Part shown: one piece after another, positions 1 through 21,412 of the stretch
How positions within the stretch are numbered: the first letter of the stretch is position 1
Layout of the letters: the number at the start of each line of letters is the position of its first letter
Virus record (IMG/VR): IMGVR_UViG_2740892117_000010
Location: 1 to 21,412 of that record
DNA from: a virus
Lineage: Duplodnaviria > Heunggongvirae > Uroviricota > Caudoviricetes
DNA: 21,412 nucleotides
Strand: one strand, 5' to 3'
The notes under the pieces: generated by a model
What the model saw: only the letters and a program-made list of their open reading frames with translations
Database searches by the model: none
What the model was told of the DNA's origin: nothing
Made by a program: the position numbers and the translations under genes

Positions 1-372
1 TTCACCTGCGATCCGCGACAGCACGAAAGTACAGAATGCGGTTTCCACCACTTCAGCGGAGTCTCTGGCATTCTTCAGTTCCTGTGCGTCGGCCTGCGCA
101 CGCGTAAGTCGATGGCGTTCGTACTCAATAGTCCCTGGCTGGAGATCTGCCTCGCTGGCCTGCCGCAGTTCTTCAACCTCCCGGCGCAGCTTTTCGTTCT
201 CAATTTCAGCATCCCTTTTGGCATACCATTTTATGACGGCGGCAGAGTCATAAAGCACCTCATTACCCTTGCCACCGCCTCGCAGAACGGGCATTCCCTG
301 TTCCTGCCAGTTCTGAATGGTACGGATACTCGCACCGAAAATGTCAGCCAGCTGCTTTTTGTTGACTTCCAT
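1..372 (-). CDS. nu1: Terminase small subunit Nu1, N-terminal ~124 codons (gene runs off the window start)
   Basis: Minus-strand ATG at 372; translation MEVNKKQLADIFGASIRTIQNWQEQGMPVLRGGGKGNEVLYDSAAVIKWYA... matches lambda Nu1 from memory almost residue for residue. Absent from the ORF track because it has no in-window stop. Confidence 0.92.
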   Translation of the reverse strand, partial: MEVNKKQLADIFGASIRTIQNWQEQGMPVLRGGGKGNEVLYDSAAVIKWYAKRDAEIENEKLRREVEELRQASEADLQPGTIEYERHRLTRAQADAQELKNARDSAEVVETAFCTFVLSRIAGE

Positions 373-600
373 TGTTCATTCCACGGACAAAAACAGAGAA
401 AGGAAACGACAGAGGCCCAAAAGCTCGCTTTCAGCACCTGTCGTTTCCTTTCTTTTCAGGGGGTATTTTAAATAAAAACATTAAGTTACGACGAAGAAGA
501 ACGGAAACACCTTAAACCGGAAAATTTTCATAAATAGCGAAAACCCGCGAGGTCGCCGCCCCGTAACCTGTCGGATCGCCGGAAAGGACCCGCAAAATGA
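373..600 (-). other. Lambda-type cos site: cosB between Nu1 and cosN, cosN cohesive-end sequence at 550-561, cosQ side 562-600
   Basis: Reverse complement of 550-561 is GGGCGGCGACCT, the lambda 12-nt cohesive end; flanking sequence matches remembered lambda left and right ends; spacing to the Nu1 ATG (~178 bp) is as in lambda. Confidence 0.88.
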
Positions 601-771
601 TAATGATTGTCAAATACGTTTATCACACTGATATTCAGAATCACTACTGAAAGACTCCCTTTGTGGTGCGCGAGGGATGCGCATAAAAAAACCACCAGCA
701 AATGCCAGTGGCTAGAGATATTCATTGCGAATAACCATCACAAAACAACTTAACTCGTGAGGGTAGAAATT

Positions 772-1176
772 TTACTCGAGGCCAAGTTTCTTCTTTAAAT
801 AGGCCTTCGTTAACTCCAGCCCAACATCTTTGATTGTACTCAAAGGGGCATCGCTCATTGACTTTAATTTCTCAAAAACCGTAGGTTCATTTAATGCCTG
901 GGCGAATTCTTGTCCCTGCGCAGATAGTCGCACGTCGGTACCCATATCTAGCATATGGCCACAATGGCGCATGTAGCCCAGTTTAGTTATGTCATCCGTT
1001 ATTAGATCTTTATTACTGATATAACCTTGCTCAATAAGAAGTAGATAATGAAACATCCCTTCATTCGAGCAGATATCGTACCCCGCATTAGCTAAGTCTT
1101 TTGTAGATATAAAGGGAGTTTTCGCTTTCAAAAATACCTCAAGCATCCCCTTCATGTATTCTAAATTTTTAACCAC
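772..1176 (-). CDS. Hypothetical moron protein (134 aa), no family recognised
   Basis: ORF with GTG start at 1176 preceded by AAGGAGG 5 nt upstream; AT-rich relative to neighbours; lies between lysis cassette and cos. Confidence 0.6.
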   Translation of the reverse strand: MVKNLEYMKGMLEVFLKAKTPFISTKDLANAGYDICSNEGMFHYLLLIEQGYISNKDLITDDITKLGYMRHCGHMLDMGTDVRLSAQGQEFAQALNEPTVFEKLKSMSDAPLSTIKDVGLELTKAYLKKKLGLE

Positions 1177-1311
1177 AAAAACCTCCTTAGGATAATTGGA
1201 GGTCTAGAATACCGTTTGCAAGCACGTTGATAAATCATTATCACAGGCACTCAATGAATGCCTGCTGTAATTGCGTACGGTAATGAACGTAAAAAACCGC
1301 CCGAGGTATAT

Positions 1312-1671
1312 TTAGACATTAGATGGCGCTTTGTCAGTATAGACCCGGTACGCCCTGACAAACATCCCGTTACATTCAGAGTCCGCCTTGATATACGCCA
1401 ATTCGTAACCCCGATGCTTTAGCTCTTCACGAGCTCTTTTCTCTTCCTTAGCCATGAAGTTAAGATCTTTAATTTCTGAGTAGGTATATGTTCCCACTAT
1501 AAAATCTCTGCCTGGCCGTCCATTTATCAGTTCCATGTGTCCTCCCAAAAAGTTGGTAGTCAGAACATACCATGCTAAGCGAGGTGAAAGCACCTTTATC
1601 AAGCCCCCCGCAGATAGACTTTGTAATGGAGAGTCATTGAGTAGTTCTCGTAATTCTTTGATTTTCCGCAC
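1312..1671 (-). CDS. Hypothetical moron protein (119 aa from GTG at 1671; alternative 74-aa product from ATG at 1536)
   Basis: ORF downstream of the lysis-operon terminators; internal ATG at 1536 has a strong GGGAGGA Shine-Dalgarno, the GTG at 1671 has none, so the start is uncertain. Confidence 0.5.
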   Translation of the reverse strand: MRKIKELRELLNDSPLQSLSAGGLIKVLSPRLAWYVLTTNFLGGHMELINGRPGRDFIVGTYTYSEIKDLNFMAKEEKRAREELKHRGYELAYIKADSECNGMFVRAYRVYTDKAPSNV

Positions 1672-1824
1672 ACTCGTGCAGAAGGTGTTCCCCGTCGGGC
1701 TACGGTCATGGTTAATGCGGGAATACAGCGACGATACAGCGCATGATGTGTCAGGCTTGAATACCTTTATCCGTTAAAAGGGATATCAGTTAAGTTATCC
1801 CGTGTAGGGTATAAGCCATTATCA

Positions 1825-1887
1825 AAGCCACTCTGTAGGGAGTGGCTTTTGTAATGGCAATAAAAAAGCCCCGCGAATGCGAGGCTA
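1825..1887 (-). terminator. Tandem intrinsic terminator hairpins ending the lysis operon
   Basis: Minus strand reads GCCTCGCATTCGCGGGGC then TTTTTTATT (1856-1887), and a second hairpin AAAGCCACTC...GAGTGGCTTT (1825-1850). Confidence 0.6.
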
Positions 1888-2059
1888 AATCCAGGTATTT
1901 TTAATGACTGGCTCTTATCTCAACGCAGCCCCTTACCGCGCGCCAGATGCTCAATATCAAGCATCAGCAATGAGATGTTTAACCATGATTCACTCCAGAA
2001 GTGAGCACCACCCTGTCTACAGAGCCAGATGTGAAGGATGATGAGTAAAATTATCGCTA

Positions 2060-2542
2060 TCATCGAAGGCATTGCGTCCTGATGTATTCCTGAAGCGTTC
2101 TCAGTGCTGTTTGGTCGCGGATAATTCCGTCCCGGATACCGAGAACGTTTCGTCCAGCAACTGGAGAGAGTTCGACGGTGGCATCATTGCCCATGCCGGA
2201 GGCGCTGGAGGTTTCGGCTGAGGATGGCACAGGGCATTTTCCTTTGACGAACACCCGACCACCATTATCAAGCTTGCGCCGAAGAGCATCATTTTTAGCT
2301 TTCGCATCAGCTAACTCCTTCGTGTATTTAGCATCGAGTGCATCAGCAGCACGCTGGCGCTGCTGCATGTCAGTAATGGTGGCGGTCGCCTGCTTCAGCT
2401 CACTGACTTTTTTATCACGCTGTTCTTTGTAGGCGATGGCGTTATCACGGTAATGATTGACCGCCCACGACAGGCAGACGATGATGCAGATAACCAGAGC
2501 ATAAATAATCGCGGCGACTCTGCTCACTGATCTATCCCCCAA
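2060..2542 (-). CDS. Rz: Rz i-spanin (inner-membrane spanin subunit)
   Basis: Translation [39 protein letters not shown]...[15 protein letters not shown] closely matches lambda Rz from memory; overlaps the endolysin 3' end as in lambda. Confidence 0.92.
2101..2307 (-). CDS. Rz1: Rz1 o-spanin lipoprotein, embedded in the +1 frame of Rz
   Basis: Translation [21 protein letters not shown]...PPAPPAW has a lipobox (VVGC) and proline-rich core like lambda Rz1; entirely inside Rz. Confidence 0.85.
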
Positions 2543-3057
2543 CAGGCTAATGCGCTTTCCTGGTCACGACGAATAACCTGTCCATAGCAGTTATTTGAAC
2601 GTATGCGGCAATCGCGCCCACCATCTTTTATCCACCAGCGAATCGCCTCGCATGCACCTTTACGATCACCAGCATTCAGCCGCTTATAAAACGTCGACGG
2701 AAAACACTTACCGGGGCCAATGTTATAGGGACAAAATGACGCGATACCCGCTTTTTGTGGCTCGGTCAGTGGTACTTTAATATTGCGCTCCACCCATGCC
2801 AGCGCCTTATCACGCTCAATGGCGTTGACCTGGTCGCATTTTTCCTTCGACAGTTTCATACCGGGAAAAACGGGTTTTCCATCCACCATCGTGGCACCCC
2901 GACAGATGGTCCAGATGCCGGAACCATCGCGGTATGCCGTTGTGTGGTTACCTTCTTTTTCATCCAGAAACTGGTCGAGAATATCAGGCGCGGGCGCACC
3001 GACGGCAATCAGTGCCAGAACGGCAGCCGACAGGCCGTATCTGATTTTTGCGTTCAT
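2524..3057 (-). CDS. R: SAR endolysin (phage-21 R / P1 Lyz type lysozyme with N-terminal signal-anchor-release domain)
   Basis: N-terminal weakly hydrophobic Gly/Ala-rich segment ([16 protein letters not shown]) followed by a T4-lysozyme-like catalytic region; positioned between holin and Rz. Confidence 0.88.
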
Positions 3058-3120
3058 GGATATTTATCAGGATTTATCGGTTTCTGCCCACGGACAGGTT
3101 TATCTGTTCCGGTCAGTGAC

Positions 3121-3471
3121 TTAAGGTTGTGATTCCGGAGGAGTCTTCAGAGAACCAGTAATTCTTCCTGGTAGCTTTCCTTTGTAGGTTATCCAAACAT
3201 TCTGCGCATCTAAAATTACGGAGCGCTTTTCCGGCGACTGCTCGTCCCCTTCACATAACCCGGCAGCAACATCTAGGAAGACCTGTCTGATGCTCATTCT
3301 GGCTGCTGCCTCATAAAACTCCAGCGCGGCACCTTCAACACGGTCCAGCGAGATGTCCAGGTCAAAAATTTCACCGTCAAAGCGTTTTTTGTCCCGTAAC
3401 GCTAAAGTTACCGTAACTTTATTCTCAAAATTGCGGATCCCTTTCACAATCAGTTCATAGTTTTGAGTCAT
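3121..3471 (-). CDS. Hypothetical protein (116 aa) inserted between pinholin and endolysin
   Basis: ATG at 3471 with GGGGAGAG Shine-Dalgarno, starting 4 nt after the holin stop; no recognisable family. Confidence 0.6.
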   Translation of the reverse strand: MTQNYELIVKGIRNFENKVTVTLALRDKKRFDGEIFDLDISLDRVEGAALEFYEAAARMSIRQVFLDVAAGLCEGDEQSPEKRSVILDAQNVWITYKGKLPGRITGSLKTPPESQP

Positions 3472-3475
3472 TGAA

Positions 3476-3691
3476 TTACTCTCCCCGTGCAGCCTTACGC
3501 TTGTCTTCTTTAATCTTGAAATAAAGGTTTGTCAGATACGTCAGCAAGCCAAATACCAGACTACCCAGCACACCTATTGCCGCCCACTGTGAGGGCGTGA
3601 CTTTATCGAGCAACTGTAAAAACCAGTACCCGGCACTACCTGCTGAGGTGCCATAGGCGACACCCGTTGTTAACTTATCCATGGATTTCAT
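3476..3691 (-). CDS. S: Pinholin, phage-21 S type (71-aa antiholin / 68-aa holin dual start)
   Basis: Translation [71 protein letters not shown] is near-identical to S21 as remembered, including the MKSM...MDK dual-start motif. The ORF-track start at 3778 is an upstream extension. Confidence 0.9.
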
Positions 3692-3758
3692 AACCCCACC
3701 TCGCAGATGCGGGTGCTGTGTAATGGAAATAAAAAGGCCACCTGACGTGGCCACCAGA

Positions 3759-4811
3759 TTATTTCCCCACCAGCTCATTTATCTCTTTCACTGTCTGATT
3801 AAACCGCTCTGACTCAAGCTCAACACCTAAGGCCCGACGCCCCAGCGCCATTGCTGCTTTTATTGTGGAACCGGATCCCATAAAAAAATCAGCAACCAGA
3901 TCACCTGGTCGACTACTGGCATTGATTATTTGCCTGAGCATATCCGCCGGTTTCTCACACGGATGTTTCCCCGGGTAGAACTGAACGGGTTTATGCATCC
4001 AGACATCGGTATAAGGCACGGAGACTGATACGGAGAAATAGCGCCGGAGAGATTTAAACTCATCCAGCAATTCAGAATATTTACGATTCAGTGAATCATA
4101 AGATGCCACCAGCTGGTGGTGTGGTTGTTCCAGTTGTTGTTCCTGAAACTTCTCTGCCGCTATACGGGAAAACAGTGCCTGTAACTTCCGATAGTCAGCC
4201 TCATTCGGCAACTGCCACTGACTGGCACCAAACCAGTGGGAAACCATATTTTTCTTACCTGTGGCTTCGGCAATTTGTTTTGCCGTTATACCCAGTTCGG
4301 CACGAGCATCCCTGAAATACGATATCAGCGGTGCCATTATGTGCTGTTTGAGTTCCCTTTCTTTTGCTGCATAGCCGTCACTTTTGCCGCGATATGGCCC
4401 CTGGTAATGTTCAGCAAACAGAACGCGCTCTGTGGCAGGAAAATATGCGCGCAGACTTTCTTTATTACACCCATTCCAACGTCCGGACGGCTTCGCCCAG
4501 ATGATATGGTTAAGCACGTTGAAACGTTCACGCATCATGATCTCAATATCAGATGCCAGGCGATGCCCACAGAACAGGTAAAGGCTTCCGGCAGGTTTTA
4601 ACACCCGCCAGAACTGGGCCAGACAGTGGTCCAGCCACTTAAGGTAATCTTCGTCCCCTTTCCACTGATTGTCCCAGCCGTTGGGTTTCACCTTGAAGTA
4701 CGGCGGATCGGTAACAATCAGGTCAATGGAATCATCAGGCAGGGACTGAATAAAATGCAGGCAATCAGCGTTGATTAAATCAACACTGTTTATTTTTACA
4801 GTATTTTTCAT
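3759..4811 (-). CDS. DNA methyltransferase (N6-adenine/N4-cytosine class, DPPY motif), orphan
   Basis: Contains IVTDPPYF (motif IV) and a C-terminal FxGSGST-like AdoMet motif; no adjacent restriction endonuclease. Confidence 0.85.
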
Positions 4812-4961
4812 GGATCAGTAAGCGTAACTCTGGTAGGCTCACTCTGCTTTTGCGCTAAAGCAGTGGGCCGTGGTTCGCTTGTGACCAGTAAGCATGAGCG
4901 AATGGCTGGCAGGTGCTACCAACACCCACCAGCCGCCCATTTTCACAGCAGGAAACCGCCA

Positions 4962-5189
4962 TTACTGGCAGCGTCTGAATTTATTCCCGTACCCGCCGTT
5001 ATCCTTCGCCAGACCCGCCAGAACTAACTGAGTCAGTATTAACTGGCACCGGGCTTCGCTTACTCCGGTAGTTCTCGTCATCATGCGTGGCGTTACCCAC
5101 TTGTCAGCAGGTAAGAAATGAAGGACTGCGGCGGCGGTTTCTGTCATATCTTGCTGTTTTAGCATGTCTTTTTCCCTTCTGGTTAACAT
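4962..5189 (-). CDS. Small hypothetical protein (75 aa; possible start at 5165), first ORF after the late terminator
   Basis: ORF with GAAGGG upstream of the second ATG; C-terminal half looks like a winged-helix segment; function unknown. Confidence 0.4.
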   Translation of the reverse strand: MLTRREKDMLKQQDMTETAAAVLHFLPADKWVTPRMMTRTTGVSEARCQLILTQLVLAGLAKDNGGYGNKFRRCQ

Positions 5190-5283
5190 GACATACCAAT
5201 AACTCTTGTCTAAAAATCCAGCAAGATAAAAAGTCAGTATTCACGACCACCAGCGTGTTTACTGTACTGCACCAAGTTTACAG

Positions 5284-5311
5284 GTACAAAAAACCCGCTC
5301 AGTGGCGGGTT
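5284..5311 (-). terminator. tR-prime-like intrinsic terminator downstream of the late promoter
   Basis: Minus strand reads AACCCGCCACTGAGCGGGTT followed by TTTTTTGT. Confidence 0.7.
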
Positions 5312-5357
5312 CTTAAATCTTATCAACGGTAGACATACAAAGCCCATCGTTGGGGAA

Positions 5358-5386
5358 ATCTTATCCATATTTTTTGAAAAATGCAA
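5358..5386 (-). promoter_or_regulatory. Late promoter (pR-prime-like), presumed Q-engagement region
   Basis: Minus strand TTGCAT - 17 nt - TAAGAT immediately downstream of the Q-like gene stop and about 45 nt upstream of the tR-prime-like hairpin. Confidence 0.6.
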
Positions 5387-5417
5387 GTATCATGTCGTCA
5401 TCTTCGGCGAAAATCAT

Positions 5418-6212
5418 TTATCTTGTCACTTTTCTCAATTGTGTCTCTGCATATGCTTCTTCCTGCCAGCACTTTGTAACCAGTTTATCAATGACATCTG
5501 CATATCCTTTGTACCACTGATAATCCGTCAGATCCGGTACCAGCTTCTGGACATGATGCCGCGCCAGTGTGGTTGGTAAACGGCTAAACCGGTTTCCATT
5601 GCAACGCCCACAAATCTTATAAACAGGCGTGCCATGAAGCCGGGTCCTTTTTTCATCCAGGACAATACCTTTACCCTTACACCCTCTGCACGCTGTGCTG
5701 ACTTCTCCCTTACCATGACAATGCTGACATAGTTCCTTCACCCACTCCTCCTTGATAACAGATTCACCGCTTCTGGAGTGTTTCACCACTTCGCGCAATA
5801 CATTATGAAATCCAGTACCTGCACAATGCTCACAGCGAGCCTTACTTGCCGCAGACCTGGAATAATCAGCAAAGGCAAAATTCACAAGGTAAGGGATGAT
5901 CTGTAACCGGGTTTCTTCACTCAATTTATTCAATGTCGGGTTATCCAGTGCCATCGCGTAATTGAGCAGACCTTCAATCGCAAACTGAGGATCCTGAACA
6001 CCAACTTTTGCCAGGAATAAGGCAAAACCCAGTGGTGCTTTCGACTGCACCATCCCCTGCGCAGCCATTACATCCGTAATTGTTAAACCACCAGAGCCTG
6101 TCGCCGGTGCGTCATCGCTCAATTTTGGAGATTTCGGGGAGTAATATTTCGGTAAGGCTTCAAGGTTCATGCTCGTTCTCCACTTACGCCAGCACGCCAA
6201 TTGCCAGCGCAC
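5418..6212 (-). CDS. Q: Late-gene antiterminator Q (phage-82 / QuuQ-like family)
   Basis: Position directly upstream of the late promoter and terminator; several CxxC zinc-binding pairs (CEHCAGTG, CQHCHGKG, CRGCKGKG, CGRCNG). Start may be the internal ATG at 6170. Confidence 0.7.
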   Translation of the reverse strand: MRWQLACWRKWRTSMNLEALPKYYSPKSPKLSDDAPATGSGGLTITDVMAAQGMVQSKAPLGFALFLAKVGVQDPQFAIEGLLNYAMALDNPTLNKLSEETRLQIIPYLVNFAFADYSRSAASKARCEHCAGTGFHNVLREVVKHSRSGESVIKEEWVKELCQHCHGKGEVSTACRGCKGKGIVLDEKRTRLHGTPVYKICGRCNGNRFSRLPTTLARHHVQKLVPDLTDYQWYKGYADVIDKLVTKCWQEEAYAETQLRKVTR

Positions 6213-7179
6213 GATCGATAAAACGAAATATCAGCTCCAGCTGGGAGCCATACTTCTCTTCAAATGCCACGGTATCCGCATGCAGCTCGTCGTGATGCTT
6301 TCTGCACAAAGGCAACACAAAAAGGTCATGCGCTTTTGTTCCCATTCCACCCTGACCGTGACCTATCAGGTGGTGGGGATCATCAGCGGGCTTTCCACAA
6401 CATGCACACGGCTGTGTCTTAACCCAGCGCGTGTACTTTTCATTAACCCAGCGGCGACGTTTTGGGCGTAACATAAAAGACTCCGGCGACTCCGGATCCA
6501 CTTTCAGCGCCAGCACCTTTTTCGCCTTATCCTGGATGATGCTGGTGGCAGGAACCGAAGGCACAAGGTCACTTTCCCGGGTAACAGACGGCACAACAGG
6601 CTTCGGTAATCTCAGTGCCTTACGGGCTGCACTTTCCGGTAAGGCATCCGCCAGATCATTACGAATCAGCCACCAGCACAGTTCCGGCATTGTCACAACG
6701 TGACTGTCATCAAAACCGAGATCCCGACGCACAACAGACAACACCCAGCGGGCACAGTTATCCGTTGCCATTGATTCCAGCCGTTCCGTGAACTGATCGC
6801 GCAGCTGGTTATCGCAGTGCCAGCACAGACGGATTGCACCCGGAGCGTGTCGCATTGTGGTCATGTTCTCGCTGTGCCAGTCGGAATGAGGCCACTGGCA
6901 GCCTTTTTCACGAAGTAACCAGCTTTCAAGACATTCCACGCCACCAGCACGACGGATCACTGCCTCATTGCGGAACACGGCCCGAACGGCAGGATCATCC
7001 GCCAGCGGTTGTGATGCCGCCGGAACGGCACCACTGGCGAAAGATGAATAACGCTCCGGCTCAGGCTCCAGCAGGACACGCCCCTGCATAAACAGGGGCA
7101 TCAGCTCTGAACCTGGCCTGAACAATACGATCCCCATACGCGGGGCAATTTCAGGGGTCAGTAGTGCTCTCACGGTCAC
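6184..7179 (-). CDS. DUF968 / YdfU-like protein with C-terminal HNH-like motif
   Basis: C-terminal CACCGKPADDPHHLIGHGQGG...CRKHHDELH resembles an HNH/zinc-finger nuclease motif; lies upstream of Q as ydfU does in the Qin prophage (from memory). Confidence 0.65.
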   Translation of the reverse strand: MTVRALLTPEIAPRMGIVLFRPGSELMPLFMQGRVLLEPEPERYSSFASGAVPAASQPLADDPAVRAVFRNEAVIRRAGGVECLESWLLREKGCQWPHSDWHSENMTTMRHAPGAIRLCWHCDNQLRDQFTERLESMATDNCARWVLSVVRRDLGFDDSHVVTMPELCWWLIRNDLADALPESAARKALRLPKPVVPSVTRESDLVPSVPATSIIQDKAKKVLALKVDPESPESFMLRPKRRRWVNEKYTRWVKTQPCACCGKPADDPHHLIGHGQGGMGTKAHDLFVLPLCRKHHDELHADTVAFEEKYGSQLELIFRFIDRALAIGVLA

Positions 7180-7180
7180 C

Positions 7181-7978
7181 TCAATGAACGGTATCGAGCA
7201 GCTTTAACAGCTCAGGGAATCGGGATTCGAAGAAATGCGGCTGCGTCTCGCGCGGATTTGCGGGACTGGTGATGTTCTTGCCGAACATGCAGCCTTTCGC
7301 TGTCAGCGACCAGAATTTTTTGATGTTGTTAATCGCGGTACGGCTGTATCGTTCGCGCTGCTCGACGATCCCCAGCTTCACCATCTGGTGATATGCCTGA
7401 TTAGCTGTCAGGCGGATACCATACTGCTTCAGCAGTGCACTCAGTGACAGCGTGGGGCGGCTTGAGCCATCAGGCGCGTCAGCAGGAGCATCAATGGCAT
7501 AGCGCGGTGCCAGATTCGGTAAGCCAACAGCCTCCTGGAGTTTCTGACAGGCACCAAGCACTGAAGAGTTAGACAGGTTTAATTCCCGGCGCATAAAGTC
7601 CAGCAGAATCACACCAGCCTGCATCTTGTCAGCAGCCTGTCCGGATAATTTTTCCGGTGCGCTGGTTACCATGTCGAAAGTACGGATCACCTTCAGATGG
7701 AATGACGGGCTGATCCACATTGCATAGGCATACACCAGTTCTTTGCAGACATACGTCCCCTGGTTATTTCCGCCACGAATAACGTTAACTGGCTCTATAT
7801 TGACCGAGTTGCAAATCTGCAACTCGCTTATTAAACGTTCAGTTTGCTCATTGCGGAGCCAGAATGCAGGCTTATGCTTATCCAGAGAACCGGCAGCCCT
7901 GTGCAGATCGTTCAGGCTGTAACGACCATAAGCATCACGACGAACTTCAATACCATCAATGACCATCAGATTATTCAT
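7181..7978 (-). CDS. KilA-N domain protein
   Basis: N-terminal IDGIEVRRDAYGRYSLNDLHRAAG...KPAFWLRNEQTERLISEL is characteristic of the KilA-N DNA-binding domain. Confidence 0.7.
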   Translation of the reverse strand: MNNLMVIDGIEVRRDAYGRYSLNDLHRAAGSLDKHKPAFWLRNEQTERLISELQICNSVNIEPVNVIRGGNNQGTYVCKELVYAYAMWISPSFHLKVIRTFDMVTSAPEKLSGQAADKMQAGVILLDFMRRELNLSNSSVLGACQKLQEAVGLPNLAPRYAIDAPADAPDGSSRPTLSLSALLKQYGIRLTANQAYHQMVKLGIVEQRERYSRTAINNIKKFWSLTAKGCMFGKNITSPANPRETQPHFFESRFPELLKLLDTVH

Positions 7979-7997
7979 ACTTCGTTTCTCCTCTTAA

Positions 7998-8387
7998 TCA
8001 GGCGGCTGCACCCGCCGGTTTCTCATACTTACTGATAGTGATCTCGACCTTCCCTTTCGGGATAACCGGTCCCCACTCCACCAGCATTCTTTTCACCTGA
8101 CTGTCGTCTTCCCACACCCCCGCGTGGGTCAGGGCGTCAAACAGCGCCTTGTTATAGTTGTCCAGATCGCGGATCCGGTTATCCGGAGGAAACAACACGA
8201 TCTCCACTGAAGCAGGTGCCGACGTTGGTTTCGGCAGGCGACGTAACTGCTCAACTATTGCTGCGCACGCCGCGCTCTGGAATTTGCGCCCCGCTGCGCT
8301 TATCAGACTCTTACCAGCAAACGCCCCTTTGTTGGGGTGTCGCCAGTACGTGTTCACGCTGGGCGGAAAAGGCAGGATCAGCTTCAT
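7998..8387 (-). CDS. rusA: Holliday junction resolvase RusA
   Basis: Conserved RusA signature (PPSVNTYWRH..., DLDNYNKALFDALTHAGVWEDDSQV). Confidence 0.9.
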   Translation of the reverse strand: MKLILPFPPSVNTYWRHPNKGAFAGKSLISAAGRKFQSAACAAIVEQLRRLPKPTSAPASVEIVLFPPDNRIRDLDNYNKALFDALTHAGVWEDDSQVKRMLVEWGPVIPKGKVEITISKYEKPAGAAA

Positions 8388-8710
8388 ACTTTCAGGCCCC
8401 TCTCATGTAACCAGTGGGCTGCACGCAGCCTGGCGTTTTCCTCACCGGCAAGCAGTGCGCGGATAATCCCGACCGCCTCGCTGTCGTCGTCCTTCACAGC
8501 GGTATGAAGCGTTATCCCCCGTGCCACGCCACGCTTTATCGTGATGACGCCTTTTTTCTCCAGTGCGCGAAGATGCTCCACCGCTGCATTCACCGAACGG
8601 TATCCCAGCATGGTTGCCACCTCCTGATTGGTTGGCGGAAAGCCACGCTCTTTCTGGTAAGAAATCAGCATATCCAGCACCTGCTGCTGGCATTGAGTTA
8701 ACGTCGTCAT
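8384..8710 (-). CDS. LexA N-terminal DNA-binding-domain protein (no peptidase domain)
   Basis: LTQCQQQVLDMLISYQKERGFPPTNQEVATMLGYRSVNAAVEHLRALEKKGVI parallels the LexA N-terminal wHTH as remembered; 108 aa, lacking an S24 domain. Confidence 0.75.
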   Translation of the reverse strand: MTTLTQCQQQVLDMLISYQKERGFPPTNQEVATMLGYRSVNAAVEHLRALEKKGVITIKRGVARGITLHTAVKDDDSEAVGIIRALLAGEENARLRAAHWLHERGLKV

Positions 8711-9360
8711 GCCGCCATCTCCCTGACCAGTTTTTCCGCCTGCTGGCGAACCTGCACCAGAAAGGCTTCACCACATGCCTCAAGTTCATCGCGCCCGATG
8801 TAGCTGATTGCCGGTCCCTTCCAGGTCTTGTCGAAAACAGCAATAGCACCAGCGAAGAAAGCGCCTGTCGGCACCTGCTTCTCATCCTTCGGGATAAACC
8901 AGGCAGGCAGTTCAAAACCAATACGCCCGCGAATAAAAGCAATATGGTCCGCATCTTCCGGCCACCACACTTCGCTGGTGGCAGCTTTGATCAGGAAAAC
9001 ATAGCGCCCGCCCTTATCACGCATGGCACTGGCATGTTTCATGATGTAACGCATGCCGGTGATGTATTGTCCCTCATGCTGACTGGCGCGGCTGTATGGG
9101 GGATTACCAAAGGCAGCACCTTTAAGCTCCGCAAGACGTTCTGACCAGTCATGCGCCAGCGCGTTATCTTCCGCCGTGTAATACGCGGCACATTTGGCGT
9201 TATCACCGTCAGTAAACAGATCCAGAACAAACGGGCCAAACAGGGTGTTAATTCCCCAGAAAATGTTGTCCGGCGTGCGCCACTGATCGCCCACTTCCTT
9301 CAGTTCATGGGCTGGTTTGTTCCGCAGTTCCACCAGCGCCTGGCAATATTTATTACTCAT
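8707..9360 (-). CDS. Phage Dam-like N6-adenine DNA methyltransferase, orphan
   Basis: Contains GNPPYS motif; ATG at 9360 overlaps the upstream stop (TAATG). The ORF-track start at 9393 is a likely extension. Confidence 0.8.
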   Translation of the reverse strand: MSNKYCQALVELRNKPAHELKEVGDQWRTPDNIFWGINTLFGPFVLDLFTDGDNAKCAAYYTAEDNALAHDWSERLAELKGAAFGNPPYSRASQHEGQYITGMRYIMKHASAMRDKGGRYVFLIKAATSEVWWPEDADHIAFIRGRIGFELPAWFIPKDEKQVPTGAFFAGAIAVFDKTWKGPAISYIGRDELEACGEAFLVQVRQQAEKLVREMAA

Positions 9361-9854
9361 TAAGCCCCCACGTAATTCCCTGACAGATACCACTCTTCAC
9401 CCGATGCAGCGCGCTTGCTGCTTTTCCGTAAACACCGCTCACGACGCGCAAGAAAATTGTTTCGCTCTTGCTGGGAGTGGCTTTCACGGAATGCCGCCAT
9501 CCACACCGTTGCAGCACGACGGTATAAGCCCCTGGACTCCAGTTCTTCCGCCTGGCGGGTCAGGCATAAAATCACCCGGGGATCGTTAGTGCCGACATAG
9601 AAATTGCGCACAGATCTGGTTTCTCGAACTGGTTGTGGTTCCGGTTCCTGCGCTCTCTCAGTCAGGCGCGGAAAATGTCTGCGTGTATCTCCTTCACAAC
9701 GGTGAGCCACACGCCCACTCTGACGTAACTTGCTTGCAGACTGCAGAACGCGCTGCCGTGAGTAACCTGCAAAAGCATCCGCAATGTCTCCGGAAGTACA
9801 CCCCGGATGGGCTTCAATGAATTTCTGAACGTCATTCAAAAGACTCATGATCAC
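9360..9854 (-). CDS. PerC-like transcriptional regulator (putative)
   Basis: C-terminal GLYRRAATVWMAAF resembles the PerC-family motif; N-terminal half looks wHTH-like; start overlaps the O stop (ATGA). Confidence 0.5.
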   Translation of the reverse strand: MIMSLLNDVQKFIEAHPGCTSGDIADAFAGYSRQRVLQSASKLRQSGRVAHRCEGDTRRHFPRLTERAQEPEPQPVRETRSVRNFYVGTNDPRVILCLTRQAEELESRGLYRRAATVWMAAFRESHSQQERNNFLARRERCLRKSSKRAASGEEWYLSGNYVGA

Positions 9855-10792
9855 CCCCTGAATCCTGCCGGGATCTGGCTGTAGTCCACGTTGTCGTAAC
9901 TGGATTTGAAGTACGGGTCTTCGCGTTTTTCGGTGTACGTGCTGACGGACGGCGATAAGCGCAGGGAAAGCTCATCCCATTTTTCCCGCAACTTCGACGG
10001 GCTGAGCACGTTACGGCACCAGAACGGATCGCGGCTGACGCGGCTGTACATCTCGCAGATTTGTTTGTGAGTACGACCATCCTGCACACACATCAGGCGA
10101 ATTTCGTTTGCCCAGGCTGTCCAGTTCGGTTCTTTGGGACGAACCACCTCGCCGTCACATTCGGCGGCTTGCTCGTACAGGGCGATGATTTTTTTCCAGA
10201 GCCACTGTGCGCAGGTCAAATCATCCTGCGTTCCCCACTGGCGCTTTTTAGGGCTGAATACAACCGCATCAGGATGGCGAGTTAAAAAATCCTGTTCATC
10301 CGTCTGCGTGTCCGGTTGCGAAGCGTCCGGACGAGAAGGTTTTTTATCTGACGGATCATGTTTTGATTTTACTGACGGATCCCCGCCAGATTCTGACGGG
10401 TGAAAACCCGCTTTTTTGCCAGATTTCGACGCATCAAATTTTGACGGGTCAGATTTTGATGCGTCAGATTTTGACTGGTCAGAATCTGACAGTTGAGAAA
10501 ATGCCGCTGCCTGAAGCTTCGCAACGTTAAGCTGATAAACATTCGACGCATTGCGGTTACCCTGGCGACGCGCCTTACGCGTTAACCAGCCTTCTGCTTC
10601 CAGCCGTGCGATAGCCGTTCTGACGGTACTCATCCCCGCGCCAATCTGACGGGCAATGGTTTCAATTGATGGCCAGCACACACCTTCGTCATTACTGAAA
10701 TCAGCCAGGCGGGCCATAATTGCCACGCTGGATAATTTCATGCCTGATGCAGCGCAACCATCCCATACATAGCCGGTTAATTTAGTGCTCAT
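9851..10792 (-). CDS. Replication initiator, O-like (N-terminal HTH, Ser/Lys/Asp-rich linker encoded by ori iterons)
   Basis: N-terminal wHTH typical of phage replication initiators; ATG at 10792 with GAGG Shine-Dalgarno; iterons within the coding sequence as in lambda O. Confidence 0.8.
   Translation of the reverse strand: MSTKLTGYVWDGCAASGMKLSSVAIMARLADFSNDEGVCWPSIETIARQIGAGMSTVRTAIARLEAEGWLTRKARRQGNRNASNVYQLNVAKLQAAAFSQLSDSDQSKSDASKSDPSKFDASKSGKKAGFHPSESGGDPSVKSKHDPSDKKPSRPDASQPDTQTDEQDFLTRHPDAVVFSPKKRQWGTQDDLTCAQWLWKKIIALYEQAAECDGEVVRPKEPNWTAWANEIRLMCVQDGRTHKQICEMYSRVSRDPFWCRNVLSPSKLREKWDELSLRLSPSVSTYTEKREDPYFKSSYDNVDYSQIPAGFRG
10350..10495. repeat. Origin iterons (about 7 copies of a 12-bp unit, tCAGATTTTGAC-like) inside the O-like gene
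   Basis: Direct repeats ccagattctgac, ccagatttcgac, tcaaattttgac, tcagattttgat, tcagattttgac, tcagaatctgac at roughly 15-bp spacing. Confidence 0.8.
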
Positions 10793-10801
10793 GACCGACC
10801 T

Positions 10802-11140
10802 CTACTTCCCTGAATTTACGACGAAACTGTTCGAGCGGGCTGAAGCACTCATGCTCATAGCCTTCGCGGAGGTAGATAACCCGTTGTGTTTCCGGCTCCC
10901 AACGAATGACTCTGACGGGCACTCCGTAGTGATCTTTGAACCAGCGGTTAACTTGTCGCAAAGGACTGTCTCCTTCTGCCGGTTGAAATCACCCACAGCC
11001 CACTCTGCAAAGCTGTGGGTTACAATTTCCCTGTCACCTGGTACATTTACTGCATAGCAATACTCCACCTTCGCTTTTCCACCCGGTACAGGAAGTGCAA
11101 TCAGTTGCGAGCGACGGTAGTGTGTTGTTAAACTGTTCAT
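10802..11140 (-). CDS. Small hypothetical protein between the cII-position gene and O; frame uncertain in its 3' half
   Basis: ATG at 11140 overlaps the upstream stop (ATGA). The C-terminal half is Ser-rich and low-complexity, while an alternative frame over 10795-10990 reads protein-like ([52 protein letters not shown]). Confidence 0.35.
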
Positions 11141-11706
11141 GCGTTAGTTTCTCCACAACCAGAAGCAATCGACGCCACGACGCCCGGAGCTGCACACTCG
11201 CGGGCGTCATTACTTTCTGAAATGCAAAAAATTTTGTAGACAAGTGCTGCATGCTCCTGCAGCTTCGAAATTGAGAGATACAGCTCGTCGTTAATTGCTG
11301 TCTTCTCATGCGGTTCCACTACACCGTCTTCGATTGCTGAACGAATCTGTTTTGAATAACTGCCGATCTGTTCAATGACTTCCAGCAGACGCTGGTTAAT
11401 ATCGGCGTTGTCCACATCCTCGACGTCAGGAAGAGACACAAAGACGCCATTTGCAGACTGCGCCACAGCATCAGCAATGAAGTGAGTTCCACCAGCACGT
11501 TGCAAAATCATTGCCCATCCCAGCGGGAAAATCTGATCGCCATCAGCACGAAGGCGGTTAAATAATGCGTTCTCTGTTACATCCAGCCAGTCAGCTGCTT
11601 CAGCGTAACCACCCGGCAACTTTGCGATAGTTTTTCTGACAGCTTTCACGTACCACTCAGGCTGTTTTTCTACTTTCCAGTGATGCTTACCCACGGTTAG
11701 CCTCAT
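11137..11706 (-). CDS. Hypothetical early-operon protein at the cII position (start uncertain: 11706, 11748, 11760 or 11808)
   Basis: ORF immediately downstream of cro on the pR-side operon; no motif I can assign; a GTG with GAGG Shine-Dalgarno lies just after the first in-frame candidate. Confidence 0.5.
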
Positions 11707-11731
11707 CGTTCTGTGGTTTCTGTTAATCGAT

Positions 11732-11932
11732 TTATCCATTAGATTTTTCATAAAGCTCAGGTTTAAATGGCAACCGTCCGCAAGTTCTATATGCAGCTTC
11801 TGCTGCACGTCCTTTTGGAATTAACTGGCCCGGACGGTTTCGCCACTGATAAACGGCTTCAGTTGTTATGCCGAAAAAAGCAGCAACTTTCTCAATACTG
11901 CCGAAGTAGCTTTCGATATCGTCAGTTGTCAT
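11732..11932 (-). CDS. cro: Cro-like HTH repressor
   Basis: 66-aa HTH protein divergently transcribed from cI; FFGITTEAVYQWRNRPGQLIP is HTH-like. Confidence 0.75.
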   Translation of the reverse strand: MTTDDIESYFGSIEKVAAFFGITTEAVYQWRNRPGQLIPKGRAAEAAYRTCGRLPFKPELYEKSNG

Positions 11933-12029
11933 ACGCCCTCCAAACTAAGTTTTATTAGATGCTAATTACAAATCTATCTTTGGTCAATAAAAACTAAGAT
12001 TACTTAGCAATTCAAGAAATGGTGCTCCT
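11933..12029. promoter_or_regulatory. Right operator region (pR / pRM with operator half-sites)
   Basis: Divergent cI-cro intergenic region with AACTAAG motifs at 11944 and 11992 and the inverted pair ACTAAGATTACTTAG. Confidence 0.55.
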
Positions 12030-12656
12030 ATGGAAACGGTTGGTCAGCGTATAAAAGCTCTGAGAAGAGTTACCAGAACGTCCCAGAAAGAATTGGGTAA
12101 ATTTTGTGGAGTAAGCGACGTTGCTGTGGGGTACTGGGAGAAAGACATCAATACCCCTGGTGGGGAGGCACTTTCGAAATTAGCGAAGTTCTTCAATACG
12201 TCAATAGATTACATTCTTTATGGTGCTGAGTTTGAAGGCAAACTCGTCACAAACATGCGCAGAGTTCCTGTAATATCGTGGGTTCAGGCTGGGCAGTTTA
12301 CTGAGTGCAGGGCAGCAGAAGTGTTTAGTGAAGTGGACAAGTGGGTAGATACATCATTAAAGATTGGTGATAACTCATTTGCATTAGAGGTTAAAGGTGA
12401 CTCCATGACTAACCCTAATGGCCTCCCAACAATACCAGAAGGCGCAACAGTGATTGTAGATCCAGATGCAGAACCTCGTCATGGAAAAATAGTCATCGCT
12501 CGACTTGATGGAACAAACGAAGCTACAGTAAAAAAATTAGTCATCGATGGCCCTCAAAAGTTTTTAGTGCCATTAAATCCTCGGTATCCCAACATCCCTA
12601 TCAATGGTAATTGCCTTATCATTGGTGTAGTCAAAGGAGTTCAATACGAACTCTAA
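12030..12656 (+). CDS. cI: CI-type prophage repressor (HTH-XRE N-terminal domain + LexA-like S24 peptidase domain)
   Basis: N-terminal HTH (QKELGKFCGVSDVAVGYWEKD); C-terminal S24 signatures (KGDSM serine motif, catalytic Lys region VKKLV). Confidence 0.9.
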   Translation: METVGQRIKALRRVTRTSQKELGKFCGVSDVAVGYWEKDINTPGGEALSKLAKFFNTSIDYILYGAEFEGKLVTNMRRVPVISWVQAGQFTECRAAEVFSEVDKWVDTSLKIGDNSFALEVKGDSMTNPNGLPTIPEGATVIVDPDAEPRHGKIVIARLDGTNEATVKKLVIDGPQKFLVPLNPRYPNIPINGNCLIIGVVKGVQYEL

Positions 12657-12840
12657 GACCTCTCTTCTCTAACTAAGGCACCGAACTAAGAAAAGTTTGG
12701 TGTTTTCTCTTGCCATAATAACTAAGTTAAGTTAGATTTTATGTCAAAGATAACGAACAGGCAGGACGCCCACGAAGTAGCCGCCGGTGGCGTATGAATG
12801 ACCGGATGATTCGTTAAATACTATGTGTAAGAGAGCGCAA
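12657..12840 (+). promoter_or_regulatory. Left operator / pL-like promoter region
   Basis: TTGCCA (12709-12714) - 17 nt - TAGATT (12732-12737); AACTAAG motifs at 12670, 12683 and 12719, matching those in the cI-cro intergenic region. Confidence 0.5.
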
Positions 12841-13043
12841 ATGAACCGTTATTTCACATGCTCGTTTTGTGGCGCAAACGAGCTGCAGGCAAAAAAATCA
12901 TCGCCAAAGGCGGAAAAGATGAAGTTGCTATCTGCTCTGAGTGCGTAGTCTTGTGTGTCGGAGCATTAATCAATATCAGCACAACTATTCAGTTCACACC
13001 AAATGAGAATGCGCCTTTAGATGCGCGGAAATCTGGAGGTTAA
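12841..13043 (+). CDS. ClpX-type C4 zinc-finger small protein, reading frame broken at an A7 run (12891-12897)
   Basis: Frame 1 from ATG 12841 gives MNRYFTCSFCGANELQAKK; frame 3 continues IIAKGGKDEVAICSECVVLCVGAL. Together they recreate the ClpX N-terminal zinc-binding motif (CSFCG ... ICxECVxLC). One extra A would give a single ~67-aa ORF. Confidence 0.6.
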
Positions 13044-13051
13044 AGAACAAA

Positions 13052-13327
13052 ATGAAAGTCCAGATTTTAAACAATAGTGGTGAAGTCGTTTGGTCATACG
13101 ACATAGCCGCTCCTGTAGATCAGAGCGGCGATAGCTGGACCAATGGGAAACATCAGATTATGGCTGGAGTTGTATTCTCTTTACACCGTGCTTTGGAACA
13201 GGCTGAAGTATTTCCATCAGACCCTGAATGGAAATGGCCTTTTTCTATTTGTCCAAATTCGGAGAGCACATTTCAGAAAATTGGTCAGAAAGTCGCACTC
13301 GAAGAGCATCAGCCAACTGTTTTCTGA
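13052..13327 (+). CDS. Hypothetical protein (91 aa)
   Basis: ATG at 13052 with GGAGG 13 nt upstream; 3' end overlaps a convergent ORF, so the C-terminus is uncertain. Confidence 0.45.
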   Translation: MKVQILNNSGEVVWSYDIAAPVDQSGDSWTNGKHQIMAGVVFSLHRALEQAEVFPSDPEWKWPFSICPNSESTFQKIGQKVALEEHQPTVF

Positions 13328-13490
13328 TTTTTTCAGGTAACTCGTCGGCATCGCAGAAACAACAACGCTCGATCATGTTGAAAGCCGATTCGTAGAACTG
13401 TTTCTGCTGAGTGTCGCTGAGACAGGAAAAGAGCGACGTTACGATGATTTTATTAATTGCATTATCAAGTTCTTTTTCATCAAAAGTCAT
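13245..13490 (-). CDS. Hypothetical protein (81 aa)
   Basis: ATG at 13490 with AAGGA Shine-Dalgarno; helical, charged composition; convergent with the 13052 ORF. Confidence 0.45.
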   Translation of the reverse strand: MTFDEKELDNAINKIIVTSLFSCLSDTQQKQFYESAFNMIERCCFCDADELPEKIRKQLADALRVRLSDQFSEMCSPNLDK

Positions 13491-13743
13491 TTGATTTTCC
13501 TTTTATGTATACGGGCTTAAAAGGATACCACCGAGCCTGAAGTGGTGAAAAGACAGGCACATAACAGCTAAGTATTTTCAACCAGAGAGAATCCTTAGCG
13601 TTGTGGTGAATGCGGCTCAGCGCACGCGGGTTAAGGTTGAGGCTGACAGTCGACCTTCTGTGGATACCCACCCGTCTGGTGTGCAACCTTCGCCAGGCAC
13701 CGGGAGGCACCCGGCACCACAACTTTATGCTGTGTGTAGTCCT

Positions 13744-13790
13744 GGCGGTACCAGTTTGTACCCTTGCTTCCGGCTGGTACCGCTCTTTTT
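13744..13790 (+). terminator. Strong intrinsic terminator (10-bp GC-rich stem + TCTTTTT) in the pL-side operon
   Basis: GGCGGTACCAG ... CTGGTACCGC followed by TCTTTTT. Confidence 0.65.
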
Positions 13791-13927
13791 ACAAAACAGA
13801 GAAGAGCATCACCGGACGACGGGCTCATAACCCAATCCATCCGGGCGGCTGCCACCGCAGGTGTTCTTCTCTGTTTTGTGGAGAAACCAACCGACCTTGC
13901 AGGGTCGATATGATGAGGAGCAGCAAA

Positions 13928-14290
13928 ATGGCTAGCGAACGCAGTACTGATGTGCAGGCATTTATCGGGGAGCTGGACGGCGGCGTATTTGAAACCAAAA
14001 TCGGCGCAGTTCTCAGTGAAGTCGCTTCCGGTGTGATGAACACGAAAACCAAAGGTAAGGTCTCGCTCAACCTGGAAATCGAACCGTTTGATGAGAACCG
14101 TGTGAAAATAAAACATAAACTCTCATATGTTCGCCCGACTAACCGCGGGAAAATTTCCGAAGAAGACACCACCGAAACACCGATGTATGTCAATCGCGGT
14201 GGTCGCCTGACTATTCTGCAGGAAGACCAGGGACAATTACTGACTCTTGCCGGTGAACCTGACGGAAAACTCCGCGCAGCAGGTCATTAA
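13928..14290 (+). CDS. yfdP: YfdP-like protein (120 aa)
   Basis: ATG at 13928 with GAGGAG Shine-Dalgarno; length and position upstream of a YfdQ-like gene match the CPS-53 yfdPQRST module as remembered. The ORF-track N-terminal extension reads as junk. Confidence 0.65.
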   Translation: MASERSTDVQAFIGELDGGVFETKIGAVLSEVASGVMNTKTKGKVSLNLEIEPFDENRVKIKHKLSYVRPTNRGKISEEDTTETPMYVNRGGRLTILQEDQGQLLTLAGEPDGKLRAAGH

Positions 14291-14354
14291 TATCGTTTTT
14301 AATTAACTGATTATTTATCTCATCACTGAATATTTTATATAGTGAGGACTGATT

Positions 14355-15179
14355 ATGTCTCAGAACTTAGACGCAACCGCAATTAATCAAATCCATGCCC
14401 TTATTTCTGCTCAGGGTGTTAATGAAATTATCAGTAAGATTGGTGCCGATGCTGTGGCATTGCCTGAGAATTTCCGCATTCATGATCTGGAAAAATTTAA
14501 TTTAAATCGCTTCCGTTTCCGTGGTGCGCTTTCCACTGCCAGCATCGATGACTTTACCCGTTATTCTAAAGATCTTGCAGATGAAGGCACCCGCTGCTTT
14601 ATCGATGCTGATAATATGCGTGCCGTCAGTGTGCTTAACCTGGGTACTATTGATGAACCAGGTCACGCAGATAACACCGCCACTCTCAAACTGAAAAAGA
14701 CAGCACCGTTCTCTGCCCTGTTGTCTGTTAACGGCGAGCGTAACTCCCAGAAGTCACTGGCAGAATGGATTGAAGACTGGGCCGACTACCTTGTGGGCTT
14801 TGATGCTAATGGTGACGCCATTCAGGCAACCAAAGCTGCTGCGGCGATCCGTAAAATCACAATTGAAGCGAACCAGACCGCTGATTTTGAAGATAATGAC
14901 TTCAGCGGCAAACGCTCCCTGATGGAGTCTGTCGAAGCGAAGACCAAAGACATTATGCCTGTGGCATTTGAATTTAAATGCGTTCCGTTTGAAGGTCTGA
15001 AAGAACGTCCGTTTAAATTACGCCTCAGCATTATCACTGGCGATCGTCCTGTACTGGTTCTGCGCATTATTCAGCTGGAAGCGGTGCAGGAAGAAATGGC
15101 TAACGAATTTCGTGATCTGCTTGTTGAGAAATTCAAAGACAGCAAAGTAGAAACCTTTATTGGTACTTTCACCGCCTGA
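14355..15179 (+). CDS. yfdQ: YfdQ-like DUF2303 protein (274 aa)
   Basis: Length and synteny with the CPS-53 module; clean ORF with Shine-Dalgarno. Confidence 0.7.
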
Positions 15180-15306
15180 TTTCATTACTGCAAATGCCCC
15201 TGCGGGGGCATTTATGGAAACGTAATTAACTCAATAATCACCGGATGGTGAGGGCTTCCTTTTACCAGAATTCAGCGCGGTGCAGTGCATATACGTGGAG
15301 AATAAA

Positions 15307-15843
15307 ATGTCATTTATTAAAACTTTTTCCGGGAAGCATTTTTATTATGACAAGATAAATAAAGACGACATCGATATTAACGATATCGCGGTTTCCCTTT
15401 CAAATATCTGTCGCTTTGCCGGTCATCTTTCGCACTTCTACAGCGTCGCCCAACATGCGGTTCTTTGCAGCATGCTGGTGCCGCAGGAATTTGCTTTTGA
15501 AGCGTTAATGCATGATGCAACAGAAGCGTATTGCCAGGACATCCCGGCTCCACTGAAACGCCTTCTTCCTGACTATAAACGGATGGAAGAAAAAATAGAC
15601 GCCGTAATCCGTGAGAAATACGGGTTACCCCCGGTTATGAGCACGCCCGTGAAATATGCCGATCTCATCATGCTGGCAACCGAACGCCGCGATCTCGGGC
15701 TTGATGATGGCTCTTTCTGGCCTGTACTGGAAGGTATCCCGGCAACAGAGATGTTCAAAGTGATTCCACTGTCGCCAGGCCATGCCTATGGGATGTTTAT
15801 GGAACGTTTTAACGAGTTATCGGAGTTACGCAAATGCGCATGA
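15307..15843 (+). CDS. yfdR: YfdR-like HD-domain protein (178 aa; putative 5'-deoxynucleotidase)
   Basis: ATG at 15307 with GGAG Shine-Dalgarno; H..HD-like metal motif (ALMHDATEAY); length matches YfdR. Confidence 0.7.
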   Translation: MSFIKTFSGKHFYYDKINKDDIDINDIAVSLSNICRFAGHLSHFYSVAQHAVLCSMLVPQEFAFEALMHDATEAYCQDIPAPLKRLLPDYKRMEEKIDAVIREKYGLPPVMSTPVKYADLIMLATERRDLGLDDGSFWPVLEGIPATEMFKVIPLSPGHAYGMFMERFNELSELRKCA

Positions 15844-16196
15844 ATGTTTTCGAAATGGAAGGGTTTCTTCGCGGGAAATGTGTACCGCGAGATCTGAAAG
15901 TGAACGAAACAAATGCTGAGTACCTAGTACGTAAATTCGACGCGCTTGAAGCTAAATGTGCGGCACTGGAAAACAAAATAATACCAGTGTCAGCTGAACT
16001 GCCACCTGCAAATGAAAGTGTTCTGTTATTTGATGCTAACGGAGAAGGCTGGCTAATTGGCTGGCGTTCTCTCTGGTACACCTGGGGACAAAAAGAAACC
16101 GGAGAATGGCAGTGGACATTTCAGGTCGGGGACCTTGAAAACGTCAATATCACTCACTGGGCAGTAATGCCGAAAGCACCGGAGAATAAGAAATGA
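15834..16196 (+). CDS. yfdS: YfdS-like protein (120 aa)
   Basis: Overlaps the yfdR-like stop; length and synteny match YfdS. Confidence 0.65.
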   Translation: MRMNVFEMEGFLRGKCVPRDLKVNETNAEYLVRKFDALEAKCAALENKIIPVSAELPPANESVLLFDANGEGWLIGWRSLWYTWGQKETGEWQWTFQVGDLENVNITHWAVMPKAPENKK

Positions 16197-16408
16197 GCGT
16201 GATAAAAACTCATACAGGAATTGTTATTACCCGAAACGGTCCGCAGGTAAAAAAACTGCACCAGACAAAGCGGATGTGGGTCGTCGGAGAAAACGAGTTT
16301 TACCACAAAGAAACCGGACGCCGCCACTTTGCAGAAAATACGCGCCGCCGACTGCTCCTGGACAGCATCAGGCCAATTAAACAGGTAGCAACCAGAGAAC
16401 AAAATTAA
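16193..16408 (+). CDS. Small hypothetical protein (71 aa)
   Basis: ATGA overlap with the upstream gene; basic small protein. Confidence 0.5.
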   Translation: MSVIKTHTGIVITRNGPQVKKLHQTKRMWVVGENEFYHKETGRRHFAENTRRRLLLDSIRPIKQVATREQN

Positions 16409-16469
16409 TTATCAGGACTGAAATTTGATATTACTGCCCGTGTGCAGCGGGTTAAGTGGAGAAACAGCC

Positions 16470-16679
16470 ATGGCAAAACTAATGAAAGCGAGCCAATGGG
16501 GACGCCGTGAATTCTCTAATGGCTCAATTCCTGACAACCGAACGATAAAACGCTGGGTCGAGAACGGTCTGCTCATGGGGCGTATAGTGGACGGTTCTGT
16601 TTTTGTCTGCGAAACAGAAAAATGGGGAGTCGACTCAATGGTTAGTCAAGCTGTTCGCAAGTTAATAAATGAGGGATGA
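16470..16679 (+). CDS. xis: Excisionase (lambda Xis-like)
   Basis: About 69-aa basic protein with a TIKRWVENG...DGSVFVCE pattern like lambda Xis (RRWVRE...DGREYLF); stop overlaps the int start (ATGA). Confidence 0.7.
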   Translation: MAKLMKASQWGRREFSNGSIPDNRTIKRWVENGLLMGRIVDGSVFVCETEKWGVDSMVSQAVRKLINEG

Positions 16680-17860
16680 CCATGGCGGCAAGGCCACGTA
16701 AAAAAGAATACAGACATCTTCCTGATTATCTGGTTTTTGATAAAGATCGAGGTGTTTATAAATTCACACTTATTACCGGAAAAAAGAAAAATATAGGTAA
16801 GGATCGGGCAATAGCCGTTGCAATCGCCAGAGAGTACAACCTGAGGATGCGATCAGAATTATACCCATCAGTGGATAATCTTATTAGAGAATCTGGCGGG
16901 GTCACCGGAGAAGCAAAACCATTTGCTGAACATGTCGATCACATAATGGCCAGAATTATCGAAGACGAACGACCTTCCCAGAGTACCTTAGATGACTGGA
17001 AAAATGACGCTCTACGCGTAAAAGCATTTTTCGTAAATGTTCCGGCATGCGATATCGAACTTGAACACGTTAATGCCTACATCAACAAATATCATGCCAG
17101 CGCATCCGCAAATGTGCAGAACAGAAAGGTCAGCTTTCTTAAAAAGTTGTTCTCTTATGCGGTCGATGAATCACTAATGCAGGATAACCCGGCCATCAGA
17201 AAAAAAATGCGTAGGACTGATGAGAAGAAAAGACGGCGCCTGTCACTCGAGCATTTTATAGCTATCAGGCAGGCCGCTGCACCATGGTTAAGAACAGCAA
17301 TGGACCTAGCATTGCAGACTACACATGCACGACTCGAAGTATCGCGAATCCGTTACTCAATTCGCGAACCTAAAGACGGTTTATGTGGATGTGTTTGGTT
17401 CGAACAACCACAAAATGGCATATATGGTACACTATACATCCATAGGCAAAAAGTACAAAAAAAGGAGGCATCACATGTTGCAATACCAATTGGTGAAGAA
17501 TTGAAACGGATAATTGACAATAGCCGTGACAATGTGGCCAGTCCCTTTGTCGTTCATAGAATCCCAGAACGGCATGTTAAACGCAGTAAAGAGGTTTCGC
17601 ACCCAACTCAAGTTGCACCAGATTATTTGAGTCGGTCATTCTCTTCCGTGCGAGACAAACTCGGACTATGCAATCATCTAGCAATGGAACAAAGACCTAC
17701 ATTCCATGAAATAAGAGCTTTGGCAGCTCACCTATTTGATAAACAAGGGATTGATCCGCAGGGACGAATGGCACATAGCGATGCGAAATCTACTAAAATT
17801 TATACTAAAAATCATATAGATTGGATTGTTGTCCCTCATGGAGAAATTAAAACCGGTTAG
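16676..17860 (+). CDS. int: Tyrosine integrase, lambda Int family
   Basis: N-terminal arm-binding-like region; C-terminal catalytic region parallels lambda Int (PTFHEIRALAAHLF vs PTFHELRSLSARLY, then H...Y). Confidence 0.9.
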   Translation: MTMAARPRKKEYRHLPDYLVFDKDRGVYKFTLITGKKKNIGKDRAIAVAIAREYNLRMRSELYPSVDNLIRESGGVTGEAKPFAEHVDHIMARIIEDERPSQSTLDDWKNDALRVKAFFVNVPACDIELEHVNAYINKYHASASANVQNRKVSFLKKLFSYAVDESLMQDNPAIRKKMRRTDEKKRRRLSLEHFIAIRQAAAPWLRTAMDLALQTTHARLEVSRIRYSIREPKDGLCGCVWFEQPQNGIYGTLYIHRQKVQKKEASHVAIPIGEELKRIIDNSRDNVASPFVVHRIPERHVKRSKEVSHPTQVAPDYLSRSFSSVRDKLGLCNHLAMEQRPTFHEIRALAAHLFDKQGIDPQGRMAHSDAKSTKIYTKNHIDWIVVPHGEIKTG

Positions 17861-17997
17861 TTATTAAATTCTCCACTTTATTTTGACTGACAATAACGGT
17901 TGCTAAGGCATAGAGTAAAGCTTAATTTAAAAGGCAGTTCTATGCCCATTTACCATAACTCCTCCCTTGTCCAGAAAGCAATATTTATTAATAAAAT

Positions 17998-18954
17998 TTA
18001 TTTACCCTTATTATACTCTTCAGTAATCTTATTCATGGATGATATATATTTATCCAGCCCACCATAGTTGGCTATCATTCGAAATGAATTACGGTACTCT
18101 GCCATTTTCACATCATGATTAGTAATTCCACACCAGCCACAAACTTTATTTTCCATGTTTAAAGGCTCATAACATTTTTTACATTGCCTTGATGCAGGTA
18201 TTATATTGCCATTAATAAATTGGTGTGATTTGAGATTTTGAGATAAAAGAAATGGTGTAGTTGTTGTTTTTCCTATTACCATTTCGAAATATCTACATTT
18301 AGCCTTTTTAGCTAAAGATTGAATTTTCTGCTTTAATAAATCATTTGATTTGTGCCCAACTATAACTCCAGTTATACAATTAATCGGTACCGGAAGGAGC
18401 ATAAGATTGTCATTCAGTTTAGTAAGTGCTTTCTCATTAATTATTACGCGACGTTCCTGCTCATAACTCCAGCAAGTTTGTTTTGTCAAATATGCGGCTG
18501 TCATTATACAGGATTGTAGCCAGTAGATATAACGAGGTTTACAGATATGAAATGCTCTCGCCAGAATGTCTTCAATACCTGTATCTGGAGAATCTTTATA
18601 TTCAACATCTGCTATTGAACTATGATCCTGGAAGCCGATTTCATCCAAATACTTTTTAAACTTCTCCTCATTAATCTCTATTACAAAACCAGAAGAATTA
18701 CCTGCATAATGTGCCCACATAGGTGGTATCACAGGGCTTTTCGTAAAACAAGTTGCTGGTTGTTTTGTAACCATGCCAATCATTTCATTGTAAAATGCTA
18801 ACTCATCAGAACCGCGATTAAAATCAATAGTAAGGAAAAACTCATAGGGATCATTATATTCATGTAAATGAGAGAATTTTATTCCTATATGTGTTTCATC
18901 CATCATCAATTTATCAATTATATCCGCTCCCATAAACTTATACAAATTGGTCAT
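17998..18954 (-). CDS. DUF2971-like protein with C-terminal CxxC...CxxC zinc ribbon; AT-rich cargo gene
   Basis: ATG at 18954 with AAGGAG Shine-Dalgarno; N-terminal NLYKF...FSHLHEYNDPYEF resembles the DUF2971 signature as remembered; C-terminal CKKCYEPLNMENKVCGWCG; markedly AT-rich versus flanks. Confidence 0.6.
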   Translation of the reverse strand: MTNLYKFMGADIIDKLMMDETHIGIKFSHLHEYNDPYEFFLTIDFNRGSDELAFYNEMIGMVTKQPATCFTKSPVIPPMWAHYAGNSSGFVIEINEEKFKKYLDEIGFQDHSSIADVEYKDSPDTGIEDILARAFHICKPRYIYWLQSCIMTAAYLTKQTCWSYEQERRVIINEKALTKLNDNLMLLPVPINCITGVIVGHKSNDLLKQKIQSLAKKAKCRYFEMVIGKTTTTPFLLSQNLKSHQFINGNIIPASRQCKKCYEPLNMENKVCGWCGITNHDVKMAEYRNSFRMIANYGGLDKYISSMNKITEEYNKGK

Positions 18955-19050
18955 ATACAACTCCTTTTTTATAAAATAACATTTTAAATCATATGATTAT
19001 GGAGGCACAAAATCCAGTAATTAGTTTTCAAGCCGGTTGTGATGTAGTTC

Positions 19051-19403
19051 GAGGACAAACTGAAACGTATTATTGATAACAGTCGCGATAACGTTGCCTG
19101 CCCGTATATCGTTCACCGTATACCGAGCGTAATAACAAACGCAGTAAAGAGGTATCCGCACCTGCCTATCTTAGCCATACTTTTCATTGCCCCGTGATTC
19201 GTTAGGCTTGTGTAATAATTTGACGATGGAGCTGCGCCCCCACATTCCACAAAATACGCGCACTAGCTGCATTTTGTTTGATAAACAGGGAGTAGACCAC
19301 AAGGGCTCATAGCCCACAGCGACGCGAAATCAACGAAAATTTATACGCGGAACCATATGATTGGGTAATGCTTCCGCACGGTGAAATTAAATACAATGCA
19401 TAA
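19051..19403 (+). pseudogene. Decayed 3' remnant of a second lambda-family integrase
   Basis: Roughly 70 percent nucleotide similarity by eye to int 17497-17860 (KLKRIIDNSRDNVA..., ...PHGEIK), with frameshifts and premature stops. Confidence 0.75.
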
Positions 19404-19436
19404 TAAAATTGGCCTCAAATGAGGCCAATTTTGGGG
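19404..19436. terminator. Bidirectional intrinsic terminator (perfect 12-bp inverted repeat AAATTGGCCTCA / TGAGGCCAATTT)
   Basis: Hairpin flanked by T-runs on both strands, between the integrase remnant and the convergent two-gene operon. Confidence 0.75.
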
Positions 19437-19437
19437 A

Positions 19438-19821
19438 TTAGGACGCTTTAGACTTGGTCATATTAGCGCAACGCTGGATTAATTTCTCTGCAGTCTTAAT
19501 CGCGGTGCTTGATTGGGTTGGCGTAATAGTGTCGTTAAGTCTGTAATCACAAACTATTCTCTGATCCTTAAGCGATTGAAGAGCATACCCCAAACCAATT
19601 AAGTCTCTTTTTTCAAAAGGTTCGTTACCCTTCCAAGCATCGTTAACAAGATAGTCAATGAGGCCTTGGTGACTTTCTTTCGGCCCCATGGTCAAACACG
19701 GAAGTACGTGGTGATAAGCACCATAATACGCACGTGCGACAGCGTTTCTGTAACCAATTTCGTCGTTACGCTTTTCACAATCTTTTGCGAAAGCGATAAA
19801 ATCGGAACTATTAACTGGCAC
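19438..19821 (-). CDS. Hypothetical protein (127 aa from GTG 19821; 144 aa if TTG 19872), possible HEPN-like helical fold
   Basis: GTG at 19821 with GGAGGA 8 nt upstream, overlapping the upstream stop; RAYYGAYHH has R-x6-H spacing but family assignment is speculative. Confidence 0.55.
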   Translation of the reverse strand: MPVNSSDFIAFAKDCEKRNDEIGYRNAVARAYYGAYHHVLPCLTMGPKESHQGLIDYLVNDAWKGNEPFEKRDLIGLGYALQSLKDQRIVCDYRLNDTITPTQSSTAIKTAEKLIQRCANMTKSKAS

Positions 19822-20578
19822 GCGCAGGTTCCTCCAAACGCCCTTCAAACCATACGCTGAAGGGTTTTCCAATCAAACTTTCATTTTCTGCAAGAGAAAA
19901 TGCTATATCCAAGTTCATATCAGAGAGAACATCAGAATCTTCAGTATTAACTGCCATGACATATGATGACGTACGCTCTTCAGGGATAGAGCAGAAAGAC
20001 ATAGCAACAGGACTAACTTTATGGTCAGCCATGATATCCACTATGCGGTTTGCAATATCCTGTAGTTCTTCATCAGTAATTCCAGTTGCACTTTTGAAGG
20101 TCGTGGATTGGGCCAGTGCTGTGGCTGCGAGGTGCTTAACCAATTCAGCCTCCTTTTCATCTACCATACTTATCAATCTCTCAGCATAGTAGAGCGCTTT
20201 GTCAATACGCCCCAAGAACAAGTTAGCTTCCCATGCATGGGACAGCATCGTAGGGGAGTTATAACGTTCAACTAATCGATTTACCACTTGTTCAACTTCA
20301 CGGAAGCTGCCGTAATCGTTGAGATAAACTACATAATTTTGAGCAATGATCAGGTTGTTATGCTTCAATGCTTCTTCAAAGAATGCAACTGCAGTATCTT
20401 TACGCCCAAAAGCACCATTAGCCAACGCTTTGAGATAGTCCTCAGATGCGCTGTCGCGCAACTTTTCTATATCTCTGATATAACGAAAATATTGCATTTC
20501 GGATATCGTATTCCGAGCCGCAAGAATATCGATTAATTCACTGCTGATTTCGTTCGCTTTTAGCGCCGGCTGTGGCAT
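19811..20578 (-). CDS. Hypothetical alpha-helical protein (255 aa), first gene of a two-gene operon
   Basis: ATG at 20578 with AAAGGTGA Shine-Dalgarno; TPR-like helical composition by eye; no catalytic motif recognised. Confidence 0.6.
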   Translation of the reverse strand: MPQPALKANEISSELIDILAARNTISEMQYFRYIRDIEKLRDSASEDYLKALANGAFGRKDTAVAFFEEALKHNNLIIAQNYVVYLNDYGSFREVEQVVNRLVERYNSPTMLSHAWEANLFLGRIDKALYYAERLISMVDEKEAELVKHLAATALAQSTTFKSATGITDEELQDIANRIVDIMADHKVSPVAMSFCSIPEERTSSYVMAVNTEDSDVLSDMNLDIAFSLAENESLIGKPFSVWFEGRLEEPARAS

Positions 20579-20773
20579 TAAATCACCTTTAAGAAACTAC
20601 GAGCTATGTTGCTTTAACTTCTGCAATCTTAGTAAGTTTTAGAAGGTTACATGAAGATGATCGTAATTTCCAATGGGCTAAAATGGTCAAAAAGCGAAGT
20701 AATTGTTGACTTTACGCCAAACATAAAACAATCAACAAAAAACATGTAGCCGCTCGGAAACTTAGGAGATAAG

Positions 20774-20802
20774 TCTGTGGATAACTAAATCTTATCCACA
20801 GA
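20774..20802. promoter_or_regulatory. Head-to-head pair of consensus DnaA boxes (TTATCCACA) forming an 11-bp inverted repeat
   Basis: TCTGTGGATAA - 7 bp - TTATCCACAGA in the AT-rich upstream region of the 19438-20578 operon. Confidence 0.5.
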
Positions 20803-21012
20803 AAAGCATATTAGAAGCAAATCAAAAAGTGCTATAGACGGAACCTATTAATATAGTAATGCTCCAAAAACTGACCATTTAGGAGTGGGGAAAAATCTCT
20901 CTTAACTCATTGATGTATATAGCGTGAATTTTGCGAATTATGCACTGTTTGCGCACACAGTGAAACACCCTGCCAGCCCAGCAATGGCGCGGTCTCCAGC
21001 GTTTCAGGCGCG

Positions 21013-21062
21013 GTGACATGGGGTGTCGGGGGTCGGAGGTTCAAATCCTCTCGTGCCGACCA
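21013..21062 (+). other. att core: 3' fragment of tRNA-Pro (proL-like; anticodon arm to CCA), not a complete tRNA
   Basis: ...ATGGGGTGTCGGGGGTCGGAGGTTCAAATCCTCTCGTGCCGACCA matches the remembered proL 3' half (T-arm, acceptor 3' strand, CCA); no complementary 5' acceptor strand (CGGCACG) upstream. Confidence 0.75.
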
Positions 21063-21074
21063 AAAATCCCAAGA

Positions 21075-21102
21075 AAACCAACCTATTGCGGTTGGTTTTT
21101 TT
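21075..21102 (+). terminator. Intrinsic terminator (native host terminator following tRNA-Pro)
   Basis: AAAACCAACC - TATTGC - GGTTGGTTTT followed by a T-run. Confidence 0.8.
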
Positions 21103-21163
21103 ATATCTGCATTTAATTCGATAAACAGACCGCGACACATCACGGCCTGTTTATTTTCTGTTA

Positions 21164-21412
21164 TCAGAACGTCCAGACCACACCCGCCTGAGTTGTGCTG
21201 CTTTCTTCACGGGAGAAACGGCTGTCGATACCAAGCGTTAGCCCCGTCAATGTTTGCTCAAAGCCAGCGCCTGCATCAGTGGTCACGTTGTTGCGGCTGT
21301 TAATTGCCGAACTCCACATCGCCGTATCGTAATTAACGCCTTTTACGCTACCAAGACGCCCACGCACGGTGTCCAGTTCTGCATCAAATACCAGCGGTTG
21401 TGCTGCCGCCAT
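21164..21412 (-). CDS. Host outer-membrane/autotransporter-like protein, C-terminal fragment (yejO-like; continues beyond window end)
   Basis: Beta-strand-like alternating pattern ending in a terminal aromatic (...AGVVWTF); convergent with tRNA-Pro as yejO is beside proL in E. coli K-12 (from memory). Confidence 0.45.
   Translation of the reverse strand: MAAAQPLVFDAELDTVRGRLGSVKGVNYDTAMWSSAINSRNNVTTDAGAGFEQTLTGLTLGIDSRFSREESSTTQAGVVWTF

Follow-up and report, generated by a model that had tools for sequence, protein, structure and literature searches.

In a lambdoid E. coli prophage, two small genes that follow the lysis genes and precede cos appear to be two stacked morons of a single gene each, and the second of them, ORF2, would encode a winged-helix regulator. 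Transcription of both would come from the late operon during lytic growth and, at a low level, from the cassettes themselves. This explanation, taken as a whole, is the one that we lean towards. The window, by which we mean the whole analysed stretch of 21,412 nucleotides, is the late region of the prophage and is read on the minus strand. Downstream of a Q-type antiterminator, the order on this strand is a DNA methyltransferase (4811-3759), a holin, a DUF1327/YdfR protein, a lysozyme (3057-2524), the Rz/Rz1 lysis genes (2542-2060, with a match to Pfam Phage_lysis) and a 50-aa ORF (2072-1920, RefSeq WP_001139679.1, hypothetical protein), followed by ORF1, ORF2, cos and a lambda Nu1-like small terminase gene (372-1, 'DNA-packaging protein' in RefSeq). 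The gene order also draws on E. coli CCUG 73778, where a locus of 99.96% identity is annotated in RefSeq. The cohesive end GGGCGGCGACCT was read directly from the sequence at 561-550 on the minus strand, and it is identical to that of lambda cos. An earlier, sequence-only reading of this DNA had placed two minus-strand ORFs between the lysis genes and cos, and with Rz/Rz1 and cos located, both are indeed there, in the slot that bor occupies in lambda. The region had also been called AT-rich, which holds to a moderate degree; the GC content of the cassette region is 41.7%, as compared to 50.3% for the lysis genes.

ORF2 (1176-772, minus strand, 134 aa, phrog_585) starts with a GTG at 1176, and the near-perfect Shine-Dalgarno sequence that had been noticed for it, AAGGAGG at 1188-1182, is found 5 nt ahead of this codon. 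The homologs have their start codon at the identical position, either as ATG or as GTG. ORF1 (1536-1312, minus strand, 74 aa, phrog_6100) starts with an ATG at 1536, preceded by the Shine-Dalgarno sequence GGGAGG at 1546-1541. Its length had been left at either 119 or 74 aa, and only the shorter form stands: 74 aa is the length of all database homologs and of phrog_6100, and the 45 additional upstream codons of the longer form contain several in-frame stops in the relatives. The 119-aa reading frame also spans position 1657, a mosaic junction. Purifying selection acts on both genes, with a dN/dS of 0.11-0.19 for ORF1 and 0.07-0.14 for ORF2 at saturated synonymous divergence. PGAP annotates ORF2 as the hypothetical protein WP_000240372.1 and leaves ORF1 unannotated at the CCUG 73778 locus. 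Searches against Pfam, NCBIfam and PADLOC gave no match for either gene. It had been remarked that neither resembles a late-gene product, and this agrees with our comparison of sequences and folds, in which no virion or packaging homology was found for ORF1 or ORF2.

A moron is defined as independently expressed cargo that has been inserted in a phage operon (PMC2629481). The idea that the two genes are accessory cargo, here in a variable slot between lysis genes and cos, is supported by the comparison with related phages. mEp460 and Ayreon have 1657-2600 in common with the window at 96.5% identity but lack the cassettes, and the shared flank ends at 1657. The block 1657-1900 and beyond is common to these two phages and to 3,881 of 5,426 E. 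coli genomes, and the 50-aa ORF at 2072-1920 belongs to this widely conserved backbone and lies outside the cargo. In the prophage of O104:H4 the segment 1629-1857 is swapped, which together with the flank of mEp460 and Ayreon gives mosaic junctions at 1857, 1629 and 1657. ORF1 and ORF2 side by side were found in just 35 of the 5,426 genomes, and they are compositionally distinct. The slot is a general hotspot where many unrelated small genes are found. Like other morons the genes are thus present or absent at one position among closely related phages, and they have terminators of their own, ORF2 in the window and ORF1 in another lineage (L028), its copy in the window being decayed.

The proposal that ORF1 and ORF2 make up a two-gene moron did not survive the comparison, and judging from their distribution they are not one unit. 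They are adjacent only in a single lineage of at least 99% identity, seen in the 35 genomes and in 14 IMG/VR contigs, and elsewhere each has different partners. The partner gene is absent from three other ORF1 lineages and from at least eight other ORF2 lineages. In the other ORF1 lineages the gene is followed by a 65-aa ORF and a DUF6694 protein, or by a DUF6953/DUF2158 pair on the opposite strand, and the ORF2 lineages at 96%, 87%, 82-88%, 66% and 48-55% identity are all without ORF1. The homology blocks have sharp edges as well. That of ORF1 reaches from about 1630 to the T-run past its stop codon, and that of ORF2 from about 1275 to the T-run of a terminator at 713-683, where the homology with four ORF2 homolog loci (L016, L018, L046 and L047) stops straight after the T-run. 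Beyond this terminator the contexts, of E. coli, Klebsiella and Hendrixvirinae type, are unrelated. The intergenic gap of 135 nt contains the head of the ORF2 cassette.

The 5' edges of both cassettes are marked by copies of a two-tier hairpin, and in three places (1857, 1629 and about 1275) a mosaic junction falls on the 5' edge of such a hairpin. The first copy, upstream of both cassettes at 1858-1812, has an outer stem GCCATTA/TAATGGC, a 2x2 internal loop and an inner stem of 9-10 bp (dG -26.8, z -7.3; 53.5 bits with our covariance model). A second copy is found at the edge of the ORF1 cassette (1630-1589, 44.5 bits); it is decayed in the lineage of the window (z +0.7) and intact in L028. 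The homology among three ORF1 lineages begins at this copy, and the O104:H4 junction at 1629 falls on it. At the edge of the ORF2 cassette the copy at 1274-1231 (53.8 bits) has kept its inner stem, ACAGGCA-N9-TGCCTGT, with a decayed outer stem (dG -17.3, z -3.7), and this is where the ORF2 homology with L016 and L018 begins.

The sequence-only reading had also described tandem terminators at 1825-1887 ahead of the genes, and had inferred that these are transcribed independently. The upstream one is a canonical intrinsic terminator at 1886-1861 on the minus strand, with an 8-bp GC-rich stem (hairpin 1886-1867, dG -14.1, z -3.65) followed by U6, and it is called by the terminator scan. The second is the two-tier hairpin at 1858-1812, which on the late strand is followed by CUUAUA; as it has no U-tract, it is not a canonical rho-independent terminator, and the scan does not call it. 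The Ayreon GenBank record labels the two-tier hairpin 'terminator', and on the opposite strand the hairpin is followed by TTTTGTAAT. Neither structure can shield the genes from late transcription. In lambda, the Q-modified polymerase traverses the late operon to reach the terminase and head genes, and since ORF1 and ORF2 are on the late strand between the Q/lysis genes and the terminase/head genes, it must cross them too.

The cassettes have terminators of their own. The ORF2 cassette ends with a terminator at 713-683 on the minus strand, a 10-bp stem (713-690, dG -13.9, z -3.6) followed by T7, which is called by the scan. After the stop codon of ORF1, a degraded hairpin with T6 at 1306-1291 (dG -5.4, z -1.5) is the remnant of a terminator that is clean in L028 (CCGCC-TCCG-GGCGG-T6). 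In 15 of 18 ORF2-family lineages, a hairpin and T-run lie no more than 150 nt from the stop codon, as compared to 38 of 234 (16%) control ORFs, the controls being the other same-strand ORFs in the ORF2-family loci (p=6e-9; 11 of 14 and p=1.5e-6 when shared terminators are collapsed). At least eight of the 15 terminators are unrelated to each other in sequence. A terminator that is tied to the gene in this way makes sense mainly if the ordinary polymerase also transcribes ORF2.

Candidate promoter elements are present, and all of them are weak. ORF1 has a candidate extended -10, TGgTATGTT, at 1572-1564 on the minus strand, about 27 nt ahead of its ATG, and TGnTAnnnT is kept in all four ORF1 lineages with variable flanks. 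For ORF2, the candidate is a weak sigma-70 promoter at 1233-1206 on the same strand, TTATCA-N16-TATTCT, with eight of 12 consensus matches; the hexamers are kept in four ORF2 lineages while about half the positions of the spacer differ. An element TAnnnT is found in nine of ten cassette heads, and it lies 24-30 nt ahead of the start codon in ORF1, ORF2 and one other cargo family, with the extended TG in ORF1. A sigma-70 consensus scan of the minus strand upstream of ORF1 and ORF2 called no promoter, the best match being 8/12, and the modest enrichment of promoter-like matches may stem from AT-rich intergenic DNA. Pairing CATTACA as -35 with GATAAT as -10 was discarded for its spacing of 26-31 nt, as was an anti-Shine-Dalgarno pairing in the ORF2 leader, which is not kept in L016 or L018. 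Together, the gene-linked terminators and the -10-like motifs suggest low-level transcription of ORF1 and ORF2 of their own, for example in the lysogen. This is tempered by the fact that terminators with no assigned role also occur inside lambdoid late operons where no moron is known (PMC8022706).

A remote-homology search had been proposed for both genes, and it placed ORF2 but gave no relatives of known function for ORF1. A profile of the close ORF2 family retrieved 229 clusters at 50% identity, whose members have a single domain and a length of about 135 aa, and PF10711 (DUF2513) is matched by 42 of 58 sampled members. When the ORF2-family profile was aligned by hhalign to a profile of 21 PF10711 proteins, the match was 99.6% with E=2e-24 and covered residues 1-131 of 134. 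ORF2 itself is under the gathering threshold of the PF10711 HMM, without a match even at E<=1; the approximately 12 clusters closest to it also fall under the Pfam threshold for DUF2513, and for its close relatives no Pfam domain is precomputed. The full-length profile homology, together with the matches in 42 of 58 members, implies that ORF2 is a divergent member of DUF2513, and together with its closest clusters it forms a divergent subfamily from enterobacterial prophages. ORF2 and the Pfam DUF2513 proteins are of equal length and agree in where the conserved His, Arg-Leu and Gly are placed, and they have a winged-helix core plus C-terminal helices in common.

In the predicted structure of ORF2 (pLDDT 91.3), three helices form a bundle that carries a beta-wing, and further helices make up the C-terminal part. 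His43, Arg83, Gly88 and Phe91 are near-invariant in the family; His43 is located on the predicted recognition helix, and the other three on the wing and the following helix, a placement that fits a conserved nucleic-acid binding. The fold of the model suggests DNA binding, and ORF2 is most likely a small regulator that binds a specific DNA sequence, probably as a dimer. Its likeness to the winged-helix proteins MarR, PadR, HxlR and TubR is at the level of the fold only: the sequence identity is 10-20%, the C-terminal helical part differs, there is no match to these at the HMM level, and the best PDB profile match has E=0.13. In the literature on DUF2513/PF10711 we found nothing functional, only a passing mention in a B. 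anthracis marker study. The ORF1 model from AF2 is a beta-beta-alpha-beta-beta sandwich of a beta-hairpin, a helix and another beta-hairpin (pLDDT 78), with no significant fold match in the structure search. Pfam hits to Glyco_hydro_59_C, DUF3882 and Flu_PB2 were far under threshold and were disregarded.

In the phage contexts that we examined, the DUF2513-family gene is almost invariably on the late strand, past the lysis genes and just upstream of terS. It keeps this place beside at least five types of terminases, among them Nu1/GpA, DUF1441/GpA, HNH+Terminase_4/TerL, the Hendrixvirinae TerS and Terminase_2, and in Klebsiella phage ST846-OXA48phi9.2 it lies beside a P22-like TerS. Copies also exist outside phages. 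In Oceanobacter, a lone gene is found in housekeeping surroundings between dprA and yrdC, and on an Aeromonas island the gene is flanked by two Mrr_cat (Mrr-type nuclease) genes, one of which matches PDC-S02, PD-T7-1 and mREase_IV in PADLOC.

The fixed position could also be taken to mean that ORF2 is an accessory factor of the late operon, which would bind DNA close to cos or pac, or control late or terminase expression, and be made from the late transcript only. In Gram-positive phages small late activators are encoded just upstream of terS, and the position of ORF2 is analogous to theirs; that a DUF2513 gene precedes the small terminase across so many terminase types, and that ORF2 has no strong promoter of its own in the consensus scan, also fit such a role. 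We nevertheless consider it unlikely. ORF2 is dispensable and seldom found, other phages of this backbone and terminase do without it, and in 15 of 18 lineages a terminator separates the DUF2513-family gene from terS. DUF2513 is furthermore found outside phages, in Oceanobacter and Aeromonas, and the slot is a hotspot of unrelated genes, and for the family we favour cargo confined to a permissive hotspot over a function in the late operon. It is equally doubtful, in our judgement, that the prophage expresses ORF2, with or without ORF1, to fend off other phages, to exclude superinfection or to counteract defence systems. The original suggestion of a defence or lysogenic-conversion cassette found no support, as there is no match to the systems of PADLOC-DB v2 or to any conversion factor; this extends to canonical DUF2513 proteins, which have no PADLOC match either. 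Prophage accessory slots can carry defence genes (PMC8585504), and the moron architecture with its own terminator and the rare, patchy and horizontally shuffled occurrence are what such a gene would show. The distant Aeromonas gene between two Mrr_cat genes points the same way, but with the Oceanobacter copy among housekeeping genes this association is anecdotal. The locus has furthermore no enzymatic or effector domain to offer, only a 134-aa winged-helix protein and a 74-aa protein, and since these are not co-inherited they are not a two-component system.

That the two genes are one functional operon, for instance a toxin-antitoxin or a regulator-effector pair, is very improbable, and the comparative data largely refute it. 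The two do lie side by side in one orientation, the decayed ORF1 terminator makes co-transcription likely here, and ORF1 accompanies ORF2 in 14 of 14 near-identical IMG/VR copies. However, this co-occurrence is limited to the one lineage, and the cassette head in the gap and the separate homology blocks speak against a pair. Least credible of all, to the point where we hardly reckon with it, is that ORF1 and ORF2 arose by chance or are the remains of decaying genes, in a spacer without function. The missing PGAP annotation of ORF1, the lack of Pfam and NCBIfam matches and the decay of the hairpin and terminator of the ORF1 cassette could give that impression, but it is refuted by the purifying selection (dN/dS 0.07-0.19 over both genes, with saturated synonymous divergence), and the strong Shine-Dalgarno sites on both ORFs, the confident AF2 models and the 229 clusters of the ORF2 family also contradict it.

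According to the explanation with two single-gene morons, 683-1630 would hold two independent accessory cassettes, arranged head-to-tail between the lysis module and cos/terminase. Each would follow the same plan: a two-tier hairpin as head, some 50 nt of leader containing a weak -10-like element, a Shine-Dalgarno sequence, the small gene and an intrinsic terminator. During lytic growth both genes would necessarily be transcribed by the Q-antiterminated polymerase, and in the lysogen, for example, there could be a low level of transcription from the cassettes themselves. Because ORF1 has only a decayed terminator in the window, its transcripts probably continue into ORF2. ORF2 would then act as a DUF2513 winged-helix DNA-binding regulator, with His43 on the recognition helix and Arg83 on the wing, perhaps with a benefit to the phage or the host.

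The closest parallels are lambdoid morons such as lambda bor and the ant moron of P22, which likewise are dispensable and compositionally distinct cargo inserted in the late operon, with own terminator and mosaic edges. lambda bor, in contrast, encodes a lipoprotein and is on the opposite strand, whereas ORF1 and ORF2 are co-oriented with the late genes. The P22 ant moron encodes the small DNA-binding repressors Mnt and Arc inside the late operon (PMC2629481), and our best guess is that ORF2 is analogous in kind to these. Both P22 repressors are of the ribbon-helix-helix type and their operators are known, while ORF2 is a winged helix-turn-helix protein.

If the explanation is true, two further uncharacterised cargo genes are added to a well-known lambdoid slot, which is of limited general interest; this is a known kind of phage cargo, already represented in RefSeq by hypothetical proteins. 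ORF1 is a 74-aa gene under purifying selection that RefSeq annotation systematically misses. DUF2513, a family without a literature, can now be assigned a winged-helix fold and, in phages, a strikingly constant location between the lysis genes and terS, and on this basis it is a tractable candidate when prophage regulators or exclusion factors are sought.

The two-tier hairpin has a wider distribution than the two genes. The motif has seven matches in the window, as compared to 0.69 expected by chance. The inner stem is wholly different between copies and yet complementary, with double compensatory changes in six of 13 pairs, and the outer stem also alternates between CCATTA/TAATGG and GCATTA/TAATGC. 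The covariance model finds copies outside the set from which it was built, in phages of E. coli, Klebsiella, Yersinia and Pectobacterium, each of them in the same slot, on the late strand and ahead of a small cargo ORF; at the DUF2513 loci outside phages it finds none. An exact-pattern scan of IMG/VR gave at least 119 contigs, of which 80 loci were taken into the context analysis, and 20 of the 22 distinct inner sequences have the same fold. A lysis gene is upstream on the same strand in 63 of the 80 loci and placed elsewhere in two, and among the 48 loci with enough downstream sequence TerL follows on the same strand in 42, with no locus in another arrangement. Neither ORF1 nor ORF2 is present in these 80 loci. 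We also considered the inverted repeat of ORF2 as an operator specific for ORF2, and rejected this because hairpin types and ORF families are shuffled; L013 has an ORF2 homolog with the hairpin of ORF1 type, and L019 a 31%-identical DUF2513 protein with that of ORF2 type. In Rfam there were only sub-threshold matches, and the one to STnc560, a chromosomal ydeI/ydeE sRNA in Salmonella, was dismissed at 22.7 bits against a gathering score of 55.

With intrinsic, possibly bidirectional, terminators the hairpin shares a stable GC-rich intergenic stem, but the U-tract on the late strand is absent. RNase III processing sites of phages have long interrupted stems, and the long interrupted stem of the two-tier hairpin resembles them. 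It is unlike both in that the sequence of the outer stem is conserved while the inner stem is variable and covarying, and in that it occurs nowhere but at the lysis-terminase junction, where cargo cassettes have it at their 5' edge. From these features it could be a weak or bidirectional terminator, a site for RNA processing or stability, or a linker for cargo swaps by homologous recombination. It is also conceivable, though quite unlikely in our view, that the hairpin is a boundary signal, for recombination or RNA processing, in an integron-like array of cargo cassettes, all in the same orientation and each with a promoter, at the lysis-terminase junction of lambdoid phages of enterobacteria, and that DUF2513 winged-helix proteins are widespread DNA-binding regulators, expressed by prophages, which this system delivers. 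The lysis-terminase junction and the 5' edges of the cassettes are marked by a hairpin that is widespread and conserved in structure, and that may account for the shuffling of the cargo or for the processing of the cassette mRNA. Of everything seen at the locus, this junction hairpin is the most unusual feature.

The lysis-terminase junction of enterobacterial lambdoid phages is marked by a two-tier hairpin that is conserved and recurs at the 5' edges of cargo cassettes. An outer stem, CCATTA/TAATGG, is followed by a 2×2 internal loop and then by an inner stem, which is variable and covarying. The window has three copies on the minus strand, at 1858-1812, 1630-1589 and 1274-1231, and further copies were found in related loci at L028:4906-4948, L019:4913-4956, L003:4467-4514 and L012:2658-2700. 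At least 119 IMG/VR contigs contain the hairpin, which was, among the matches listed, seen on the late strand only.

The comparison with the E. coli O104:H4 prophage (L002), which has both the ORF1 and the ORF2 cassette, showed that the stretch from the first hairpin position to the second, 1629-1857 in the window, has been exchanged for L002:3930-4235. The junctions of this exchange are the 5' edges of the hairpins, and it is therefore a clean cassette swap. The replacement segment encodes a 95 aa gene product, WP_000343118.1, for which there was no Pfam match. Two other related loci carry the hairpin as four tandem copies in some 800 nt (L033:1076-1895 and L045:1576-2395). The copies make up a row of very short cassettes 5' of ORF1 and ORF2, which suggests that unequal exchange has taken place repeatedly at the hairpins.

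A further motif was observed at 3724-3687 in the window (minus strand), CATTACACAGCACCCGCATCTGCGAGGTGGGGTTATG, directly 5' of the annotated holin gene (essD) and overlapping its start. It has both CATTACA and the loop motif CATCTGCG in common with the ORF1-type hairpin, and it could be either related to the junction element or a hairpin that controls translation of the holin. The gene of a 350 aa N6/N4 DNA methyltransferase (3759-4811, minus strand) is inserted inside the late transcription unit, with the Q antiterminator region on one side and the holin on the other, and it is placed likewise in mEp460, Ayreon and the related locus L005.

ORF1 (74 aa, 1312-1536, minus strand) is under purifying selection and belongs to the PHROG family phrog_6100. 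PGAP leaves it unannotated in the RefSeq genomes with an identical copy, and tblastn against 50,697 deposited phage records gave no matches.

The setting of a canonical DUF2513 gene in Aeromonas piscicola (L021:5126-7456) hints that some DUF2513 proteins may be regulators in defence islands. On either side of the gene is an Mrr_cat nuclease-like gene, and one of these two matches PDC-S02, PD-T7-1 and mREase_IV in PADLOC. A Phage_GPA replication gene is also present in the island, as is a PAAR/Tae4 T6SS effector.

Cargo on the opposite strand was also observed in or adjoining the late region, a DUF6953/DUF2158 pair at L028:5312-5736 and, at L006:1245-2188, the gene of a HicB-like antitoxin together with a small partner. 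Both pairs are possible toxin-antitoxin morons.

Follow-up and report, generated by a model that had tools for sequence, protein, structure and literature searches.

The 116-amino acid gene lying between the pinholin and endolysin genes of the DNA stretch analysed here (21,412 nucleotides of the IMG/VR record IMGVR_UViG_2740892117_000010, referred to as the window) has been identified as a member of the YdfR family (PF07041, DUF1327). Both this identification and the status of ydfR as an optional accessory late gene are nearly certain. The whole explanation favoured in this work, in which an optional late gene of the YdfR family encodes a two-module soluble protein whose N-terminal domain would bind RNase E or RNA, is judged to be just on the likely side of even.

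An earlier note, made from the sequence of this DNA, had presented the gene as unassigned. This was wrong, because the protein belongs to the PF07041/YdfR family, is annotated in RefSeq and has a copy at the same position in the Qin prophage of Escherichia coli K-12. Pfam, RefSeq and the K-12 annotation already cover this gene together with its family and location, and ydfR is a known family in this respect. Since the cassette in which the gene sits governs lysis and also the release of toxin in Stx phages, a defined function for its product would be useful.

The ydfR gene and its neighbours in the window

The features of the lysis region are listed in Table 1. The ORF described in the earlier note between the pinholin and the endolysin is real, and it is located on the minus strand, which had not been stated. 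The minus-strand junction reads GCA CGG GGA GAG TAA ttca ATG ACT CAA AAC, and the ydfR ATG is found 4 nt (3475..3472) past the holin stop codon TAA (3478..3476), exactly as had been said. The good Shine-Dalgarno sequence claimed for the gene is also present, with GGGGAGAG ending 7 nt before the ATG. A small correction was required for the gap between the ydfR stop and the lysozyme ATG (3057), which is 63 nt (3120..3058) instead of 64 nt.

Table 1. Features of the lysis region. Positions are those of the window, and the strand is that on which each feature is read.
Feature	Position	Strand	Description
ydfR-family coding sequence	3121..3471	minus	ATG at 3471, TAA at 3123..3121; 116 aa; from the ORF list and PF07041
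N-terminal conserved domain, residues 1-73	3253..3471	minus	Predicted three beta-strands and long helix; acidic, pI 4.8; motif R44-x-EGA-x-LEFYE-A
C-terminal module, residues 78-112	3136..3240	minus	PEKRSVILDAQNVWITYKGKLPGRITGSLKTPP; mildly basic, pI 8.4; low-confidence prediction
Shine-Dalgarno of ydfR	3479..3486	minus	GGGGAGAG; built from the last holin codons (R-G-E)
ydfR-lysozyme spacer	3058..3120	minus	63 nt, A/U-rich
S21-type pinholin	3476..3691	minus	71 aa; PF04971 'P21 holin S', E=4e-35; phrog_9876 and phrog_20, both holin
GH24 lysozyme, RrrQ / Stx-phage R type	2524..3057	minus	177 aa; PF00959; phrog_7 endolysin
Rz spanin	2060..2527	minus	PF03245; phrog_13; RefSeq 'lysis protein' maps to 2527..2060
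Rz1 lipoprotein ORF embedded in Rz	2101..2307	minus	68 aa; lipobox-like LIMVVGC
Terminator-like hairpin and T-run	3736..3752	minus	GGCCACGTCAGGTGGCC TTTTTATTTC; part of the Q-dependent late unit, located past the stop of the methyltransferase gene and ahead of the holin start

The 25 nt upstream of the lysozyme ATG (AACCGATAAATCCTGATAAATATCC) contain no Shine-Dalgarno sequence, and the final 24 nt or so of the spacer are conserved in phage H-19B. A regulatory RNA or structured element in this spacer was considered and rejected, since folding of the spacer was not significant (z-score -0.58) and no Rfam match was obtained anywhere in the window. Promoter-like and terminator-like sites were not found on the minus strand from the holin start to the Rz end. 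For this reason the co-transcription of ydfR with the lysis genes, as put forward in the earlier note, is plausible, and ydfR would plausibly belong to the Q-dependent late/lysis transcription unit.

The start of the holin, as read from the sequence, is the dual-start motif MKSM at 3691/3682 (M1/M4), and the 100-aa holin ORF given in the ORF list extends this frame upstream into the gene for the methyltransferase. The lysozyme has a SAR-like N-terminus, rich in Gly/Ala and weakly hydrophobic, with its hydrophobic maximum at residues 9-27, and direct reading of its sequence shows the E-8aa-D-5aa-T motif. Its assignment to the phage 21 type had to be corrected, because it shares about 34% identity with R21/RrrD and its lineage is that of RrrQ / Stx-phage R instead. 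A DNA methyltransferase (PF01555), a small ORF of phrog_331 and the Q antiterminator (PF03589) are encoded upstream of the holin. The rest of the window is a lambdoid prophage early region that includes RusA, KilA-N, DUF968, Dam, a CI-type repressor and an integrase, together with a replication-type HTH protein and a CII-like protein.

Family, domain architecture and optional occurrence of ydfR

The 116-aa protein matched PF07041 with a score of 140.2 bits (E=2.6e-41, Pfam cut-off 25 bits), its residues 1-112 being aligned with positions 1-92 of the 93-position profile. All the family-invariant alignment columns are present in it, including the Y5-E6...V9 and R-x-EG-x-x-L-E-F-Y-E-A motifs. It also matched phrog_406 and phrog_2091, both of unknown function. 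A 100% identical gene with the same neighbours occurs in E. coli CCUG 73778, where it is annotated in RefSeq as 'YdfR family protein' (WP_000193265.1). The founding member of the family is ydfR (b1555) of E. coli K-12, one of the genes of the cryptic prophage Qin, where the order is essQ-ydfR-rrrQ-rzpQ/rzoQ. A holin followed after 4 nt by ydfR and then by the lysozyme is seen in K-12 Qin, vB_EcoS-640R1, the Stx2-converting phage 86 and YYZ-2008, and in the 1998 record of H-19B the gene is present but unannotated in the 400-nt gap between S and R.

A blastn analysis of 5426 complete E. coli genomes located ydfR at 8617 places in 4349 genomes, the window lysozyme type at 11,113 places in 4429 genomes and the S21-type holin at 16,913 places in 5166 genomes. 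With some 8600 places in 4349 of the 5426 genomes, ydfR is among the commonest unexplained E. coli prophage genes. The comparison with related cassettes that the earlier note had proposed therefore found the gene to be routine in them (4349/5426 genomes), although no established role came with it. Beyond Escherichia/Shigella, a one-genome-per-species collection yielded only two MAG contigs with ydfR, both contamination-like. Matches labelled as Veillonella, a Bacillota MAG and Enterococcus were rejected as signs of a wider range and treated as contaminating E. coli prophage DNA.

The selection acting on ydfR was analysed by the Nei-Gojobori method, comparing the window copy with 58 different nucleotide sequences of the gene taken from the retrieved loci. 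In divergent comparisons dN/dS was about 0.2-0.35 for the gene, with values of 0.22-0.34 at dS 0.4-1.8 for the N-terminal domain and of 0.2-0.8 for the C-terminal module. The frame is open in 75 of the 76 IMG/VR loci that carry the window lysozyme type, the remaining copy being 5'-truncated. The 140-bit Pfam match, the open frame in 75/76 loci and the low dN/dS place this ORF far beyond chance, and ydfR is a genuine coding gene under purifying selection. YdfR is probably translated, with a cytoplasmic location.

An AlphaFold2 prediction with a deepened alignment (model m044a634fc797) revealed antiparallel strands at residues 5-14, 18-27 and 34-43 followed by a helix at residues 50-73, with pLDDT values of 84-93, and three short strands with pLDDT of about 55 in the C-terminal part. 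Residues Y5, E6, V9, V21, G47, L50, Y53, E54, A57, A69 and L72 are invariant or nearly so in the N-terminal domain of about 72 residues. This domain is followed by a second module, PEKR..ILEAQ.VWITYKGKLPGRITGSLKTPP, and then by highly variable tails. Family members have lengths of 103, 104, 114, 116, 129, 154, 174, 176, 183, 206 and 268 aa. The C-terminal module is missing or replaced in the 103/104-aa forms, is extended in the 176/183/268-aa forms and is found without the N-terminal domain in proteins P0153 and P0131, and tandem-domain proteins (P0186 and P0191) also exist. The highest 19-residue Kyte-Doolittle mean is 1.03 in YdfR, compared to 1.72 in the holin and 1.87 in the SAR region of the lysozyme, and neither a membrane segment nor a signal peptide-like N-terminus was found in the window protein. 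YdfR is composed of a conserved domain, predicted to be beta-beta-beta-alpha, and an exchangeable tail, and it would be a soluble, cytoplasmic protein.

A remote-homology profile search of 1.84 billion representative proteins produced 87 matches, all of them DUF1327 proteins or fragments. No matches were obtained with the window protein in NCBIfam, in PADLOC or in a PDB sequence search, and Foldseek comparison of the YdfR model with PDB and BFVD gave no match at E<=0.001. Prophages of Pantoea, Cronobacter and Sodalis encode stand-alone homologues of 72-76 aa. Their match is restricted to positions 1-72, and the N-terminal domain is the only part that they have in common with the window YdfR. 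The genomic context was examined for three of these homologues, all located in prophage late operons. The Pantoea gene lies between Q and a cassette with a class-3 holin, a GH19 lysin and Rz, the Cronobacter gene immediately downstream of Rz and ahead of the terminase region, and the Sodalis ligni gene next to the tail gene L. Because these homologues sit elsewhere in late operons, the conserved unit is the 72-residue domain, which goes with late expression and not with any one holin or endolysin. A convergent gene of about 100 aa (phrog_25324) adjoins the homologues of Pantoea and Cronobacter. This gene was rejected as a conserved partner, as no counterpart was found in the window or in any of the fetched E. 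coli loci.

The optional occurrence of ydfR was established from IMG/VR loci carrying a holin at least 99% identical to that of the window, 73 of which were evaluable. The gene is absent in 64 of them, where the holin stop overlaps (TAATG) the start of an R21/RrrD-type lysozyme, and present in the other nine, where the window-type lysozyme follows. The lysozymes of the 64 loci lacking ydfR are essentially identical to two solved chains, 3hde (phage 21 R) and 4zpu (named Lysozyme RrrD). The direct holin-lysozyme junction in 64/73 loci agrees with the statement in the earlier note that S21 and R21 are adjacent in phage 21, and these same-holin loci without ydfR confirm that, compared with the phage 21 arrangement, ydfR has been inserted.

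When the lysozyme was taken as the reference, ydfR was present in all 76 evaluable IMG/VR loci with a window-type lysozyme at least 95% identical, and the order holin-ydfR-lysozyme was kept in 75 of them. Across loci, 333 to 1259 nt separate the ydfR start from the lysozyme start, in keeping with the varying length of the ydfR tail. In VT2-Sakai an 82% identical S21-type holin is joined to a 91.5% identical lysozyme in the absence of ydfR. The junction there is the same (GGGGAGAG-TAA-4-nt-ATG), and the Shine-Dalgarno sequence embedded in the holin gene serves the lysozyme. The Salmonella phage SPN3UB also has this lysozyme without ydfR.

In the phage collection, 101 records contain ydfR, whereas a lysozyme at least 80% identical to that of the window occurs in about 357. 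Among the records named as Stx-converting phages, ydfR and the lysozyme of this type were found, respectively, in 41 and 46 Stx1a records, in 15 and 15 Stx2c records and in 2 and 124 Stx2a records, and the split between presence and absence of ydfR follows phage lineage. In the sampled loci ydfR never accompanied an R21-type lysozyme and always accompanied RrrQ-type lysozymes at least 95% identical, which raised the idea that it is specific to the pair formed by the S21 holin and the RrrQ-type lysozyme. This idea was rejected, as VT2-Sakai has the pair without ydfR and the record numbers differ (101 vs about 357). Judging from these loci, the lysis cassette functions in nature both with and without ydfR. 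The alternative of the earlier note, a cargo gene expressed at lysis, fits an optional accessory gene located in the late/lysis unit and provided with a strong ribosome-binding site.

Candidate functions of YdfR

The only experimental lead on function comes from the K-12 protein. In a bacterial two-hybrid screen for which RNase G served as the bait, a fragment comprising residues 1-72 of K-12 YdfR was isolated three times (Göpel et al., RNA Biol 2026, PMC13232886). Both this fragment and the full-length protein interact with residues 1-597 of RNase E, FLAG-tagged Rne 1-598 co-elutes with Strep-YdfR, and DNase-resistant nucleic acid co-purifies with K-12 YdfR, whose overexpression caused no growth arrest and changed few transcripts (PMC13232886). 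Over residues 1-74, the window protein shares 80% identity and 95% similarity with K-12 YdfR, and the RNase E-interacting fragment 1-72 coincides exactly with the domain conserved across genera.

In the explanation favoured here, ydfR would be an optional accessory gene that many lambdoid prophages of Escherichia carry in the slot following an S21-type holin. It would be transcribed as one of the late/lysis genes, and its translation would start from the Shine-Dalgarno sequence within the holin gene. Its product would stand outside the holin, endolysin and spanin machinery. By homology to K-12, the most likely partner of the N-terminal domain is the N-terminal, catalytic half of the host RNase E, with RNA as a possible further one. 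On this view YdfR would affect the decay or processing of RNA at a late stage of the lytic cycle and would not act on the envelope. As a mechanism, a soluble late YdfR that binds the catalytic half of RNase E and/or RNA and acts on RNA metabolism is possible yet doubtful. For the window copy, binding to RNase E or RNA and any consequence for the phage would follow by analogy with the K-12 protein.

Several observations weigh against the RNase E model. It derives from a single paper on the K-12 orthologue under overexpression, in which RNA could bridge the interaction and few transcripts responded to the overexpressed protein. The tail of the window protein is unrelated to the K-12 tail after residue 74, an acidic domain is an odd RNA binder, and the CPRG-positive phenotype of the Keio ydfR deletion could indicate a lysis-related role instead. 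A more specific version is distinctly unlikely. In it, YdfR bound to the RNase E catalytic half and/or to late mRNA would control the processing or stability of lysis and morphogenesis transcripts, for example at the A/U-rich spacer, thus coupling RNA decay to endolysin dosage, lysis and toxin release. If this version were true, the skew among Stx phages (ydfR in 41 Stx1a and 15 Stx2c records vs only 2 Stx2a records) would be phenotypically meaningful. A temperate phage that targets RNase E late would, if shown, represent a new type of host takeover in lambdoid phage biology.

An unlikely alternative to the RNase E reading is that YdfR tunes the timing or strength of lysis, either directly on the pinholin or SAR endolysin or indirectly, by taking the ribosome-binding site embedded in the holin gene and lowering endolysin dosage. 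The position of ydfR and its tight 4-nt coupling to the holin favour this role, as does the fact that cassettes without ydfR place the lysozyme in that slot with the same Shine-Dalgarno sequence, while here the lysozyme is preceded by AACCGATAAATCCTGATAAATATCC, without one. Since ydfR takes this site, its insertion may lower endolysin translation whatever the protein does. The constant presence of ydfR in the sample of lysozymes at least 95% identical points in the same direction. The direct form requires access to membrane or periplasmic control steps, which a protein without transmembrane or signal sequence would not have. Known antiholins and lysis inhibitors (lambda S107, S21-71, T4 RI, P1 LydB) have a membrane or periplasmic location that was not found for YdfR, nor is its co-occurrence with the holin obligatory, with 64 of 73 same-holin loci and VT2-Sakai lacking it, and the window holin retains its own dual-start antiholin motif. 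VT2-Sakai pairs the same holin and lysozyme types without ydfR, and the distant homologues are found beside unrelated holin/endolysin types or among tail genes. The lysis-timing modulator of the earlier note thus received no positive support, given the lack of a membrane segment, the VT2-Sakai cassette and the location of distant homologues outside the junction. The Keio ydfR mutant was scored as an envelope-defect strain in a CPRG screen (Paradis-Bleau et al.), a result that speaks for lysis or leakage, although it may be a polar effect of the kan promoter driving rrrQ. In MG1655 treated with enrofloxacin both cassettes are induced and only the ydfR-less DLP12 cassette adds to peptidoglycan damage and vesicles (PMC12287860). 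This contrast between Qin, with ydfR, and the damaging DLP12 cassette would favour a lysis modulator, but the comparison is confounded by many other differences.

A gene of benefit to the lysogen (moron), expressed from its own promoter in stationary phase or cold stress, for example, and helping the host and not the phage, is about as improbable as the late-mRNA version described above. In its favour, the ydfR probe (c1434) was preferred by the sigma-S holoenzyme in vitro with a ratio of 3.45 (PMC3141248), expression-database evidence of cold-stress induction of the Qin cluster has been cited by Göpel et al. (PMC13232886), and a ydfR overexpression clone showed a 3-fold increase in streptomycin MIC (PMC12924614). 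The gene has also been kept in the cryptic prophage Qin, and in Pantoea and Cronobacter the domain travels with the convergent partner gene in a mobile cassette-like manner. However, none of the features of a classical moron (own promoter, terminator, atypical composition) was found for ydfR: an upstream promoter-like site on the minus strand and flanking terminators were not detected, and its GC content (0.462) is close to that of the surroundings (0.470). Almost no ydfR reads are obtained in growing K-12 (PMC13232886), and a ribosome-binding site inside the holin gene implies expression from the late polycistronic mRNA. A counter-defence or exclusion factor, whose domain would hold a host or rival-phage target while the shuffled tails reflect an arms race, is very unlikely. 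The extreme tail mosaicism (103-268-aa forms on one N-terminal domain), the tandem-domain versions P0186 and P0191 and the small, acidic nature of YdfR, like that of many phage inhibitor proteins, are compatible with it. Nevertheless, no match to known defence or counter-defence proteins was obtained with PADLOC, nor with Foldseek at E<=0.001 in PDB and BFVD, late expression is unusual for anti-defence genes, and the dN/dS values indicate purifying and not diversifying selection. That ydfR is a functionless remnant, retained only for its place between the 3' end of the holin gene and the 5' end of the lysozyme gene as conserved recombination anchors, is highly improbable. The gene is optional, its tail region is a recombination hot spot, and the databases hold frameshifted, truncated and holin-fused versions, but dN/dS stays at about 0.25-0.35 for dS values as high as 1.8, 75/76 loci keep an open frame, and homologues with 25-35% identity persist in other genera as intact 72-aa ORFs.

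Comparison with known systems

One close known counterpart is K-12 YdfR (b1555, P76160), which shares with the window gene the Pfam family and the slot, starting 4 nt past an S21-type holin and being followed by an RrrQ-type lysozyme and Rz/Rz1. The K-12 protein has 103 aa and an unrelated tail after residue 74 or so, whereas the window form has 116 aa and the PEKR...GSLKTPP module. The K-12 ydfR stop overlaps the rrrQ start (ATGA), unlike the window gene with its 63-nt spacer. Among Stx1a/Stx2c-converting and other lambdoid phages, YYZ-2008 gp44, Stx2-86 gp05, the H-19B ORF and the mEp460 protein occupy the same slot of the lysis cassette and have the two-module core, with N-terminal domains 53-61% identical to that of the window. 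Stx2-86 gp05 represents the long form, with 268 aa, and an additional gene on the reverse strand comes after it.

The phage 21 / DLP12 cassette (S21-R21-Rz-Rz1) resembles that of the window in its holin family, the dual-start motif and the S-R-Rz/Rz1 logic. It differs in that no gene is located between S and R, the holin stop overlaps the R start and the lysozyme is about 34% identical to the window enzyme. The genes ant, between R and Rz, and bor, after Rz, are likewise optional accessory genes in or near the lysis cassettes of Stx and related phages. Their proteins are unrelated to YdfR, and bor is on the opposite strand, whereas ydfR is translationally placed like a member of the cassette.

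Phage proteins that act on RNase E include T4 Srd, phiKZ Dip (gp37) and T7 gp0.7, and T4 Srd has been reported to contact the N-terminal catalytic half of the enzyme. If the K-12 result transfers to the window protein, YdfR would join them as a small phage protein binding RNase E of the host.

Occurrence of ydfR in Stx phages and in database records

The junction between the holin (S) and lysozyme (R) genes differs systematically among the Stx1a, Stx2c and Stx2a toxin-phage groups. In the phage collection records, ydfR is strongly skewed towards Stx1a-converting (41) and Stx2c-converting (15) phages, with only 2 occurrences in Stx2a-converting phages, and the lysozyme of the type present in the window is found in 46, 15 and 124 records of the Stx1a, Stx2c and Stx2a types, respectively. 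Phage lineage is probably the source of the ydfR skew. The 1998 record of phage H-19B (AF034975.3) carries no annotation in its S-R interval of 400 nt, within which an intact ydfR-family ORF of 114 aa (MKKKYELVVKGINNYPDK...) is located at positions 2106-2450.

Seven database proteins (P0025, P0034, P0042, P0084, P0090, P0111 and P0118) have been found in which the holin domain (PF04971) is fused to the YdfR domain (PF07041). The junction ...KAARESNSMTQ... of one example is the product expected from a 1-nt deletion in GAGTAATTCAATG, and such fusions may have arisen from errors in sequencing or may be natural variants produced by read-through, in which YdfR is tethered to the membrane. Another two proteins of 170-176 aa (P0186 and P0191) each include two tandem DUF1327-like domains. 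E. coli-type ydfR or prophage sequences were also recorded under unrelated Gram-positive or Negativicutes taxa, namely in metagenome-assembled genomes of Veillonella parvula (L090) and of a Bacillota member (L092), and in a protein labelled Enterococcus faecalis (P0068); binning or assembly contamination is the most likely origin of these three taxon labels. In the discussion of a paper on K-12 YdfR (Göpel et al., RNA Biol 2026, PMC13232886), the identity of the Qin genes as holin, lysozyme and spanin of the Qin lysis cassette is left unmentioned.

A convergent partner gene in Pantoea and Cronobacter

Prophages of Pantoea and Cronobacter carry a stand-alone DUF1327 gene of 72 aa followed by a convergent gene of about 100 aa with unknown function. 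The partner genes of both genera are 60% identical and the pair is located differently in each prophage. The two genes may constitute a module. Neither the window nor any of the E. coli loci has a counterpart of the partner gene.

Other genes of the window and the holin start

Two DNA methyltransferases are encoded by the window prophage, in which no cognate restriction gene was seen for either of them. The window ORFs 112-471 (+), 772-1176 (-), 1312-1671 (-), 4962-5189 (-) and 13610-14290 (+) showed no Pfam match or matched only PHROGs of unknown function; the PHROGs concerned are phrog_585, phrog_6100 and phrog_331.

Features located in the window and in the Pantoea and Cronobacter loci (L174, L178)
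Feature	Positions	Strand	Remarks
N6_N4_Mtase	3759-4811	(-)	PF01555; best PADLOC match, Type II MTase (E=3e-152)
Dam-type methyltransferase	8707-9393	(-)	PF05869; early region
Holin, mechanical ORF	3476-3778	(-)	100 aa; overlaps methyltransferase 3' end
Terminator-like hairpin and T-run	3736-3752	(-)	Between methyltransferase stop and holin start
Convergent partner gene, L174	4240-4545	(-)	phrog_25324
Convergent partner gene, L178	1469-1765	(-)	phrog_25324

The conserved start of the window holin is an MKSM dual start (3691/3682), which gives products of 71/68 aa; the annotation of VT2-Sakai S, with 96 aa, is also too long. The terminator-like hairpin sits within the presumed Q-antiterminated late transcript.

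Comparison of the lysis cassettes

The N6_N4_Mtase gene, placed between Q and the holin gene, occupies the slot of stx in Stx phages. In ydfR-less cassettes such as that of VT2-Sakai, the lysozyme gene starts 4 nt past the holin stop and its Shine-Dalgarno is the holin-embedded GGGGAGAG, whereas in the window the slot behind this same motif (3479-3486) is occupied by ydfR, and the A/U-rich stretch preceding the lysozyme ATG (3058-3120) lacks a Shine-Dalgarno. The stop codon of ydfR and the start codon of rrrQ overlap in K-12 Qin (ATGA). Because these three junctions differ, the endolysin translation signals vary among the cassette variants.

Follow-up and report, generated by a model that had tools for sequence, protein, structure and literature searches.

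The Methyltransferase Gene and Its Neighbors

What lies between the antiterminator gene and the lysis genes of this prophage? The window (i.e., the whole 21,412-nucleotide stretch of phage DNA analyzed here) holds on its minus strand, at 3759..4811, a 350-codon ORF that opens with ATG and runs to a stop, present with exactly these ends in the ORF list of the window. Its product matches the Pfam family PF01555 (N6_N4_Mtase) over residues 29–341 (E = 2.2e-42; 145.9 bits, with a cut-off of 26.7) and carries, in order, TDPPYF at residues 34–39 (DPPY at 35–38), a central TRD at about 160–237, and FMGSG at 310–314. This succession of DPPY (motif IV), TRD, and FxGxG (motif I) is that of the beta-class enzymes, and both DPPY and FMGSG are invariant in an alignment of methyltransferases (alignment A2). 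RefSeq records identical DNA, with equal boundaries, as a "DNA-methyltransferase" (WP_000799656.1). The solved structures closest in sequence are two unnamed methyltransferase entries, 9c3u and 8urk, followed by the beta-class relatives M.RsrI, M.MboIIA, CcrM, and DpnA; NCBIfam returned sub-threshold matches alone, to YhdJ- and CcrM-type models. Judged from its sequence, the product is a prophage-borne, beta-class N6-adenine methyltransferase of the M.EcoGII/M.EcoGI family.

The gene sits between the antitermination gene Q (5418..6170, minus strand; PF03589, E = 1e-53; RefSeq "antitermination protein" ydfT) and the lysis cassette, whose first gene encodes a holin of the P21 S type (3476..3691, minus strand; PF04971, E = 2e-35; RefSeq essD). 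Next come a DUF1327/YdfR-family protein (3121–3471; Pfam DUF1327 and RefSeq) and a lysozyme (2524–3057; PF00959). The preliminary description, which had placed a 350-aa TDPPYF methyltransferase between Q and the lysis genes, was accurate on both the gene and its position. In an identical RefSeq locus the order runs DUF968, Q, a 204-nt hypothetical ORF, the methyltransferase, EssD, the YdfR-family protein, lysozyme, and an Rz-type protein, with terminase and head genes coming after the Rz-type lysis protein. The holin begins with MKSMDK (3676–3691, minus strand), a dual start (Met1/Met4) like those of lambda S107/S105 and of the P21 S holin/antiholin pairs.

The same "moron" slot after Q is used in phiP27, PPyecE_EH1910, SfV, and Ayreon, the Q genes being of two types, and the methyltransferase lies downstream of Q in all five annotated records inspected (these four and the window prophage). 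In phiP27 the gene is upstream of the tRNAs and stx2e; no tRNA or tmRNA genes, as in Stx phages, occur in the window.

Does the enzyme belong to a restriction-modification system? A Pfam/PHROG scan found no endonuclease beside it, the neighbors being just a 67-aa phrog_331 ORF and the holin. The adjacent cognate endonuclease that marks a Type II restriction-modification system is absent at 3759..4811, in line with what had been claimed from the letters alone, and a location in a lambdoid prophage without an endonuclease is what characterizes the M.EcoGII/M.EcoGI clade. The prophage does encode a second solitary methyltransferase, as the earlier reading also held: a phage Dam-family enzyme at 8707..9360 (minus strand; PF05869, E = 1e-45; phrog_111; RefSeq "phage N-6-adenine-methyltransferase"), which has a 100% identical match in the Stx2c-converting phage Stx2c_JNE090279. 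The DUF968 gene at 6184–7173 (minus strand), with its weak HNH match, was considered as a cognate endonuclease and set aside: it lies beyond Q and adjoins neither methyltransferase, and in PPyecE_EH1910 the slot before Q holds a ydfU gene. The Dam-family protein also matches phrog_33262 ("PAPS reductase") at positions 283–492 of 495, and sequence matches suggest that PAPS-reductase/methyltransferase fusions exist in other phages (e.g., Salmonella phage 118970_sal3).

Distribution and Conservation of the Gene

How widespread is the gene, and is it maintained? About 940 of 5426 complete Escherichia coli genomes match a 1.9-kb query (the gene plus flanks) over at least 80% of its length. These 1.9 kb are 100% identical in E. 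coli chromosomal prophages, including those of ST131 strains, and 99.8% identical in JJ1886. Among phages, proteins annotated as "DNA methylase" in cdtI and Ayreon are each 100% identical to the 350-aa product; identity is 99.7% in mEp460, 98% in SfV (orf48), and 83–85% in Stx2c phages and phiP27. A scan of viral contigs with the single protein recovered just 99–100% identical copies, the diversity coming from an alignment query with one genome per bacterial species. This query gave 80 loci at 64–93% protein identity, in genera that include Escherichia, Salmonella, Klebsiella, Enterobacter, Citrobacter, and Kluyvera, as well as Erwinia, Pantoea, Yersinia, Hafnia, Photorhabdus, and Xenorhabdus. 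Records filed under a Geobacteraceae MAG and under Chryseobacterium and Vagococcus assemblies (L104, L111, and L096) contain an enterobacterial-type methyltransferase together with the leader RNA described below; they probably reflect contamination or mis-binning, not real host range.

Across 50 species, codon positions 1+2 of the methyltransferase keep 86% identity, compared with 47% at position 3, which points to strong purifying selection. This pattern bears on whether the gene simply rides along in a cryptic prophage, decaying or without function, a reading that takes some support from M.EcoGII, whose host element was described as a cryptic prophage with the gene unexpressed (PMC5778455). 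The conservation at positions 1+2 argues against it, as do the intact ORF with all its motifs, the identical protein in the sequenced phages cdtI and Ayreon, and the near-identical one in mEp460 and SfV; we regard a dead gene as very unlikely. The Stx2c-phage allele (L004 in alignment A2) is nearly the same as that of the window over the first ~120 residues, with one difference, and then switches to M.EcoGII-like sequence. Such mosaicism within the gene suggests recombination inside it. The methyltransferase gene itself is already known—widespread, annotated, and of a biochemically characterized family—and its presence here adds nothing new.

Likely Specificity

What sequence, if any, does the enzyme recognize? 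Over its full length the window protein is identical to M.EcoGII at 281 of 349 residues (~81%), with 60 of 78 in the TRD (77%; i.e., 18 of 78 differ) and 18 of 25 and 16 of 22 in the charged linkers; these identities are approximate, as the M.EcoGII sequence is an OCR of Supplementary Table S1 in PMC11551740 and has small errors (RRRA and NHHIW). The match to the reconstructed ancestor Anc291 is 310 of 348 residues (89%; TRD 67 of 78), and to the deeper ancestor Anc284/SUPREM it is 70% overall (TRD 53 of 78). The window protein falls well inside the M.EcoGII clade, at 70–89% identity to the clade members compared.

M.EcoGII, a beta-class enzyme of 349 aa, is encoded in a prophage of E. coli O104:H4. 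It modifies adenine whatever the surrounding DNA sequence, reaching up to 99% of dA in vitro, and accepts single-stranded DNA, DNA:RNA hybrids, and RNA (PMC5778455), the last with ~100-fold less activity than DNA (Table S3 in PMC11551740). The enzyme protects DNA from many restriction enzymes in vitro, is silent in its own lysogen, slows growth or is toxic upon expression, and belongs to a "very large family" found in an apparently well-defined prophage (PMC5778455); all 202 family members sit in phage-derived regions (PMC11551740). M.EcoGI, a paralogue identical to M.EcoGII at 333 of 349 residues, is likewise reported to be non-specific, and M.EcoMV of ST131, 99% identical to M.EcoGI, was untranscribed in the lysogen by RT-PCR (PMC4659465).

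Because proteins 81–89% identical to it have been characterized, we infer that the window enzyme most likely acts on any adenine, with little or no sequence preference. The preliminary description had listed the specificity as unknown, and at the family level this no longer holds. Since no motif is expected, prior methylation of the motif by host enzymes, which it had named as a possible refutation, does not apply.

The alternative, implicit in the preliminary description, is a sequence-specific orphan methyltransferase in which the TRD differences from M.EcoGII confer a discrete recognition motif. Modest TRD changes can shift the specificity of other methyltransferases, 18 of the 78 TRD residues differ here, and the superfamily also has site-specific enzymes, such as M.PflMI. 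However, M.PflMI is just 27% identical to M.EcoGII, and all the ancestors tested from the M.EcoGII lineage back to its common node with M.PflMI methylated both DNA and RNA (PMC11551740). A sequence motif on RNA was absent for M.EcoGII, Anc291, and Anc284/SUPREM, the reconstructed ancestors having been mapped for non-specificity on RNA and measured on DNA for bulk activity alone (PMC11551740), and the window protein lies well within the 70–89% range of this clade. Homologues from O111 that are 92–93% similar to M.EcoGI/GII are also listed as "nonspecific." A discrete motif therefore seems unlikely to us, and any-adenine methylation is the specificity that we carry forward.

A pR'-Like Late Promoter and Terminators around the Gene

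How might a toxic enzyme be kept silent in a lysogen? Directly past the Q stop (5418) lies a pR'-like late promoter on the minus strand (5346..5386, with a GGG reaching to 5343). It consists of TTGCAT at 5386–5381, a 17-nt spacer, TAAGAT at 5363–5358, 6 nt (TTCCCC), and then AACGAT at 5351–5346 and the GGG, which form the AACGATGGG element. We take this element to be a sigma70-dependent pause and Q-loading signal. The pR' of lambda (NC_001416) reads TTGACT, 17 nt, TAAATT, TGACTC, and AACGATGGG; the spacing is the same, and AACGATGGG is identical in the window. The −35 hexamer of this pR'-like promoter is a weak one. We call the promoter from the lambda comparison because a consensus promoter scan of the window left pR' unflagged, finding no more sites than expected by chance. 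The Q protein of the window is of another family than that of lambda (PF03589, with a DnaJ-type zinc-finger match), despite the lambda pR' geometry.

About 40 nt past AACGATGGG, the sequence contains a tR'-like intrinsic terminator (5287..5310, minus strand), ACCCGC-CACUGA-GCGGGU followed by UUUUUUG, and the equivalent site after Q is annotated as a rho-independent terminator in SfV and Ayreon. The predicted terminated pR' transcript is only ~64 nt long. Because the methyltransferase gene lies behind pR' and this terminator, it would be reached only by Q-modified polymerase; transcription from pR' in the lysogen would stop ~64 nt downstream, so that the enzyme is predicted not to be made. This arrangement predicts a gene that lies dormant in the lysogen until Q activates it late in the lytic cycle. 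A position behind pR'/tR' is a way for a toxic enzyme to stay silent, and as read from the sequence it is consistent with the reported lysogen silence and toxicity of the M.EcoGII family. This mode of silencing was missed by the preliminary description, which is right in outline.

Closer to the gene, a terminator-like hairpin at 4951..4972 (minus strand), GCUGCC-AGUAAU-GGCGGU followed by UUCC, holds the stop codon of a small ORF in its loop. Its U-run is weak, and a consensus terminator scan of the window missed it; at the same place other species have a hairpin with a clear U-run (alignment A3). Between the methyltransferase stop and the holin, at 3727..3752 (minus strand), the terminator scan found a hairpin and T-run; SfV and Ayreon have a terminator annotated at this same point.

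A Small ORF Upstream of the Methyltransferase

The small ORF, at 4962..5165 (minus strand), encodes 67 aa (75 aa from an ATG at 5189) and was identified from the ORF list and a PHROG match (phrog_331); it had no match in Pfam. An AlphaFold2 single-sequence model predicts three helices, possibly HTH-like, at low confidence (pLDDT 57), a model too poor for a fold search. Roughly two in three related loci have the ORF ahead of the methyltransferase, but at least 15 loci possess the leader and lack the ORF, which weakens the idea that the methyltransferase depends on it in a Com-like manner.

Across loci the ORF is 63–67 aa long (e.g., L003 4153–4350, L005 2657–2851, and L006 2652–2849), with conserved motifs MLKQQDMTE... 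and ...CQLILTQLVxAGL and at least two divergent allelic forms. In two species (L096 and L099) the leader is kept, but the place of the small ORF, ~200 nt upstream of the methyltransferase start, is taken by an unrelated ORF of 79 aa that is rich in CxxC pairs and zinc-finger-like.

A Conserved, Structured Leader RNA

Does the spacer in front of the methyltransferase have a function of its own? A cassette of the small ORF, a ~150-nt spacer, and the methyltransferase, with the methyltransferase gene last, recurs in SfV, phiP27, PPyecE_EH1910, Ayreon, and the window. The spacer is better conserved than the methyltransferase CDS at 49 of the 50 loci with a long spacer, with medians over the 50 loci of 85% nucleotide identity in the spacer, 74% in the CDS, and 58% in the region of the small ORF. 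A 129-nt leader core reaches a median identity of 88% (50 species); codon positions 1+2 of the methyltransferase stand at 86%, and position 3 at 47%.

Conservation, covariation, and a covariance model together define a structured 5' leader RNA of ~135 nt and five helices at 4812..4951 (minus strand) that begins just past the terminator-like hairpin and ends at the methyltransferase start codon. On the minus strand its helices pair 4935–4939 with 4864–4868 (P0), 4923–4934 with 4904–4915 (P1), 4897–4902 with 4874–4879 (P2), 4857–4863 with 4844–4850 (P3), and 4837–4843 with 4817–4823 (P4). In the leader alignment, 92.5% of the cells in P0–P4 are paired, compared with 33–46% when the partners are slid, and pairs with changes on both sides number 17 versus 6.8 ± 1.8 in shuffles. 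One P2 position appears as C-G (27), A-U (8), U-A (7), and U.G (4), with zero mismatches, and the GGCUGG/CCAGCC of P1 is swapped in other species for GACCGG/CCGGUC, GAUCGG/CCGAUC, and GGCAGAAG/CUUCUGCC. The frequent G.U pairs indicate that the structure is specific to the sense strand.

Within the loci and contigs searched, the leader also accompanies this gene alone. In each of 60 loci, the window included, the covariance model found a single leader, whose end always coincided with the methyltransferase ATG; in the window the match spans 4806–4951 at 157 bits. The core motif TCACAAGCNAAYCNNNGGCCCA has a methyltransferase start 40–120 nt downstream in 118 of 120 viral contigs, and the other two contigs are cut at the end. 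In Photorhabdus and Xenorhabdus the leader is shortened, and P1 and its 5' flank are kept. These comparisons of sequences support an RNA structure that is conserved, covarying, and specific to one strand, and that was seen solely with M.EcoGII-family genes. The sequence shows no Shine-Dalgarno before the methyltransferase ATG. A translational gate of the Mu com-mom type would need a small upstream activator and a leader structure that occludes the start site, but the MFE fold of the leader leaves the start codon unpaired. A GATC (Dam site) lies 2–5 nt before the start codon (4812–4817, minus strand), its A, T, and C invariant and its G nearly so among the 48 species of alignment A4, in which the start context is CUGAUCYAUG.

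Could the conserved stretch be something other than a leader RNA? We reject a small protein (MGGWWVL...): most homologues stop at codon 8 of the sole candidate frame, frame-breaking indels separate close relatives, and the substitutions covary as RNA pairs. A palindrome at the DNA level is unlikely, as many pairs are G.U on one strand only. An RNAalifold consensus, which places AUGGGC with GCUCAU instead of P0/P2, gained little from covariation (−1.04 kcal/mol) and was set aside as the structure, although it might represent an alternative conformer. The anti-sRNAs AgvB and AsxR (Tree et al. 2014) differ in being 51–60 nt long and located 3' of moron genes. Rfam 15 gave no match to 4812–4961 at E ≤ 1 with permissive filters; over 3300–5700 it gave weak matches well below gathering thresholds near tR' (STnc130 and the Leu and Trp leaders), all of them outside the leader RNA. 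A literature search for strings of the leader sequence found nothing.

The leader RNA may be the only new element at this locus, and we offer it as a lead rather than a result. As a hypothesis, post-transcriptional control of a toxic enzyme is the most economical explanation for it. More specifically, our analysis raises the possibility, a rather tentative one, that the leader is an undescribed cis-acting RNA that gates translation or stability of the enzyme in a com-mom-like fashion. Possible inputs would be the small HTH-like protein encoded upstream, the RNA-binding and RNA-methylating enzyme itself, or a metabolite.

Proposed Function and Significance

What would a late, nonspecific methyltransferase do for the phage? 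We think it probable that this is a Q-dependent late adenine methyltransferase without sequence specificity that modifies progeny genomes against restriction. In the lysogen, the pR' transcript would end ~64 nt on, and the methyltransferase would be absent. Upon induction, Q-modified RNA polymerase would read through, and the enzyme would be made alongside the lysis and morphogenesis products. It would then methylate replicated phage DNA ahead of packaging, and progeny would reach new hosts pre-protected from many restriction systems with adenine-containing sites. The preliminary description had arrived at the same anti-restriction reading, and this is the function proposed for the M.EcoGII family in the literature (Murray et al. 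2018, PMC5778455; review PMC12707154). Family, motifs, gene order, and the geometry of promoter and terminators can be read directly from the sequence, as can the lack of an adjacent endonuclease; the nonspecific activity, which is drawn from 81–89% identical proteins, is inferred, as are the lysogen silence and the benefit to this prophage. In the literature on carrier phages we found no report of hypermethylated virion DNA or of better plating on restricting hosts, and heavy m6A could be a liability against methyl-adenine-dependent nucleases.

The main role might also lie elsewhere, in an RNA or single-stranded DNA target or in an action on host DNA that serves takeover or regulation. The enzyme could, for instance, mark DNA during replication or packaging, alter late host or phage transcription, or modify RNA. 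M.EcoGII does act on single-stranded DNA, DNA:RNA hybrids, and RNA (PMC5778455), the family is unusually conserved (64–93% amino acid identity across many Enterobacterales genera), and a dedicated, conserved leader suggests tight control of dosage. On the other hand, the ~100-fold lower activity of M.EcoGII on RNA than on DNA (Table S3 in PMC11551740) speaks against an RNA target, protection from many restriction enzymes has been demonstrated directly in vitro for M.EcoGII (PMC5778455), and no such phenotype was reported in the literature that we found. We judge a different main role to be quite unlikely, somewhat more so than a discrete recognition motif, and retain protection of progeny DNA as the preferred reading.

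For annotation, these findings upgrade the gene from "specificity unknown" to an M.EcoGII-family, probably nonspecific adenine methyltransferase encoded by a Q-dependent late gene. M.EcoGII, from which SUPREM was derived, is a widely used reagent for chromatin mapping of the m6A-footprinting and MadID types. The literature on the family yielded no explanation of how a toxic M.EcoGII-type enzyme is naturally controlled; the conserved leader RNA offers a concrete entry point for testing such control and might also help to express the enzyme in a better regulated way.

Comparison with Known Systems

How does the locus compare with other phage DNA modification systems? Dam enzymes, which act at GATC and are represented in the window by the protein at 8707–9360, share with the enzyme at 3759..4811 the condition of solitary N6-adenine methyltransferases of lambdoid phages. 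They differ in belonging to PF05869/PF02086 and not PF01555, in having another motif order, and in recognizing a defined 4-bp site.

The Mom protein of phage Mu (review PMC12707154) is a toxic, broad-specificity DNA modifier of a temperate phage that is silent in the lysogen and made late, as proposed here for the window enzyme, and mom, like the window gene, follows a small ORF and a structured leader. Mom is not, however, a methyltransferase of the fold of the window enzyme, and whereas Mu Com is a zinc-finger protein overlapping mom, the small ORF of the window lacks a Cys4 motif.

The closest comparisons are with the M.EcoGII lineage itself. Anc291 and Anc284 (SUPREM; Ochiai et al. 2024) are synthetic sequences known from in vitro and heterologous work. 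M.EcoGII (C227-11, EGT69837.1) and the window enzyme are alike in beta-class architecture, in length (349 and 350 aa), and in prophage location; their ~81% identity extends over the helical TRD and the linkers, and ~19% of the residues differ. From this likeness, the window enzyme would be expected to methylate adenine at N6 without sequence specificity, to stay silent in the lysogen, and to be toxic upon expression.

Follow-up and report, generated by a model that had tools for sequence, protein, structure and literature searches.

The product of gp6, an early gene of the temperate Bacillus phage GIL01, consists of a LexA-type DNA-binding domain only; it has a recognition site of its own, and the late promoter P3 is activated by it. 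In E. coli LexA, an S24 peptidase/dimerisation domain with a Ser119/Lys156 dyad follows the DNA-binding domain. The isolated N-terminal domain of LexA binds weakly. PerC of EPEC and Pch of EHEC (PF06069) are single-domain proteins of about 90-105 aa, and the group 1 pch genes have 315 bp each. Within the PerC family, PchD and the PICI homologues had no effect on LEE1, the effect of PchE was small (<2-fold) and another member represses LEE1. The Dam proteins of the phages 933W and HP1 are presumably the PF05869 family members with tested specificity. In this report we analysed a locus of a lambdoid prophage that encodes a LexA-like protein, a PerC-like protein (YfdN) and a PF05869 methyltransferase. 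In the searchable literature we found no experiments on YfdN, on this Dam or on the LexA-like protein. Searches for functional work on yfdN or the LexA-like gene turned up incidental mentions only, and in one study yfdN of K-12 was deleted merely as a precaution. The Eru replication-module paper holds no description of an O-YfdN-Dam-LexA-like module.

The window, meaning the whole stretch of DNA that was analysed, comprises 21,412 nucleotides (IMG/VR record IMGVR_UViG_2740892117_000010, positions 1 to 21,412). The features relevant to the locus are the following.

9360..9854, minus strand: yfdN, winged helix plus PerC-like domain, 164 aa (Pfam, AF2 model, RefSeq name)
8707..9360, minus strand: orphan phage N6-adenine methyltransferase ("Dam", PF05869/TIGR01712), 217 aa (profile matches)
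8384..8710, minus strand: LexA N-terminal-domain protein with C-terminal alpha-hairpin and without peptidase, 108 aa (LexA_DNA_bind)
9851..10792, minus strand: O-like replication initiator, upstream of the coupled run (Pfam HTH_36; PHROG 391 "replication initiation O-like", E 1.7e-135)
7998..8387, minus strand: RusA Holliday-junction resolvase (Pfam RusA)
7181..7978, minus strand: KilA-N domain protein (Pfam KilA-N, E 2.2e-26)
6184..7179, minus strand: DUF968/HNH-like protein (Pfam DUF968, E 3.5e-81)
5418..6170, minus strand: Q-like antiterminator, end of the early-right operon (RefSeq: ydfT antitermination protein)
12030..12656, plus strand: CI-type repressor with S24 peptidase domain, operon control (RefSeq "LexA family protein")
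11732-11932: Cro-like gene, divergent from the CI-type repressor gene (RefSeq)
3759..4811, minus strand: second adenine methyltransferase, M.EcoGI/GII family, late operon (81% identity to the phage 1720a-02 methylase)
4784..4803: consensus LexA-type operator, possible target site (TACTGTAAAAATAAACAGTG on the minus strand)

Inspection of 8384-9854 confirmed three genes on the minus strand, all intact and with overlapping ends. The junction sequences revealed a GTGA overlap between the O-like gene and yfdN (alternatively an ATG 2 nt past the stop), a 1-nt overlap (TAATG) between yfdN and the methylase gene, and 4-nt ATGA overlaps between the methylase gene and the LexA-like gene as well as between the LexA-like gene and rusA. 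The first-pass annotation had called the three genes translationally coupled; the stop/start overlaps at every junction bear this out and include the O-like gene and rusA. Its term "nin-like region" was also apt, since the replication initiator gene (9851-10792) flanks the three genes on one side and the Q-like antiterminator gene (5418-6170) is found on the other. The methylase starts with the ATG at 9360 in RefSeq, and a 228-aa, GTG-started reading frame ending at 9393 is a product of the ORF lister. An Rfam scan of the window gave no RNA family match. The dN/dS values were 0.25 for yfdN, 0.05 for the methylase gene and 0.10 for the LexA-like gene, and RusA and O fall into the same range (0.05-0.25). 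All three genes are thus under purifying selection, and each behaves as a cassette of its own.

The three genes had been taken for a cluster of host-regulation cargo. A consensus scan of the minus strand from about 6755 to 11184/11959 found no sigma-70-like promoter or terminator, which is weak negative evidence. The GC content was 0.53-0.58 across 8001-10000, compared with 0.51-0.56 in the flanking early genes, and the gene order was fixed in 250 related viral contigs from several enterobacterial genera. Together with the overlaps with the replication gene and among the three genes themselves, these observations speak against cargo. Therefore, their expression would coincide with that of the early lytic genes once the repressor is lost, and would not occur in the lysogen. 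We read yfdN, dam and the LexA-like gene as delayed-early lytic genes and not as independently expressed morons. Our main reading, to which we assign a probability of roughly 0.6 including the roles proposed below for the three proteins, is that they make up the accessory segment within the early rightward (pR-type) operon of a lambdoid prophage of the SfV/mEp460/Stx2c type. The genes would thus be silent in the lysogen, and cleavage of the CI-type repressor would lead to their production along with the replication proteins.

The distribution of the locus was then considered. E. coli chromosomes contain the stretch at 100% identity, and it has matches in 2681 of 5426 complete E. coli genomes and in 50 phage records; named phages that contain it are SfV, SfII, SfIV, mEp460, cdtI, 1720a-02 and the Stx2c/Stx2a phages. 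The order of slots is O, YfdN, methylase or nothing, LexA-like, RusA, (KilA-N), DUF968 and Q. Dam was absent from 27 of the 80 LexA-anchored E. coli loci. In about ten related loci the same O tail is followed directly by the LexA-like gene and RusA without YfdN, and one further locus, L248, has no intact YfdN. An obligate three-gene functional unit was rejected, because natural variants cleanly miss each gene. In each of the 170 LexA-anchored loci with hits, the next gene downstream of the LexA-like gene was RusA, and the LexA-like gene was found upstream of RusA in 76 of 80 RusA-anchored loci. A specific dependency between the two was discarded nevertheless, as the RusA gene of K-12 DLP12 and four RusA-anchored loci have no LexA-like neighbor; the link is positional. 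In summary, the three genes are widespread, already annotated accessory genes of a common E. coli/Shigella/Stx prophage family, and do not constitute a special host-regulation island.

The LexA-like protein matched all 65 residues of the Pfam LexA_DNA_bind profile PF01726 (E 2.9e-19). Its score of 70.5 bits for the LexA equivalog TIGR00498 stays below the cut-off of 110.95 and comes from profile positions 1-91 only. No Pfam Peptidase_S24 match was obtained, and the protein stops at residue 108. It is thus a LexA N-terminal domain without a peptidase, as first annotated, and it cannot be inactivated in the manner of LexA since the self-cleaving domain is absent. Identity to residues 1-70 of E. 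coli LexA was 44%. The AF2 model (pLDDT 83) predicts a winged helix-turn-helix at residues 6-68 and helices at 75-88 and 93-103. Among known structures, the LexA-DNA complex 3JSO fits the model best, with an rmsd of 1.0 Å over 68 residues. Of five published DNA-contact residues the protein keeps four (S39, N41, A42 and E45), and E44 is changed to V. The family consists of proteins of 105-135 aa across the Enterobacteriaceae, with a C-terminal alpha-hairpin that is conserved across genera. Contact positions 42, 44 and 45 vary across the wider family and differ between subfamilies. Therefore, not all family members can share the SOS-box specificity of the host. We also considered the "AG" of LLAGEE, which aligns near VAAGEP of LexA, as an Ala84-Gly85 cleavage site or decoy. 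This was set aside as improbable, because the A-G pair is unconserved in the family and lies at a predicted helix end, and the LexA-like protein has no protease domain to cut it.

Based on the fold and the kept contact residues, the protein may plausibly occupy SOS boxes as a LexA mimic, binding CTGT-type LexA operators via an almost unchanged recognition surface. From the model, which is of a monomer, we infer that the hairpin could mediate dimerisation and would then serve self-association. The weak binding of the isolated LexA domain counts against the mimic. As the peptidase domain is missing, the protein would not be removable by RecA, and it could re-close LexA-controlled promoters during SOS-triggered lysis. 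It might act in this way on host SOS genes, on LexA-controlled rival elements and on the operator at the late M.EcoGII-like gene.

The prophage has no other exact CTGT-N8-ACAG site with an AT-rich spacer than this operator (4784-4803). It covers codons 3-9 of the methylase gene at 3759-4811 and is kept in homologues of that gene at 76-82% identity. The corresponding methylase of phage 1720a-02 is described as very similar to the non-specific M.EcoGII (PMC5778455). Among 171 related loci, exact CTGT-N8-ACAG sites fell into two classes, located at the 5' end of the M.EcoGII-like gene or inside some cI genes. Neither class is universal among these loci, and both were therefore dismissed as a dedicated target of the LexA-like protein. 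The operator at the M.EcoGII-like gene occurs also in phages without the LexA-like gene, and thus does not need the LexA-like protein. Apart from classical SOS boxes in some loci, no recurrent phage-internal palindrome was detected near the LexA-like gene in the 171 loci.

YfdN exceeded the Pfam PerC cut-off (37.9 bits versus 22.6) with residues 100-151 only, so that a PerC-motif protein is indeed present at 9360-9854. The match to the ANR family NF033650 was weak and under the cut-off. According to the AF2 model, a winged helix (residues 2-62, pLDDT ~88) is followed by a disordered linker (65-86) and by helices at 92-150 (pLDDT ~92), the C-terminal PerC-like domain being composed of three helices. 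ArsR/MarR/BlaI-type winged helices fit the N-terminal domain at ~2 Å over ~61 residues. With 164 aa and the extra winged helix, YfdN lies outside the PerC/PchA-C size class. A sequence search for solved structures of the YfdN family returned none. YfdN is most likely a two-domain DNA-binding protein and not a dedicated virulence activator. Its probable target would be either transcription, of the phage or nucleoid-associated, or replication.

The 217-aa methylase scored 155.7 bits against PF05869 (E 1e-45, cut-off 28.1) and 255.6 bits against TIGR01712 (cut-off 97), well over both cut-offs, and the annotation of 8707-9360 as a Dam-like methyltransferase stands. Aligned with 933W and HP1 Dam, it shows the same NPPY catalytic motif (residues 86-89) without variation. 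An endonuclease partner was found neither adjacent to the gene, where the neighbors are yfdN and the LexA-like gene, nor among the Pfam or PADLOC matches; the methylase is an orphan enzyme. A sequence search yielded no solved structures for the Dam family. GATC occurs 34 times in the early operon with 24.5 expected, which is neither a telling avoidance nor an enrichment. In Klebsiella-type relatives the Dam slot is filled by an unrelated MT-A70 methylase with 79.7% identity to the phiES15 enzyme. PMC7556043 lists the phiES15 enzyme among the homologues of a methylase with demonstrated GATC specificity, which lends indirect support to GATC as the target in this slot. The prophage "DNA methylase" of the Koudelka lab (really an rRNA methylase) was rejected as a relative, because it is an MT-A70 enzyme with a DPPW motif and belongs to another family; it serves as a caution only. 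The PF05869 enzyme would methylate adenines of replicating phage DNA, with GATC as the probable target. Progeny DNA would thereby carry full modification in cases where replication outruns the host Dam or where DNA lacking methylation is restricted by the next host. In studies of E. coli lysogens, other prophage methylases proved transcriptionally silent. Thus, a change of the lysogen methylome by this methylase would not be expected.

The reading closest to the first-pass annotation takes the genes as lysogenic-conversion cargo expressed from the prophage, with SOS genes blocked, virulence regulons activated by the PerC-like protein and the host methylome changed. It is in line with the family resemblances of the three proteins and with the high frequency of the genes in pathogenic lineages, ST131 and Stx phages among them. 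In a promoter-trap study, urine-induced fragments mapped to the homologous UTI89 cluster, and thus some expression outside full lytic growth is possible. However, the promoter and terminator search, the overlaps with the replication gene, the equal GC content, the position in the early lytic operon fixed across genera and the silence of other prophage methylases in lysogens all oppose it. The architecture of YfdN, which is unlike PerC, and the nil, weak or repressive effects on LEE1 within the family also speak against activation of virulence genes. We regard conversion cargo as distinctly unlikely. From the earlier interpretation we thus retain the family assignments and the non-cleavability of the LexA-like protein, and give up the cargo status and virulence activation. 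A different role for YfdN, namely a replication accessory factor that works with the O-like initiator as a stand-in for lambda P and not as a transcription regulator, would fit the gene directly after and overlapping the O-like gene, and no helicase or helicase-loader gene is present between O and Q. The last ~24 residues of the O-like protein remain conserved where its N-terminal part is replaced. Filamentation resulted from overexpression of a UTI89 fragment that runs from the 3' part of a Rha-family regulator gene through a small hypothetical gene, the O-like gene and YfdN2 into Dam, of which it has the 5' end only; this effect was not assigned to a single gene, however. The loci that keep the O tail without YfdN, the absence of an intact copy from L248, and Pfam and PHROG matches to transcription regulators render this role unlikely.

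For the LexA-like protein, a phage-specific transcription factor has to be weighed against the LexA mimic. As with gp6, which is expressed early and activates P3 beside host LexA sites, the protein would have drifted to an operator of its own and would time or activate phage promoters. The differences between subfamilies at positions 42, 44 and 45, the E44 to V change in this protein and the LexA-type operator in the late operon of the prophage point in this direction. In contrast, S39, N41, A42 and E45 are kept, the only recurrent palindromes near the gene are classical SOS boxes in some of the 171 loci, Q already accounts for late transcription in lambdoid phages, and gp6 has neither the hairpin nor detectable BLASTP similarity. 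We therefore consider a factor of this kind doubtful. For the LexA mimic we tentatively suggest the following as one possible course. The protein, RecA-proof and dimerising through its hairpin, might re-occupy LexA operators during induction and thereby shut SOS functions, colicins and antirepressor-driven prophages, gate the toxic, non-specific M.EcoGII-type methylase gene of the late operon via the conserved operator at its start, and so provide a second SOS layer that ranks co-resident elements.

The main value of the analysis is a corrected record, in which the three genes are routine genes of an early operon. The part of interest is the LexA-domain-only protein, which is under purifying selection with a hairpin conserved across the Enterobacteriaceae, and which is encoded by about half of the complete E. 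coli genomes, by Stx2c/Stx2a phages and by clinical genomes in their thousands. If it irreversibly binds SOS boxes, this would bear on SOS-inducing antibiotics that drive prophage and Shiga-toxin induction, on competition among co-resident prophages and on the control of non-specific adenine methylases.

Among described systems, orf42/dam of SfV, the equivalent genes of mEp460, cdtI and 1720a-02, and yfdN-yfdM of CPS-53 are the same genes in the same order at 96-98% nucleotide identity and show no substantial difference. The CPS-53 remnant of K-12 has kept yfdO-yfdN-yfdM, but its LexA-like gene is gone and little is left of the methylase gene. The C-terminal ~50 residues of YfdN pass the PerC profile threshold. 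In contrast to PerC and Pch, YfdN adds a winged helix and a linker, and its gene adjoins the replication gene in an early operon. The methylase belongs to the same family as 933W/VT2 and HP1 Dam, with NPPY and the N-terminal W-TP and LD motifs aligning, and like 933W Dam it is an orphan enzyme in the nin region. It is about 40 residues longer owing to insertions and a C-terminal extension, and identity is 31% to 933W/VT2 Dam and 26% to HP1 Dam, so that GATC specificity is an extrapolation. GIL01, like the prophage analysed here, also has host-LexA operators in its late region. However, its gp6 has 66 aa, lacks the hairpin and gave no BLASTP alignment with the LexA-like protein at E <= 100; the truncation in gp6 is therefore independent of that in the LexA-like protein. 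With E. coli LexA (1LEA, 3JSO) the protein shares the winged helix-turn-helix fold and about 50% identity in the aligned part, whereas the C-terminal domain of LexA, with its catalytic dyad, is replaced by the conserved 35-residue alpha-hairpin.

The ORF list, Pfam, PHROG and RefSeq together revealed a gene run on the minus strand that continues without interruption from a Cro-like gene to a Q-like antiterminator. The integrase lies further right than the divergent CI repressor. Downstream of Q, a small ORF and a second methyltransferase are followed by lysis and packaging genes. The main features are:

12030-12656, divergent from the minus-strand run, CI repressor (S24-type)
11732-11932, minus, Cro-like gene
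11137-11694, minus, YmfL/CII-like
10782-10961, minus, DUF4222
9851-10792, minus, O-like replication initiator
9360-9854, minus, YfdN
8707-9360, minus, PF05869 methyltransferase
8384-8710, minus, LexA-domain protein
7998-8387, minus, RusA
7181-7978, minus, KilA-N
6184-7179, minus, DUF968/HNH
5418-6170, minus, Q-like antiterminator
3759-4811, minus, second methyltransferase, downstream of Q

The three ORFs at 8384-9854, in nin-like position, are real according to the ORF list, family matches and RefSeq, where all three products already have names. In the junction sequences, stops and starts along O, YfdN, Dam, LexA-like gene and RusA overlap by 4, 1, 4 and 4 nt. For the PF05869 methylase the start codon is the ATG at 9360, as in RefSeq; a longer GTG-started ORF was rejected as an artefact of mechanical ORF listing. 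The small ORF flanked by the Q/terminator region and the late methylase gene (4962-5189, minus) has 75 aa in the ORF list and spans 4962-5165 in RefSeq. In phiP27, phiNP, 1720a-02 and Stx2_14040 a small hypothetical ORF is annotated there, likened by position alone.

The 1471 bases of 8384-9854 occur at 100% identity in several E. coli chromosomes, one of them from an O25b:H4-ST131 strain. Among 5426 complete E. coli genomes, 2681 had matches to the stretch, with a single place covering at least 80% of the query in 1610 of the 2681. Fifty phage records carry it at 96-98% identity, among them SfV (as orf42 and dam), SfII, SfIV, mEp460, cdtI, 1720a-02, Ayreon, Stx2c phages and Stx2a_1447. In the K-12 remnant CPS-53, yfdO-yfdN-yfdM is kept, the methylase is truncated and the LexA-like gene is lost. 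The cluster is ordinary and already annotated, and the prophage family to which it belongs is very common.

Synteny was analyzed in 171 viral contigs for which the LexA-like protein and two relatives of 45-50% identity served as queries, and in 80 more retrieved with RusA as query. All of them showed the order O - YfdN - [methylase] - LexA-like - RusA - (KilA-N) - DUF968. Dam was missing in 27/80 LexA-anchored E. coli loci and the LexA-like gene in 4/80 RusA-anchored loci. In 10 loci O was directly followed by the LexA-like gene, both YfdN and methylase being absent, and in one contig (L248) Dam directly overlaps RusA. The P0131-type subfamily has a 45%-identical LexA-like gene in the same slot, and 67/80 of these loci carry an MT-A70 methylase, unrelated to Dam, plus a 75-aa ORF in place of Dam. 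YfdN, methylase and LexA-like genes behave as separate cassettes.

The first-pass annotation had described the three genes as host-regulation cargo. A consensus scan of the minus strand detected no promoter-like site from the pR region (about 11959-11987) to the RusA/KilA-N junction (about 7970-7997), and no terminator-like site from 11184 to 6755. GC content is continuous with the adjoining genes. Together with the overlaps and the recurring gene order, this argues against cargo. The dN/dS values, 0.10 for the LexA-like gene, 0.05 for the methylase and 0.25 for YfdN, show purifying selection on all three; RusA and O gave 0.09 and 0.12. Their pattern is that of dispensable early-operon (nin-type) genes, not morons. 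As true prophage cargo, a DUF2971 protein just past the integrase (17998-18960, minus) is a better candidate than these genes. It lies in a 32-33% GC stretch and has a match to PDC-S31, a candidate defence family in PADLOC (E 4e-22). Other prophage methylases examined in lysogens were silent. In one promoter-trap screen, fragments from the UTI89 copy of the cluster were reported as induced by urine, thus low-level expression is possible.

In the model, YfdN begins with a winged helix, continues through a disordered linker and ends in a three-helix domain. Its PerC match is confined to residues 100-151, and an ANR-family match was weak and under cut-off. PchA, PchB and PchC are activators of ler; PchD is not, and the effect of PchE is small (<2-fold). 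One PICI PerC homologue represses LEE1 and others are without effect. Since PerC-family effects differ this widely, the proposed virulence activation does not follow from the family name. We allow for a replication-linked role of YfdN. Its gene directly follows the initiator gene, and no helicase or loader gene was found between the O-like initiator and Q (5418-10792). In the related locus L095 (3704-4630), the last ~24 residues of the O-like protein (…DYSQIPAGFRG) are kept when the rest is swapped for a different replication protein. In a published screen, overexpression of a UTI89 fragment (L002, 4,997,073-4,999,597) caused filamentation; besides the O-like gene and YfdN2 it takes in a small hypothetical gene and pieces of two others, the 3' part of a Rha-family regulator gene and the Dam 5' end, and the effect was not mapped to a gene. 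However, loci lacking YfdN speak against an essential replication role.

The 217-aa methylase is a clear TIGR01712/PF05869 member with an NPPY motif. Because it is only 31% identical to 933W/VT2 Dam and 26% to HP1 Dam, GATC specificity is an extrapolation. It is indirectly supported by the enzyme filling the same slot in relatives: this MT-A70 methylase is 79.7% identical to that of phiES15, which was grouped with a Serratia phage enzyme whose GATC specificity was shown by experiment (PMC7556043). In Klebsiella/Enterobacter-type relatives, the Dam slot of L095 holds an MT-A70 methylase (5121-5780), whose phiES15 match is a Cronobacter phage enzyme, and a conserved 75-aa ORF (5777-6004). This pair recalls the methylase and small-partner holoenzyme described for a Stx prophage rRNA methylase. 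As one prophage MT-A70 'DNA methylase' has proved to be an enzyme for rRNA, such names should be read with caution. The methylase at 3759-4811 belongs to the M.EcoGI/GII family of non-specific adenine methylases and is 81% identical to the 1720a-02 enzyme.

Codons 3-9 of this late-operon gene contain the sole consensus LexA operator in the window, TACTGTAAAAATAAACAGTG (4784-4803). The operator is kept in methylase homologues with only 76-82% protein identity (also in contigs L259, L261, L262 and L178) as (T/C)ACTGTAAAAATA(AA|TC)CAGT, e.g. ...ATCCAGT..., and nearby codons change while the operator stays. The form ...ATCCAGT... is also an allowed LexA half-site. Allowing one mismatch, CTGT-N8-ACAG was matched 15 times in the whole window versus 6.9 expected (0/100 shuffles reached 15); within this set, a real operator looks limited to 4784-4803. 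The same operator occurs in phiP27, phiNP and Stx2_14040, all without the LexA-like gene, therefore it is probably read by host LexA. The 108-aa phage protein could share this predicted operator, for which it is not required. The predicted operator may account for SOS-linked control of a toxic M.EcoGI/GII-family methylase; the M.EcoGII paper makes no mention of LexA. Some related prophages have a perfect SOS box (TACTGTTTTTATATACAGTA or ...ACATACAGTA) within the cI-like S24 repressor gene, in the linker between HTH and peptidase domains (L005, 3095-3114, and 17 other E. coli loci among L004-L083). It is absent from the window's own cI.

What stands of the first-pass annotation is the observation of three genes and part of its interpretation: the methylase is an orphan, with no nuclease partner among Pfam and PADLOC matches, and the 108-aa protein is a LexA DNA-binding domain without peptidase; cargo and virulence activator are not supported. 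The 108-aa protein matches the entire LexA DNA-binding-domain profile and no other Pfam profile, with 44% identity to LexA residues 1-70. As it lacks the peptidase domain and scores under the LexA equivalog cut-off, it is not a LexA orthologue. In the AlphaFold model (pLDDT 83, from an alignment of 30 sequences), residues 6-68 form a winged helix-turn-helix, followed by a short low-confidence linker and helices 75-88 and 93-103. The model's top structural match was 3JSO, a complex of LexA with its operator (rmsd 1.0 A, 68 residues, 50% identity), in which the C-terminal hairpin was unmatched. Among the DNA-contacting LexA residues S39, N41, A42, E44 and E45 (PMC3091678), all are kept except E44, which is V. 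Exhaustive and profile searches found a hairpin-bearing family of 105-135 aa in Escherichia, Citrobacter, Salmonella, Cronobacter, Klebsiella, Enterobacter, Atlantibacter, Kosakonia and Raoultella. Positions 42, 44 and 45 differ among its subfamilies, thus one operator cannot serve the whole family. Three metagenomic proteins of the representative library (P0133, P0134 and P0148) carry a tandem pair of LexA DNA-binding domains but lack a peptidase domain, an alternative route to a non-cleavable 'dimeric' LexA-like binder.

A reasonable reading is that the 108-aa protein is a non-cleavable LexA mimic, for which we infer dimerisation and DNA binding. This conserved LexA-domain-plus-hairpin protein is the single testable point of the cluster. 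As a functional precedent, GIL01 gp6 comes closest: this truncated LexA homologue is the activator of a late promoter. In contrast to the 108-aa protein, gp6 has 66 aa and no hairpin, and the two share no BLASTP similarity.

Follow-up and report, generated by a model that had tools for sequence, protein, structure and literature searches.

In lambdoid phages, the repressor-operator system closest to the locus described here is that of phage P22. The six operators that occur naturally in P22 follow the consensus ATTTAAGATATCTTAAAT, in which TTAAG half-sites are placed 4 bp apart (PMC5175364, citing Watkins et al. 2008). Val33 of the P22 C2 repressor packs against the methyl groups of TTAA, and Gln37 is located in the major groove (PMC5175364). 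We examined P22 immC via the P22-type Lederbergvirus JEP4, in whose C2 the N-terminal domain, helices 2-3 included, hardly differs from the P22 C2 domain that has been crystallised. Phage lambda provides the other point of comparison. The lambda cI/Cro system has the same switch logic and gene order as the locus studied here, and its operator centres are likewise approximately 24 bp apart, whereas its operators are 17 bp in length and of different sequence.

The stretch of DNA analysed (the window, 21,412 bp) comes from a lambdoid prophage of E. coli, of the mEp460/CPS-53-like kind, and carries its immunity region. The genes for CI and Cro are divergent with a 97-nt spacer between them (Table 1), similarly to the c2 (cI) and cro pair of P22 immC, where Cro belongs to the same Pfam family. 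Among solved structures, the N-terminal helix-turn-helix of CI is closest to the N-terminal domain of P22 C2 (PDB match, E 5e-10) and not to that of lambda cI, while the C-terminal S24 autopeptidase and oligomerisation domain is closest to the C-terminal domain of lambda cI (PDB match, E 7e-28). In the alignment with lambda cI, Ala87-Gly88 falls on the cleavage site, and Ser125 and Lys168/169 fall on the catalytic dyad. Over its full length CI is 48% identical to the P22-type C2 of JEP4 (205 aa), and Cro shares 31% identity with the P22-type Cro. The protein accessions are WP_000450737.1 for CI and WP_000205494.1 for Cro. The gene after cro is CII-like and of the CP76 family (YmfL type), unlike the P22 c1 gene, and rexAB of lambda is absent from the window. 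In an identical chromosome in RefSeq the locus is surrounded by ymfL, yfdN/P/Q/R, integrase and lysis genes. The products of cI and cro are labelled there "LexA family protein" and "Cro/CI family transcriptional regulator", and the record has no operator features.

The initial annotation had pointed out a recurrent AACTAAG motif on both sides of cI and had regarded it as an operator half-site. The exact heptamer is found five times in the window, always on the plus strand, at positions 11943, 11992, 12671, 12684 and 12720. All five copies had thus been recognised, of which one had been placed correctly (11992) and the others, given as 11944, 12670, 12683 and 12719, were each off by one. By itself the number of copies is unremarkable, as 2.2 are expected and five or more were obtained in 7 of 100 shuffles. 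The striking part is their placement. Every copy resides either in the 97-nt cro-cI spacer (11933-12029) or within the 185 nt 3' of the cI stop codon (12657-12841). The annotation had also asked whether the motif is equally dense elsewhere, and a search of the whole 21.4 kb window gave no exact copy on the minus strand or outside these two spacers. Together the spacers comprise 1.3% of the window, and by post hoc arithmetic the probability of finding all five copies there is approximately 4e-10. In addition, the longer pattern CTAAG-N5-TTAG is present at 11945, 11994 and 12722, three occurrences against 0.09 expected in the window, a number reached in none of 100 shuffles. When one mismatch was allowed, there was no enrichment in the window for either AACTAAG (41 copies against 57 expected) or CTAA-N6-TTAG (6 against 7.4). 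For the latter it is the exact or longer pattern alone that is informative.

Alignment of the five copies revealed that three of them are the left halves of 14-bp pseudo-palindromes, CTAAGTTTTATTAG, CTAAGATTACTTAG and CTAAGTTAAGTTAG. With two flanking bases added on each side these become the 18-mers AACTAAG-N4-nTTAGnn at 11943, 11992 and 12720. The inverted repeat reported earlier from the cI-cro spacer was located as well; it is ACTAAGATTACTTAG at 11993-12007. The predicted functional unit is thus an 18-bp pseudo-palindrome, AACTAAG-N4-CTTAGnn, with the 14-bp core CTAAG-N4-nTTAG, and on sequence comparison AACTAAG is very probably the half-site of the predicted CI operators, namely their better-conserved left half. 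The P22 operators, ATTTAAG-N4-CTTAAAT, have the same 18-bp layout of 7+4+7 and share the core TAAG-N4-CTTA. Here AACTAAG corresponds to the P22 ATTTAAG, and the half-site is CTAAG instead of TTAAG, with C replacing T at the outer base.

Two sets of related loci were used to follow these sites. The homoimmune set consists of 80 viral contigs in which CI is 100% identical in 79 and 99% in one. No substitutions were found in this set in the CTAAG/TTAG cores of OR1, OR3 and OL1 (Table 1), and variation occurs just outside them, including A to G changes in the leading AA at 11944, 12685 and 12721. The earlier half-site proposal is upheld by comparison, with the correction that the conserved core is CTAAG-N4-(C)TTAG rather than the heptamer, the leading AA being variable among homoimmune phages. 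The second set comprises 20 relatives with CI identities of 63-90% from Enterobacter, Kosakonia, Kluyvera, Serratia, Rahnella, Yersinia, Rouxiella, Providencia and Proteus. All 20 keep CTAAG-N4-(C)TTAG at OR1, OR3 and OL1 together with the promoter hexamers, while the flanks have diverged, so the operator sites and their overlaps with the promoters are conserved from Escherichia to Proteus. A weight matrix was trained on the orthologous OR1, OR3 and OL1 sites of these relatives from other genera, with the window itself and mEp460 excluded. Its four best places in the window are, in descending order, 12720, 11943, 11992 and 12684 (Table 1), and they stand far above background. The best non-overlapping place elsewhere in the window scores 7 bits, and a match of 8.2 bits at 12725 is OL1 read in a shifted register.

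Table 1. Predicted operators, predicted promoters and neighbouring features of the cro-cI region (window coordinates).
Feature	Position	Core	Strand	Sequence	Matrix score (bits)	Remarks
cro	11732..11932		-			66 aa; divergent from cI; Pfam P22_Cro, E 4e-11
OR1	11943..11960	11945-11958		AACTAAGTTTTATTAGAT	25.5	Exact CTAA-N6-TTAG; second score in window
PR for cro, predicted	11959..11987		-			-35 TTGACC (11987-11982), 17-nt spacer, -10 TAGCAT (11964-11959); consensus scan
OR2, predicted, weak	11967..11984	11969-11982		TACAAATCTATCTTTGGT, core CAAATCTATCTTTG	3-5.5, within upper noise	Position deduced from P22
OR3	11992..12009	11994-12007		AACTAAGATTACTTAGCA	21	Exact CTAA-N6-TTAG
cI repressor	12030..12656		+			208-aa ORF; Pfam HTH_3 and Peptidase_S24
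Orphan AACTAAG	12671..12677		+		-10	No right half
Terminator-like hairpin after cI	12675..12706		+			13-bp stem, loop AAGAAA, U-rich 3' side
OL2	12684..12701	12686-12699		AACTAAGAAAAGTTTGGT	12-14	Fourth score in window
pL, predicted	12710..12738		+			-35 TTGCCA, 17-nt spacer, -10 TAGATT; consensus scan
OL1	12720..12737	12722-12735		AACTAAGTTAAGTTAGAT	27	Best score in window

The two strong sites of the predicted right operator, OR1 and OR3, are 49 bp apart. OR1 abuts the -10 hexamer of the predicted PR, overlaps its last 2 nt and covers the predicted start of the cro transcript. OR3 is the most symmetric of the sites and the best-conserved block in the OR alignment of the relatives, and it is situated upstream of the PR -35, 20 nt before the ATG of cI, whereas the OR3 of the P22-type phage abuts the ATG. 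The PR hexamers are conserved in the relatives as TTGACC/TAATAT. It should be kept in mind that promoter-like sites found by the consensus scan are as numerous in the window as in shuffled sequences, and PR and pL are to be read as consensus matches.

The comparison with P22 suggests a third site between the strong ones, which had been overlooked in the earlier list of sites. In JEP4 the 18-mers of OR1, OR2 and OR3 start at 0, 24 and 48 bp; in the window the corresponding values are 0, 24 and 49, the middle one being the weak predicted OR2, whose start lies at exactly the P22 OR2 offset from that of OR1. This position overlaps the spacer of PR and the last 3 nt of its -35. In JEP4, too, OR1 overlaps the last 2 nt of the -10 of PR and OR2 the last 3 nt of the -35. 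At 3-5.5 bits, the middle site ranks about 11-17 among the 42790 positions scored, within the upper noise, and such a value carries meaning only in that the P22 geometry had already dictated where to look. The Rahnella orthologue of OR2 is the full CTAATCTTTATTAG. As for the promoter of cI, the consensus scan gave no candidate for PRM and no convincing -35. By analogy with P22 and lambda, the -10 of PRM is probably TAAGAT inside OR3.

On the other side of cI, OL1 is located in the spacer of the predicted pL and overlaps its -10. As in JEP4, its 18-mer starts 4 nt after the pL -35. In the relatives pL is conserved as TTGACC-17-TAGATT and is followed by a conserved segment resembling a pL leader. 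OL2 lies just upstream, the distance between the starts of OL2 and OL1 being 36 bp in the window and 35 bp in JEP4. The overlap with the pL-like spacer described earlier applies to the copy at 12720, and not to those at 12671 and 12684, which are upstream of the -35 and in or next to a hairpin.

While P22 has OL1-3, the window is without a clear OL3. The copy at 12671 was considered for this role and rejected. It has no right half, its matrix score is negative (Table 1), it is unconserved, and it starts 13 bp from the start of OL2, so that two dimers could not sit side by side. In its place mEp460 has AACCAAA and 7 of the 80 homoimmune loci have AACCAAG, and LLS and mEp460 are without this copy or have it at a different spacing. 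Judged from these sequence features, it is probably no functional dimer site.

The hairpin after cI deserves separate attention. Its predicted RNA fold has an energy of -15.1 kcal/mol (z -3.75), and none of 200 shuffles was as good. Eleven of its pairs are kept in 10 relatives, where several single changes are G-U-compatible and one pair is compensatory, which argues for an RNA structure on the cI strand, i.e. a terminator. Indeed, the stem-loop, the U tract, the proximity to the stop codon and the conserved pairing are those of a putative Rho-independent terminator. The hairpin was absent from the output of a simple terminator scan of the window. Rfam yielded no RNA family either, whether for 11500-13500 with E<=1 or for the full window with gathering thresholds, and no tRNAs were found in the window. 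In the P22-type phage the terminator is separate and G+C-rich, whereas here it is fused with OL2. Within the hairpin, the consensus left half of OL2, CTAAG, runs from the end of the 5' arm into the loop, and the 3' arm is formed by the right half, the degenerate GTTTG.

This arrangement raises the question of whether the copies at 12684 and 12671 owe their presence to the cI terminator alone, in which case neither would be a repressor site and the site at 12720 would be the sole OL operator. Both lie within or next to a hairpin that changes in the manner of RNA, the right half at 12684 reads as a stem arm (GTTTG) rather than CTTAG, and in the homoimmune set the core at 12686 is CCAAG in 5 of the 80 loci, in addition to the loss of the 12671 copy noted above. 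A terminator here could account on its own for some of the conservation of OL2. A terminator loop, however, need not keep CTAAG, yet in the 10 relatives CTAA is invariant and the G is retained in at least 90%, which we read as a second constraint, i.e. that of an operator. In Yersinia and Providencia relatives this place is without the hairpin, and OL2 is there a full CTAAG-N5-TTAG, spaced from OL1 as in the window. The distance from the 12684 site to OL1 also matches that between OL2 and OL1 of P22, and its matrix score is well over background. Taken for both copies together, the explanation by the terminator is unlikely, though it retains some weight; for the 12671 copy it is probably correct. 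The site at 12684 is accordingly listed as OL2, with the amendment to the initial annotation that it is also part of the cI terminator.

A motif search in heteroimmune relatives had been proposed earlier as a check on the motif. Helix-3 of CI reads GVSDVAVGYWE, against GVSNVAISQWE in the P22 type. CI Val31 aligns with P22 Val33 and the differences are D30/N32, V33/I35, G34/S36 and Y35/Q37, so that Asp30, Gly34 and Tyr35 replace Asn32, Ser36 and Gln37. Because of these four differences, this phage and P22 are expected to be heteroimmune. P22 immunity specificity itself was ruled out for the window on two grounds, the half-site (CTAAG, not TTAAG) and the helix-3 sequence. In a table of 57 loci with C2-like repressors, helix-3 was compared with the TAAG-N4-CTTA-like sites upstream. 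Repressors with the signature GVS[NH][VA]A[IV]SQWE (P22 type, Photorhabdus, Xenorhabdus) are associated with the half-site TTAAG, and those with GVSDV[ATS]VGYWE, the immunity type of the window, with CTAAG. GTAAG was found with GVNRVTVTGWE and GVSRVSVSLWE (Morganella, Proteus, Aliivibrio), and ATAAG with GVEQPVISQLE (Pseudomonas). All classes keep the core TAAG-N4-CTTA, and the base 5' of TAAG varies between T, C, G and A. In the proposed search over the 57 loci, the half-site changes with the recognition helix of CI, and a motif that changes in step with the repressor is what would be expected of the operator of that repressor. It is conceivable, although we put it forward only tentatively, that in the P22-C2-like family the core is fixed and specificity is largely set by the single base 5' of TAAG, tied to the helix-3 signature. 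If so, the pair of CI and operator described here would be one state of a simple and swappable one-base immunity code.

The same covariation bears on the suggestion that the sites are real but recognised by another protein instead of CI, be it Cro alone, the CII-like YmfL/CP76 protein or a host factor. Cro and a protein of the CP76 family are encoded next door, and in lambdoid phages Cro shares operators with CI. Sharing of CI sites by Cro is, however, part of the explanation favoured here and no rival to it. In lambda, CII-type activators work at promoters inside or beyond cro and not at the -10 regions of PR and pL. The layout is that of the P22 c2 operators, CI is a C2 homologue, and it is with the recognition helix of CI that the half-site changes across heteroimmune relatives. 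Binding by another protein in place of CI is therefore improbable. As to mere chance in A+T-rich spacers, or a functionless relic of duplication, such an origin of the AACTAAG copies could appeal to the base composition and to a count that 7 of 100 shuffles match, but it is hardly credible and is already contradicted by the comparative sequence data, with three exact 14-mers against 0.09 expected, positions conserved across at least nine genera while the flanks have diverged, precise register with the predicted promoters and with P22, and a half-site that covaries with the recognition helix.

What is left is a repressor switch of a familiar kind, and we hold with considerable confidence that the immunity region is a heteroimmune homologue of P22 immC in which CI would repress via AACTAAG-N4-CTTAGnn sites at OR and OL. 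The assignment of the two AACTAAG clusters to OR and OL, made in the initial annotation, agrees with the P22 layout and register, the weight matrix and the helix covariation, and fails for the copy at 12671. As far as sequence analysis can tell, several hallmarks of a P22 C2-type lambdoid switch are present, namely the divergent genes, a C2 homologue, 18-bp putative operators, their overlap with the predicted promoters and the covariation. In the proposed scheme CI dimers would bind the 18-bp pseudo-palindromes via the P22-C2-like helix-turn-helix. Occupation of OR1 and the weak OR2 would turn off PR and with it cro, the cII-like gene and the replication genes. OR2 is presumably lower in the order of affinity and would probably be filled cooperatively via the lambda-like C-terminal domain; with such a domain pairwise cooperativity is plausible, and it would account for the weakness of OR2. 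OR3 probably overlaps PRM and would mediate negative autoregulation. At the left operator, OL1 in the spacer and -10 of pL and OL2 just upstream would together block pL. Cro, of the P22_Cro family, presumably binds the same operators. Stimulated by RecA, CI would cleave itself at Ala87-Gly88, which would relieve the repression and induce the prophage.

The switch thus belongs to the known P22 C2-type family; its specificity variant is previously undescribed and biologically ordinary. It confirms standard expectations for lambdoid switches and overturns nothing. In the open-access literature no paper was found that contains these site sequences or describes operators of this immunity type, and operator annotation is lacking in the records of mEp460_4F5, LLS and E. 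coli that were opened. Knowledge of the operator sequence makes superinfection immunity groups predictable from sequence and supports the design of reporters and induction-proof lysogens. For studies of DNA recognition by helix-turn-helix proteins, the locus also offers a naturally occurring counterpart, with altered specificity, of the well-studied P22 c2-operator complex. A modestly novel by-product is the pattern seen throughout the family, in which the core TAAG-N4-CTTA is fixed and a single outer base covaries with the recognition helix.

The immunity region is frequent in E. coli genomes and is carried by several isolated phages. Its description is useful for annotation. A 1.2-kb cro-cI probe has matches in 1418 of 5426 complete E. 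coli genomes, approximately a quarter, and is 100% identical in many chromosomes. Among isolated phages, the same 1.2-kb query is 92-93% covered at 99% identity in vB_EcoS-569R4 and vB_EcoM-689R6, and 66% covered at 99% identity in Kati. In mEp460_4F5 the coverage is 92-93% as well, at 96% identity, and in the more distant LLS it is 77.5% with 80% of the query covered. The sequences of mEp460_4F5 and LLS were read directly, and the operator sites are present in both.

A segment of roughly 60 bp that closely follows the predicted pL start (see the table below) is found with 88-98% identity in otherwise unrelated phages, among them ST64B, SfII, Eeyore, Flotzy and PhiR29. It contains the motif CAGGCAGGACGC, which is similar to the sequence at which the pL transcripts of lambda and P22 begin (CAGCAGGACGC; seen in JEP4, a P22-type phage used as a stand-in for P22, and in ECP1). 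The segment probably represents a conserved element of the pL leader, for which Rfam contains no matching family.

Features downstream of pL and in the nin-like and replication regions; coordinates of the LexA family and methyltransferase genes were converted from the identical E. coli chromosome (L165)
Feature	Position	Strand	Description
Conserved segment	12754-12813	+	roughly 60 bp, just downstream of predicted pL start
First ORF after pL	12841-13043	+	small protein, ClpX-type C4 zinc finger
LexA family protein	~8384-8710	-	stand-alone, 108 aa, nin-like region
N6-adenine methyltransferase	~8707-9360	-	phage type, adjoins LexA family gene
Replication-initiator-like gene	9851-10792	-	HTH, 313 aa
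Tandem repeats	10420-10483		four x 15 bp, consensus CAGATTTTGACGCGT, inside replication-initiator-like gene

The product of the first ORF after pL, where RefSeq annotates no gene, carries a zinc-finger motif, CSFC...CSEC, that Pfam matches to zf-C4_ClpX (E 2e-4, under the curated cut-off). In the window an A7 run, which begins at ~12891, places the two parts of this ORF in different frames. Among related loci having the ORF segment, four share A7 and five have A8, giving an intact ORF of 67 aa.

The OR sites are kept in the relatives L091, L092, L094, L095 and L105 (Rouxiella, a Serratia MAG and a Gammaproteobacteria MAG). The OL/pL block is absent 3' of cI in these loci, where only a strong terminator is found, so that in this lineage the left operon either has another organisation or has been lost. 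In two Proteus loci (L097 and L098) the CI recognition helix reads GVSGVAVGYWE (Asp to Gly), and both OR and OL contain a mixture of ATAAG and CTAAG half-sites; such a combination may represent an intermediate specificity state inside the CTAAG class.

The tandem repeats look like iterons of a replication origin that lies within an O-like gene, the arrangement found in lambda. In the nin-like region, the position of the LexA family gene is matched in mEp460_4F5, an isolated phage with the same immunity region, by a 108-aa gene with a LexA-type label. In the annotation of the identical E. coli chromosome, the adjoining methyltransferase gene has an internal stop and is marked as a pseudogene.

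Follow-up and report, generated by a model that had tools for sequence, protein, structure and literature searches.

A probable composite RNA locus in the early-left operon of an SfV/e14-type prophage: an STnc100-type small RNA, a terminator and a conserved leader

Introduction

How N-less lambdoid phages bring pL transcription past a strong terminator to xis and int is a question posed by a gap of 437 bp (13491-13927) in a viral DNA of 21,412 nucleotides. This whole stretch is referred to here as the window, and all positions are counted from its first letter. The gap begins after the start of a minus-strand 81-aa ORF (13245-13490), and its right end is marked by the ATG of yfdP at 13928. An earlier note had described the region as structured and non-coding, and had proposed that it acts like tL plus a nut/put-like RNA element or encodes a small RNA. 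In the reading favored here, to which we assign a probability of about 0.7, the gap is a composite RNA locus. Its first half would be a divergent, sub-threshold variant of the STnc100/PasD prophage sRNA family, followed by the terminator and by a conserved leader in the early-left operon.

Locus and operon context

The host element belongs to the SfV/e14/CPS-53 type of lambdoid prophages in E. coli. A stretch of 600 bp around the gap recurs with 100% identity in several E. coli chromosomes, ST131 among them, and with 99% identity in Shigella phage SfV. The gene layout was taken from the annotation of these matching E. coli/SfV records:

11732-11932, minus strand: cro
12030-12656, plus strand: LexA-like cI repressor, followed by small ORFs
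12710-12738, plus strand: predicted pL (TTGCCA-17-TAGATT) from a promoter scan; outside the gap, it defines the operon of the gap
13245-13490, minus strand: 81-aa ORF
13915-13920 and 13928-13930, plus strand: Shine-Dalgarno sequence GAGGAG and ATG of yfdP, read from the sequence
3' of the gap, plus strand: yfdP, yfdQ, yfdR, yfdS
16425-16679, plus strand: xis
16676-17860, plus strand: int

An operator-like repeat, ACTAAG-N5-CTTAG, is found in two copies between cro and cI and in a third at 12719-12735 (the copies of the repeat family are at 11942, 11991, and 12719). The third copy, ACTAAGTTAAGTTAG at 12721-12735, overlaps pL. TTGCCA-17-TAGATT is the sole good plus-strand promoter match downstream of cI, and taking it as pL puts the gap approximately 0.8-1.2 kb inside a repressor-controlled early-left operon. 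The gap is thus inside the repressor-controlled early-left (pL) operon of an N-less SfV/e14-type prophage, which agrees with the location given in the earlier note. That note had also recognized no N-like gene after pL, and a search between pL and the gap likewise found no N-like ORF; one ORF pair there is a frameshifted ClpX-type zinc-finger ORF. The GC content is 0.55 at 13550-13999 compared to 0.40-0.46 in the flanks, so the stretch is unusually GC-rich, as had been said. On the right side, yfdP is annotated in the identical E. coli genomes, and its product matches PHROG 204.

A divergent relative of STnc100

A covariance-model search, one of the checks that the earlier note had proposed, matched the full Rfam model of STnc100 (RF02076, positions 1-206) to the plus strand at 13570-13792 with 44.6 bits (E = 7.3e-7 for the whole window and 3.4e-8 for 1 kb). 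It was the sole strong match in an Rfam E-value scan of the whole window. The Rfam gathering threshold for STnc100 is 47 bits, and at the gathering threshold nothing passes. With a score below 47 bits, membership in the family rests on motifs and architecture. The relevant features are the following:

13527-13561, plus strand: hairpin ACCAC...GUGGU and GAAAAGACAGGCAC, a 34-nt module junction
about 13561-13790, plus strand: small RNA, multi-hairpin, with the Rfam STnc100 match
13567-13599, plus strand: 5' hairpin A (GCUAAG...CUUAGC), an inverted repeat that folds and differs between subtypes
13600-13723, plus strand: STnc100-type core, from the Rfam match and the fold
13600-13608/13715-13723, plus strand: closing stem GUUGUGGUG/CACCACAAC, from fold and covariation
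13612-13627, plus strand: hairpin 1, from the fold
13633-13657 (13633-13640/13650-13657), plus strand: hairpin 2, in the minimum-energy fold
13660-13671, plus strand: small hairpin, from the fold
13674-13698, plus strand: hairpin 3, from the fold
13633-13639 and 13684-13690, plus strand: predicted pseudoknot or alternative pairing of AAGGUUG with CAACCUU in the loop of hairpin 3
13698-13718, plus strand: invariant 21-mer CACCGGGAGGCACCCGGCACC, which holds hairpin 4 and the three GGCACC repeats
13700-13714, plus strand: hairpin 4 (CCGGG-AGGCA-CCCGG), in the minimum-energy fold
13744-13790, plus strand: intrinsic terminator, a 13-bp stem of -21.2 kcal/mol followed by UCUUUUU

The family signature GGUGAAU is present at 13605-13611 and the family 3' hairpin motif CACCGGGAGGCACCCGGCACCA at 13698-13719. 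Among the matches listed, the 21-mer is exact in more than 120 IMG/VR contigs and in more than 120 species-representative genome contigs, and the carriers listed are nearly all Enterobacterales, from Escherichia to Pantoea, Erwinia, and Rahnella. From the listed 21-mer loci, 272 instances were extracted, which gave 209 unique cores from phages and Enterobacterales, and both GGUGAAU and the 3' motif recur in them. By the type of hairpin 1, the listed instances include 168 canonical copies (GGUGAAU-CCCCC...) and 39 copies of the window variant (GGUGAAU-GCGGC...). The variant subtype includes SfV, e14, ST64B, phiES15, and an element between upl and tciA in P1-like phages. Relatives from ST64B, phiES15, and P1/JL22 score 33-41 bits against the STnc100 model, while a canonical copy in 933W, which sits between stxB and nanS-p, scores 208.

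The gap RNA and STnc100 (EcOnc27/sRNA103 in E. coli O157) have in common a five-way junction core with a (U)GGUG/CACCA closing stem, GGUGAAU on the 5' side, the CACCGGGAGGCACCCGGCACC hairpin on the 3' side, and an intrinsic terminator. Both are located in prophages, where they precede accessory genes on the sense strand, and relatives are Hfq-associated. However, hairpin 1 is GCG-GCUCAGCGCA-CGC in the gap RNA and CCCC-CUGUGCGGA-GGGG in STnc100, and the gap RNA has an extra 5' hairpin and lacks a promoter of its own directly upstream. It also lies in the early-left operon, whereas STnc100 lies between Q/stx and lysis genes. PasD1 and PasD2 of EPEC resemble the gap RNA by description. [quoted passage not shown] In contrast to the early-left gap RNA, PasD lies in late regions, next to Q and to lpxR or esterase genes.

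Published work describes EcOnc27/STnc100, located downstream of stx2, and the related PasD RNAs as bound by Hfq. In EDL933, transcription of STnc100 copies has been found, and one copy was confirmed by Northern blot. No function, target, or phenotype has been established in the published work on STnc100, EcOnc27, and PasD. For an sRNA that acts by base pairing, a core conserved to this extreme is unusual, which counts against the reading favored here.

Several other identities were considered and set aside. An immunity RNA of the P1 c4/P4 CI type was first suspected from a blastn match to P1; P1 C4 and P4 CI are also phage RNAs processed from an operon leader. The P1 match, however, is in the ban operon, between upl and tciA, and not in immI, so the P1 homologue is an unannotated STnc100-like element and not c4, and the Rfam C4 model has no match even at E <= 10. 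An AsxR-like sRNA on the opposite strand after the terminator (AsxR follows STnc100 in 933W) gave no Rfam match, and on the minus strand no U-tract follows either hairpin, which leaves this reading unsupported. Adjacency to a tRNA does not hold as a general rule, since a tRNA is downstream in just three of the 235 unique instances.

Structure of the core

Both hairpins pointed out in the earlier note (13633-13657 and 13700-13714) are part of the minimum-energy fold, and the three GGCACC repeats that it had mentioned are at 13696, 13706, and 13713. On its own, the sRNA segment folds with a z of only -2.0, but the E-value of the STnc100 match, the z of -6.1 for 13786-13935 and the conservation of the hairpins show that the features exceed chance. 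Within the variant subtype, the closing stem is 98% paired, compared to 30-49% when the partners were slid, and three of its nine pairs have changed on both sides. The RNA thus has the multi-hairpin core with a covarying long-range closing stem and the rho-independent terminator at the 3' end that characterize STnc100. Hairpin conservation among related prophages, on which the earlier note had let its reading depend, was also found, with compensatory changes in many phages and prophages.

A further pairing is predicted between AAGGUUG and the loop of hairpin 3. In 82 family representatives with less than 90% identity, pairing with the RNA's own loop had a mean of -6.47 kcal/mol compared to -4.35 +/- 0.16 kcal/mol with a swapped partner. 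Family-wide, the AAGGUUG strand directly follows hairpin 1 and the complementary loop precedes the 21-mer. The pairing competes with the hairpin at 13633-13657, which suggests a pseudoknot or a switch.

The homologue in prophage e14 of E. coli K-12

Prophage e14 of E. coli K-12 carries a copy that is approximately 95-97% identical and is mis-annotated as the ORF ymfH. Its core (1201254-1201388, minus strand) is 97% identical and lies directly upstream of xisE-intE. Term-seq data for three growth conditions (Adams et al. 2021, PMC7815308, Supplementary file 1) place three RNA 3' ends on the minus strand of this copy. The strongest, at 1201423 between GGCAC and AUAAC, corresponds to window position 13560 and was called in all three conditions. 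A second, at 1201257 just after the closing stem (CACCACAACUUUA), corresponds to 13727 and was called in one of the three condition sheets, apparently the first (LB OD 0.4). The third, at 1201195, falls on the final U of the terminator U-tract in e14 (window 13790) and was also called in one of three sheets, apparently the third (M63 glucose). The discrete 3' end that the earlier note had expected at about 13790 is therefore a mapped RNA 3' end in the K-12 homologue. No further 3' end is listed for 1,200,900-1,201,799.

In a re-analysis of Hfq RIL-seq data (Bar et al. 2021, PMC8175672), in which the candidate cut-off for the sRNA score is 0.1, 'ymfH' has a score of 0.113 in exponential phase, with 81 chimeras and three partners, and ranks above dicF. 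In a second sheet the score is 0.094, with 117 chimeras and four partners. The SIC values (0.667 with three partners and 0.75 with four) imply that 'ymfH' is always second in the chimera, which is sRNA behavior. These signals are assigned to the whole 'ymfH' annotation and not to a mapped sRNA. The Hfq CLASH supplements contain no ymfH entry. The e14 "ymfH" thus behaves like a small RNA in Hfq RIL-seq, and together with the family match this bears out the proposal that the gap encodes one. For the gap RNA itself, these data are indirect and suggest by analogy that it may be Hfq-associated and expressed as a discrete sRNA. The e14 copy is mutated in an otherwise invariant hairpin and in the tRNA-like loop described below, and may therefore be decaying.

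5' end of the small RNA

The promoter scan lists no sigma-70 promoter with at least 9/12 matches upstream of the gap sRNA. In many canonical copies, GGUGAAU is immediately preceded by TTGACA-17-TAAATT; the window subtype instead has a conserved upstream hairpin followed by GCACAYAAC. This hairpin belongs to a 34-nt element that is common to lambda, P22, HK620, and others (blastn, 94% identity) and that in lambda lies between sieB and orf28/ral. The junction between GGCAC and AUAAC at 13560/13561 is the site of the strongest 3' end in the e14 homologue and is a candidate processing site. RNase E prefers to cleave between A/G-N and A/U-U. The junction fits this preference, so RNase E may be the enzyme, as judged from the cleavage motif. 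CAUAAC can pair with GUUGUG in the 5' strand of the closing stem, and an unprocessed precursor could thereby mask the core.

A second structured element: the leader

A second structured element follows the terminator at 13786-13907; neither this element nor the STnc100/PasD membership was in the earlier note. Its parts are as follows:

13786-13907, plus strand: leader as a whole, hairpin B and hairpin C
13786-13884, plus strand: hairpin B, a three-way junction, from fold and covariation
13791-13810/13860-13879, plus strand: basal stem of hairpin B, 20 bp, which extends into the terminator U-tract
13812-13844, plus strand: arm 1 of hairpin B, from the fold
13820-13833, plus strand: apex of arm 1, CGGGCUCAUAACCC, aligned to metZ
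13845-13858, plus strand: arm 2 of hairpin B, from the fold
13880-13907, plus strand: GGAGAAAC(C/U)AAC and then hairpin C (13892-13907, loop UUGCAG-like), from fold and conservation

The segment 13786-13935 folds with z = -6.1. Over 21 distinct homologues of hairpin B, 95% of the cells are paired, compared to 38-51% in slid controls. Ten pairs have changed on both sides, a number that none of 500 shuffles reached. A search with the pattern GGGYTCATAWCCCAATC retrieved more than 120 further IMG/VR contigs, which gave 78 unique variants. GGAGAAAC and hairpin C are kept across variants with different downstream genes, and hairpin C lies just before the yfdP ribosome-binding site. Rfam has no match to the leader, and a literature search found no description of the motif.

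The apex of arm 1 is identical at 14 of 14 positions to nucleotides 28-41, the anticodon stem-loop, of the E. coli initiator tRNA-fMet. The motif has a single match in the window, where none is expected, and is present in metZ, metW, and metV. Initiator tRNA is marked by three consecutive G-C pairs and a CUCAUAA loop. The apex has both, and in the hairpin B alignment the GGG/CCC pairs are invariant and the loop nearly so. Unlike a tRNA, hairpin B has no acceptor, D arm, or T arm, and the likeness is confined to one arm of a junction in an mRNA leader. A tRNA or tmRNA was also sought directly, and ARAGORN finds no such gene in the window.

Hairpin B almost always follows a T-tract terminator. 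The first gene after it, at 92 loci, is yfdP-like in 65, RdgC-like in 16, YfdR-like in eight, and xis-like in one, and at 64 of these loci the STnc100 21-mer is missing upstream. This context indicates that hairpin B is a leader module of early-left operons that stands on its own. In P1-like phages and some few other cases, it lies directly upstream of an STnc100-like core, an arrangement that suggests that GGAGAAAC and hairpin C are related to the first part of a core. Pairing of the sRNA with its own downstream leader was also considered. RNAduplex on the full-length partners gave -114 kcal/mol compared to -101 +/- 7 kcal/mol, and 4% of the shuffles were at least as good, so the comparison is uninformative.

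Hairpin B can tentatively be regarded as a previously undescribed, widespread motif that heads N-less lambdoid early-left operons and whose apex is an exact mimic of the anticodon stem-loop of initiator tRNA. Factors that recognize tRNA-fMet, for example VapC-type anticodon nucleases, MetRS, or the 30S P site together with IF3, might be decoyed or sensed by it, or it might serve as a docking signal that controls processing or translation of the first gene. The STnc100 core, in turn, may bind a factor as a pseudoknotted RNA and not be an ordinary base-pairing sRNA. We consider this extended proposal possible but doubtful.

Terminator, read-through and alternative readings

The earlier note had placed a strong terminator at 13744-13790, upstream of yfdP, xis, and int, and its assessment holds. 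A perfect 10-bp stem, GCGGUACCAG/CUGGUACCGC at 13745-13754/13774-13783, extends to 13 pairs, and the UCUUUUU that follows ends at 13790. The hairpin persists in every sub-fold, and nothing in the 3' half of the core competes with it. Such a strong and persistent terminator is expected to end the sRNA and to block pL transcription toward yfdPQRS-xis-int. As a means past it, an N gene, a put-like RNA, and a second promoter were sought, and none was found. The promoter scan lists no plus-strand promoter in the gap, and a yfdP promoter inside hairpin B was rejected by inspection, because a -10 partner is missing 17 bp downstream of TTTACA (13788). The sequence of the terminator is not conserved with the core, and that of ST64B is unrelated.

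The best of the alternatives, which we nonetheless consider unlikely, is a riboswitch-like attenuator in cis, in which the pseudoknotted core would be an aptamer governing 13744-13790 and the 'sRNA' merely a terminated leader. The layout of a conserved structured domain, an intrinsic terminator, and same-strand genes fits this idea, but the terminators vary while the core is conserved, as in ST64B, and the downstream genes are unrelated to each other (nanS-p, tciA, kil, yfdP). Hairpin 2 and the pairing with the hairpin 3 loop would provide two mutually exclusive pairings; however, the sub-folds of the window sequence contain no antiterminator pairing from the 3' strand of the core to the terminator. 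The invariant 21-mer and the pseudoknot do show aptamer-like conservation, yet many canonical copies have their own promoter and are arrayed in threes or fours without an intervening ORF of at least 50 aa, or are followed by tRNA genes. Relatives have also been recovered as Hfq-bound RNAs with trans partners.

Less probable still is an RNA antiterminator of the put type, formed by the core or by hairpin B, that stands in for the missing N. HK022 put, likewise structured, also belongs to the early part of a pL operon, in a lambdoid phage without N-type antitermination. No N-like gene follows pL here, the element is early in the pL operon in SfV, ST64B, phiES15, and e14, and hairpin B keeps to the head of the early-left operon without being linked to any one gene. 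HK022 put, however, has two stems in approximately 70 nt and occurs once per early operon. When putL and putR (from NC_002166) were compared with the core and hairpin B, neither a common motif nor a two-stem likeness was found. The window has one STnc100-like match and one hairpin B motif, with no copy downstream of pR. Moreover, put suppresses terminators whereas the gap RNA ends at one: in e14 the terminator of the core is functional in vivo, with a 3' end at the U-tract, canonical copies accumulate as terminated sRNAs, and hairpin B comes after, not before, the strong terminator.

A lambda-type nut site, with boxA, boxB, and an N-like protein, was not found either. The boxA-like CGCUCUUU is just the 3' end of the terminator and is replaced by CGCCCUUU in e14 and CGACCUUU in ST64B. 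The earlier proposal of tL plus a nut/put-like element is thus retained for the tL-like terminator and dropped for the nut/put part. Termination is supported, including by experimental data from the homologue, and antitermination is not supported. A parallel in mode of action is lambda PreS (LPR1), an Hfq-binding sRNA that comes from the operon transcript and has its 3' end at the early-left terminator tL2a, like the gap RNA at its own terminator. The two differ in that PreS has no likeness to the gap RNA in sequence or structure, is short, and has known targets (dnaN, alaS), and in that lambda passes tL2a using N.

That the gap codes for protein, as a ymfH-like ORF or as a longer YfdP from 13610, is excluded for practical purposes: although the frame 13610-14290 is open and in frame with yfdP, and RefSeq lists 'ymfH' in K-12 and, for the identical ST131 locus, a 'frameshifted hypothetical protein', neither of the two plus-strand ORFs tested matches Pfam or PHROG, the homologues differ by indels of 1 nt and an insertion of 20 nt that break any reading frame, the substitutions are compensatory in RNA helices, and yfdP has its own GAGGAG-N7-ATG at 13915-13930. 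The mechanical ORFs that overlap the gap are 13610-14290 and 13603-13830 on the plus strand and 13480-13722 and 13631-14116 on the minus strand. The description of these approximately 430 bp as non-coding therefore stands.

Proposed mode of action

If the gap is, as we favor, an STnc100-type sRNA followed by a terminator and a leader, the sRNA would most likely be made from upstream transcripts, that is, from pL after induction and from repressor-side read-through in lysogens. Its 5' end may be set by cleavage or trimming between GGCAC and AUAAC (13560/61), to judge from the 3' end in e14. The expected products are a terminated form of approximately 230 nt and a core-only form of approximately 167 nt that ends at 13727. 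By analogy to e14 'ymfH', EcOnc27, and PasD, the sRNA may bind Hfq via its terminator and act in trans on mRNAs. The same terminator would stop most transcription before yfdPQRS-xis-int, and in this way would work as a tL-type attenuator or insulator. Transcripts that read through would immediately form hairpin B, which takes in the U-tract, and then hairpin C before the yfdP ribosome-binding site. The leader would act at the RNA level, possibly through processing, 5' stabilization, or factor binding, and the tRNA-fMet-like anticodon hairpin is its probable recognition element.

Implications

Few annotated families of bacterial sRNAs are as abundant as STnc100. The early-left subtype scores just under the Rfam threshold, and annotation pipelines therefore miss it. 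Among 5,426 complete E. coli genomes, 1,853 carry the subtype, which is unannotated or, in the listed examples, appears as 'hypothetical protein' or ymfH. The copy in K-12 e14 makes the family testable in a standard laboratory strain for which Term-seq and RIL-seq data exist. The sRNA core is a sub-threshold variant within a known family. The novel part is the leader motif with its initiator-tRNA anticodon hairpin, a defined, conserved, and covarying structure.

Coding annotations over the RNA region

In E. coli K-12, the copy of the locus carried by prophage e14 lies under an annotated gene, ymfH, which overlaps the small-RNA core, its terminator and the leader hairpin. The status of ymfH as a protein-coding gene is very probably wrong, and the region matching it in other E. 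coli genomes has been annotated as "hypothetical protein" or "frameshifted". Two features are relevant here:

K-12 NC_000913.3 1201069-1201380 (L010:3570-3881), minus strand: annotated gene ymfH
Window 13610-14290, plus strand: open frame through the structured RNA region

This open frame crosses 318 nt of structured RNA region without a stop codon and then continues in frame into yfdP, which is probably the reason for the spurious ORF calls.

Directly downstream of the predicted early-left promoter pL, a frameshift divides two overlapping ORFs (window 12823-13043, plus strand); it lies at an A7 run close to 12889. Read jointly, they resemble a ClpX-type C4 zinc finger (CSFCG ... ICSECV), with a score against Pfam zf-C4_ClpX of 21.7 bits, below the cut-off of 27.

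Other small RNAs

Small RNAs of known families were found in two further phages:

933W AF125520 (L011:3001-3260), opposite strands: canonical STnc100 and AsxR
ST64B NC_004313 (L007:21-97), minus strand: isrK (RF01394), full match, 64 bits

In 933W, the anti-sRNA AsxR (Rfam 88 bits) abuts STnc100, which is located downstream of stxB2, and the two are convergent RNA genes whose 3' ends meet. The isrK match lies within or beside the sb41 regulator gene in the early-right region of ST64B. Two other Salmonella sRNA families gave weak Rfam matches below threshold in the window: STnc130 (29.5 bits; 5184-5320, plus strand) and STnc560 (22.7 bits; 1796-1976, minus strand). Both are likely due to chance, since E is approximately 0.5-0.7.

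STnc100-like cores in P1-like phages and arrays

Cores resembling STnc100 were also located at the following positions:

P1 NC_005856.1 ~70040-70230 (L004:2440-2650) and JL22 (L009:2440-2650): unannotated hairpin B (the leader hairpin) plus core
Citrobacter braakii (L205:3640-4920) and an IMG/VR contig (L023, minus strand): arrays of cores

In P1 and P1-like phages, the pair lies between upl and tciA, a site that belongs to the C1-controlled ban operon, together with a dicF-like region and tRNA genes. Each array packs three or four cores into ~1 kb with no intervening ORF of at least 50 aa. Within ~12 nt downstream of two C. braakii cores come apparent tRNA genes, with UCU and CAU in their anticodon loops, and this proximity implies co-transcription and tRNA-type processing; a tRNA downstream of a core is rare overall (3 of 235 instances).

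A shared element at the module junction

The positions of a 34-nt hairpin element in the window and in lambda are:

Window 13527-13561: 34-nt hairpin element
Lambda NC_001416 34394-34427 (L005:1501-1534): copy between sieB and orf28/ral

The element shows 94% conservation in lambda, P22, HK620, HK140 and Stx1 phages, and its 3' edge coincides with the strongest local Term-seq 3' end in K-12 e14. Where mosaic modules join, it may provide a shared signal for processing or termination.

Follow-up and report, generated by a model that had tools for sequence, protein, structure and literature searches.

Results

Where the initial annotation had placed a yfdPQRS-like module, the ORF list of the window (the whole stretch of 21,412 nucleotides analysed here, positions 1 to 21,412 of IMG/VR virus record IMGVR_UViG_2740892117_000010, Caudoviricetes) contains five ORFs between 13928 and 16408, all on the plus strand. 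The first, yfdP (13928..14290, 120 aa), matches phrog_204 (1e-49) and its product shows 99.2% amino acid identity to YfdP of E. coli K-12 (BLASTP, E 5e-89). It is followed by yfdQ (14355..15179, 274 aa), which encodes a DUF2303 protein 99.6% identical to K-12 YfdQ (E 0), and by yfdR (15307..15843, 178 aa), which starts at an internal ATG of the ORF 15280-15843 and encodes an HD-domain 5'-deoxynucleotidase (97.2% identity, E 4e-134; PDB 2gz4, 5e-14). The yfdS gene (15834..16196, 120 aa) overlaps yfdR by 10 nt, and its product carries a C-terminal DUF551 and is 100% identical to K-12 YfdS over 117 of its 120 residues (E 6e-89). The last ORF, of 71 aa (16193..16408; phrog_1226, 6e-40), overlaps yfdS by 4 nt and stands in place of yfdT/ypdJ; BLASTP against the K-12 CPS-53 proteins showed it to resemble neither YfdT nor YpdJ, and ORFs of its type recur in 19 loci, where they follow yfdS or yfdR.

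The BLASTP queries were compared with proteins translated from CPS-53 of NC_000913, whose yfdP/Q/R/S orthologues span window positions 13928-16196. The DNA is 97.4% identical over 2277 bp (window 13909-16184), the order and lengths of the four genes are exactly those of K-12, and PGAP gives the names yfdP, yfdQ, yfdR and yfdS to identical DNA in ST131 genomes. The match to yfdPQRS is far beyond chance. The resemblance to CPS-53, which had been proposed from the order and lengths (120, 274, 178 and 120 aa) of the co-directional ORFs, is thus borne out by significant alignments for all four proteins (97.2-100%). It is nearly certain that the locus is the yfdP-yfdQ-yfdR-yfdS accessory cluster of a lambdoid prophage of the SfV/CPS-53 type, at its native site between cI and xis-int, within the early leftward region. 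This identification is correct yet ordinary, as the gene cluster has been described before in lambdoid prophages of E. coli.

The family assignments differ in strength. YfdQ matches DUF2303 (PF10065) with 311.4 bits against a cut-off of 26.6, over the full length of the model (positions 2-269 of 269). YfdP is assigned by its similarity to YfdP together with its location directly upstream of yfdQ; phrog_204 and PF27127 both represent the YfdP family, the latter being seen on homologues in precomputed annotation, since the local Pfam copy held no such model. YfdR falls below the threshold of the Pfam YfbR-like family (PF12917; 22.9 vs 25.9 bits), and its assignment rests instead on the 97.2% identity to the characterised K-12 protein and on phrog_318 (3e-110). 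The presence of an HD-domain protein in the cluster, also claimed in the initial annotation, is confirmed by the metal-binding residues H50, H69-D70 and a downstream YAD, all of which are kept; the five substitutions relative to K-12 YfdR lie away from the HD residues. For YfdS the DUF551 (PF04448) match is marginal, with 22.2 bits against a cut-off of 22. NCBIfam gave no match for any cluster protein, and no domain fusion hinting at function was found among the best 150 matches of a profile search in 1.84 billion representatives. The fold library used gave no fold match for YfdP or YfdQ. An entry absent from that library, PDB 9o7m ('YfdQ Protein'), is a DUF2303 homologue of the window YfdQ (E 8e-45 over residues 16-273; about 40% identity, estimated from the alignment), with 36 chains in the one entry and a sequence closest to ORF37 of Xanthomonas phage CP2. 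A literature search on the code 9O7M returned no paper, and in the literature DUF2303 appears in annotation lists only.

Downstream of the cluster lie a putative excisionase gene (16470..16679, plus strand, 69 aa), proposed from its position and a weak DUF4817 helix-turn-helix match, and a tyrosine integrase gene (16682..17860, plus strand) with a lambda-type arm-binding domain (PF09003, 25.5 bits against a cut-off of 22; phrog_1, 2e-29). No named excisionase family could be assigned to the 69-aa ORF by Pfam or PHROG, and by BLASTP it has no similarity to TorI, as the integrase has none to IntS of K-12 CPS-53. Beyond int there is a DUF2971 gene, the sole defence-like match in the window (PADLOC).

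Upstream, a cI-type repressor gene (12030..12656) lies on the same strand as the cluster and encodes HTH_3 and Peptidase_S24 domains (PF01381, 1e-9; PF00717, 9e-28; 'LexA family protein' in PGAP). A candidate pL/OL region (12685..12738, plus strand) follows, in which a promoter scan predicts TTGCCA-17-TAGATT at 12710-12738. An operator-like motif, ACTAAG-N5-TTAG, overlaps this promoter at 12721-12735 and has a second copy with one mismatch at 12685-12699. The motif is confined to this region and the cI/cro intergenic region (11944, 11993), with five matches where 0.86 were expected and none as many in 100 shuffles. We infer from these sequence features a repressor-controlled, pL-like promoter. 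The next gene on the plus strand is a small ClpX-zinc-finger-like ORF (12823..13043, 73 aa when intact), which is frameshifted here at the A7 run 12888-12894; four of five related loci have A8 instead, and the repaired protein matches PF06689 (41.3 bits, cut-off 27). A 91-aa ORF (13052..13327, plus strand; phrog_3195, 1e-62) is the homologue of SfV orf33, and from 13050 onward the DNA is 98.3% identical to SfV. The co-directional run is interrupted by a convergent, PGAP-annotated ORF of 81 aa (13245..13490, minus strand; phrog_3311, 1e-55).

Three RNA features on the plus strand complete the region. An STnc100/PasD-like prophage sRNA element (13570..13792) gives a full-length match to Rfam RF02076 at 44.6 bits, against a gathering score of 47 (E 6e-8), with no Rfam match besides STnc100, and ends in an intrinsic terminator (13744-13791; stem 13744-13784 followed by UCUUUUU, hairpin of -21 kcal/mol). 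No support was found for the rho-independent terminator that the SfV annotation places at the equivalent of window 13478-13510, where the fold reaches only -2.3 kcal/mol (z +0.4). We read 13603-13913, a 'frameshifted hypothetical protein' in PGAP, as non-coding rather than as a decayed gene, because the 41 related loci share no consistent ORF and differ by 1-nt indels. Directly upstream of yfdP there is a leader hairpin of about 97 nt (13787..13883), with a stem of at least 24 bp between the flanks UUUUACAC and GUGUGGAG. It folds at -51 kcal/mol (z -8.25), with 94.4% of cells paired vs 70.8% in shuffles (0/500), and it is present in 80 of 80 E. coli-type loci and 49 of 77 GTDB loci, as opposed to none of 235 shuffled controls. 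Compensatory changes at 17 of 24 pairs were found in 17 species-level loci once both arms were aligned from their anchored ends; with a plain MAFFT alignment as input, RNAalifold found no more than the stem base. A third structure, a GC-rich hairpin after the yfdQ stop (15192..15213; -16.5 kcal/mol, z -2.9) with a poor U tract, is possibly a weak terminator or stabiliser that separates P-Q from R-S.

As in a lambda-type pL arrangement, the cluster lies on the cI strand, downstream of a predicted promoter that is overlapped by predicted repressor operators, and upstream of the xis-like ORF and int. To this extent the position given earlier for the module, upstream of xis-int, is right. That it is embedded in a pL operon and expressed early, also claimed there, is a positional reading, because the convergent gene, the sRNA with its terminator and the leader hairpin all precede yfdP, and no N-like antiterminator was recognised when the ORFs that separate cI from yfdP were scanned against protein families.

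Of the complete E. coli genomes, 57% carry the block, and so do the working phages SfV, SfIV and mEp460 and the Stx2c phages; its place is always between cI and xis/int. In SfV (orf32-orf29) and these relatives it is 97-98% identical in DNA and sits in a functional temperate phage as it does in the window; SfV also has orf33, the sRNA-like region and the leader in common with the window, but differs in having a yfdT homologue (orf28) next, other xis/int genes and another immunity region. CPS-53/KplE1 of K-12, yfdP-yfdQ-yfdR-yfdS(-yfdT), shares the four genes at 97-100% amino acid and 97.4% DNA identity with the same order, lengths and overlaps. There yfdT, ypdJ and torI follow downstream and intS lies at the other end, whereas in the window yfdS is directly followed by the 71-aa ORF, a xis-like ORF of no relation to torI, and int. 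K-12 also lacks the equivalent of window 10560-13908, that is, the N-terminal part of the replication gene, the cII-like gene, cro, cI, pL, sRNA, terminator and leader hairpin.

A first IMG/VR scan with the YfdQ alignment gave near-identical loci only, and distant homologues were then used as separate queries. The yfdP-yfdQ family comprises about 1800 clusters at 50% identity, in phages of Enterobacterales, Pseudomonas, Vibrio and Xanthomonas. In 233 of 240 loci, which range from Vibrio to Pseudomonas phages, the gene immediately before yfdQ is yfdP. The yfdR gene is present in 76 of 80 E. coli-type loci, 59 of 80 species representatives, 15 of 51 Pseudomonas-type loci and none of the 24 Vibrio- or Xanthomonas-type loci, and yfdS is nearly restricted to E. 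coli-type loci. The cluster is therefore composite, with P-Q as a conserved pair, yfdR as a frequent add-on and yfdS as a sporadic one, a structure that also fits the hairpin after yfdQ and the mutual overlaps of yfdR, yfdS and the 71-aa ORF.

Discussion

The link of this cluster to inhibited replication initiation via DnaA, which the initial annotation mentioned, is borne out as published. Purified K-12 YfdR binds domain I of DnaA in a Phe46-dependent manner and competes moderately with DiaA and DnaB, while YfdQ, YfdS and YfdT bind tightly to neither YfdR nor DnaA (PMC4776307). Multicopy yfdQ and yfdR together with yfdS or yfdT suppress the overinitiation of hda-185 and inhibit initiation at oriC in the wild type, excess YfdQRST inhibits oriC replication in extracts in vitro, and yfdP is dispensable for the effect (PMC4776307). 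The minimal initiation-inhibiting set of Noguchi & Katayama 2016 is present in the window, with yfdQ, yfdR and yfdS intact and yfdT absent. The functional evidence for the K-12 cluster comes only from multicopy or overexpression, initiation and hydroxyurea resistance were both unchanged when yfdQRST was deleted, and the authors concede that the initiation effect might be an artefact (PMC4776307).

The cluster had been regarded as a host-takeover module rather than a defence system. Prophage accessory regions often hold anti-phage or superinfection-exclusion genes, and some defence proteins contain an HD domain, but no PADLOC family (0 for the five cluster proteins and the two upstream ORFs) was matched, the genes lie outside the usual positions of lysogen-expressed cargo, and in the window only the DUF2971 gene, located past int, looks defence-like, so that a defence role is very improbable. 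Host takeover itself is something we infer, because the effect was seen only with overexpressed genes, their deletion was without phenotype and yfdP can be dispensed with.

Our best explanation, which we hold tentatively and at somewhat less than an even chance, is that of a native yfdPQRS cluster of composite make-up that acts through YfdR and DnaA, with the mechanism carried over from the K-12 orthologues. Once the repressor is inactivated, transcription from the cI-controlled pL-like promoter would pass the intrinsic terminator and the structured leader and reach the cluster. YfdR, the HD-domain 5'-deoxynucleotidase, would then bind DnaA domain I at the Phe46 surface in competition with DiaA and DnaB and, with YfdQ and YfdS as helpers, would lower initiation at the host oriC, which may favour phage over host replication. 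The yfdP-yfdQ genes would be an older, widespread pair with its own conserved leader and probably a separate role in phage DNA metabolism, and yfdR(-yfdS and the 71-aa ORF) an add-on unit. This explanation is supported by the orthology to the K-12 genes and the experiments on the K-12 proteins, by the intact yfdQ, yfdR and yfdS of the window, by the same position of the block in the functional phages SfV and mEp460, and by the operator motifs that the pL/OL candidate shares with the cI/cro region. Against it count the reliance of the functional data on overexpression, the silent deletion, the dispensable yfdP, the lack of tight binding by YfdQ, YfdS and YfdT, the terminator and convergent gene ahead of yfdP with no N-like antiterminator recognised, and the sub-threshold Pfam score of YfdR.

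Small accessory proteins that bind DnaA and lower oriC initiation, as proposed here for YfdR, are known in lambda P and B. subtilis SirA. Lambda P binds domain III of DnaA and is itself a helicase loader. Neither protein is related to YfdR in sequence or fold, YfdR being an HD phosphohydrolase that needs partner genes. SirA acts via the residue equivalent to Phe46, as mentioned in PMC4776307. With YfbR, the housekeeping 5'-deoxynucleotidase of E. coli, YfdR has in common the HD motif and the general fold family, with the weak, sub-threshold Pfam match given above, but YfdR is phage-borne, binds DnaA (as the K-12 protein) and is reported to have a much lower substrate affinity than YfbR (PMC4776307). 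Both dNMP phosphatase activity and binding to DnaA domain I are known from K-12 YfdR only. YfdR could also work chiefly as an enzyme, whose dNMP phosphatase activity would alter nucleotide pools while the phage grows, and its gene neighbours would then be cargo without relation to it. Its intact HD motif, its resemblance to the HD protein 2gz4, the PGAP call of 5'-deoxynucleotidase and the name of phrog_318, 'deoxyribonucleoside 5' monophosphate phosphatase', are in line with this. However, in the sole functional assay YfdR needs yfdQ and either yfdS or yfdT (PMC4776307), and many P-Q loci have no YfdR; we consider such a purely enzymatic role unlikely.

The native role of at least half of the cluster is probably something else than the DnaA effect, because yfdP is dispensable for that effect and yet P-Q is a conserved pair. 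It has to be considered that the cluster, and above all yfdP-yfdQ, serves the replication or recombination of the phage itself, for instance at replication intermediates or DNA ends, and that the DnaA effect is a side effect of overexpression. The conserved P-Q core in 233 of 240 loci and the 36-chain assembly of the YfdQ homologue (PDB 9o7m) favour this possibility, as do distant P-Q pairs in replication/recombination modules, where they lie beside ERF annealase (9 of 64 non-redundant loci), YqaJ exonuclease (8), DnaQ-like 3'-5' exonuclease (8) or SSB (5) genes. Also in its favour, the prophage itself is rich in Chi sites and has no recognisable Rec module, as no ORF between cI and int resembles Red-beta, Erf, Sak4, RecT, Exo, YqaJ, Gam or Abc2 by Pfam or PHROG. 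The more specific idea of YfdP-YfdQ as a substitute for an absent recombinase has lost ground, because the pair adjoins ERF and YqaJ genes in other phages and PMC12315714 argues against it. Taken as a whole, service to the phage's own replication with a spurious DnaA effect is somewhat unlikely. A related view, tentative and somewhat less likely than not, is that the functional unit would be yfdP-yfdQ with its covarying leader RNA rather than yfdPQRS. This would be an ancient, autonomous phage module for an undescribed step of phage DNA metabolism, with YfdQ as a large homo-oligomer and neither protein having a fold relative in the PDB, its expression gated post-transcriptionally by the terminator and the long RNase III-type hairpin, and the DnaA effect of YfdR a later addition.

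The cluster might also be cargo that benefits the lysogen, expressed in the prophage state and improving the tolerance of the host to oxidative or acid stress rather than lytic growth. Deletion of CPS-53, or of yfdQ or yfdS singly, raises H2O2 sensitivity, as quoted in PMC4776307; growing K-12 cells contain detectable yfdPQ mRNA, which responds to SrsR (PMC9181523), and the decayed CPS-53 has retained the cluster. However, K-12 expresses the genes from the junction of a deletion in which immunity region, terminator and leader were lost, so that this expression tells little about an intact prophage. Moreover, in intact phages the genes lie behind the predicted repressor-controlled promoter and a terminator, and members of the family are common among Vibrio and Xanthomonas phages whose genomes look lytic, which makes a lysogen-benefit role quite unlikely.

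The finding of the cluster adds little by itself, as it is annotated by the NCBI pipeline, occurs in over half of the complete E. coli genomes and had its DnaA link published in 2016. The value of the window is that the prophage around the cluster is intact. Native control is not reflected in the expression data from K-12, where immunity region, promoter, sRNA, terminator and leader have all been lost. The context added by the present analysis is the composite nature of the cluster and the convergent gene, the STnc100-like sRNA with its terminator and the covarying leader between the pL-like promoter and yfdP. If the proposed mechanism is true, lambdoid phages would have a second, lambda-P-independent route to switch off the host initiator. 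The part that deserves experimental attention is yfdP-yfdQ with its leader hairpin, which belong among the larger uncharacterised phage families.

Identity of the cluster

The cluster consists of five co-directional ORFs on the + strand, lying exactly where the initial annotation had placed them: yfdP (13928-14290, 120 aa), yfdQ (14355-15179, 274 aa), yfdR (15307-15843, 178 aa), yfdS (15834-16196, 120 aa) and orf71 (16193-16408, 71 aa). The first four had been likened, from their lengths and order, to the genes of CPS-53, a cryptic prophage of E. coli K-12, with alignment to K-12 proposed as the check. When both proteins and DNA were aligned with the CPS-53 region of E. coli K-12 MG1655, identity to the K-12 proteins was 99.2% for YfdP, 99.6% for YfdQ, 97.2% for YfdR and 100% for YfdS (117/120 residues), and window positions 13909-16184 were 97.4% identical to K-12 DNA. 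The yfdPQRS cluster is thus real and rightly identified, and it was already known. In protein comparisons, orf71 showed no similarity to K-12 YfdT or YpdJ, and the 69-aa ORF after it and the integrase were unrelated to K-12 TorI and IntS, respectively. A 3.2-kb stretch with the cluster is 100% identical in the chromosomes of several E. coli strains, ST131 included, where PGAP names the genes yfdP, yfdQ, yfdR (5'-deoxynucleotidase) and yfdS, and of the 5426 complete genomes of E. coli, 3107 have a match to it.

Position in the prophage

As a lambdoid prophage, the window follows the lambda layout: its - strand bears cro, a cII-like gene, an O-like replication gene that contains iterons, genes of the nin region, Q and lysis genes, and its + strand bears a gene for a cI-type repressor (12030-12656), then the cluster, a xis-like ORF and int. 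This places the cluster in the early-left region. Between cI and xis/int of the functional phages SfV (orf32-29), SfIV, mEp460 and Stx2c phages, the same block is present at 97-98% identity. CPS-53 of K-12 is without exactly the part corresponding to window 10560-13908, extending from the N-terminal portion of the replication gene across cI, pL, an sRNA and the yfdP leader. Four "SrsR boxes" have been reported in the K-12 yfdO/yfdP "spacer" (PMC9181523); here they are four 15-bp-spaced iterons (10434-10489) within an intact 313-aa O-like replication gene, and for this reason the K-12 boxes are probably relics of a phage origin.

Just past int, a DUF2971 gene of low GC content (0.33; 17998-18960, - strand) matches the candidate defence system PDC-S31 (4e-22). 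Near it, with 19438-20578 on the - strand, lie a fragment of an integrase, a TPR protein and a small ORF; the whole is probably a separate islet at the attachment site.

A promoter-like site, TTGCCA-17-TAGATT (12710-12738), lies 54 nt past the cI stop codon and is overlapped by an operator-like motif, ACTAAG-N5-TTAG. This motif has five matches in the whole window against 0.86 expected, confined to the region just past cI (12685-12738) and to the cI/cro intergenic region (11944-12008), a candidate OR. Judging from the sequence, we take the site past cI as the putative early-left promoter and operators, pL/OL.

Between pL and yfdP, the arrangement is more complex than that of a plain operon. 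The first ORF past the putative pL is ClpX-zinc-finger-like (12823-13043, + strand); an A7 run breaks its frame here, whereas four of five related loci have A8 and an intact ORF of 73 aa. Once repaired, its protein exceeds the PF06689 cut-off. The A run forms an A_AAA_AAA slippery heptamer, at which a -1 slip would restore the frame. A 91-aa ORF on the + strand, homologous to SfV orf33, converges with an 81-aa gene on the - strand, the next feature before an sRNA-like stretch; the two ORFs overlap by 83 nt (13245-13327), and both may be real because each has a strong PHROG match. The sRNA-like non-coding stretch (13570-13792, + strand) matches the full model of the STnc100 prophage sRNA family with 44.6 bits, just under the gathering score of 47; STnc100 and PasD have been described as related prophage sRNAs (bioRxiv 10.64898/2026.05.13.724894). 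The 3' end of this element has a 13-bp GC-rich hairpin followed by UCUUUUU, an intrinsic terminator (13744-13791) about 140 nt ahead of yfdP. A 97-nt hairpin comes after it, followed by a small GC hairpin and then the Shine-Dalgarno sequence and start codon of yfdP. Family scans of the ORFs between pL and yfdP recognised no N-like antiterminator. Given this and the convergent gene, terminator and leader hairpin in between, early expression of the cluster from pL is no more than plausible, though the early-left position in the initial annotation holds.

A conserved leader hairpin

The leader hairpin (13787-13883, + strand; -51 kcal/mol, z -8.25) is conserved as a structure. Across 17 distinct species-level loci (Leclercia, Serratia, Yersinia, Kosakonia, Xenorhabdus and others), 94.4% of its outer 24 pairs are standard, against 70.8% in shuffles (0/500), compensatory changes, on both sides of the pair, occur at 17 of the 24 pairs and slid registers of the arms give 34-62% pairing; these figures come from excised arms in the register of maximum pairing, which conserved flanks, UUUUACAC and GUGUGGAG, fix in most sequences. 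Because U-G pairs stand at positions 1, 3, 4 and 23, the stem can form only in the + strand RNA. At most 260 nt upstream of yfdP, a long ungapped stem with 21 or more of the 24 pairs was found in 80/80 E. coli-type loci, 49/77 GTDB species representatives, 20/50 Pseudomonas-type loci, 0/22 Vibrio- or Xanthomonas-type loci and 0/235 shuffled controls. Rfam holds no such family. A perfect duplex spanning two helical turns points to possible processing by RNase III, and the hairpin may be a control element.

Protein families

YfdQ is a full-length DUF2303 protein (311 bits) of a large and uniform family, with 1835 clusters at 50% identity; the best 150 matches are almost all 249-302 aa, with a few shorter fragments, and no domain fusions were seen among them. 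PDB entry 9o7m ("YfdQ Protein", 36 chains) is a YfdQ homologue, nearest in sequence to ORF37 of Xanthomonas phage CP2, and our literature search found no publication on it. In AlphaFold models, YfdQ reached a pLDDT of 77 and YfdP, one long helix plus a three-stranded sheet, a pLDDT of 80; neither had meaningful neighbours in the Foldseek PDB copy, which is without entry 9o7m. YfdP matches phrog_204, PF27127 is found on its homologues in precomputed annotation, and the C-terminal DUF551 domain of YfdS is marginal. The HD-domain protein anticipated in the initial annotation is YfdR, whose HD residues H50 and H69-D70 are intact, its five substitutions relative to K-12 being all elsewhere. YfdR matches phrog_318, "deoxyribonucleoside 5' monophosphate phosphatase" (3e-110), and the HD protein 2gz4, and scores slightly below the Pfam YfbR-like cut-off; a nucleotide-pool enzyme is accordingly among the rival explanations. 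Stress cargo of the lysogen and defence are others. The cluster proteins matched none of the PADLOC defence models, which argues against defence; they matched none of the NCBIfam models either.

Composite make-up of the cluster

The neighbours of 240 loci encoding YfdQ relatives, drawn from IMG/VR, one genome per GTDB species and phage records, were scored by iterated profile searches. A YfdP homologue lies immediately upstream of YfdQ in 233 of them, and those of Vibrio, Xanthomonas and Pseudomonas phages were confirmed by direct comparison (E 1e-19 to 1e-24). YfdR is found downstream in 76/80 E. coli-type loci, 59/80 GTDB species representatives (54 adjacent), 15/51 Pseudomonas-type, 0/20 Vibrio-type and 0/4 Xanthomonas-type loci; YfdS is present in 60/80, 6/80, 1/51, 0/20 and 0/4 loci of these groups, respectively. 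In the window, gaps of 64 nt and 127 nt separate yfdP from yfdQ and yfdQ from yfdR, and right after the yfdQ stop a GC-rich hairpin (15192-15213, + strand; -16.5 kcal/mol, weak U tract) may split a yfdPQ transcript from yfdR-S, while yfdR, yfdS and orf71 overlap one another. Because of this adjacency, distribution, spacing and overlap, P-Q is one unit and R-S-orf71 another.

Among 64 non-redundant YfdQ loci, the recurrent neighbours were cI-type repressors (22), integrases (9), ERF annealase (9), YqaJ exonuclease (8), DnaQ-like exonuclease (8) and SSB (5); a role in phage DNA metabolism is a further rival. A role of the pair as a recombinase has been judged unlikely, as phages with a full Rec module carry it too (PMC12315714), and our neighbour analysis agrees. 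The window has 14 Chi sites (GCTGGTGG), of which 11 are on the - and 3 on the + strand; they all lie at 692-11489, in the early-right/late part, with none past 11.5 kb. It has no recognisable Rec module, and this fits the Chi-rich, Rec-less lambdoid class of that paper.

Relation to replication initiation

The link to DnaA and replication initiation, mentioned in the initial annotation, is correct and published (Noguchi and Katayama 2016, PMC4776307). There, CPS-53 DNA was isolated for its suppression of hda-185 overinitiation in multicopy; yfdQ and yfdR with yfdS or yfdT were the minimal set, and yfdP was dispensable. Extra gene copies inhibited initiation in the wild type and several mutants. 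The binding of purified YfdR to DnaA required Phe46 of domain I, and YfdR was a moderate competitor of DiaA and DnaB; oriC replication in vitro was inhibited by extracts containing YfdQRST in excess. The authors named SfV ORFs 29-31 as homologues and speculated on a lambda-P-like role in an ancestral phage (PMC4776307). The window holds the minimal set (yfdQ, yfdR and yfdS). However, deletion had no effect, and according to the same authors the inhibition might be an overexpression artefact (PMC4776307), so that host takeover is what we infer at most, and the initial interpretation is supported only in part. Moreover, yfdP, unneeded in the DnaA assay, belongs to a conserved pair, which argues for a native role of yfdP-yfdQ that this assay did not measure.

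The best explanation would be that the cluster is an accessory of the early-left region in which YfdR can damp initiation in the host via DnaA domain I, combined with an older yfdP-yfdQ pair of unassigned function that has its own structured leader.

Follow-up and report, generated by a model that had tools for sequence, protein, structure and literature searches.

A diverged integrase remnant between two accessory modules of a proL lambdoid prophage is probably the scar of a single non-homologous join

Displaced 3' fragments of genes are found at prophage ends, as with icd at e14 or phage 21 and with the 3' halves of tRNA genes at attR. In the icd/e14 type, what site-specific integration duplicates is the att core. 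Integrase pseudogenes also occur in cryptic prophages, for example intQ of Qin in E. coli K-12. In lambda, the surroundings of attP are non-essential and variable, with the b region lying across attP from int. Lambdoid phages further carry morons, accessory genes inserted between core genes, with their own promoter and terminator and a deviant GC content, and non-homologous joins of related genomes make novel junctions in them, as described by Hendrix, Juhala, Casjens and colleagues.

The defence hotspots of phages P2 and P4 are fixed slots between conserved core genes or sites, in which small gene sets are swapped fast, exchange taking place via the conserved flanks (PMC9122126; PMC13586616). 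Pseudogenes of core genes found in these hotspots were interpreted as remnants of intense recombination (PMC13586616).

The locus described here forms the right end of a lambdoid prophage that is integrated in E. coli at the tRNA-Pro gene proL. The window is the whole stretch of DNA that was analysed, 21,412 nt long. Its relevant features are the following, where P1 type and P2 type designate two arrangements of int, cargo and attP defined further below.

16676-17860, plus strand: intact int, 394 aa, lambda Int family, with arm-binding, core-binding and catalytic domains (open reading frame).
17861-17997, no strand: intergenic spacer where int and the DUF2971 gene converge, belonging to the P1-type block.
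17998-18954, minus strand: DUF2971 / PDC-S31 gene, 318 aa, ATG at 18954, proximal cargo (PGAP CDS).
18955-19036, minus strand: 5' leader and probable promoter region of the DUF2971 gene, apparently kept from a P1-type parent, with the junction at its right end.
19037-19403, plus strand: int 3' pseudogene stub, codons ~268-394, with frameshifts, a 15-nt deletion and the original stop codon at its end.
19405-19432, no strand: perfect hairpin AAAATTGGCCTCA-AA-TGAGGCCAATTTT, with T/A runs on both sides, read from the sequence.
19438-19821, minus strand: distal cargo gene 1, 127 aa, phrog_5176 (E 3e-29; PGAP CDS).
19811-20578, minus strand: distal cargo gene 2, 255 aa, TPR-like, phrog_17809 (E 4e-42; profile match).
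20886-21016, plus strand: conserved phage attP arm (alignment A3), the rejoining point of every cargo variant in the family.
21017-21066, plus strand: att core, 3' part of tRNA-Pro(GGG) proL from the anticodon loop through CCA, prophage attR.

Like the hotspots of phages P2 and P4, this locus has a fixed slot with swapped gene sets, conserved flanks and a core-gene pseudogene as a recombination remnant. It differs from them in that the phage is lambdoid and its slot is bordered by the int stop codon and the attP arm, that the scar is a piece of int, that two cargoes are stacked rather than swapped, and that the defence role of the cargo is putative. With lambdoid mosaics and morons it would share a non-homologous join, and it shares accessory genes of deviant GC content and variable attP surroundings; unlike the lambda b region, the cargo is situated between int and attP. 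Because the junction lies inside a gene, and not at a gene boundary as in lambdoid mosaics, a recognisable pseudogene was left. As with icd and e14, an intact copy stands on one side and a diverged 3' fragment on the other, a pattern that proL itself shows at 21017-21066, whereas a core identity block is missing from the int stub and no recombinase gene lies between the copies. Like intQ of Qin, the stub is a truncated, frameshifted tyrosine recombinase gene in prophage DNA, annotated as a pseudogene by PGAP; unlike intQ, it has a complete int beside it and would be a scar of module assembly, not of element decay. The junction is thus real, yet of an ordinary kind for phage mosaics. It leaves general concepts unchanged, since mosaic junctions and core-gene remnants in phage hotspots were already known, and offers a case of a temperate phage adding a second accessory module rather than swapping the first.

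The preliminary description of this DNA had noticed a diverged, frameshifted copy of the last ~350 nt of int. Its existence was confirmed by tblastn, blastn, MAFFT and PGAP, and its start was refined to ~19037. When the 394-aa Int was compared with the whole window by tblastn, the sole match besides int was at 19003-19391 (Int aa 257-392), split over three reading frames (E 3e-15 and 3e-9). Comparison of stub and int by blastn gave two HSPs of 73.5% identity (E 2e-14 and 9e-13). Pairwise alignment of the two segments with MAFFT revealed significant similarity from end to end, as far as the stop codon, with ~66-70% DNA identity throughout. The homology of the stub to the catalytic domain of tyrosine integrases is significant (E 3e-15), and the RefSeq/PGAP call for window 19054-19403 reads 'recombinase; frameshifted; incomplete; missing N-terminus'; in annotation, this second 'recombinase' should not count as a second mobile element. 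That the similarity to int is due to chance or low complexity has next to no probability, being refuted by the tblastn E value of 3e-15, the alignment up to the stop codon, the independent PGAP call and the presence of another copy of the stub in T309.Ta3. At the left edge, homology is robust from ~19037 (int codon 268); in 19003-19036 (from codon 257) the int-like similarity is weaker and ambiguous, and overlaps the retained DUF2971 5' leader.

The stub has accumulated at least five frame changes, besides stops, and a deletion has cost it 15 nt that are present in int and in the T309.Ta3 copy; with its start at ~codon 268, this makes it a pseudogene. As placed by alignment with lambda, it begins beyond the Arg-I region and the Lys hairpin, and is devoid of the arm- and core-binding domains, the first catalytic arginine and the catalytic lysine hairpin. 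Since the DNA-binding domains and two catalytic residues are missing, it is non-functional as an integrase. The T309.Ta3 stub is less damaged, with one frameshift, one stop and a 7-nt deletion, and its identity to Int (72.7-88.9% at the amino acid level) holds over long in-frame stretches. The two stubs are 84-89% identical, versus ~94-95% for the block around them, and their indels are different. The comparison indicates that the stub evolved neutrally, about twice as fast as its flanks; such fast change and the build-up of indels fit an absence of sequence constraint.

The att site was found once. The core is the invariant block of alignment A3, in which strain J2 is represented by its complete proL, and a search permitting up to 3 mismatches detected a single occurrence in the window, at 21029-21062; ARAGORN did not detect a complete tRNA at 21017-21066. 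No repeat of the 20886-21016 arm was found within 17861-19050. This bears out the earlier statement that no second tRNA-core copy lies between the int copies. The DUF2971-like island placed between them was also verified (PF11185, E 1.8e-9; PADLOC PDC-S31, E 4e-22; phrog_1762): the DUF2971 gene (957 nt, minus strand) and its leader are all that separates int from the stub.

A survey of the slot that follows the int stop codon and precedes the attP arm drew on the 80 best IMG/VR relatives plus 12 genomes of other species. In these relatives the slot ranges from empty (16-22 nt, the attP arm directly following int) to ~1750 nt. At least four different cargoes occupy one position in E. coli proL prophages, with common boundaries at 17847-17859 and 20886: homology to other E. 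coli proL prophages ends at 17847-17859, and 20886 is exactly where homology to the APEC O78, MLI107 and MJ-T prophages restarts. Unrelated gene sets, the empty state included, are thus found between conserved flanks, as defines a hotspot, and the alignments indicate that the int-attP gap is a hypervariable cargo slot of proL lambdoid phages, its variability being directly visible. The gene sets that it hosts are likely superinfection-exclusion or defence genes, and SLATT and SMODS sister modules are found elsewhere. With its exact boundaries (window 17848-17860 and 20886), this cargo hotspot helps the mining of candidate defence genes such as DUF2971/PDC-S31 and the phrog_5176 and TPR pair.

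The resident Int matches the Pfam profiles Arm-DNA-bind_1 and Phage_integrase, phrog_1, and the lambda Int structures 1z1g/5j0n (E 1.7e-12). Sliding comparison with its relatives revealed 98-100% identity, dropping to 63-80% past ~aa 305-319. In strain VE-V11-M, int has the APEC O78 pattern to ~aa 304, is 93-100% window-like from aa 319, and is accompanied by the window-type cargo; the L004 int is a hybrid. The resident int therefore appears internally mosaic, its 3' third co-varying with the downstream cargo, and such patterns suggest that homologous crossovers inside int do move cargo between phages.

A comparison with related prophages for the parental configurations revealed both of them. 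The P1 type consists of int, DUF2971 gene and attP; in L028/L060, int and the DUF2971 gene are followed by an 87-nt leader abutting the att arm. Window 16436-18969 is collinear with L028 (78% nt identity), and the leader of the window aligns to the upstream regions of L028 and L030, with the common motifs AAATC(C)TAT and AAAATC(C/T)AGTA. The P2 type, with a full-length int, the phrog_5176 gene, the TPR-like gene and attP, is found in IMG/VR loci L016-L019, L021 and L022 and in Pseudocitrobacter faecalis (L033); these loci have neither DUF2971 gene nor stub. Window 19058-21104 aligns to L017/L018 in a single continuous blastn HSP (82-83%), which runs through their intact int 3' end. As exemplars that are 78-87% DNA-identical to the window, these loci show the arrangements and not the actual parents. 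The cargo of the window, 3029 nt, is roughly the sum of a P1 cargo (~1157 nt), the stub (~370 nt) and a P2 cargo (~1490 nt). The survey of the 80 best IMG/VR relatives detected a second int fragment in the window type alone.

The stub is most similar to the int 3' ends of the P2 type, at 71-76% (74.6% for the T309 copy, 76.3% for a reconstructed ancestor), and the resident int 3' end ranks near the bottom in similarity (~66-69%). Stub copies aside, blastn against complete E. coli genomes detected no full-length int near-identical to the stub, that is, above 76%, and against GenBank phages it gave one 80-nt match, so the exact parent was not found. Neither an unstacked P1 nor an unstacked P2 parent was detected in 5426 complete E. 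coli genomes; the stacking event may have taken place in another host. The distal cargo had been proposed to derive from the older of two elements. It does go with the stub and the other element, as the HSP with L017/L018 indicates; what the data show, however, is neutral evolution of the stub, and not the age of that element.

The breakpoint on the P1 side falls at the edge of the P1-type cargo, ~76 nt upstream of the ATG of the DUF2971 gene. The junction is bounded to about 19025-19037, i.e. within ~10-35 nt; it can only be bounded, with any microhomology unreadable, because the parental exemplars are too diverged. Since the P1-side breakpoint is at the cargo edge and not in int, the join would be non-homologous. 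Thus, of the recombination between two related elements within int that had been proposed, the two elements and one breakpoint in int are retained, but a crossover within the int of both partners is not. Nor was an integrase module replaced, as had been suggested: both ints are members of one proL-specific family, the distal block supplies the functional attP, and the outcome is a stack of two cargoes.

Very probably, then, the stub is a non-functional scar, left when two accessory modules were stacked in one slot by a single non-homologous join. Usual cargo exchange would be homologous, with one crossover in the int 3' part and the other in or beyond the attP arm, so that the int 3' end travels with the cargo. 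Here, a P1-type genome would have been joined, at its outer cargo edge, to a P2-type genome at ~int codon 268. The product would have the complete int and DUF2971 gene of P1, followed by the two genes and attP arm of P2, with P2 int codons 268-394 left as junk between both cargoes and gathering frameshifts afterwards. We infer that the join occurred by illegitimate recombination, either between free or replicating phage genomes or by deletion in a tandem double lysogen.

The latter route is possible, with a clearly smaller share of the probability. A P1-type prophage would have sat beside a P2-type one at proL, and one large deletion would have begun at the DUF2971 cargo edge, taken away the middle att and nearly the entire second phage, and ended within the int of the latter. 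This route and a single join between phage genomes lead to one and the same end product via different intermediates, and the data fit both. Tandem lysogens are plausible since both phage types share the att core and arm, the P1-side breakpoint is within ~10 nt of the expected start of the att arm, as for a deletion starting near the middle att, and IS-mediated deletion is known at the locus (strain J2, IS1). Nevertheless, none of the loci examined showed a tandem arrangement, int and stub have no remnant of an att core or arm between them, and a ~40 kb deletion with both ends in harmless places is required, whereas recombination of phage genomes requires just one illegitimate and one homologous exchange. 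The preliminary description had argued against tandem integration, and the lack of a middle att core and of second-element genes between the copies agrees with this; the missing core is, however, also compatible with a tandem lysogen from which the middle att and the second phage were deleted afterwards.

A local duplication of the resident int 3' end, for instance upon DUF2971 insertion, followed by decay, would resemble icd with e14 or phage 21. The layout of a complete gene, an insert and a displaced 3' fragment fits, and the DUF2971 island is compositionally foreign, with 31-33% GC versus 42-46% on either side. Yet the stub is closer to P2-type int 3' ends than to the resident one, and a single alignment shows its collinearity with int, cargo and attP of the P2 type. 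An identity block (core) is absent from the left ends of the int 3' end and the stub, the 1.56-kb 'insert' between them encodes no recombinase, and relatives share no mosaic break at resident int codon ~267. We consider this origin very improbable. A replacement 3' end of the icd/e14 type, or an attP within int of the SSV type, was also considered and rejected, there being no core block and only the DUF2971 gene between the copies.

A second, independent proL-type int stub is present in E. coli prophages L006-L008, where it begins at ~codon 267. The two stubs are 67-70% identical to each other, with nearly the same start codon, and this common start would be unexpected under a purely random breakpoint. 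A different int stub with SLATT/SMODS cargo and a relic proL attP forms a 3-kb block in three prophage contexts. The int 3' end, cargo and attP might therefore constitute a portable unit, the int piece serving as homology arm for defence genes, maybe with a preferred breakpoint at ~codon 267, after the catalytic lysine hairpin and beside the A-rich AAAAAGTACAAAAAAAGGAGG. This would explain both the matching stub starts and the relic-attP unit in unrelated prophages; we hold it to be unlikely. Two further candidates were discarded: L020, first taken for a third stub from aa 267, is a decayed int running on toward the end of its viral contig, and H160/L124 is the L007 stub type interrupted by IS3.

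The window stub itself could have been kept for a function, as promoter or operator of the DUF2971 gene, as insulator of the cargo operons or as portable homology arm. By the hairpin at 19405-19432 the DUF2971 gene would be cut off from the upstream minus-strand operon, so it must then have its own promoter somewhere in 18955-19403. Furthermore, the stub outlasted at least 5% divergence of the surrounding genes (T309.Ta3 versus window), the int stub with SLATT/SMODS does move among prophages, and crossovers inside int do shift cargo. Against such a role, which is rather improbable, stand the doubled rate of change and the indels, and the ~76-nt P1-derived leader is long enough to hold a promoter. 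A promoter scan, uninformative because its site count equalled that expected for shuffled sequence, placed no minus-strand site in 18961-19400. Finally, at 66-70% identity the stub and the resident int would recombine poorly by RecA- or Red-type pathways.

As for the cargo of the window, the DUF2971 gene is, from its profile matches, a candidate anti-phage gene; in cultured phages, its sole tblastn match was in a Klebsiella phage (25% identity). The hairpin that follows the stub is shared with P2-type locus L021 (92.6% over 19405-31). A simple terminator scan did not call it; from its structure, it probably serves as a terminator in both directions, for the former int and for the phrog_5176 gene. 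The product of the latter is 94-95% identical (aa) in P2-type loci L016-L018 and L021, and that of the TPR-like gene 93-94% in P2-type loci. The two genes overlap by 11 nt and therefore probably form one operon. Matches of the TPR-like protein to TPR_15, TPR_14 and TPR-S are weak, all under the Pfam cut-offs; PADLOC gave no match for either gene, and tblastn none for the TPR-like gene in cultured phages. The flank of P2-type locus L018 consists of phage tail genes, which corresponds to an attP form or an adjacent phage.

Of 5426 complete E. coli genomes, 52, of varied origin, have an identical 3.15-kb block with intact int. Given this near-identity in 52 genomes, a phage with the window-type block appears to be active or mobile. 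In strain J2, only window 19109-21012 is retained, adjoining IS1; with this strain as a case, IS-mediated deletions do occur at the proL locus.

The window is 100% identical to the E. coli CCUG 73778 chromosome and carries lysis, regulatory and early genes, followed by the right end of a lambdoid prophage with an early region of the yfdP/Q/R type. Chromosomal sequence takes up the last 350 nt and contains the yejO autotransporter pseudogene (21164–21412, minus strand), the chromosomal neighbour of attR, which RefSeq annotates as frameshifted with an internal stop in CCUG 73778. The prophage ends at 21017–21066, in the 3' part of the tRNA-Pro(GGG) gene proL, followed by the proL terminator. ARAGORN found no complete tRNA in the window, which identifies this segment as attR; strain J2 has the complete proL at the opposite end of the element. 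The order of the right end is as follows.

Features of the prophage right end
16676–17860, plus strand, int
17998–18954, minus strand, DUF2971 gene
~19037–19403, plus strand, int-like stub
19405–19432, perfect hairpin
19438–19821, minus strand, phrog_5176 gene
19811–20578, minus strand, TPR-like phrog_17809 gene
20886–21016, attP arm
21017–21066, att core, after the attP arm

The preliminary description reported a diverged, frameshifted copy of the int 3' end at about 19051–19403, and tblastn, a MAFFT alignment and the PGAP call agree with it. A tblastn comparison of Int with the whole window returned int itself and 19003–19391 only, the second match being spread over three frames (E 3e-15 and 3e-9). 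Blastn matched the int and stub segments in two HSPs, each 73.5% identical (E 2e-14 and 9e-13), and MAFFT aligned these segments up to a common stop-codon position. PGAP labels 19054–19403 "recombinase; frameshifted; incomplete; missing N-terminus". Along the stub the reading frame must change five times or more, and 15 nt are absent that int and the copy in strain T309.Ta3 both have. The left edge could be refined to ~19037 (codon 268), where robust homology begins; weaker int similarity back to 19003 coincides with sequence also matching leaders found 5' of DUF2971 genes at other loci. Int belongs to the lambda-Int type of enzyme, and the stub lacks its arm-binding domain, its core-binding domain, its first catalytic arginine and its lysine hairpin, starting past all four. 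Judging from its sequence, the stub could therefore not encode an active recombinase, in frame or not.

A search of relatives for the parental configurations showed that both exist. The first, P1, is found in locus L028 (= L060 contig) and consists of int (89% aa identity), DUF2971 (82% aa), 87 nt and the att arm; window 16436–18969 is collinear with it at 78% identity. In the second, P2 (loci L016, L017, L018, L019, L021 and L022, and L033 from Pseudocitrobacter faecalis), a full-length int is directly followed by phrog_5176, the TPR-like gene and the att arm, and all these loci lack DUF2971 and the stub. P2-type ints share 77–90% aa identity with the window Int, and the cargo proteins in L016–L018 and L021 reach 93–95%. 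Window 19058–21104 gives a single blastn alignment to L017 and L018, at 82–83% identity, through the intact int 3' end, both cargo genes, arm, core and terminator-like tail, as expected if the distal cargo came from another element, as had been proposed. Beyond the attP arm, core and tail, L018 (positions 1–4477) continues into DinI-like and tail-fibre genes, not host genes. This contig is in the attP (phage) form or contains adjacent phage copies, confirming that a proL 3' half and a terminator-like tail are part of the phage attP itself.

Over codons 268–394, P2-type int 3' ends are the closest to the stub: the T309.Ta3 stub, the better preserved of the two copies, reaches 74.6% identity with them, and a parsimony reconstruction from both stubs 76.3%. 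The resident int is among the least similar (68–69%). The lengths of P1, stub and P2 also add up (~1157 + 370 + 1490, versus 3029 nt observed). This sum and the stub affinities argue against a local duplication of the resident int 3' end, which we regard as highly improbable. The window and T309.Ta3 stubs have different indels and share 84–89% identity, versus ~94–95% in the block that surrounds them, the pattern expected of a neutrally evolving pseudogene. This approximately two-fold rate excess accounts for the gap between the stub (only 70–76% identity with P2-type ints) and its neighbouring cargo (82–87%).

In the P1 type, a leader of 87 nt lies upstream of DUF2971; the window retains about 76 nt of it, and int codon ~268 adjoins them directly. 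On the P1 side the breakpoint is thus at the outer limit of the cargo, just short of where the att arm would start; on the P2 side it falls within int. With no homology between the two sides, the join is non-homologous. Recombination of two related elements within int, as initially proposed, therefore fits the P2 side and not the P1 side. Very probably, the stub is a non-functional remnant of a non-homologous join by which two cargo modules, from related proL phages, came to be stacked: P1 (int, DUF2971) would have been joined to P2 from int codon ~268, and the cargo of both kept. A search tolerating up to 3 mismatches found a single att core in the window, and no second core separates the int copies, as had been noted. 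Its absence supports the earlier preference for recombination over tandem integration insofar as it excludes an intact tandem, but a large deletion in a tandem P1–P2 double lysogen is equally compatible with it. We consider that route less probable than a join of two phage genomes in one cell.

The same junction is present in T309.Ta3, pointing to a single stacking event ancestral to both lineages. Int of this family was found in 109 of 5426 complete E. coli genomes, and no unstacked parent, P1 or P2, was found among the 5426. Stacking may thus have occurred in another host, and the E. coli phage backbone may have received the product in one piece. The only partial form among these genomes is in J2, where an IS1-associated deletion removed the prophage and left 19109–21012; there the distal cargo survived loss of the phage. 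The J2 remnant (L002:4390–8087) comprises proL, a DinI-like pseudogene, IS1, the last ~295 nt of the stub, intact phrog_5176 and TPR-like genes and attR. In 52 genomes, of human, dog, cattle, bird and environmental origin, the stacked form is 99.7–100% identical and int is intact, which suggests that the phage is active.

The gap between int and attP is a cargo slot. All examined E. coli proL prophages are collinear with the window to 17847–17859 (last few int codons) and rejoin it at exactly 20886, with unrelated genes in between: two hypothetical genes in APEC O78, one 870-nt gene in MLI107, and DUF4760, a transposase remnant, a hypothetical gene and an ATPase gene in MJ-T. The slot is empty, with the att arm 16–22 nt past the int stop, in Serratia, Enterobacter, Erwinia, Citrobacter murliniae and many IMG/VR proviruses. 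Among the best 80 IMG/VR relatives it measures 16 to ~1750 nt, the window type (3029 nt) being exceptional and alone in having a second int fragment. DUF2971 corresponds to PADLOC candidate PDC-S31 and is the sole cargo gene linked to defence. The distal genes (19811–20578 and 19438–19821, both minus strand) share an 11-nt overlap and probably form a two-gene operon. The first product (255 aa) weakly resembles TPR / TPR-S (sensor) proteins, and its partner has 127 aa. Neither has a PADLOC match, and both belong to PHROG families without assigned function; the operon is a candidate for a new phage-borne conflict system.

Homologous exchange also affects this region, and int is a mosaic. The window int is 98–100% identical to those of APEC O78 and MLI107 over codons ~100–225, and 63–80% past codon ~319. 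The VE-V11-M int (L004:2822–4000) follows the APEC O78 pattern to about codon 304, is 93–100% window-like from codon 319, and lies beside window-type cargo. Homologous crossovers inside int therefore carry the int 3' end and cargo together. In other strains, insertion sequences lie within the 3' part of the resident int, namely in T309.Ta3 (IS903B after codon ~381, L003:2944–3912) and C11 (IS3 after codon ~318, L009:6020–7182), and have probably immobilized these prophages.

A different proL-type int stub was found in ~46 other complete E. coli genomes. It has 85% aa identity to the window Int, in frame over codons ~271–392, and 67–70% nt identity to the window stub. Downstream are a convergent SLATT plus SMODS pair and a relic proL-type attP (73% identity to window 20886–21101, two core mismatches). 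The 3.0-kb block of small ORF, stub, SLATT plus SMODS and relic attP (L008:5435–8444, L006:5432–8444, L007:5429–8439; compared with window 17485–17860 and 20886–21101) is 99.4% identical in three different E. coli prophage contexts. In one it adjoins tail-fibre genes at the lambda attB region, the second is a Qin-like element, and in the third it lies alongside another island. Whole units of int 3' end, cargo and attP from proL phages are thus transplanted by recombination. The starts of the two independent stubs nearly coincide (window ~19037, L008 ~5990; int codon ~267–268), which could reflect a fragile or slippage-prone site or, with two cases, coincidence. That int 3' stubs are arms of portable units with a preferred breakpoint, a reading based on these starts, has a low probability. 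Both starts come right after the A-rich tract AAAAAGTACAAAAAAAGGAGG, which codes for the catalytic lysine hairpin (window int 17447–17467). The int frame also breaks there in IMG/VR locus L072 and Serratia locus L041 (tblastn split at aa 258–263).

Mosaic junctions, morons and a dispensable region beside attP are classical features of lambdoid phages. Pseudogenes of core genes in P2/P4 hotspots have been read as recombination remnants (PMC9122126; PMC13586616). The present locus, likewise a scar of recombination in a variable phage slot, is another example of these phenomena; particular to it are the slot position between int and attP, a scar made of an int piece, and two stacked modules.

The attP arm just 5' of the core (window 20986–21063; VE-V11-M, L004:7125–7202; APEC O78, L005:5083–5160) bears a weak likeness to the tRNA-Pro 5' half, and its GGCGCG, for example, could pair with the acceptor 3' strand. 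PGAP annotates a 78-nt "tRNA-Pro" at attR of VE-V11-M and APEC O78, where ARAGORN, as in the window, finds no tRNA; it is probably a pseudo-tRNA call.

Follow-up and report, generated by a model that had tools for sequence, protein, structure and literature searches.

A prophage DUF2971 gene of Escherichia coli with a clade-specific zinc-ribbon extension encodes a predicted ADP-ribosyltransferase and candidate phage-defence factor

Overview

The DNA analyzed here (the window, 21,412 nucleotides of IMG/VR record IMGVR_UViG_2740892117_000010) is part of a lambdoid Escherichia coli prophage that occupies proL, a tRNA-Pro gene, with yejM on one side and yejO/narP on the other. Beside the prophage integrase lies a gene for a 318-residue DUF2971 protein (positions 17998..18954, minus strand). 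The predicted fold of this protein is that of an ADP-ribosyltransferase (ART), and the structural model argues strongly that the nucleic-acid-modifying ARTs DarT and Tpt1 are the closest known folds. We lean, by a modest measure, towards the view that the gene product is an NAD+-dependent ART with which the prophage blocks superinfecting phages by acting on nucleic acid or another essential target, and that a C-terminal extension of the protein replaces an antitoxin.

Several elements of this picture are already known, and the advance is incremental: RefSeq labels the protein as DUF2971, earlier work predicts an ART in this family and counts it among defence candidates, and one member has been validated. 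What is new is the DarT/Tpt1-like structural assignment for this clade, for which the model gives strong support; a rare zinc-ribbon extension that is structurally orphan and exclusive to the clade; evidence that the gene hops between slots; and a corrected reading of an integrase remnant that a preliminary description of the window, made from the sequence alone, had taken for a duplicated int.

The DUF2971 gene, its composition and its conservation

The coding sequence, identified from the ORF list and supported by its match to Pfam PF11185 and by dN/dS, specifies 318 residues from the ATG and ends with a stop codon at 17998-18000 (minus strand). An alternative TTG start two codons 5' of the ATG would give 320 residues in the ORF list. 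Direct reading of the sequence places a Shine-Dalgarno motif, AAGGAG, 6 nt 5' of the ATG (18961..18966, minus strand), so the 318-residue minus-strand frame with its ribosome binding site stands as it was preliminarily described. In identical genomes the product is annotated by PGAP as 'DUF2971 domain-containing protein' (WP_000183538.1).

The gene has a GC content of 0.333 (GC3 0.273), whereas the window has 0.470 and positions 1-17860 have 0.484, and no 957-bp stretch of the window is lower in GC; the marked AT-richness relative to the flanks that had been noticed at first sight is thus borne out by the comparison of GC values. The gene sits in an AT-rich block (GC 0.328; 17861..19050, no strand assigned) that extends from the int stop codon to the start of the integrase relic. 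An allele from Klebsiella aerogenes, 82% identical at the amino acid level and with dS of about 1, is equally low in GC (0.336), which indicates that the composition belongs to the gene and not to the host. The dN/dS of the gene is 0.07 against a diverged E. coli allele and 0.10 against the K. aerogenes allele. The gene is clearly under purifying selection, and these values rule out a decaying pseudogene.

Signals for transcription are less distinct. A consensus scan gave a weak terminator-like hairpin with a T-run about 50 nt 3' of the stop codon (17932..17947, minus strand), and the number of such sites near the gene is not higher than in shuffled sequences. The promoter scan around the gene returned 11 sites, with 11.2 expected from shuffled controls, and no convincing sigma-70 promoter upstream of the gene. 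The AT-rich DNA around the gene may allow silencing in the lysogen.

Membership in the DUF2971 family

The protein matches Pfam PF11185 (DUF2971) in hmmscan with an E-value of 1.8e-9 and 39.3 bits, the gathering score being 22. The match spans residues 79-170 (18445..18720, minus strand), from MWAHY to YEQERRV, and covers the whole model (1-89 of 89). The preliminary description had proposed this family and had let its reading hang on a DUF2971 hit; the hit was found and the proposed family is the correct one. All 40 of the 40 aligned homologues match the same model. The protein also matches PHROG 1762, a group of unknown function (E 1.8e-33), and a search of NCBIfam with it gave no match.

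A search of 5.8 billion proteins yielded 48 full-length homologues with 33-99% identity, all of 303-348 residues except one of 276. Their hosts belong to Enterobacterales, Pseudomonas and Rhizobium; some are non-pathogenic, and some are bacteria of plants or soil. In the alignment of 40 homologues the invariant residues of the N-terminal half are S28, N34-D35-P36, E38, C69-F70, P78-M79-W80-A81-H82-Y83, K139 and R141; these are followed by K158, W162, Y164-E165-x-E167-(R168)-R169 and G200, and, within the zinc ribbon, by C258, C261, E263-P264, C272 and W274-C275.

To this alignment we added a set of four DUF2971 proteins of 258-267 residues that possess the core only, from plasmids of Klebsiella, Enterobacter and Comamonas and from phage Cyrano (20-29% identity). 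N34, D35, P36, M79, W80, H82, Y83, Y164, E165, E167 and R169 are invariant in these proteins as well, and the residues conserved family-wide are NDP, MWxHY, K158, W162, YExE and G200. All three hallmarks, NDPxE, MWxHY and YExE[RV]R, are present in the 318-residue protein. The NLYKF/NDPYEF segment, which the preliminary description had likened to a DUF2971 signature, is indeed conserved across the family, though it lies upstream of the Pfam model. The fold common to DUF2971 proteins, an ART-like core with a small alpha/beta subdomain, corresponds to residues 1-238 (18241..18954, minus strand). SSU5-like phage-plasmids and phage Cyrano carry DUF2971 genes of the core-only type, and DUF2971 genes are common on plasmids (527 records in a tblastn search with the 318-residue protein). 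Coverage of the query reaches 80% in only 8 of the 527 plasmid records; in the others the alignment is confined to residues 1-~215.

Association with defence systems

All five PADLOC models of the candidate system PDC-S31 match the protein (E 4.9e-22 to 6.8e-7), over residues ~3-228 only. The 145 PDCs are candidates drawn from genes that lie within BREX, DISARM and type I restriction-modification (R-M) loci (bioRxiv 10.1101/2024.01.29.577857). PDC-S31 is likewise a single-gene DUF2971 candidate tied to defence loci; however, its models stop at the core and do not include the zinc-ribbon extension, and its genes come from within such loci, whereas the E. coli gene lies in a prophage slot between int and att.

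A second link is to Aristaios (pUCCL641_199), a 316-residue DUF2971 protein from a Lactococcus plasmid with validated phage resistance of the abortive type (Grafakou et al. 2024, PMC11381338). Aristaios blocks phage transcription and has a predicted ART fold (PMC11381338, PMC13064643). No other DUF2971 defence has been validated by experiment. The likeness between the two, known from family, fold and length, consists of a single gene on a mobile element, 316 versus 318 residues, DUF2971/PF11185 membership and a predicted ART fold; Lactococcus is absent among the matches listed in the plasmid search with the 318-residue protein. The PDC-S31 match and the family held in common with Aristaios agree with the earlier suggestion of a defence effector, at the level of a candidate. 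Of the refuting outcomes named in the preliminary description, none of those open to computation was seen.

The prophage end at proL

The intact tyrosine integrase of this proL-integrating lambdoid prophage (16676..17860, plus strand) is recognized by its Arm-DNA-bind_1 domain, by weaker integrase-domain matches in Pfam and by PGAP. On the other side of the DUF2971 gene lies the 3' relic of an integrase (~19040..19403, plus strand), which PGAP annotates in identical genomes as a frameshifted, N-terminally truncated recombinase pseudogene. The position of the gene between an intact int and an int 3' pseudogene therefore agrees with the preliminary description. The origin proposed there for the remnant does not: the relic is only ~70% identical to the adjacent int at the DNA level, with indels and frameshifts, which rules out a duplication of int and marks it as the remains of another integrase related to it. 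A search of 5,426 complete E. coli genomes gave no intact parent of the relic, the best other matches being 68-76% identical.

Two further genes (19438-19821 and 19811-20578) separate the relic from the attachment site in E. coli. The att core, consisting of the 3' part of proL plus 8 nt (21017..21071, plus strand), lies at the prophage end that adjoins yejO and is recognized by its identity to proL of strain J2; it equals the 3' part of the intact J2 gene, and the 5' part differs. The window holds one copy of this core. ARAGORN reported no tRNA in the window, and in a manual alignment no more of proL than its 3' part is present there. Strain J2 retains just the two downstream genes, the rest having been lost in an IS1-associated deletion, and strain T309.Ta3 has the whole arrangement in diverged form, with IS903B inserted after int. 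The two genes were considered as partners in a common system and rejected, since the relic intervenes, the Klebsiella module lacks them and they stand alone in J2.

The AT-rich block was matched in 53 of the 5,426 complete E. coli genomes, in 52 of them at >=99% identity and as one unit; among the carriers are ST131 strains and isolates from animals and food. An int allele at >=99% identity is likewise found in 52 genomes, and the listed genomes that were cross-checked carry both. In Klebsiella the order is int, DUF2971 and, ~360 nt further, a 3' fragment of tRNA-Pro with the att core seen in the window, without the relic or the extra genes. Since int-DUF2971-att is the native module in Klebsiella, it is more likely that int and the DUF2971 gene arrived together in E. 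coli, beside an older relic, than that the gene was inserted between int and the remnant, as had been proposed. The simplest reading is that int and the DUF2971 gene travel jointly as a phage end module, and that the relic and the two further genes are leftovers of an older proL occupant, joined to the module by recombination within int or by tandem integration followed by deletion. As a description of the present structure, a simple tandem integration of two phages was rejected because no second piece of att or tRNA separates the DUF2971 gene from the relic; a tandem array may have existed and been reduced by a later deletion.

Mobility and genomic contexts of the homologues

The interval between int and att is a variable cargo slot. 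Int alleles of 88-92% identity occur in 57 other genomes, of which three were read. Two of these lie at the same proL site and carry as cargo a 289-residue hypothetical protein or a pair of 283 and 66 residues; the third, in another neighborhood, carries DUF4760 and two paired genes, one of them for an ATPase that matches PADLOC AbiLi (E 1.6e-64) and AriA. Unrelated cargo in related intervals, including an AbiL/PARIS-like ATPase pair, bears out the int-adjacent hotspot of the preliminary description.

The genomic context of the gene was read in nine lineages. In E. coli and Klebsiella it lies between int and att of related prophages, and in P. syringae at a prophage edge, adjoining tail and lysis genes. 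The Morganella homologue is in the nin region, between Dam/Lar and NinG/Q and co-oriented with the early lytic operon, and the Edwardsiella homologue is between Q and holin. In Pantoea the gene occupies the variable region of a P4-like satellite. Other homologues have no phage nearby: that of Serratia is beside a type III R-M system and a SMEK protein, and that of P. asplenii is near AbiJ and DUF4917 genes. The Rhizobium homologue is chromosomal, in a 17-kb locus without phage genes and ~1.5 kb from a Trypco2-domain gene; its lack of a mobile-element context runs counter to a defence reading, as does the early-lytic-operon position in Morganella, which fits a phage-serving role equally well. 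In none of the nine contexts is there a conserved partner or neighbor, and the gene is always solitary, in keeping with its first description as a single-gene element. These contexts are evidence that the gene hops among prophage, satellite and defence-island slots. Horizontal acquisition, likewise suggested before, is supported by a GC content 14 points below that of the window, by the low GC in Klebsiella and by the varied slots across genera.

The same contexts bear on whether the protein serves the phage rather than the lysogen. Phages do encode ARTs for host take-over or counter-defence, as exemplified by Alt, ModA and ModB of T4, and an enzyme made during lytic growth or induction might modify host RNA polymerase, nucleic acids or a defence component. 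The Morganella and Edwardsiella positions, the latter between Q and the lysis genes, and the occurrence of core-only DUF2971 genes on SSU5-like phage-plasmids and phage Cyrano would suit such a role. We nonetheless consider it unlikely. The E. coli and Klebsiella genes adjoin att, converge with int and stand apart from the lytic operons, which is the classic position of a prophage-expressed gene; some homologues adjoin R-M and Abi genes with no phage nearby; members of the wider family lie inside BREX, DISARM and R-M loci; and the sole member of the family that has been tested is a host-protective Abi. Moreover, none of 50,697 phage records shows a full-length homologue on a strictly virulent phage.

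Predicted ART fold and putative active site

The AlphaFold model of the 318-residue protein, a structure prediction of the kind that had been proposed as a check, is of high confidence (pLDDT 90.9, pTM 0.82) and has a predicted ART fold. In structural comparisons the best-scoring matches are DarT of M. tuberculosis (8.5), yeast Tpt1 (8.0) and Thermus DarT (7.7), followed by Thermosipho DarTG (6.9), E. coli DarT1 (6.2) and Scabin (5.5). The first 12 matches are all ART-superfamily folds, with TreX, SopF, heat-labile enterotoxin and PARP15 also represented. The two best Foldseek matches are again DarT, weakly (E 0.015).

The kinship with these enzymes is one of fold. Structural alignments with DarT give 8-14% identity, no match to DarT (DUF4433) at E <= 1 occurs among the Pfam matches of the 40 members, and a PDB-wide profile search with the family alignment produced no match to DarT or any solved ART at E <= 10. 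Arf GTPases appeared in the profile search as chance matches (E >= 0.34) with only a PxWxHY string in common. DarT is an ART toxin acting on phage DNA and an established defence effector in E. coli; it lacks both the large helical inserts and the C-terminal zinc-ribbon extension of the 318-residue protein. Tpt1 is a housekeeping tRNA-splicing enzyme with an Arg-His-Arg-Arg catalytic tetrad, and Tpt1/KptA has no sequence similarity to the 318-residue protein and a different domain context. An ART-like toxin, CmdT of CmdTAC, is also known from E. coli phage defence (PMC9519451), but CmdT acts with an antitoxin and a chaperone, whereas the DUF2971 gene is solitary.

A 2025 survey treats DUF2971 as a modified H-Y-E ART whose nearest kin are DarT, AbiGi and Tox-ART-HYD1, with a poorly conserved motif I His, a strictly conserved motif II Tyr and an ExE as motif III (PMC12522546). 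The fold of our model and the family-wide H82-Y83 and E165-x-E167 agree with this description. From the sequence, motif I may correspond to the N-terminal strand L-Y-K-F (Y5-K6), where this branch has Lys or Gln, not His, at the candidate position, and motif II may lie in M-W-A-H-Y (H82-Y83). The putative catalytic motif III would be E165-Q166-E167 (18454..18462, minus strand), at the start of strand 167-171 in the model, a mapping that draws on conservation and secondary structure only and is in line with the survey (PMC12522546). The ExE is invariant in the 40 clade members and the 4 core-only relatives.

An ART fold could also support other chemistry, or none: the protein might deplete NAD+ as a glycohydrolase, act as a Tpt1-like RNA 2'-phosphotransferase, modify nucleic-acid ends, or be a binding protein without catalytic activity. 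Such a role would be compatible with the NAD+-consuming toxins of the RES/MbcT type lower in the list of structural matches, with Lys or Gln instead of His or Arg at the motif I position, and with the lack of a sequence-level match to a characterized ART. Still, it seems to us a poor bet. The ExE, H-Y and NDP motifs and several basic residues are invariant over 20-99% identity, which argues for an active site; the ExE motif is, in R-S-E ARTs, typical of transferases that act on macromolecules; and Aristaios acts specifically on phage transcription.

The C-terminal zinc-ribbon extension

The fold common to DUF2971 proteins reaches to about residue 238, and in the alignment residues ~239-318 are absent from the four core-only relatives. 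This clade-specific extension (residues 239-318; 18001..18240, minus strand) comprises a beta-hairpin, a zinc ribbon and three helices. Its four-Cys motif, C258-x2-C261...C272-x-W274-C275 with the invariant E263-P264 (18130..18183, minus strand), was defined from the alignment columns. The CxxC...CxxC ending noted in the preliminary description thus proves to be C258-x2-C261...C272-x2-C275, with none of the four cysteines varying among 40 sequences, the most distant of which has 33% identity, and the pLDDT of the region exceeds 90. No curated zinc-ribbon family scores above threshold (the best, DZR, reaches 15.3 bits against a cut-off of 27.3), and sub-threshold Pfam matches to DZR occur in 16 of the 40 members. 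For the last ~80 residues as a whole, no structural analogue was found.

The extension is rare. A profile of residues 197-318 found only 118 matches among 1.84 billion cluster representatives, and in every full-length match the module is at positions ~190-310 of a protein of ~300-335 residues. All ten of the most divergent or odd-sized carriers that were checked possess the DUF2971 core. The notion of the module as a swappable sensor on other effectors was therefore discarded, all full-length carriers being DUF2971 proteins. The two parts of the protein also differ in charge, residues 197-318 being basic (pI 9.6) and residues 1-196 having a pI of 5.1.

A proposed mechanism

The defence reading, which we favor, would work as follows. 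As a self-contained accessory gene ('moron') at the integrase end of the proL lambdoid prophage, the DUF2971 gene would be expressed from the prophage, and its product would shield the lysogen from other phages, through either abortive infection or superinfection exclusion. Once a phage infects, the enzyme would use NAD+ to ADP-ribosylate nucleic acid, or some other essential target, through a proposed catalytic set made up of the Y-K strand motif, NDPxE, MWAHY and YExERR, and phage transcription or replication would stall. DarT needs a separate antitoxin, DarG. A DarG macrodomain antitoxin gene is absent here, the neighbors being int, the int relic and two unrelated genes, and the nine contexts show no conserved partner; the basic zinc-ribbon/helical extension may instead be responsible for targeting, sensing or auto-inhibition.

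A more specific version of the defence reading is offered tentatively, as a possibility rather than an expectation: the protein would be a one-polypeptide, antitoxin-free relative of DarT in which the protein's own zinc-ribbon/helical module silences a nucleic-acid ART, senses a phage component or nucleic-acid structure and then releases the enzyme. It is, finally, improbable that the gene is a selfish or virulence gene with no role in phage defence, whether a prophage-stabilising addiction toxin or a secreted effector: a Legionella survey proposes the latter role for ~18% of DUF2971 proteins (PMC12522546) and core-only relatives adjoin partition and toxin-antitoxin genes on plasmids and phage-plasmids, but no conserved antitoxin or partner gene is present in the nine contexts, the N-terminus has by inspection no signal-peptide-like or hydrophobic segment, the hosts include non-pathogens and plant or soil bacteria, and the association with R-M, Abi and satellite hotspots would be left unexplained.

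Significance

If the defence reading is true, about 1% of sequenced E. coli, ST131 included, carry a compact, single-gene ADP-ribosylating immunity factor on prophages and satellites, and so do Klebsiella, Morganella, Pantoea and Pseudomonas. The large DUF2971 family, which spans thousands of species and of which one lactococcal member has been tested, would then gain a tractable model in E. coli. The question that the gene would raise is how a DarT-like toxin can be harmless without an antitoxin, and the clade-specific zinc-ribbon extension would be the obvious handle on that question. Should the auto-inhibited, one-polypeptide version prove true, it would represent prophage immunity with a new sensing principle.

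CRISPR-targeted operon between the integrase relic and att

The stretch between the integrase relic on one side and the att site on the other is occupied in the window by a two-gene operon, whose genes (19811-20578 and then 19438-19821, both on the minus strand) overlap by 11 nt and encode a 255-aa and a 127-aa protein, respectively. The 255-aa protein shows weak TPR-like matches and hits PHROG 17809 (E 3.7e-42), and the 127-aa protein matches PHROG 5176 (E 3.4e-29). Neither protein gave a Pfam hit above threshold or any match in a PADLOC search. In strain J2 an IS1-associated deletion has left the two-gene pair alone in place.

The operon is also a perfect target of spacers from native E. coli CRISPR arrays, identity having been checked base by base at one of the three sites. 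That protospacer (19968-19999) lies inside the gene at 19811-20578 and is identical to a 32-nt spacer of DH5alpha (K-12 lineage), GACGTACGCTCTTCAGGGATAGAGCAGAAAGA; on the protospacer strand it is flanked by ATG, a PAM that functions in type I-E systems. The other two spacer-matched sites lie at approximately 19552-19584 and 20101-20135, and spacers against the operon occur in about 21 genomes.

Right prophage end

The right prophage end of strain NC19 (NZ_CP076654.1, 8459-8536) carries a 78-nt 'tRNA-Pro' called by PGAP, the counterpart of window positions 20986-21063. Only its 3' ~47 nt match the genuine proL, the 5' half being unrelated, and ARAGORN called no tRNA in this sequence. The same sequence is without a tRNA annotation in both the window and locus L001 from another genome, and the NC19 feature is probably a mis-annotated att-site pseudo-tRNA. 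The chromosomal gene adjoining att, the autotransporter gene yejO (minus strand, 21164-21412 in the window; 23306-25897 in L001), is a pseudogene with an internal stop in genomes that carry this prophage.

DUF2971 genes in other mobile elements

A diverged copy of the window arrangement is found in strain T309.Ta3 (NZ_CP128255.1), where the order of int, DUF2971 gene (2752-3720), relic and two genes is the same and the stretch spanning the relic and the two genes is ~94% identical. The DUF2971 gene is intact despite an IS903B between it and int, with a dN/dS of 0.07 against the window allele.

Core-only DUF2971 genes (~265 aa, lacking the zinc ribbon) are carried by SSU5-like phage-plasmids of ~106-120 kb in Klebsiella, Enterobacter, Salmonella and E. 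coli, either adjoining ParA and a RelE/ParE toxin or with a DnaB helicase gene nearby; such genes lie at 1450-2253 in Escherichia phage Cyrano (OV696614.1) and at 1501-2298 in locus L022. A further homologue occurs in a P4-like satellite region of Pantoea agglomerans (CP134728.1, 4326-8783), flanked on one side by a DUF6650 gene and on the other by a 334-aa gene with no assigned function, beyond which lies a toxin-immunity-like RNase_A_bac/CdiI_2 pair. This satellite region looks like a multi-cargo variable region.

Defence cargo in the int-adjacent slot

In a prophage whose int is 88% identical to that of the window (NZ_CP116480.1), the int-adjacent slot (7567-10867) contains a DUF4760 protein together with part of a transposase and two paired proteins of 167 aa and 379 aa. 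The ATPase of this pair matches the PADLOC models for AbiLi (E 1.6e-64) and AriA/PARIS (E 3.9e-33). The pair represents an already known type of defence that occupies the same hotspot.

Follow-up and report, generated by a model that had tools for sequence, protein, structure and literature searches.

A phage-borne gene pair encoding a TPR protein and a HEPN-domain protein, a candidate anti-phage or toxin-antitoxin system

Results and discussion

Two overlapping genes near one end of the 21,412-nt stretch of phage DNA analysed here (the window) encode a TPR array joined to an alpha/beta domain (the large protein) and a HEPN domain (the small protein), and together they are a good candidate for a new anti-phage or toxin-antitoxin system. 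The pairing and the overlap of the two genes are conserved nearly without exception in distant relatives, both genes are under purifying selection, and the places that they occupy are cargo slots of temperate phages. In our estimation there is about an even chance that the two genes form a mobile two-component conflict module in which a HEPN RNase, gated by its TPR partner, acts by abortive infection or addiction.

Gene organization

The coordinates of the features discussed are collected in Table 1. The description of two overlapping minus-strand reading frames in an earlier note on this DNA holds. The overlap is 11 nt (19811-19821), between the TAA of the large gene (19813-19811) and the GTG of the small gene (19821-19819), and PGAP/RefSeq calls the identical two genes with identical starts (WP_001136067.1, 255 aa, and WP_001145023.1, 127 aa), both under the name "hypothetical protein". 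A longer open reading frame called for the small gene, 19438-19872 on the minus strand, would encode 144 aa if it began at a TTG codon. The GTG start with its GGAGGA site, as proposed earlier, agrees both with a reading of the sequence, which gives a spacing of 8 nt between the two, and with an alignment of 32 small-protein homologues, in all but one of which the matching residue is the start.

Table 1. Positions, in window coordinates, of the two genes and of the features within and around them
Feature	Position	Strand	Basis or remark
Decayed integrase, C-terminal fragment	19054..19403	+	PGAP pseudogene; convergent with the pair
Hairpin terminator	19405..19432	.	Separates the small gene from the convergent integrase remnant
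Small gene	19438..19821	-	127 aa from GTG 19821
Protospacer 2	19552..19584	-	Exact match to E. coli CRISPR spacers
Large gene	19811..20578	-	255 aa, ATG start
GGAGGA ribosome-binding site of the small gene	19830..19835	-	Within the 3' end of the large gene; sequence reading
Protospacer 1	19968..20000	+	Exact match to E. coli type I-E CRISPR spacers
AT-rich upstream (regulatory) region	20579..21016	-	G+C content; alignment with loci L031 and L032
Perfect palindrome TGTGGATAA-N7-TTATCCACA	20776..20800	.	Two inverted consensus DnaA-box nonamers
att repeat at the element boundary, the 3' 46 nt of tRNA-Pro	21017..21062	+	tRNA-Pro match

Searches for a known function

Scans of the two window proteins against Pfam, NCBIfam and PADLOC returned nothing above threshold, no PADLOC-DB v2.0.0 family was reached at E ≤ 1 by either protein, and no known defence or toxin-antitoxin model matched them. 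PADLOC v2, Pfam, NCBIfam, PHROGs and the literature searched assign no function to the pair; literature queries with the accessions, the PHROG identifiers and TPR-HEPN combinations found no description of it, and the window accessions are absent from the portions of the DefensePredictor tables searched. A DefensePredictor system of similar size, DS-28 (a HEPN protein and a 252-aa protein), was considered and rejected as a different family: it has a canonical RNSVAH motif, its HEPN gene comes first, and its partner is unrelated to the large protein. Confident homology to phage structural or housekeeping proteins was an outcome that the earlier note had held to be fatal to its reading, and no such family was matched by either protein, by sequence or by structure, in Pfam, NCBIfam, PHROGs or BFVD. 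The BFVD search yielded just two full-length relatives, both uncharacterised.

The small protein

The small protein, previously described as loosely HEPN-like, is an AF0298/UPF0332-type HEPN domain. Several lines of evidence support this assignment. A profile of the small-protein family aligned over nearly its full length with PDB entries 9xbd_A (5.7e-5), 9xbc_A (3.2e-4) and 2hsb_A (0.028); 9xbc differs from 9xbd by a Tyr-to-Phe change at the residue corresponding to Y93. The AF2 model consists of five helices (pLDDT 92.1), and its best Foldseek matches in the PDB are all HEPN proteins: 2hsb (the top match), 2q00, 1ufb, the sacsin HEPN domain, Csm6 and HepT. Among PHROGs it matches phrog_5176 (E 5.8e-30). 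The window protein scores 12.8 bits against Pfam PF05168, below the gathering cut-off of 22, and distant members of the family score 15.1-18.8 bits; one homologue (P0048) has a precomputed PF05168 match, and some are labelled "UPF0332 family" by JGI.

Twelve columns of the small protein are at least 90% identical across 64 loci (E21, R25, R30, Y32, Y33, H37, H51, L54, L81, R88, D92 and Y93), and all of these except L54 and L81 are invariant. The string RAYYGAYHH, on which the earlier HEPN suggestion was based, is not the catalytic motif; it marks helix 2 in HEPN proteins of the UPF0332 type. The canonical Rx4-6H motif is absent. Its position reads R88-I-V-C-D92-Y93, with no histidine, and R88, D92 and Y93 are invariant there. 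H51, present in 64 of the 64 loci, aligns with the histidine of "SKTHRG" in 2hsb. Anantharaman et al. predicted an alternative upstream histidine together with the motif arginine for AF0298 and AbiV, which also miss the usual histidine (PMC3710099). Judged from the alignments, H51 and R88, the latter within R88-x3-D92-Y93, are candidate catalytic residues of the small protein, although the absence of the Rx4-6H histidine would also allow a non-catalytic role in binding RNA or nucleotides.

The large protein

The TPR-like character that had been suggested for the large protein is confirmed, and a small alpha/beta domain can be added to it. An N-terminal array of TPR-type helical hairpins (residues ~1-165) is followed by a C-terminal domain of alpha-beta-beta-alpha-beta layout (~169-246) with the motif DMNxxLAxxLAE..GKxFSxWF. 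A single column of the protein, N222, is at least 90% identical in the 64 loci, and there is no catalytic signature. Searches for a nucleotidyltransferase gave no Pfam match in the window protein and four distant members, none in the C-terminal domains of 34 family members, and no match to a PADLOC nucleotidyltransferase model in 110 members; the GS...DxD motif is not found in the family. No DNA-binding domain can be recognised in the large protein, and no PADLOC model of any kind is consistently matched by the 110 members.

Pairing and divergence

The pairing of the large and small genes is near-obligate. In 80 viral-contig loci carrying 82 HEPN genes, a partner ORF lies directly 5' of the HEPN gene in 81 cases, the sole exception being located at a contig end. 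The upstream partner is on the same strand and profile-positive for the large protein in 79 of the 82; two others are divergent ORFs of 261 aa and 203 aa in the same upstream position. Profile-positive large genes mostly overlap the HEPN gene, usually by 1-20 nt. Overlap or abutment is kept in relatives, and pairing is still seen where identity has fallen to 22% for the large protein and 34% for the small. Conserved pairing in other genomes, the lack of which the earlier note would have counted against it, thus extends to distant relatives. Yersinia phage YP3 carries a HEPN gene alone, flanked by the genes for the baseplate plug and baseplate J, which argues against a strictly lethal toxin that depends on its partner.

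The two proteins diverge at different rates. The small protein is the more conserved in 64 of 65 distinct pairs, and in PHROGs the large family is spread over four groups, whereas the small family forms one. This is the pattern expected of an effector accompanied by a fast-evolving sensor or antitoxin. Ka/Ks values of 0.08-0.14 indicate that both genes are under purifying selection. The idea that diversification is confined to the TPR half of the large protein was rejected, since the halves are equally divergent (27.5% versus 27.8% identity) and there is accordingly no sign of diversifying pressure on the TPR half alone.

Distribution and genomic location

All occurrences of the pair are in temperate phages or prophages, the latter in Enterobacterales, Vibrio and Burkholderia. 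Six records were found in 50,697 phage genomes; the E. coli large protein gave no record in the phage-genome search. A survey of annotated example neighbourhoods places the pair in int-att, Q-lysis and nin slots, in the P2 tin/old-type hotspot and in tail modules, and in one P2-like phage between portal/ogr and repA. These cargo slots are different, non-homologous and limited to temperate phages. In the window and its close relatives the pair stands alone in the int-att slot, outside the phage operons, with its own upstream region and terminator. Neighbours of the pair include a DUF2971/PDC-S31 gene, predicted by DefensePredictor to be a defence gene, and an ApeA-type HEPN gene.

The pair is intact (at least 99% identical) in 53 of 5426 complete E. 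coli genomes, where it lies beside the decayed integrase, and a diverged version is found in a very common Salmonella Typhimurium prophage, its large-subunit cluster occurring on 575 contigs; a Salmonella version of the pair lies at 6001-7153 of locus L012. Two protospacers (Table 1), with ATG PAMs at 19966-19968 for the first and at 19586-19584 on the minus strand for the second, indicate that the element bearing the module has been encountered by E. coli as an invader.

Some of the locations raise the question of whether the pair serves the virion. It lies inside the tail/baseplate block in Salmonella and E. coli myovirus-type prophages, in Burkholderia phage vB_E192a and in Klebsiella phage ST405-OXA48phi1.3, and the solitary HEPN gene of YP3 is likewise flanked by baseplate genes, as might be expected of an accessory to tail or virion assembly composed of a TPR chaperone and a small helical partner. 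We regard this explanation as very improbable. Salmonella and Burkholderia phages have the pair at different points of the tail block; the pair also occupies lambdoid Q-lysis, nin and int-att slots and a non-structural region of a P2-like phage; the E. coli pair persists without adjacent tail genes; and the small protein is a HEPN domain with invariant polar residues.

A broader benefit to the phage itself has more to recommend it. In several phages the pair is co-oriented with the late/tail operons or the Q-lysis region in which it lies, and a part in the lytic cycle of the carrier phage is therefore possible. Such a role might be RNA processing, host shut-off, or counter-defence by binding of a nucleotide signal or RNA, the TPR protein being an adaptor or chaperone. 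A binding role would suit the missing catalytic histidine (PMC3710099), and both families are catalogued as phage proteins in PHROGs. We nonetheless consider it improbable that this accounts for the pair. Its position varies by phage group and most relatives do without it, which is typical of morons and not of core functions; the restriction to temperate phages, the rarity among sequenced phage genomes and the absence of any match to structural or housekeeping proteins point the same way, and the int-att pairs stand apart from the phage operons altogether.

Relationship to known HEPN systems

The AF0298/UPF0332 HEPN-T proteins (2hsb, 9xbd) have the same fold as the small protein and share its signature: aYY.a.H in helix 2, a histidine in the insert between helices 2 and 3, and R-x3-D-Y in place of Rx4-6H. 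They usually stand alone, or are fused to or paired with minimal nucleotidyltransferases (PMC3710099), whereas the small protein is invariably partnered by a protein of TPR plus alpha/beta type, and the present family is borne by phages of Proteobacteria.

A more remote likeness is to the effector of type IX retrons. The HEPN protein of Retron-Kva2 (type IX) and the small protein both lack Rx4-6H and have an upstream histidine and a motif arginine; in the retron protein these residues (H64/R122) are catalytic by mutagenesis. Expressed by itself, the retron HEPN protein is toxic; its substrates are rRNA and tRNA, and a ~245-aa partner, the product of an overlapping gene, silences it through steric occlusion (bioRxiv 10.64898/2026.07.14.738597). 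The best modelling template of the retron HEPN protein was 2hsb, which is also the top Foldseek match of the small protein, and 7 of 20 small-family members match PADLOC HEPN_IX (PDLC02923; best E 4.2e-5), although the window protein does not. There are also differences. The order of the genes is reversed, the partner gene coming first in the present pair, and the retron partner is made of helical bundles and a winged helix, in contrast to TPR and alpha/beta. No gene for a reverse transcriptase was seen in the window, nor in the annotated surroundings of the pair elsewhere, and an Rfam scan of 19300-21412 gave no retron RNA. An indirect test with PADLOC on the 110 members gave no consistent sign that the large protein is homologous to the winged-helix partner.

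HepT-MntA (type VII) resembles the present pair in consisting of a small HEPN toxin with an upstream partner gene. HepT structures (7bxo, 5yep, 6m6u and 7ae8) are among the fold matches of the small protein with TM about 0.5-0.55, at a sequence identity of ~12-15%. The invariant tyrosine of the HepT motif Rx4HxY is reported, in work of 2020 by Yao and by Songailiene, to be AMPylated, and Y93 of the small protein, next to the motif, is likewise invariant. The partner in the present pair, however, is not a nucleotidyltransferase, and the small protein lacks the canonical histidine.

Two single-gene systems also bear comparison. AbiV of Lactococcus, an abortive-infection HEPN effector, is of the same "alternative histidine" variant (PMC3710099), but it is about 200 aa long and has no TPR partner, and its structure (9bj7) is a weak Foldseek match to the small protein (probability 0.47, TM 0.38). 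Tha is a HEPN defence system of S. aureus prophages that guards the lysogen from other phages (PMC11087260). It resembles the present pair in being a prophage-encoded HEPN, and differs in consisting of one HEPN protein, the inhibitor being encoded separately, and in occurring in Firmicutes; homology between the two would not be expected.

Proposed function

We propose that the pair is carried by temperate phages as lysogenic-conversion cargo. The small protein would be an AF0298-type HEPN endoribonuclease, probably dimeric, with a predicted active site in which H51, as alternative histidine, and R88, the arginine of the motif, take the place of Rx4-6H. Translational coupling would cause the large protein to be made in fixed proportion to the HEPN protein, to which it would bind, keeping a potentially toxic RNase inactive through physical interaction. 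The TPR array may act as the sensor of a trigger, for which a protein made by a superinfecting phage is the likeliest candidate; alternatively, the partner could be lost or titrated. The freed RNase would then cut cellular RNA (tRNA, rRNA or mRNA) and growth would stop, the outcome being an anti-phage phenotype by abortive infection, or post-segregational killing upon loss of the element.

A more specific version is possible but somewhat doubtful. The pair may represent an undescribed prophage abortive-infection family, widespread in temperate phages of Gamma- and Betaproteobacteria, in which a diversifying TPR plus alpha-beta-beta-alpha-beta protein directly gates a non-canonical (His...Arg) HEPN RNase without a nucleotidyltransferase, a retron or a second messenger. 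Such a family might be a free-standing relative of the type IX retron effector pair, and might be wired to host DnaA through the pair of DnaA boxes in the upstream region.

Should the pair prove to function in defence or as a toxin-antitoxin system, it would represent a new way of controlling a HEPN RNase, by a TPR partner as opposed to MNT AMPylation, msDNA, CARF or SAVED. It would also be common enough to affect phage-host range in Enterobacterales, and the remote link to the type IX effector would hint at how retrons gain effector modules. The proposal is readily testable because the operon is just 1.6 kb long, has its own control region, originates from E. coli and offers clear point mutants (H51A, R88A and Y93F).

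Flanking sequences

The G+C content is 35-38% in 20579-20940, compared with 41-44% in both genes and ~50% in the chromosomal flank. The earlier note had described this interval as an AT-rich promoter region, and the first part of that description stands; the promoter does not have the statistical support of a hexamer scan, which found 5 promoter-like hexamers where 4.5 were expected. Because the hexamers are no commoner than chance, a promoter upstream of the pair is presumptive. Several sequence blocks of the wider upstream region are kept in two diverged relatives, L031 and L032. Repeats and known ncRNAs were looked for in this region, and the palindrome (Table 1) was the only find. It lies ~200 nt 5' of the large gene's ATG and occurs once in the window and in 0 of 100 shuffles. 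Its arms are invariant and its spacer varies in the alignment with L031 and L032, despite large-protein identities of 61% and 47.5%, respectively.

On the other side of the pair, the terminator that had been placed at 19406-19431 is borne out by a strong hairpin with a 12-bp stem and a 4-nt loop (-17.5 kcal/mol; z = -5.4 against shuffles). A simple terminator scan overlooked this hairpin. Beyond it, PGAP describes the integrase remnant as a frameshifted, N-terminally truncated recombinase. Loci L026-L034 have an intact integrase at the same position, convergent with the pair, ~35 bp past the small gene and, in the close relatives, 77-91% identical to the window's own. The fragment is thus what is left of the integrase found with the pair where the element is intact. 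The integrase is decayed, as had been suggested, and the proposal that the module was inherited from an older element gains support.

Persistence beside a dead integrase is what would be expected of a loss-resistant module, and a pure addiction system must be weighed, in which a stable HEPN toxin and a labile upstream antitoxin stabilise the prophage or its remnant and do not block phages. The putative antitoxin gene comes first and the toxin second, with the overlap conserved; the conserved palindrome could serve as an autoregulatory operator; and HEPN toxins are established in the type VII system HepT-MntA, whose structures are fold matches of the small protein. We judge this explanation unlikely. 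The first product is 255 aa long and, having no recognisable DNA-binding or nucleotidyltransferase domain, is unlike type II and type VII antitoxins; the module is found in phage defence hotspots, adjoining other defence candidates; and the HEPN gene of YP3 is solitary.

The tRNA-Pro att junction proposed in the earlier note is also correct. ARAGORN finds no whole tRNA in the window, and the 46-nt repeat matches a portion of the tRNA-Pro gene at 100% identity in 5426 of 5426 E. coli genomes; yejO comes after it.

The small gene encodes a HEPN protein

The small protein belongs to the HEPN domains of AF0298/UPF0332 type. The profile built from 33 homologues aligns at near full length with three HEPN structures in the PDB, 9xbd_A (5.7e-5), 9xbc_A and AF0298/2hsb (0.028). 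The AlphaFold model (pLDDT 92.1) has five helices, and the structures closest to it are all HEPN proteins: 2hsb, 2q00, 1ufb, sacsin, Csm6, the HepT toxin and AbiV. These matches bear out the earlier note, which had called the protein HEPN-like. The aligned regions of 9xbd and 9xbc differ by a Tyr to Phe change at the position equivalent to Y93, indicating that this tyrosine has already been probed by others; we found no publication for either entry.

In an alignment of 64 non-redundant loci, identity is 90% or more at twelve columns (E21, R25, R30, Y32, Y33, H37, H51, L54, L81, R88, D92 and Y93). The string RAYYGAYHH, previously singled out as loosely HEPN-like, is a signature of this subfamily, situated in helix 2; it is not the catalytic motif, at whose position the family carries R88-x3-D92-Y93, without a histidine. 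AF0298 and AbiV carry the same His-less variant, and Anantharaman et al. proposed that a second conserved histidine in the helix 2-3 insert forms an alternative active site with the motif arginine (PMC3710099). Fold, profile and the alternative histidine place the small protein among the AF0298-like HEPN-T members; its Pfam HEPN score is sub-threshold (12.8 bits) and the canonical Rx4-6H motif is absent.

By analogy, such a His/Arg active site has experimental backing from the HEPN effector of type IX retrons, which is remotely related. That effector has no Rx4-6H motif and relies on H64 and R122; it is toxic alone, cleaves rRNA and tRNA, and is silent because its partner protein and msDNA obstruct the active site (bioRxiv 10.64898/2026.07.14.738597; Mestre et al., PMC7736814). 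The PADLOC model of that effector matches 7 of 20 small-family members, the window's own protein not being one of them.

The large protein

In the predicted model (pLDDT 91.4), helical hairpins extend to about residue 165 and are followed by an alpha-beta-beta-alpha-beta domain at 169-246, in keeping with the description of this protein as TPR-like and helical. The large protein is thus modelled as a TPR array with a C-terminal alpha/beta domain without family assignment. In SCOP, RimP-N, RbfA and type II KH domains have that topology, which serves as a lead; searched alone, the domain has no credible match in Pfam or among PDB sequences. Searched exhaustively with a profile, 1.84 billion cluster representatives yielded 157 relatives at E<=1e-3; about 110 of these are full-length (240-290 aa) and share the architecture. 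Over the 64 loci a single column, N222, is conserved at 90% or more, suggesting that the large protein has a binding or regulatory role rather than an enzymatic one.

The two genes form one unit

Both minus-strand ORFs were found as claimed, and the large-gene stop and small-gene start imply an 11-nt overlap. RefSeq uses identical starts for both (WP_001136067.1 and WP_001145023.1, each labelled 'hypothetical protein'), and in the alignment the first residue of small-protein homologues is the one matching GTG 19821. The terminator, the decayed integrase remnant and the tRNA-Pro att junction that had been placed around the operon are all present. ARAGORN found no complete tRNA in the window; the chromosomal gene yejO is next beyond the tRNA-Pro segment. 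The proposed AT-rich promoter region stands as to composition (35-38% G+C) but not as to hexamers, whose frequency in a promoter scan was not above chance.

Coordinates of the pair, its flanks and selected relatives
Feature	Position	Strand	Description
Large gene	19811-20578	-	255 aa, ATG start, TAA at 19813-19811
Small gene	19438-19872	-	144 aa from TTG; 127 aa from GTG 19821 (19821-19819)
GGAGGA	19835-19830	-	8 nt 5' of small-gene GTG
Terminator hairpin	19405-19432		12 bp, -17.5 kcal/mol, z = -5.4
Integrase fragment, decayed	~19054-19403	+	C-terminal, frameshifted; adjoins pair
Resident integrase	16676-17860	+	intact; lambdoid prophage
att / tRNA-Pro	21017-21062		3' 46 nt; identical in 5426/5426 E. 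coli genomes
DUF2971 protein WP_000183538.1	17998-18960	-	module's other neighbour; 31-36% G+C; PADLOC candidate PDC-S31, E 4e-22
Diverged pair, viral-contig loci L012-L016	6001-7153		baseplate gene block, myovirus-type prophage; large 22%, small 34% identical
Two diverged pairs, contig locus L085	171-1368, 4222-5405		
Two diverged pairs, contig locus L094	4397-5369, 5595-6782		in tandem; one with shortened 203-aa partner
Solo HEPN gene, Yersinia phage YP3 (L020)	4024-4383		119 aa, no large partner; between Pam3_gp18-type baseplate plug gene and annotated baseplate wedge subunit gene

Pairing was first hinted at by neighbouring locus tags in Citrobacter and Klebsiella. Scanning IMG/VR with the alignment of the small protein identified 161 viral contigs, from which 80 loci were retained. 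Of the 82 HEPN genes in these loci, 79 are directly preceded on their own strand by a profile-positive large gene; most of these gene pairs abut or overlap by 1-20 nt. Among the remaining three, one lies at the end of its contig and two follow divergent ORFs of 261 and 203 aa, which overlap by 4 and 20 nt and have C-termini similar to the large-family motif. Linkage persists in the diverged subfamily, whose large-protein cluster P0231 covers 575 contigs and 881 index blocks and has a Salmonella Typhimurium sequence among its members; P0167, closely related to it, comes from E. coli. In one of the diverged loci (L015), IS elements flank the pair. The solo gene of phage YP3 is the sole clear exception.

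Comparison of 65 distinct pairs shows the small protein to be more conserved than the large in 64 (62% versus 35% in one example), and PHROGs has one family for the former (phrog_5176) and four for the latter (17809, 22649, 37103 and 9890), all without function annotation. Ka/Ks is 0.08-0.14 at Ks of about 0.25 for both genes, indicating purifying selection. The two genes are one unit; that this unit is a pure addiction module we consider unlikely.

Genomic locations

Wherever it was found, the pair is in temperate phages or prophages, at cargo positions that differ and are non-homologous. It lies between antiterminator Q and methyltransferase/lysis genes in Yersinia, between a methyltransferase and a holin in Serratia (with an ApeA-type HEPN gene a few kb away), in the nin-type region of Klebsiella phage Chronis, and in a degraded prophage in Pectobacterium. 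That the pair serves the cycle of the phage itself, or counter-defence, we consider improbable. The pair also occurs within tail/baseplate blocks of Salmonella and E. coli prophages and Burkholderia phage vB_E192a, and in that of a Klebsiella phage ahead of the tape-measure gene; the insertion points differ. A role in tail assembly is very improbable. In a P2-like phage of Vibrio it is found between portal/ogr-like genes and replication gene A, which matches the tin/old cargo locus on the P2 map. P2-like phage hotspots are described by Rousset et al. as reservoirs of anti-phage systems (PMC9122126).

The closest relatives (small protein 66-94% identical) have an intact convergent integrase about 35 bp past the small gene, 77-91% identical to the window's resident integrase, so that the ancestral layout is att-[pair][int]. 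Inheritance from an older element, as had been proposed, agrees with this layout: the window's copy of that integrase is decayed and the pair intact. The int-att slot is the site of O-antigen conversion genes in P22 and Shigella phages. Of 5426 complete E. coli genomes, 53 carry the module, at least 99% identical and chromosomal in all; among the matches listed, it adjoins an annotated recombinase remnant in nearly all cases.

The same integrase family appears twice at tRNA-Pro (proL), intact in the resident prophage and decayed by the pair, indicating successive or tandem integrations. Strain FORC_042 has a further satellite-like element between the pair and yejO, with integrase, Icd-like, RepA helicase, small terminase and capsid genes. 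DefensePredictor labels the neighbouring DUF2971 protein a 'Predicted novel defense gene' (log-odds 7.86), with remote AbiGi similarity; its validated DS-45 is a different DUF2971 protein.

Comparison with known systems and proposed mechanism

The pair does not belong to the HepT-MntA systems: their partner protein is a nucleotidyltransferase and the large protein, by Pfam and PADLOC, is not. Nor is it a type IX retron, since RT and ncRNA are absent, the genes stand in the opposite order and the partner differs. It fits none of the systems in PADLOC v2, DefensePredictor DS-28 is unrelated, and our literature search found no published description. We therefore rate the pair as a conflict module with a HEPN effector whose partner and control logic are new.

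What is shown for the pair itself is its fold, residues, pairing, selection and context. Its activity, toxicity, interaction and trigger are inferred from the precedents of HepT-MntA, retron type IX, AbiV and Tha, and we see a roughly even chance that the pair is a HEPN endoribonuclease masked by its TPR partner and released by a trigger or by partner loss. The active site of the nuclease would combine H51 with R88 and would probably span the interface of a dimer. Translational coupling would supply the large protein in a fixed ratio, and this protein would bind and mask the nuclease. The nuclease would then be freed, and growth stopped, when a trigger is recognised through the TPR array or when the partner is lost. 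The remaining probability is reserved for an explanation outside those considered.

CRISPR spacers and an upstream palindrome

Type I-E arrays beside queE/ygcE in E. coli contain exact 33-nt matches to 19968-20000 and 19552-19584, one site per gene. Each protospacer has an ATG PAM, the G of which is also the first base of the match. The spacers are carried by about 13 and about 6 genomes, respectively (for example W, LY180, KO11FL, ST2350 and STEC719), and spacer and module occur together in 0 E. coli genomes.

A perfect palindrome at 20776-20800, TGTGGATAA-N7-TTATCCACA, consists of two inverted consensus DnaA-box nonamers about 200 nt upstream of the operon. It recurs in two viral-contig loci (L031 and L032) whose large proteins are only 47-61% identical, with invariant arms and a variable spacer, which suggests a protein-binding operator; either a site for DnaA or an operator for autoregulation would fit.
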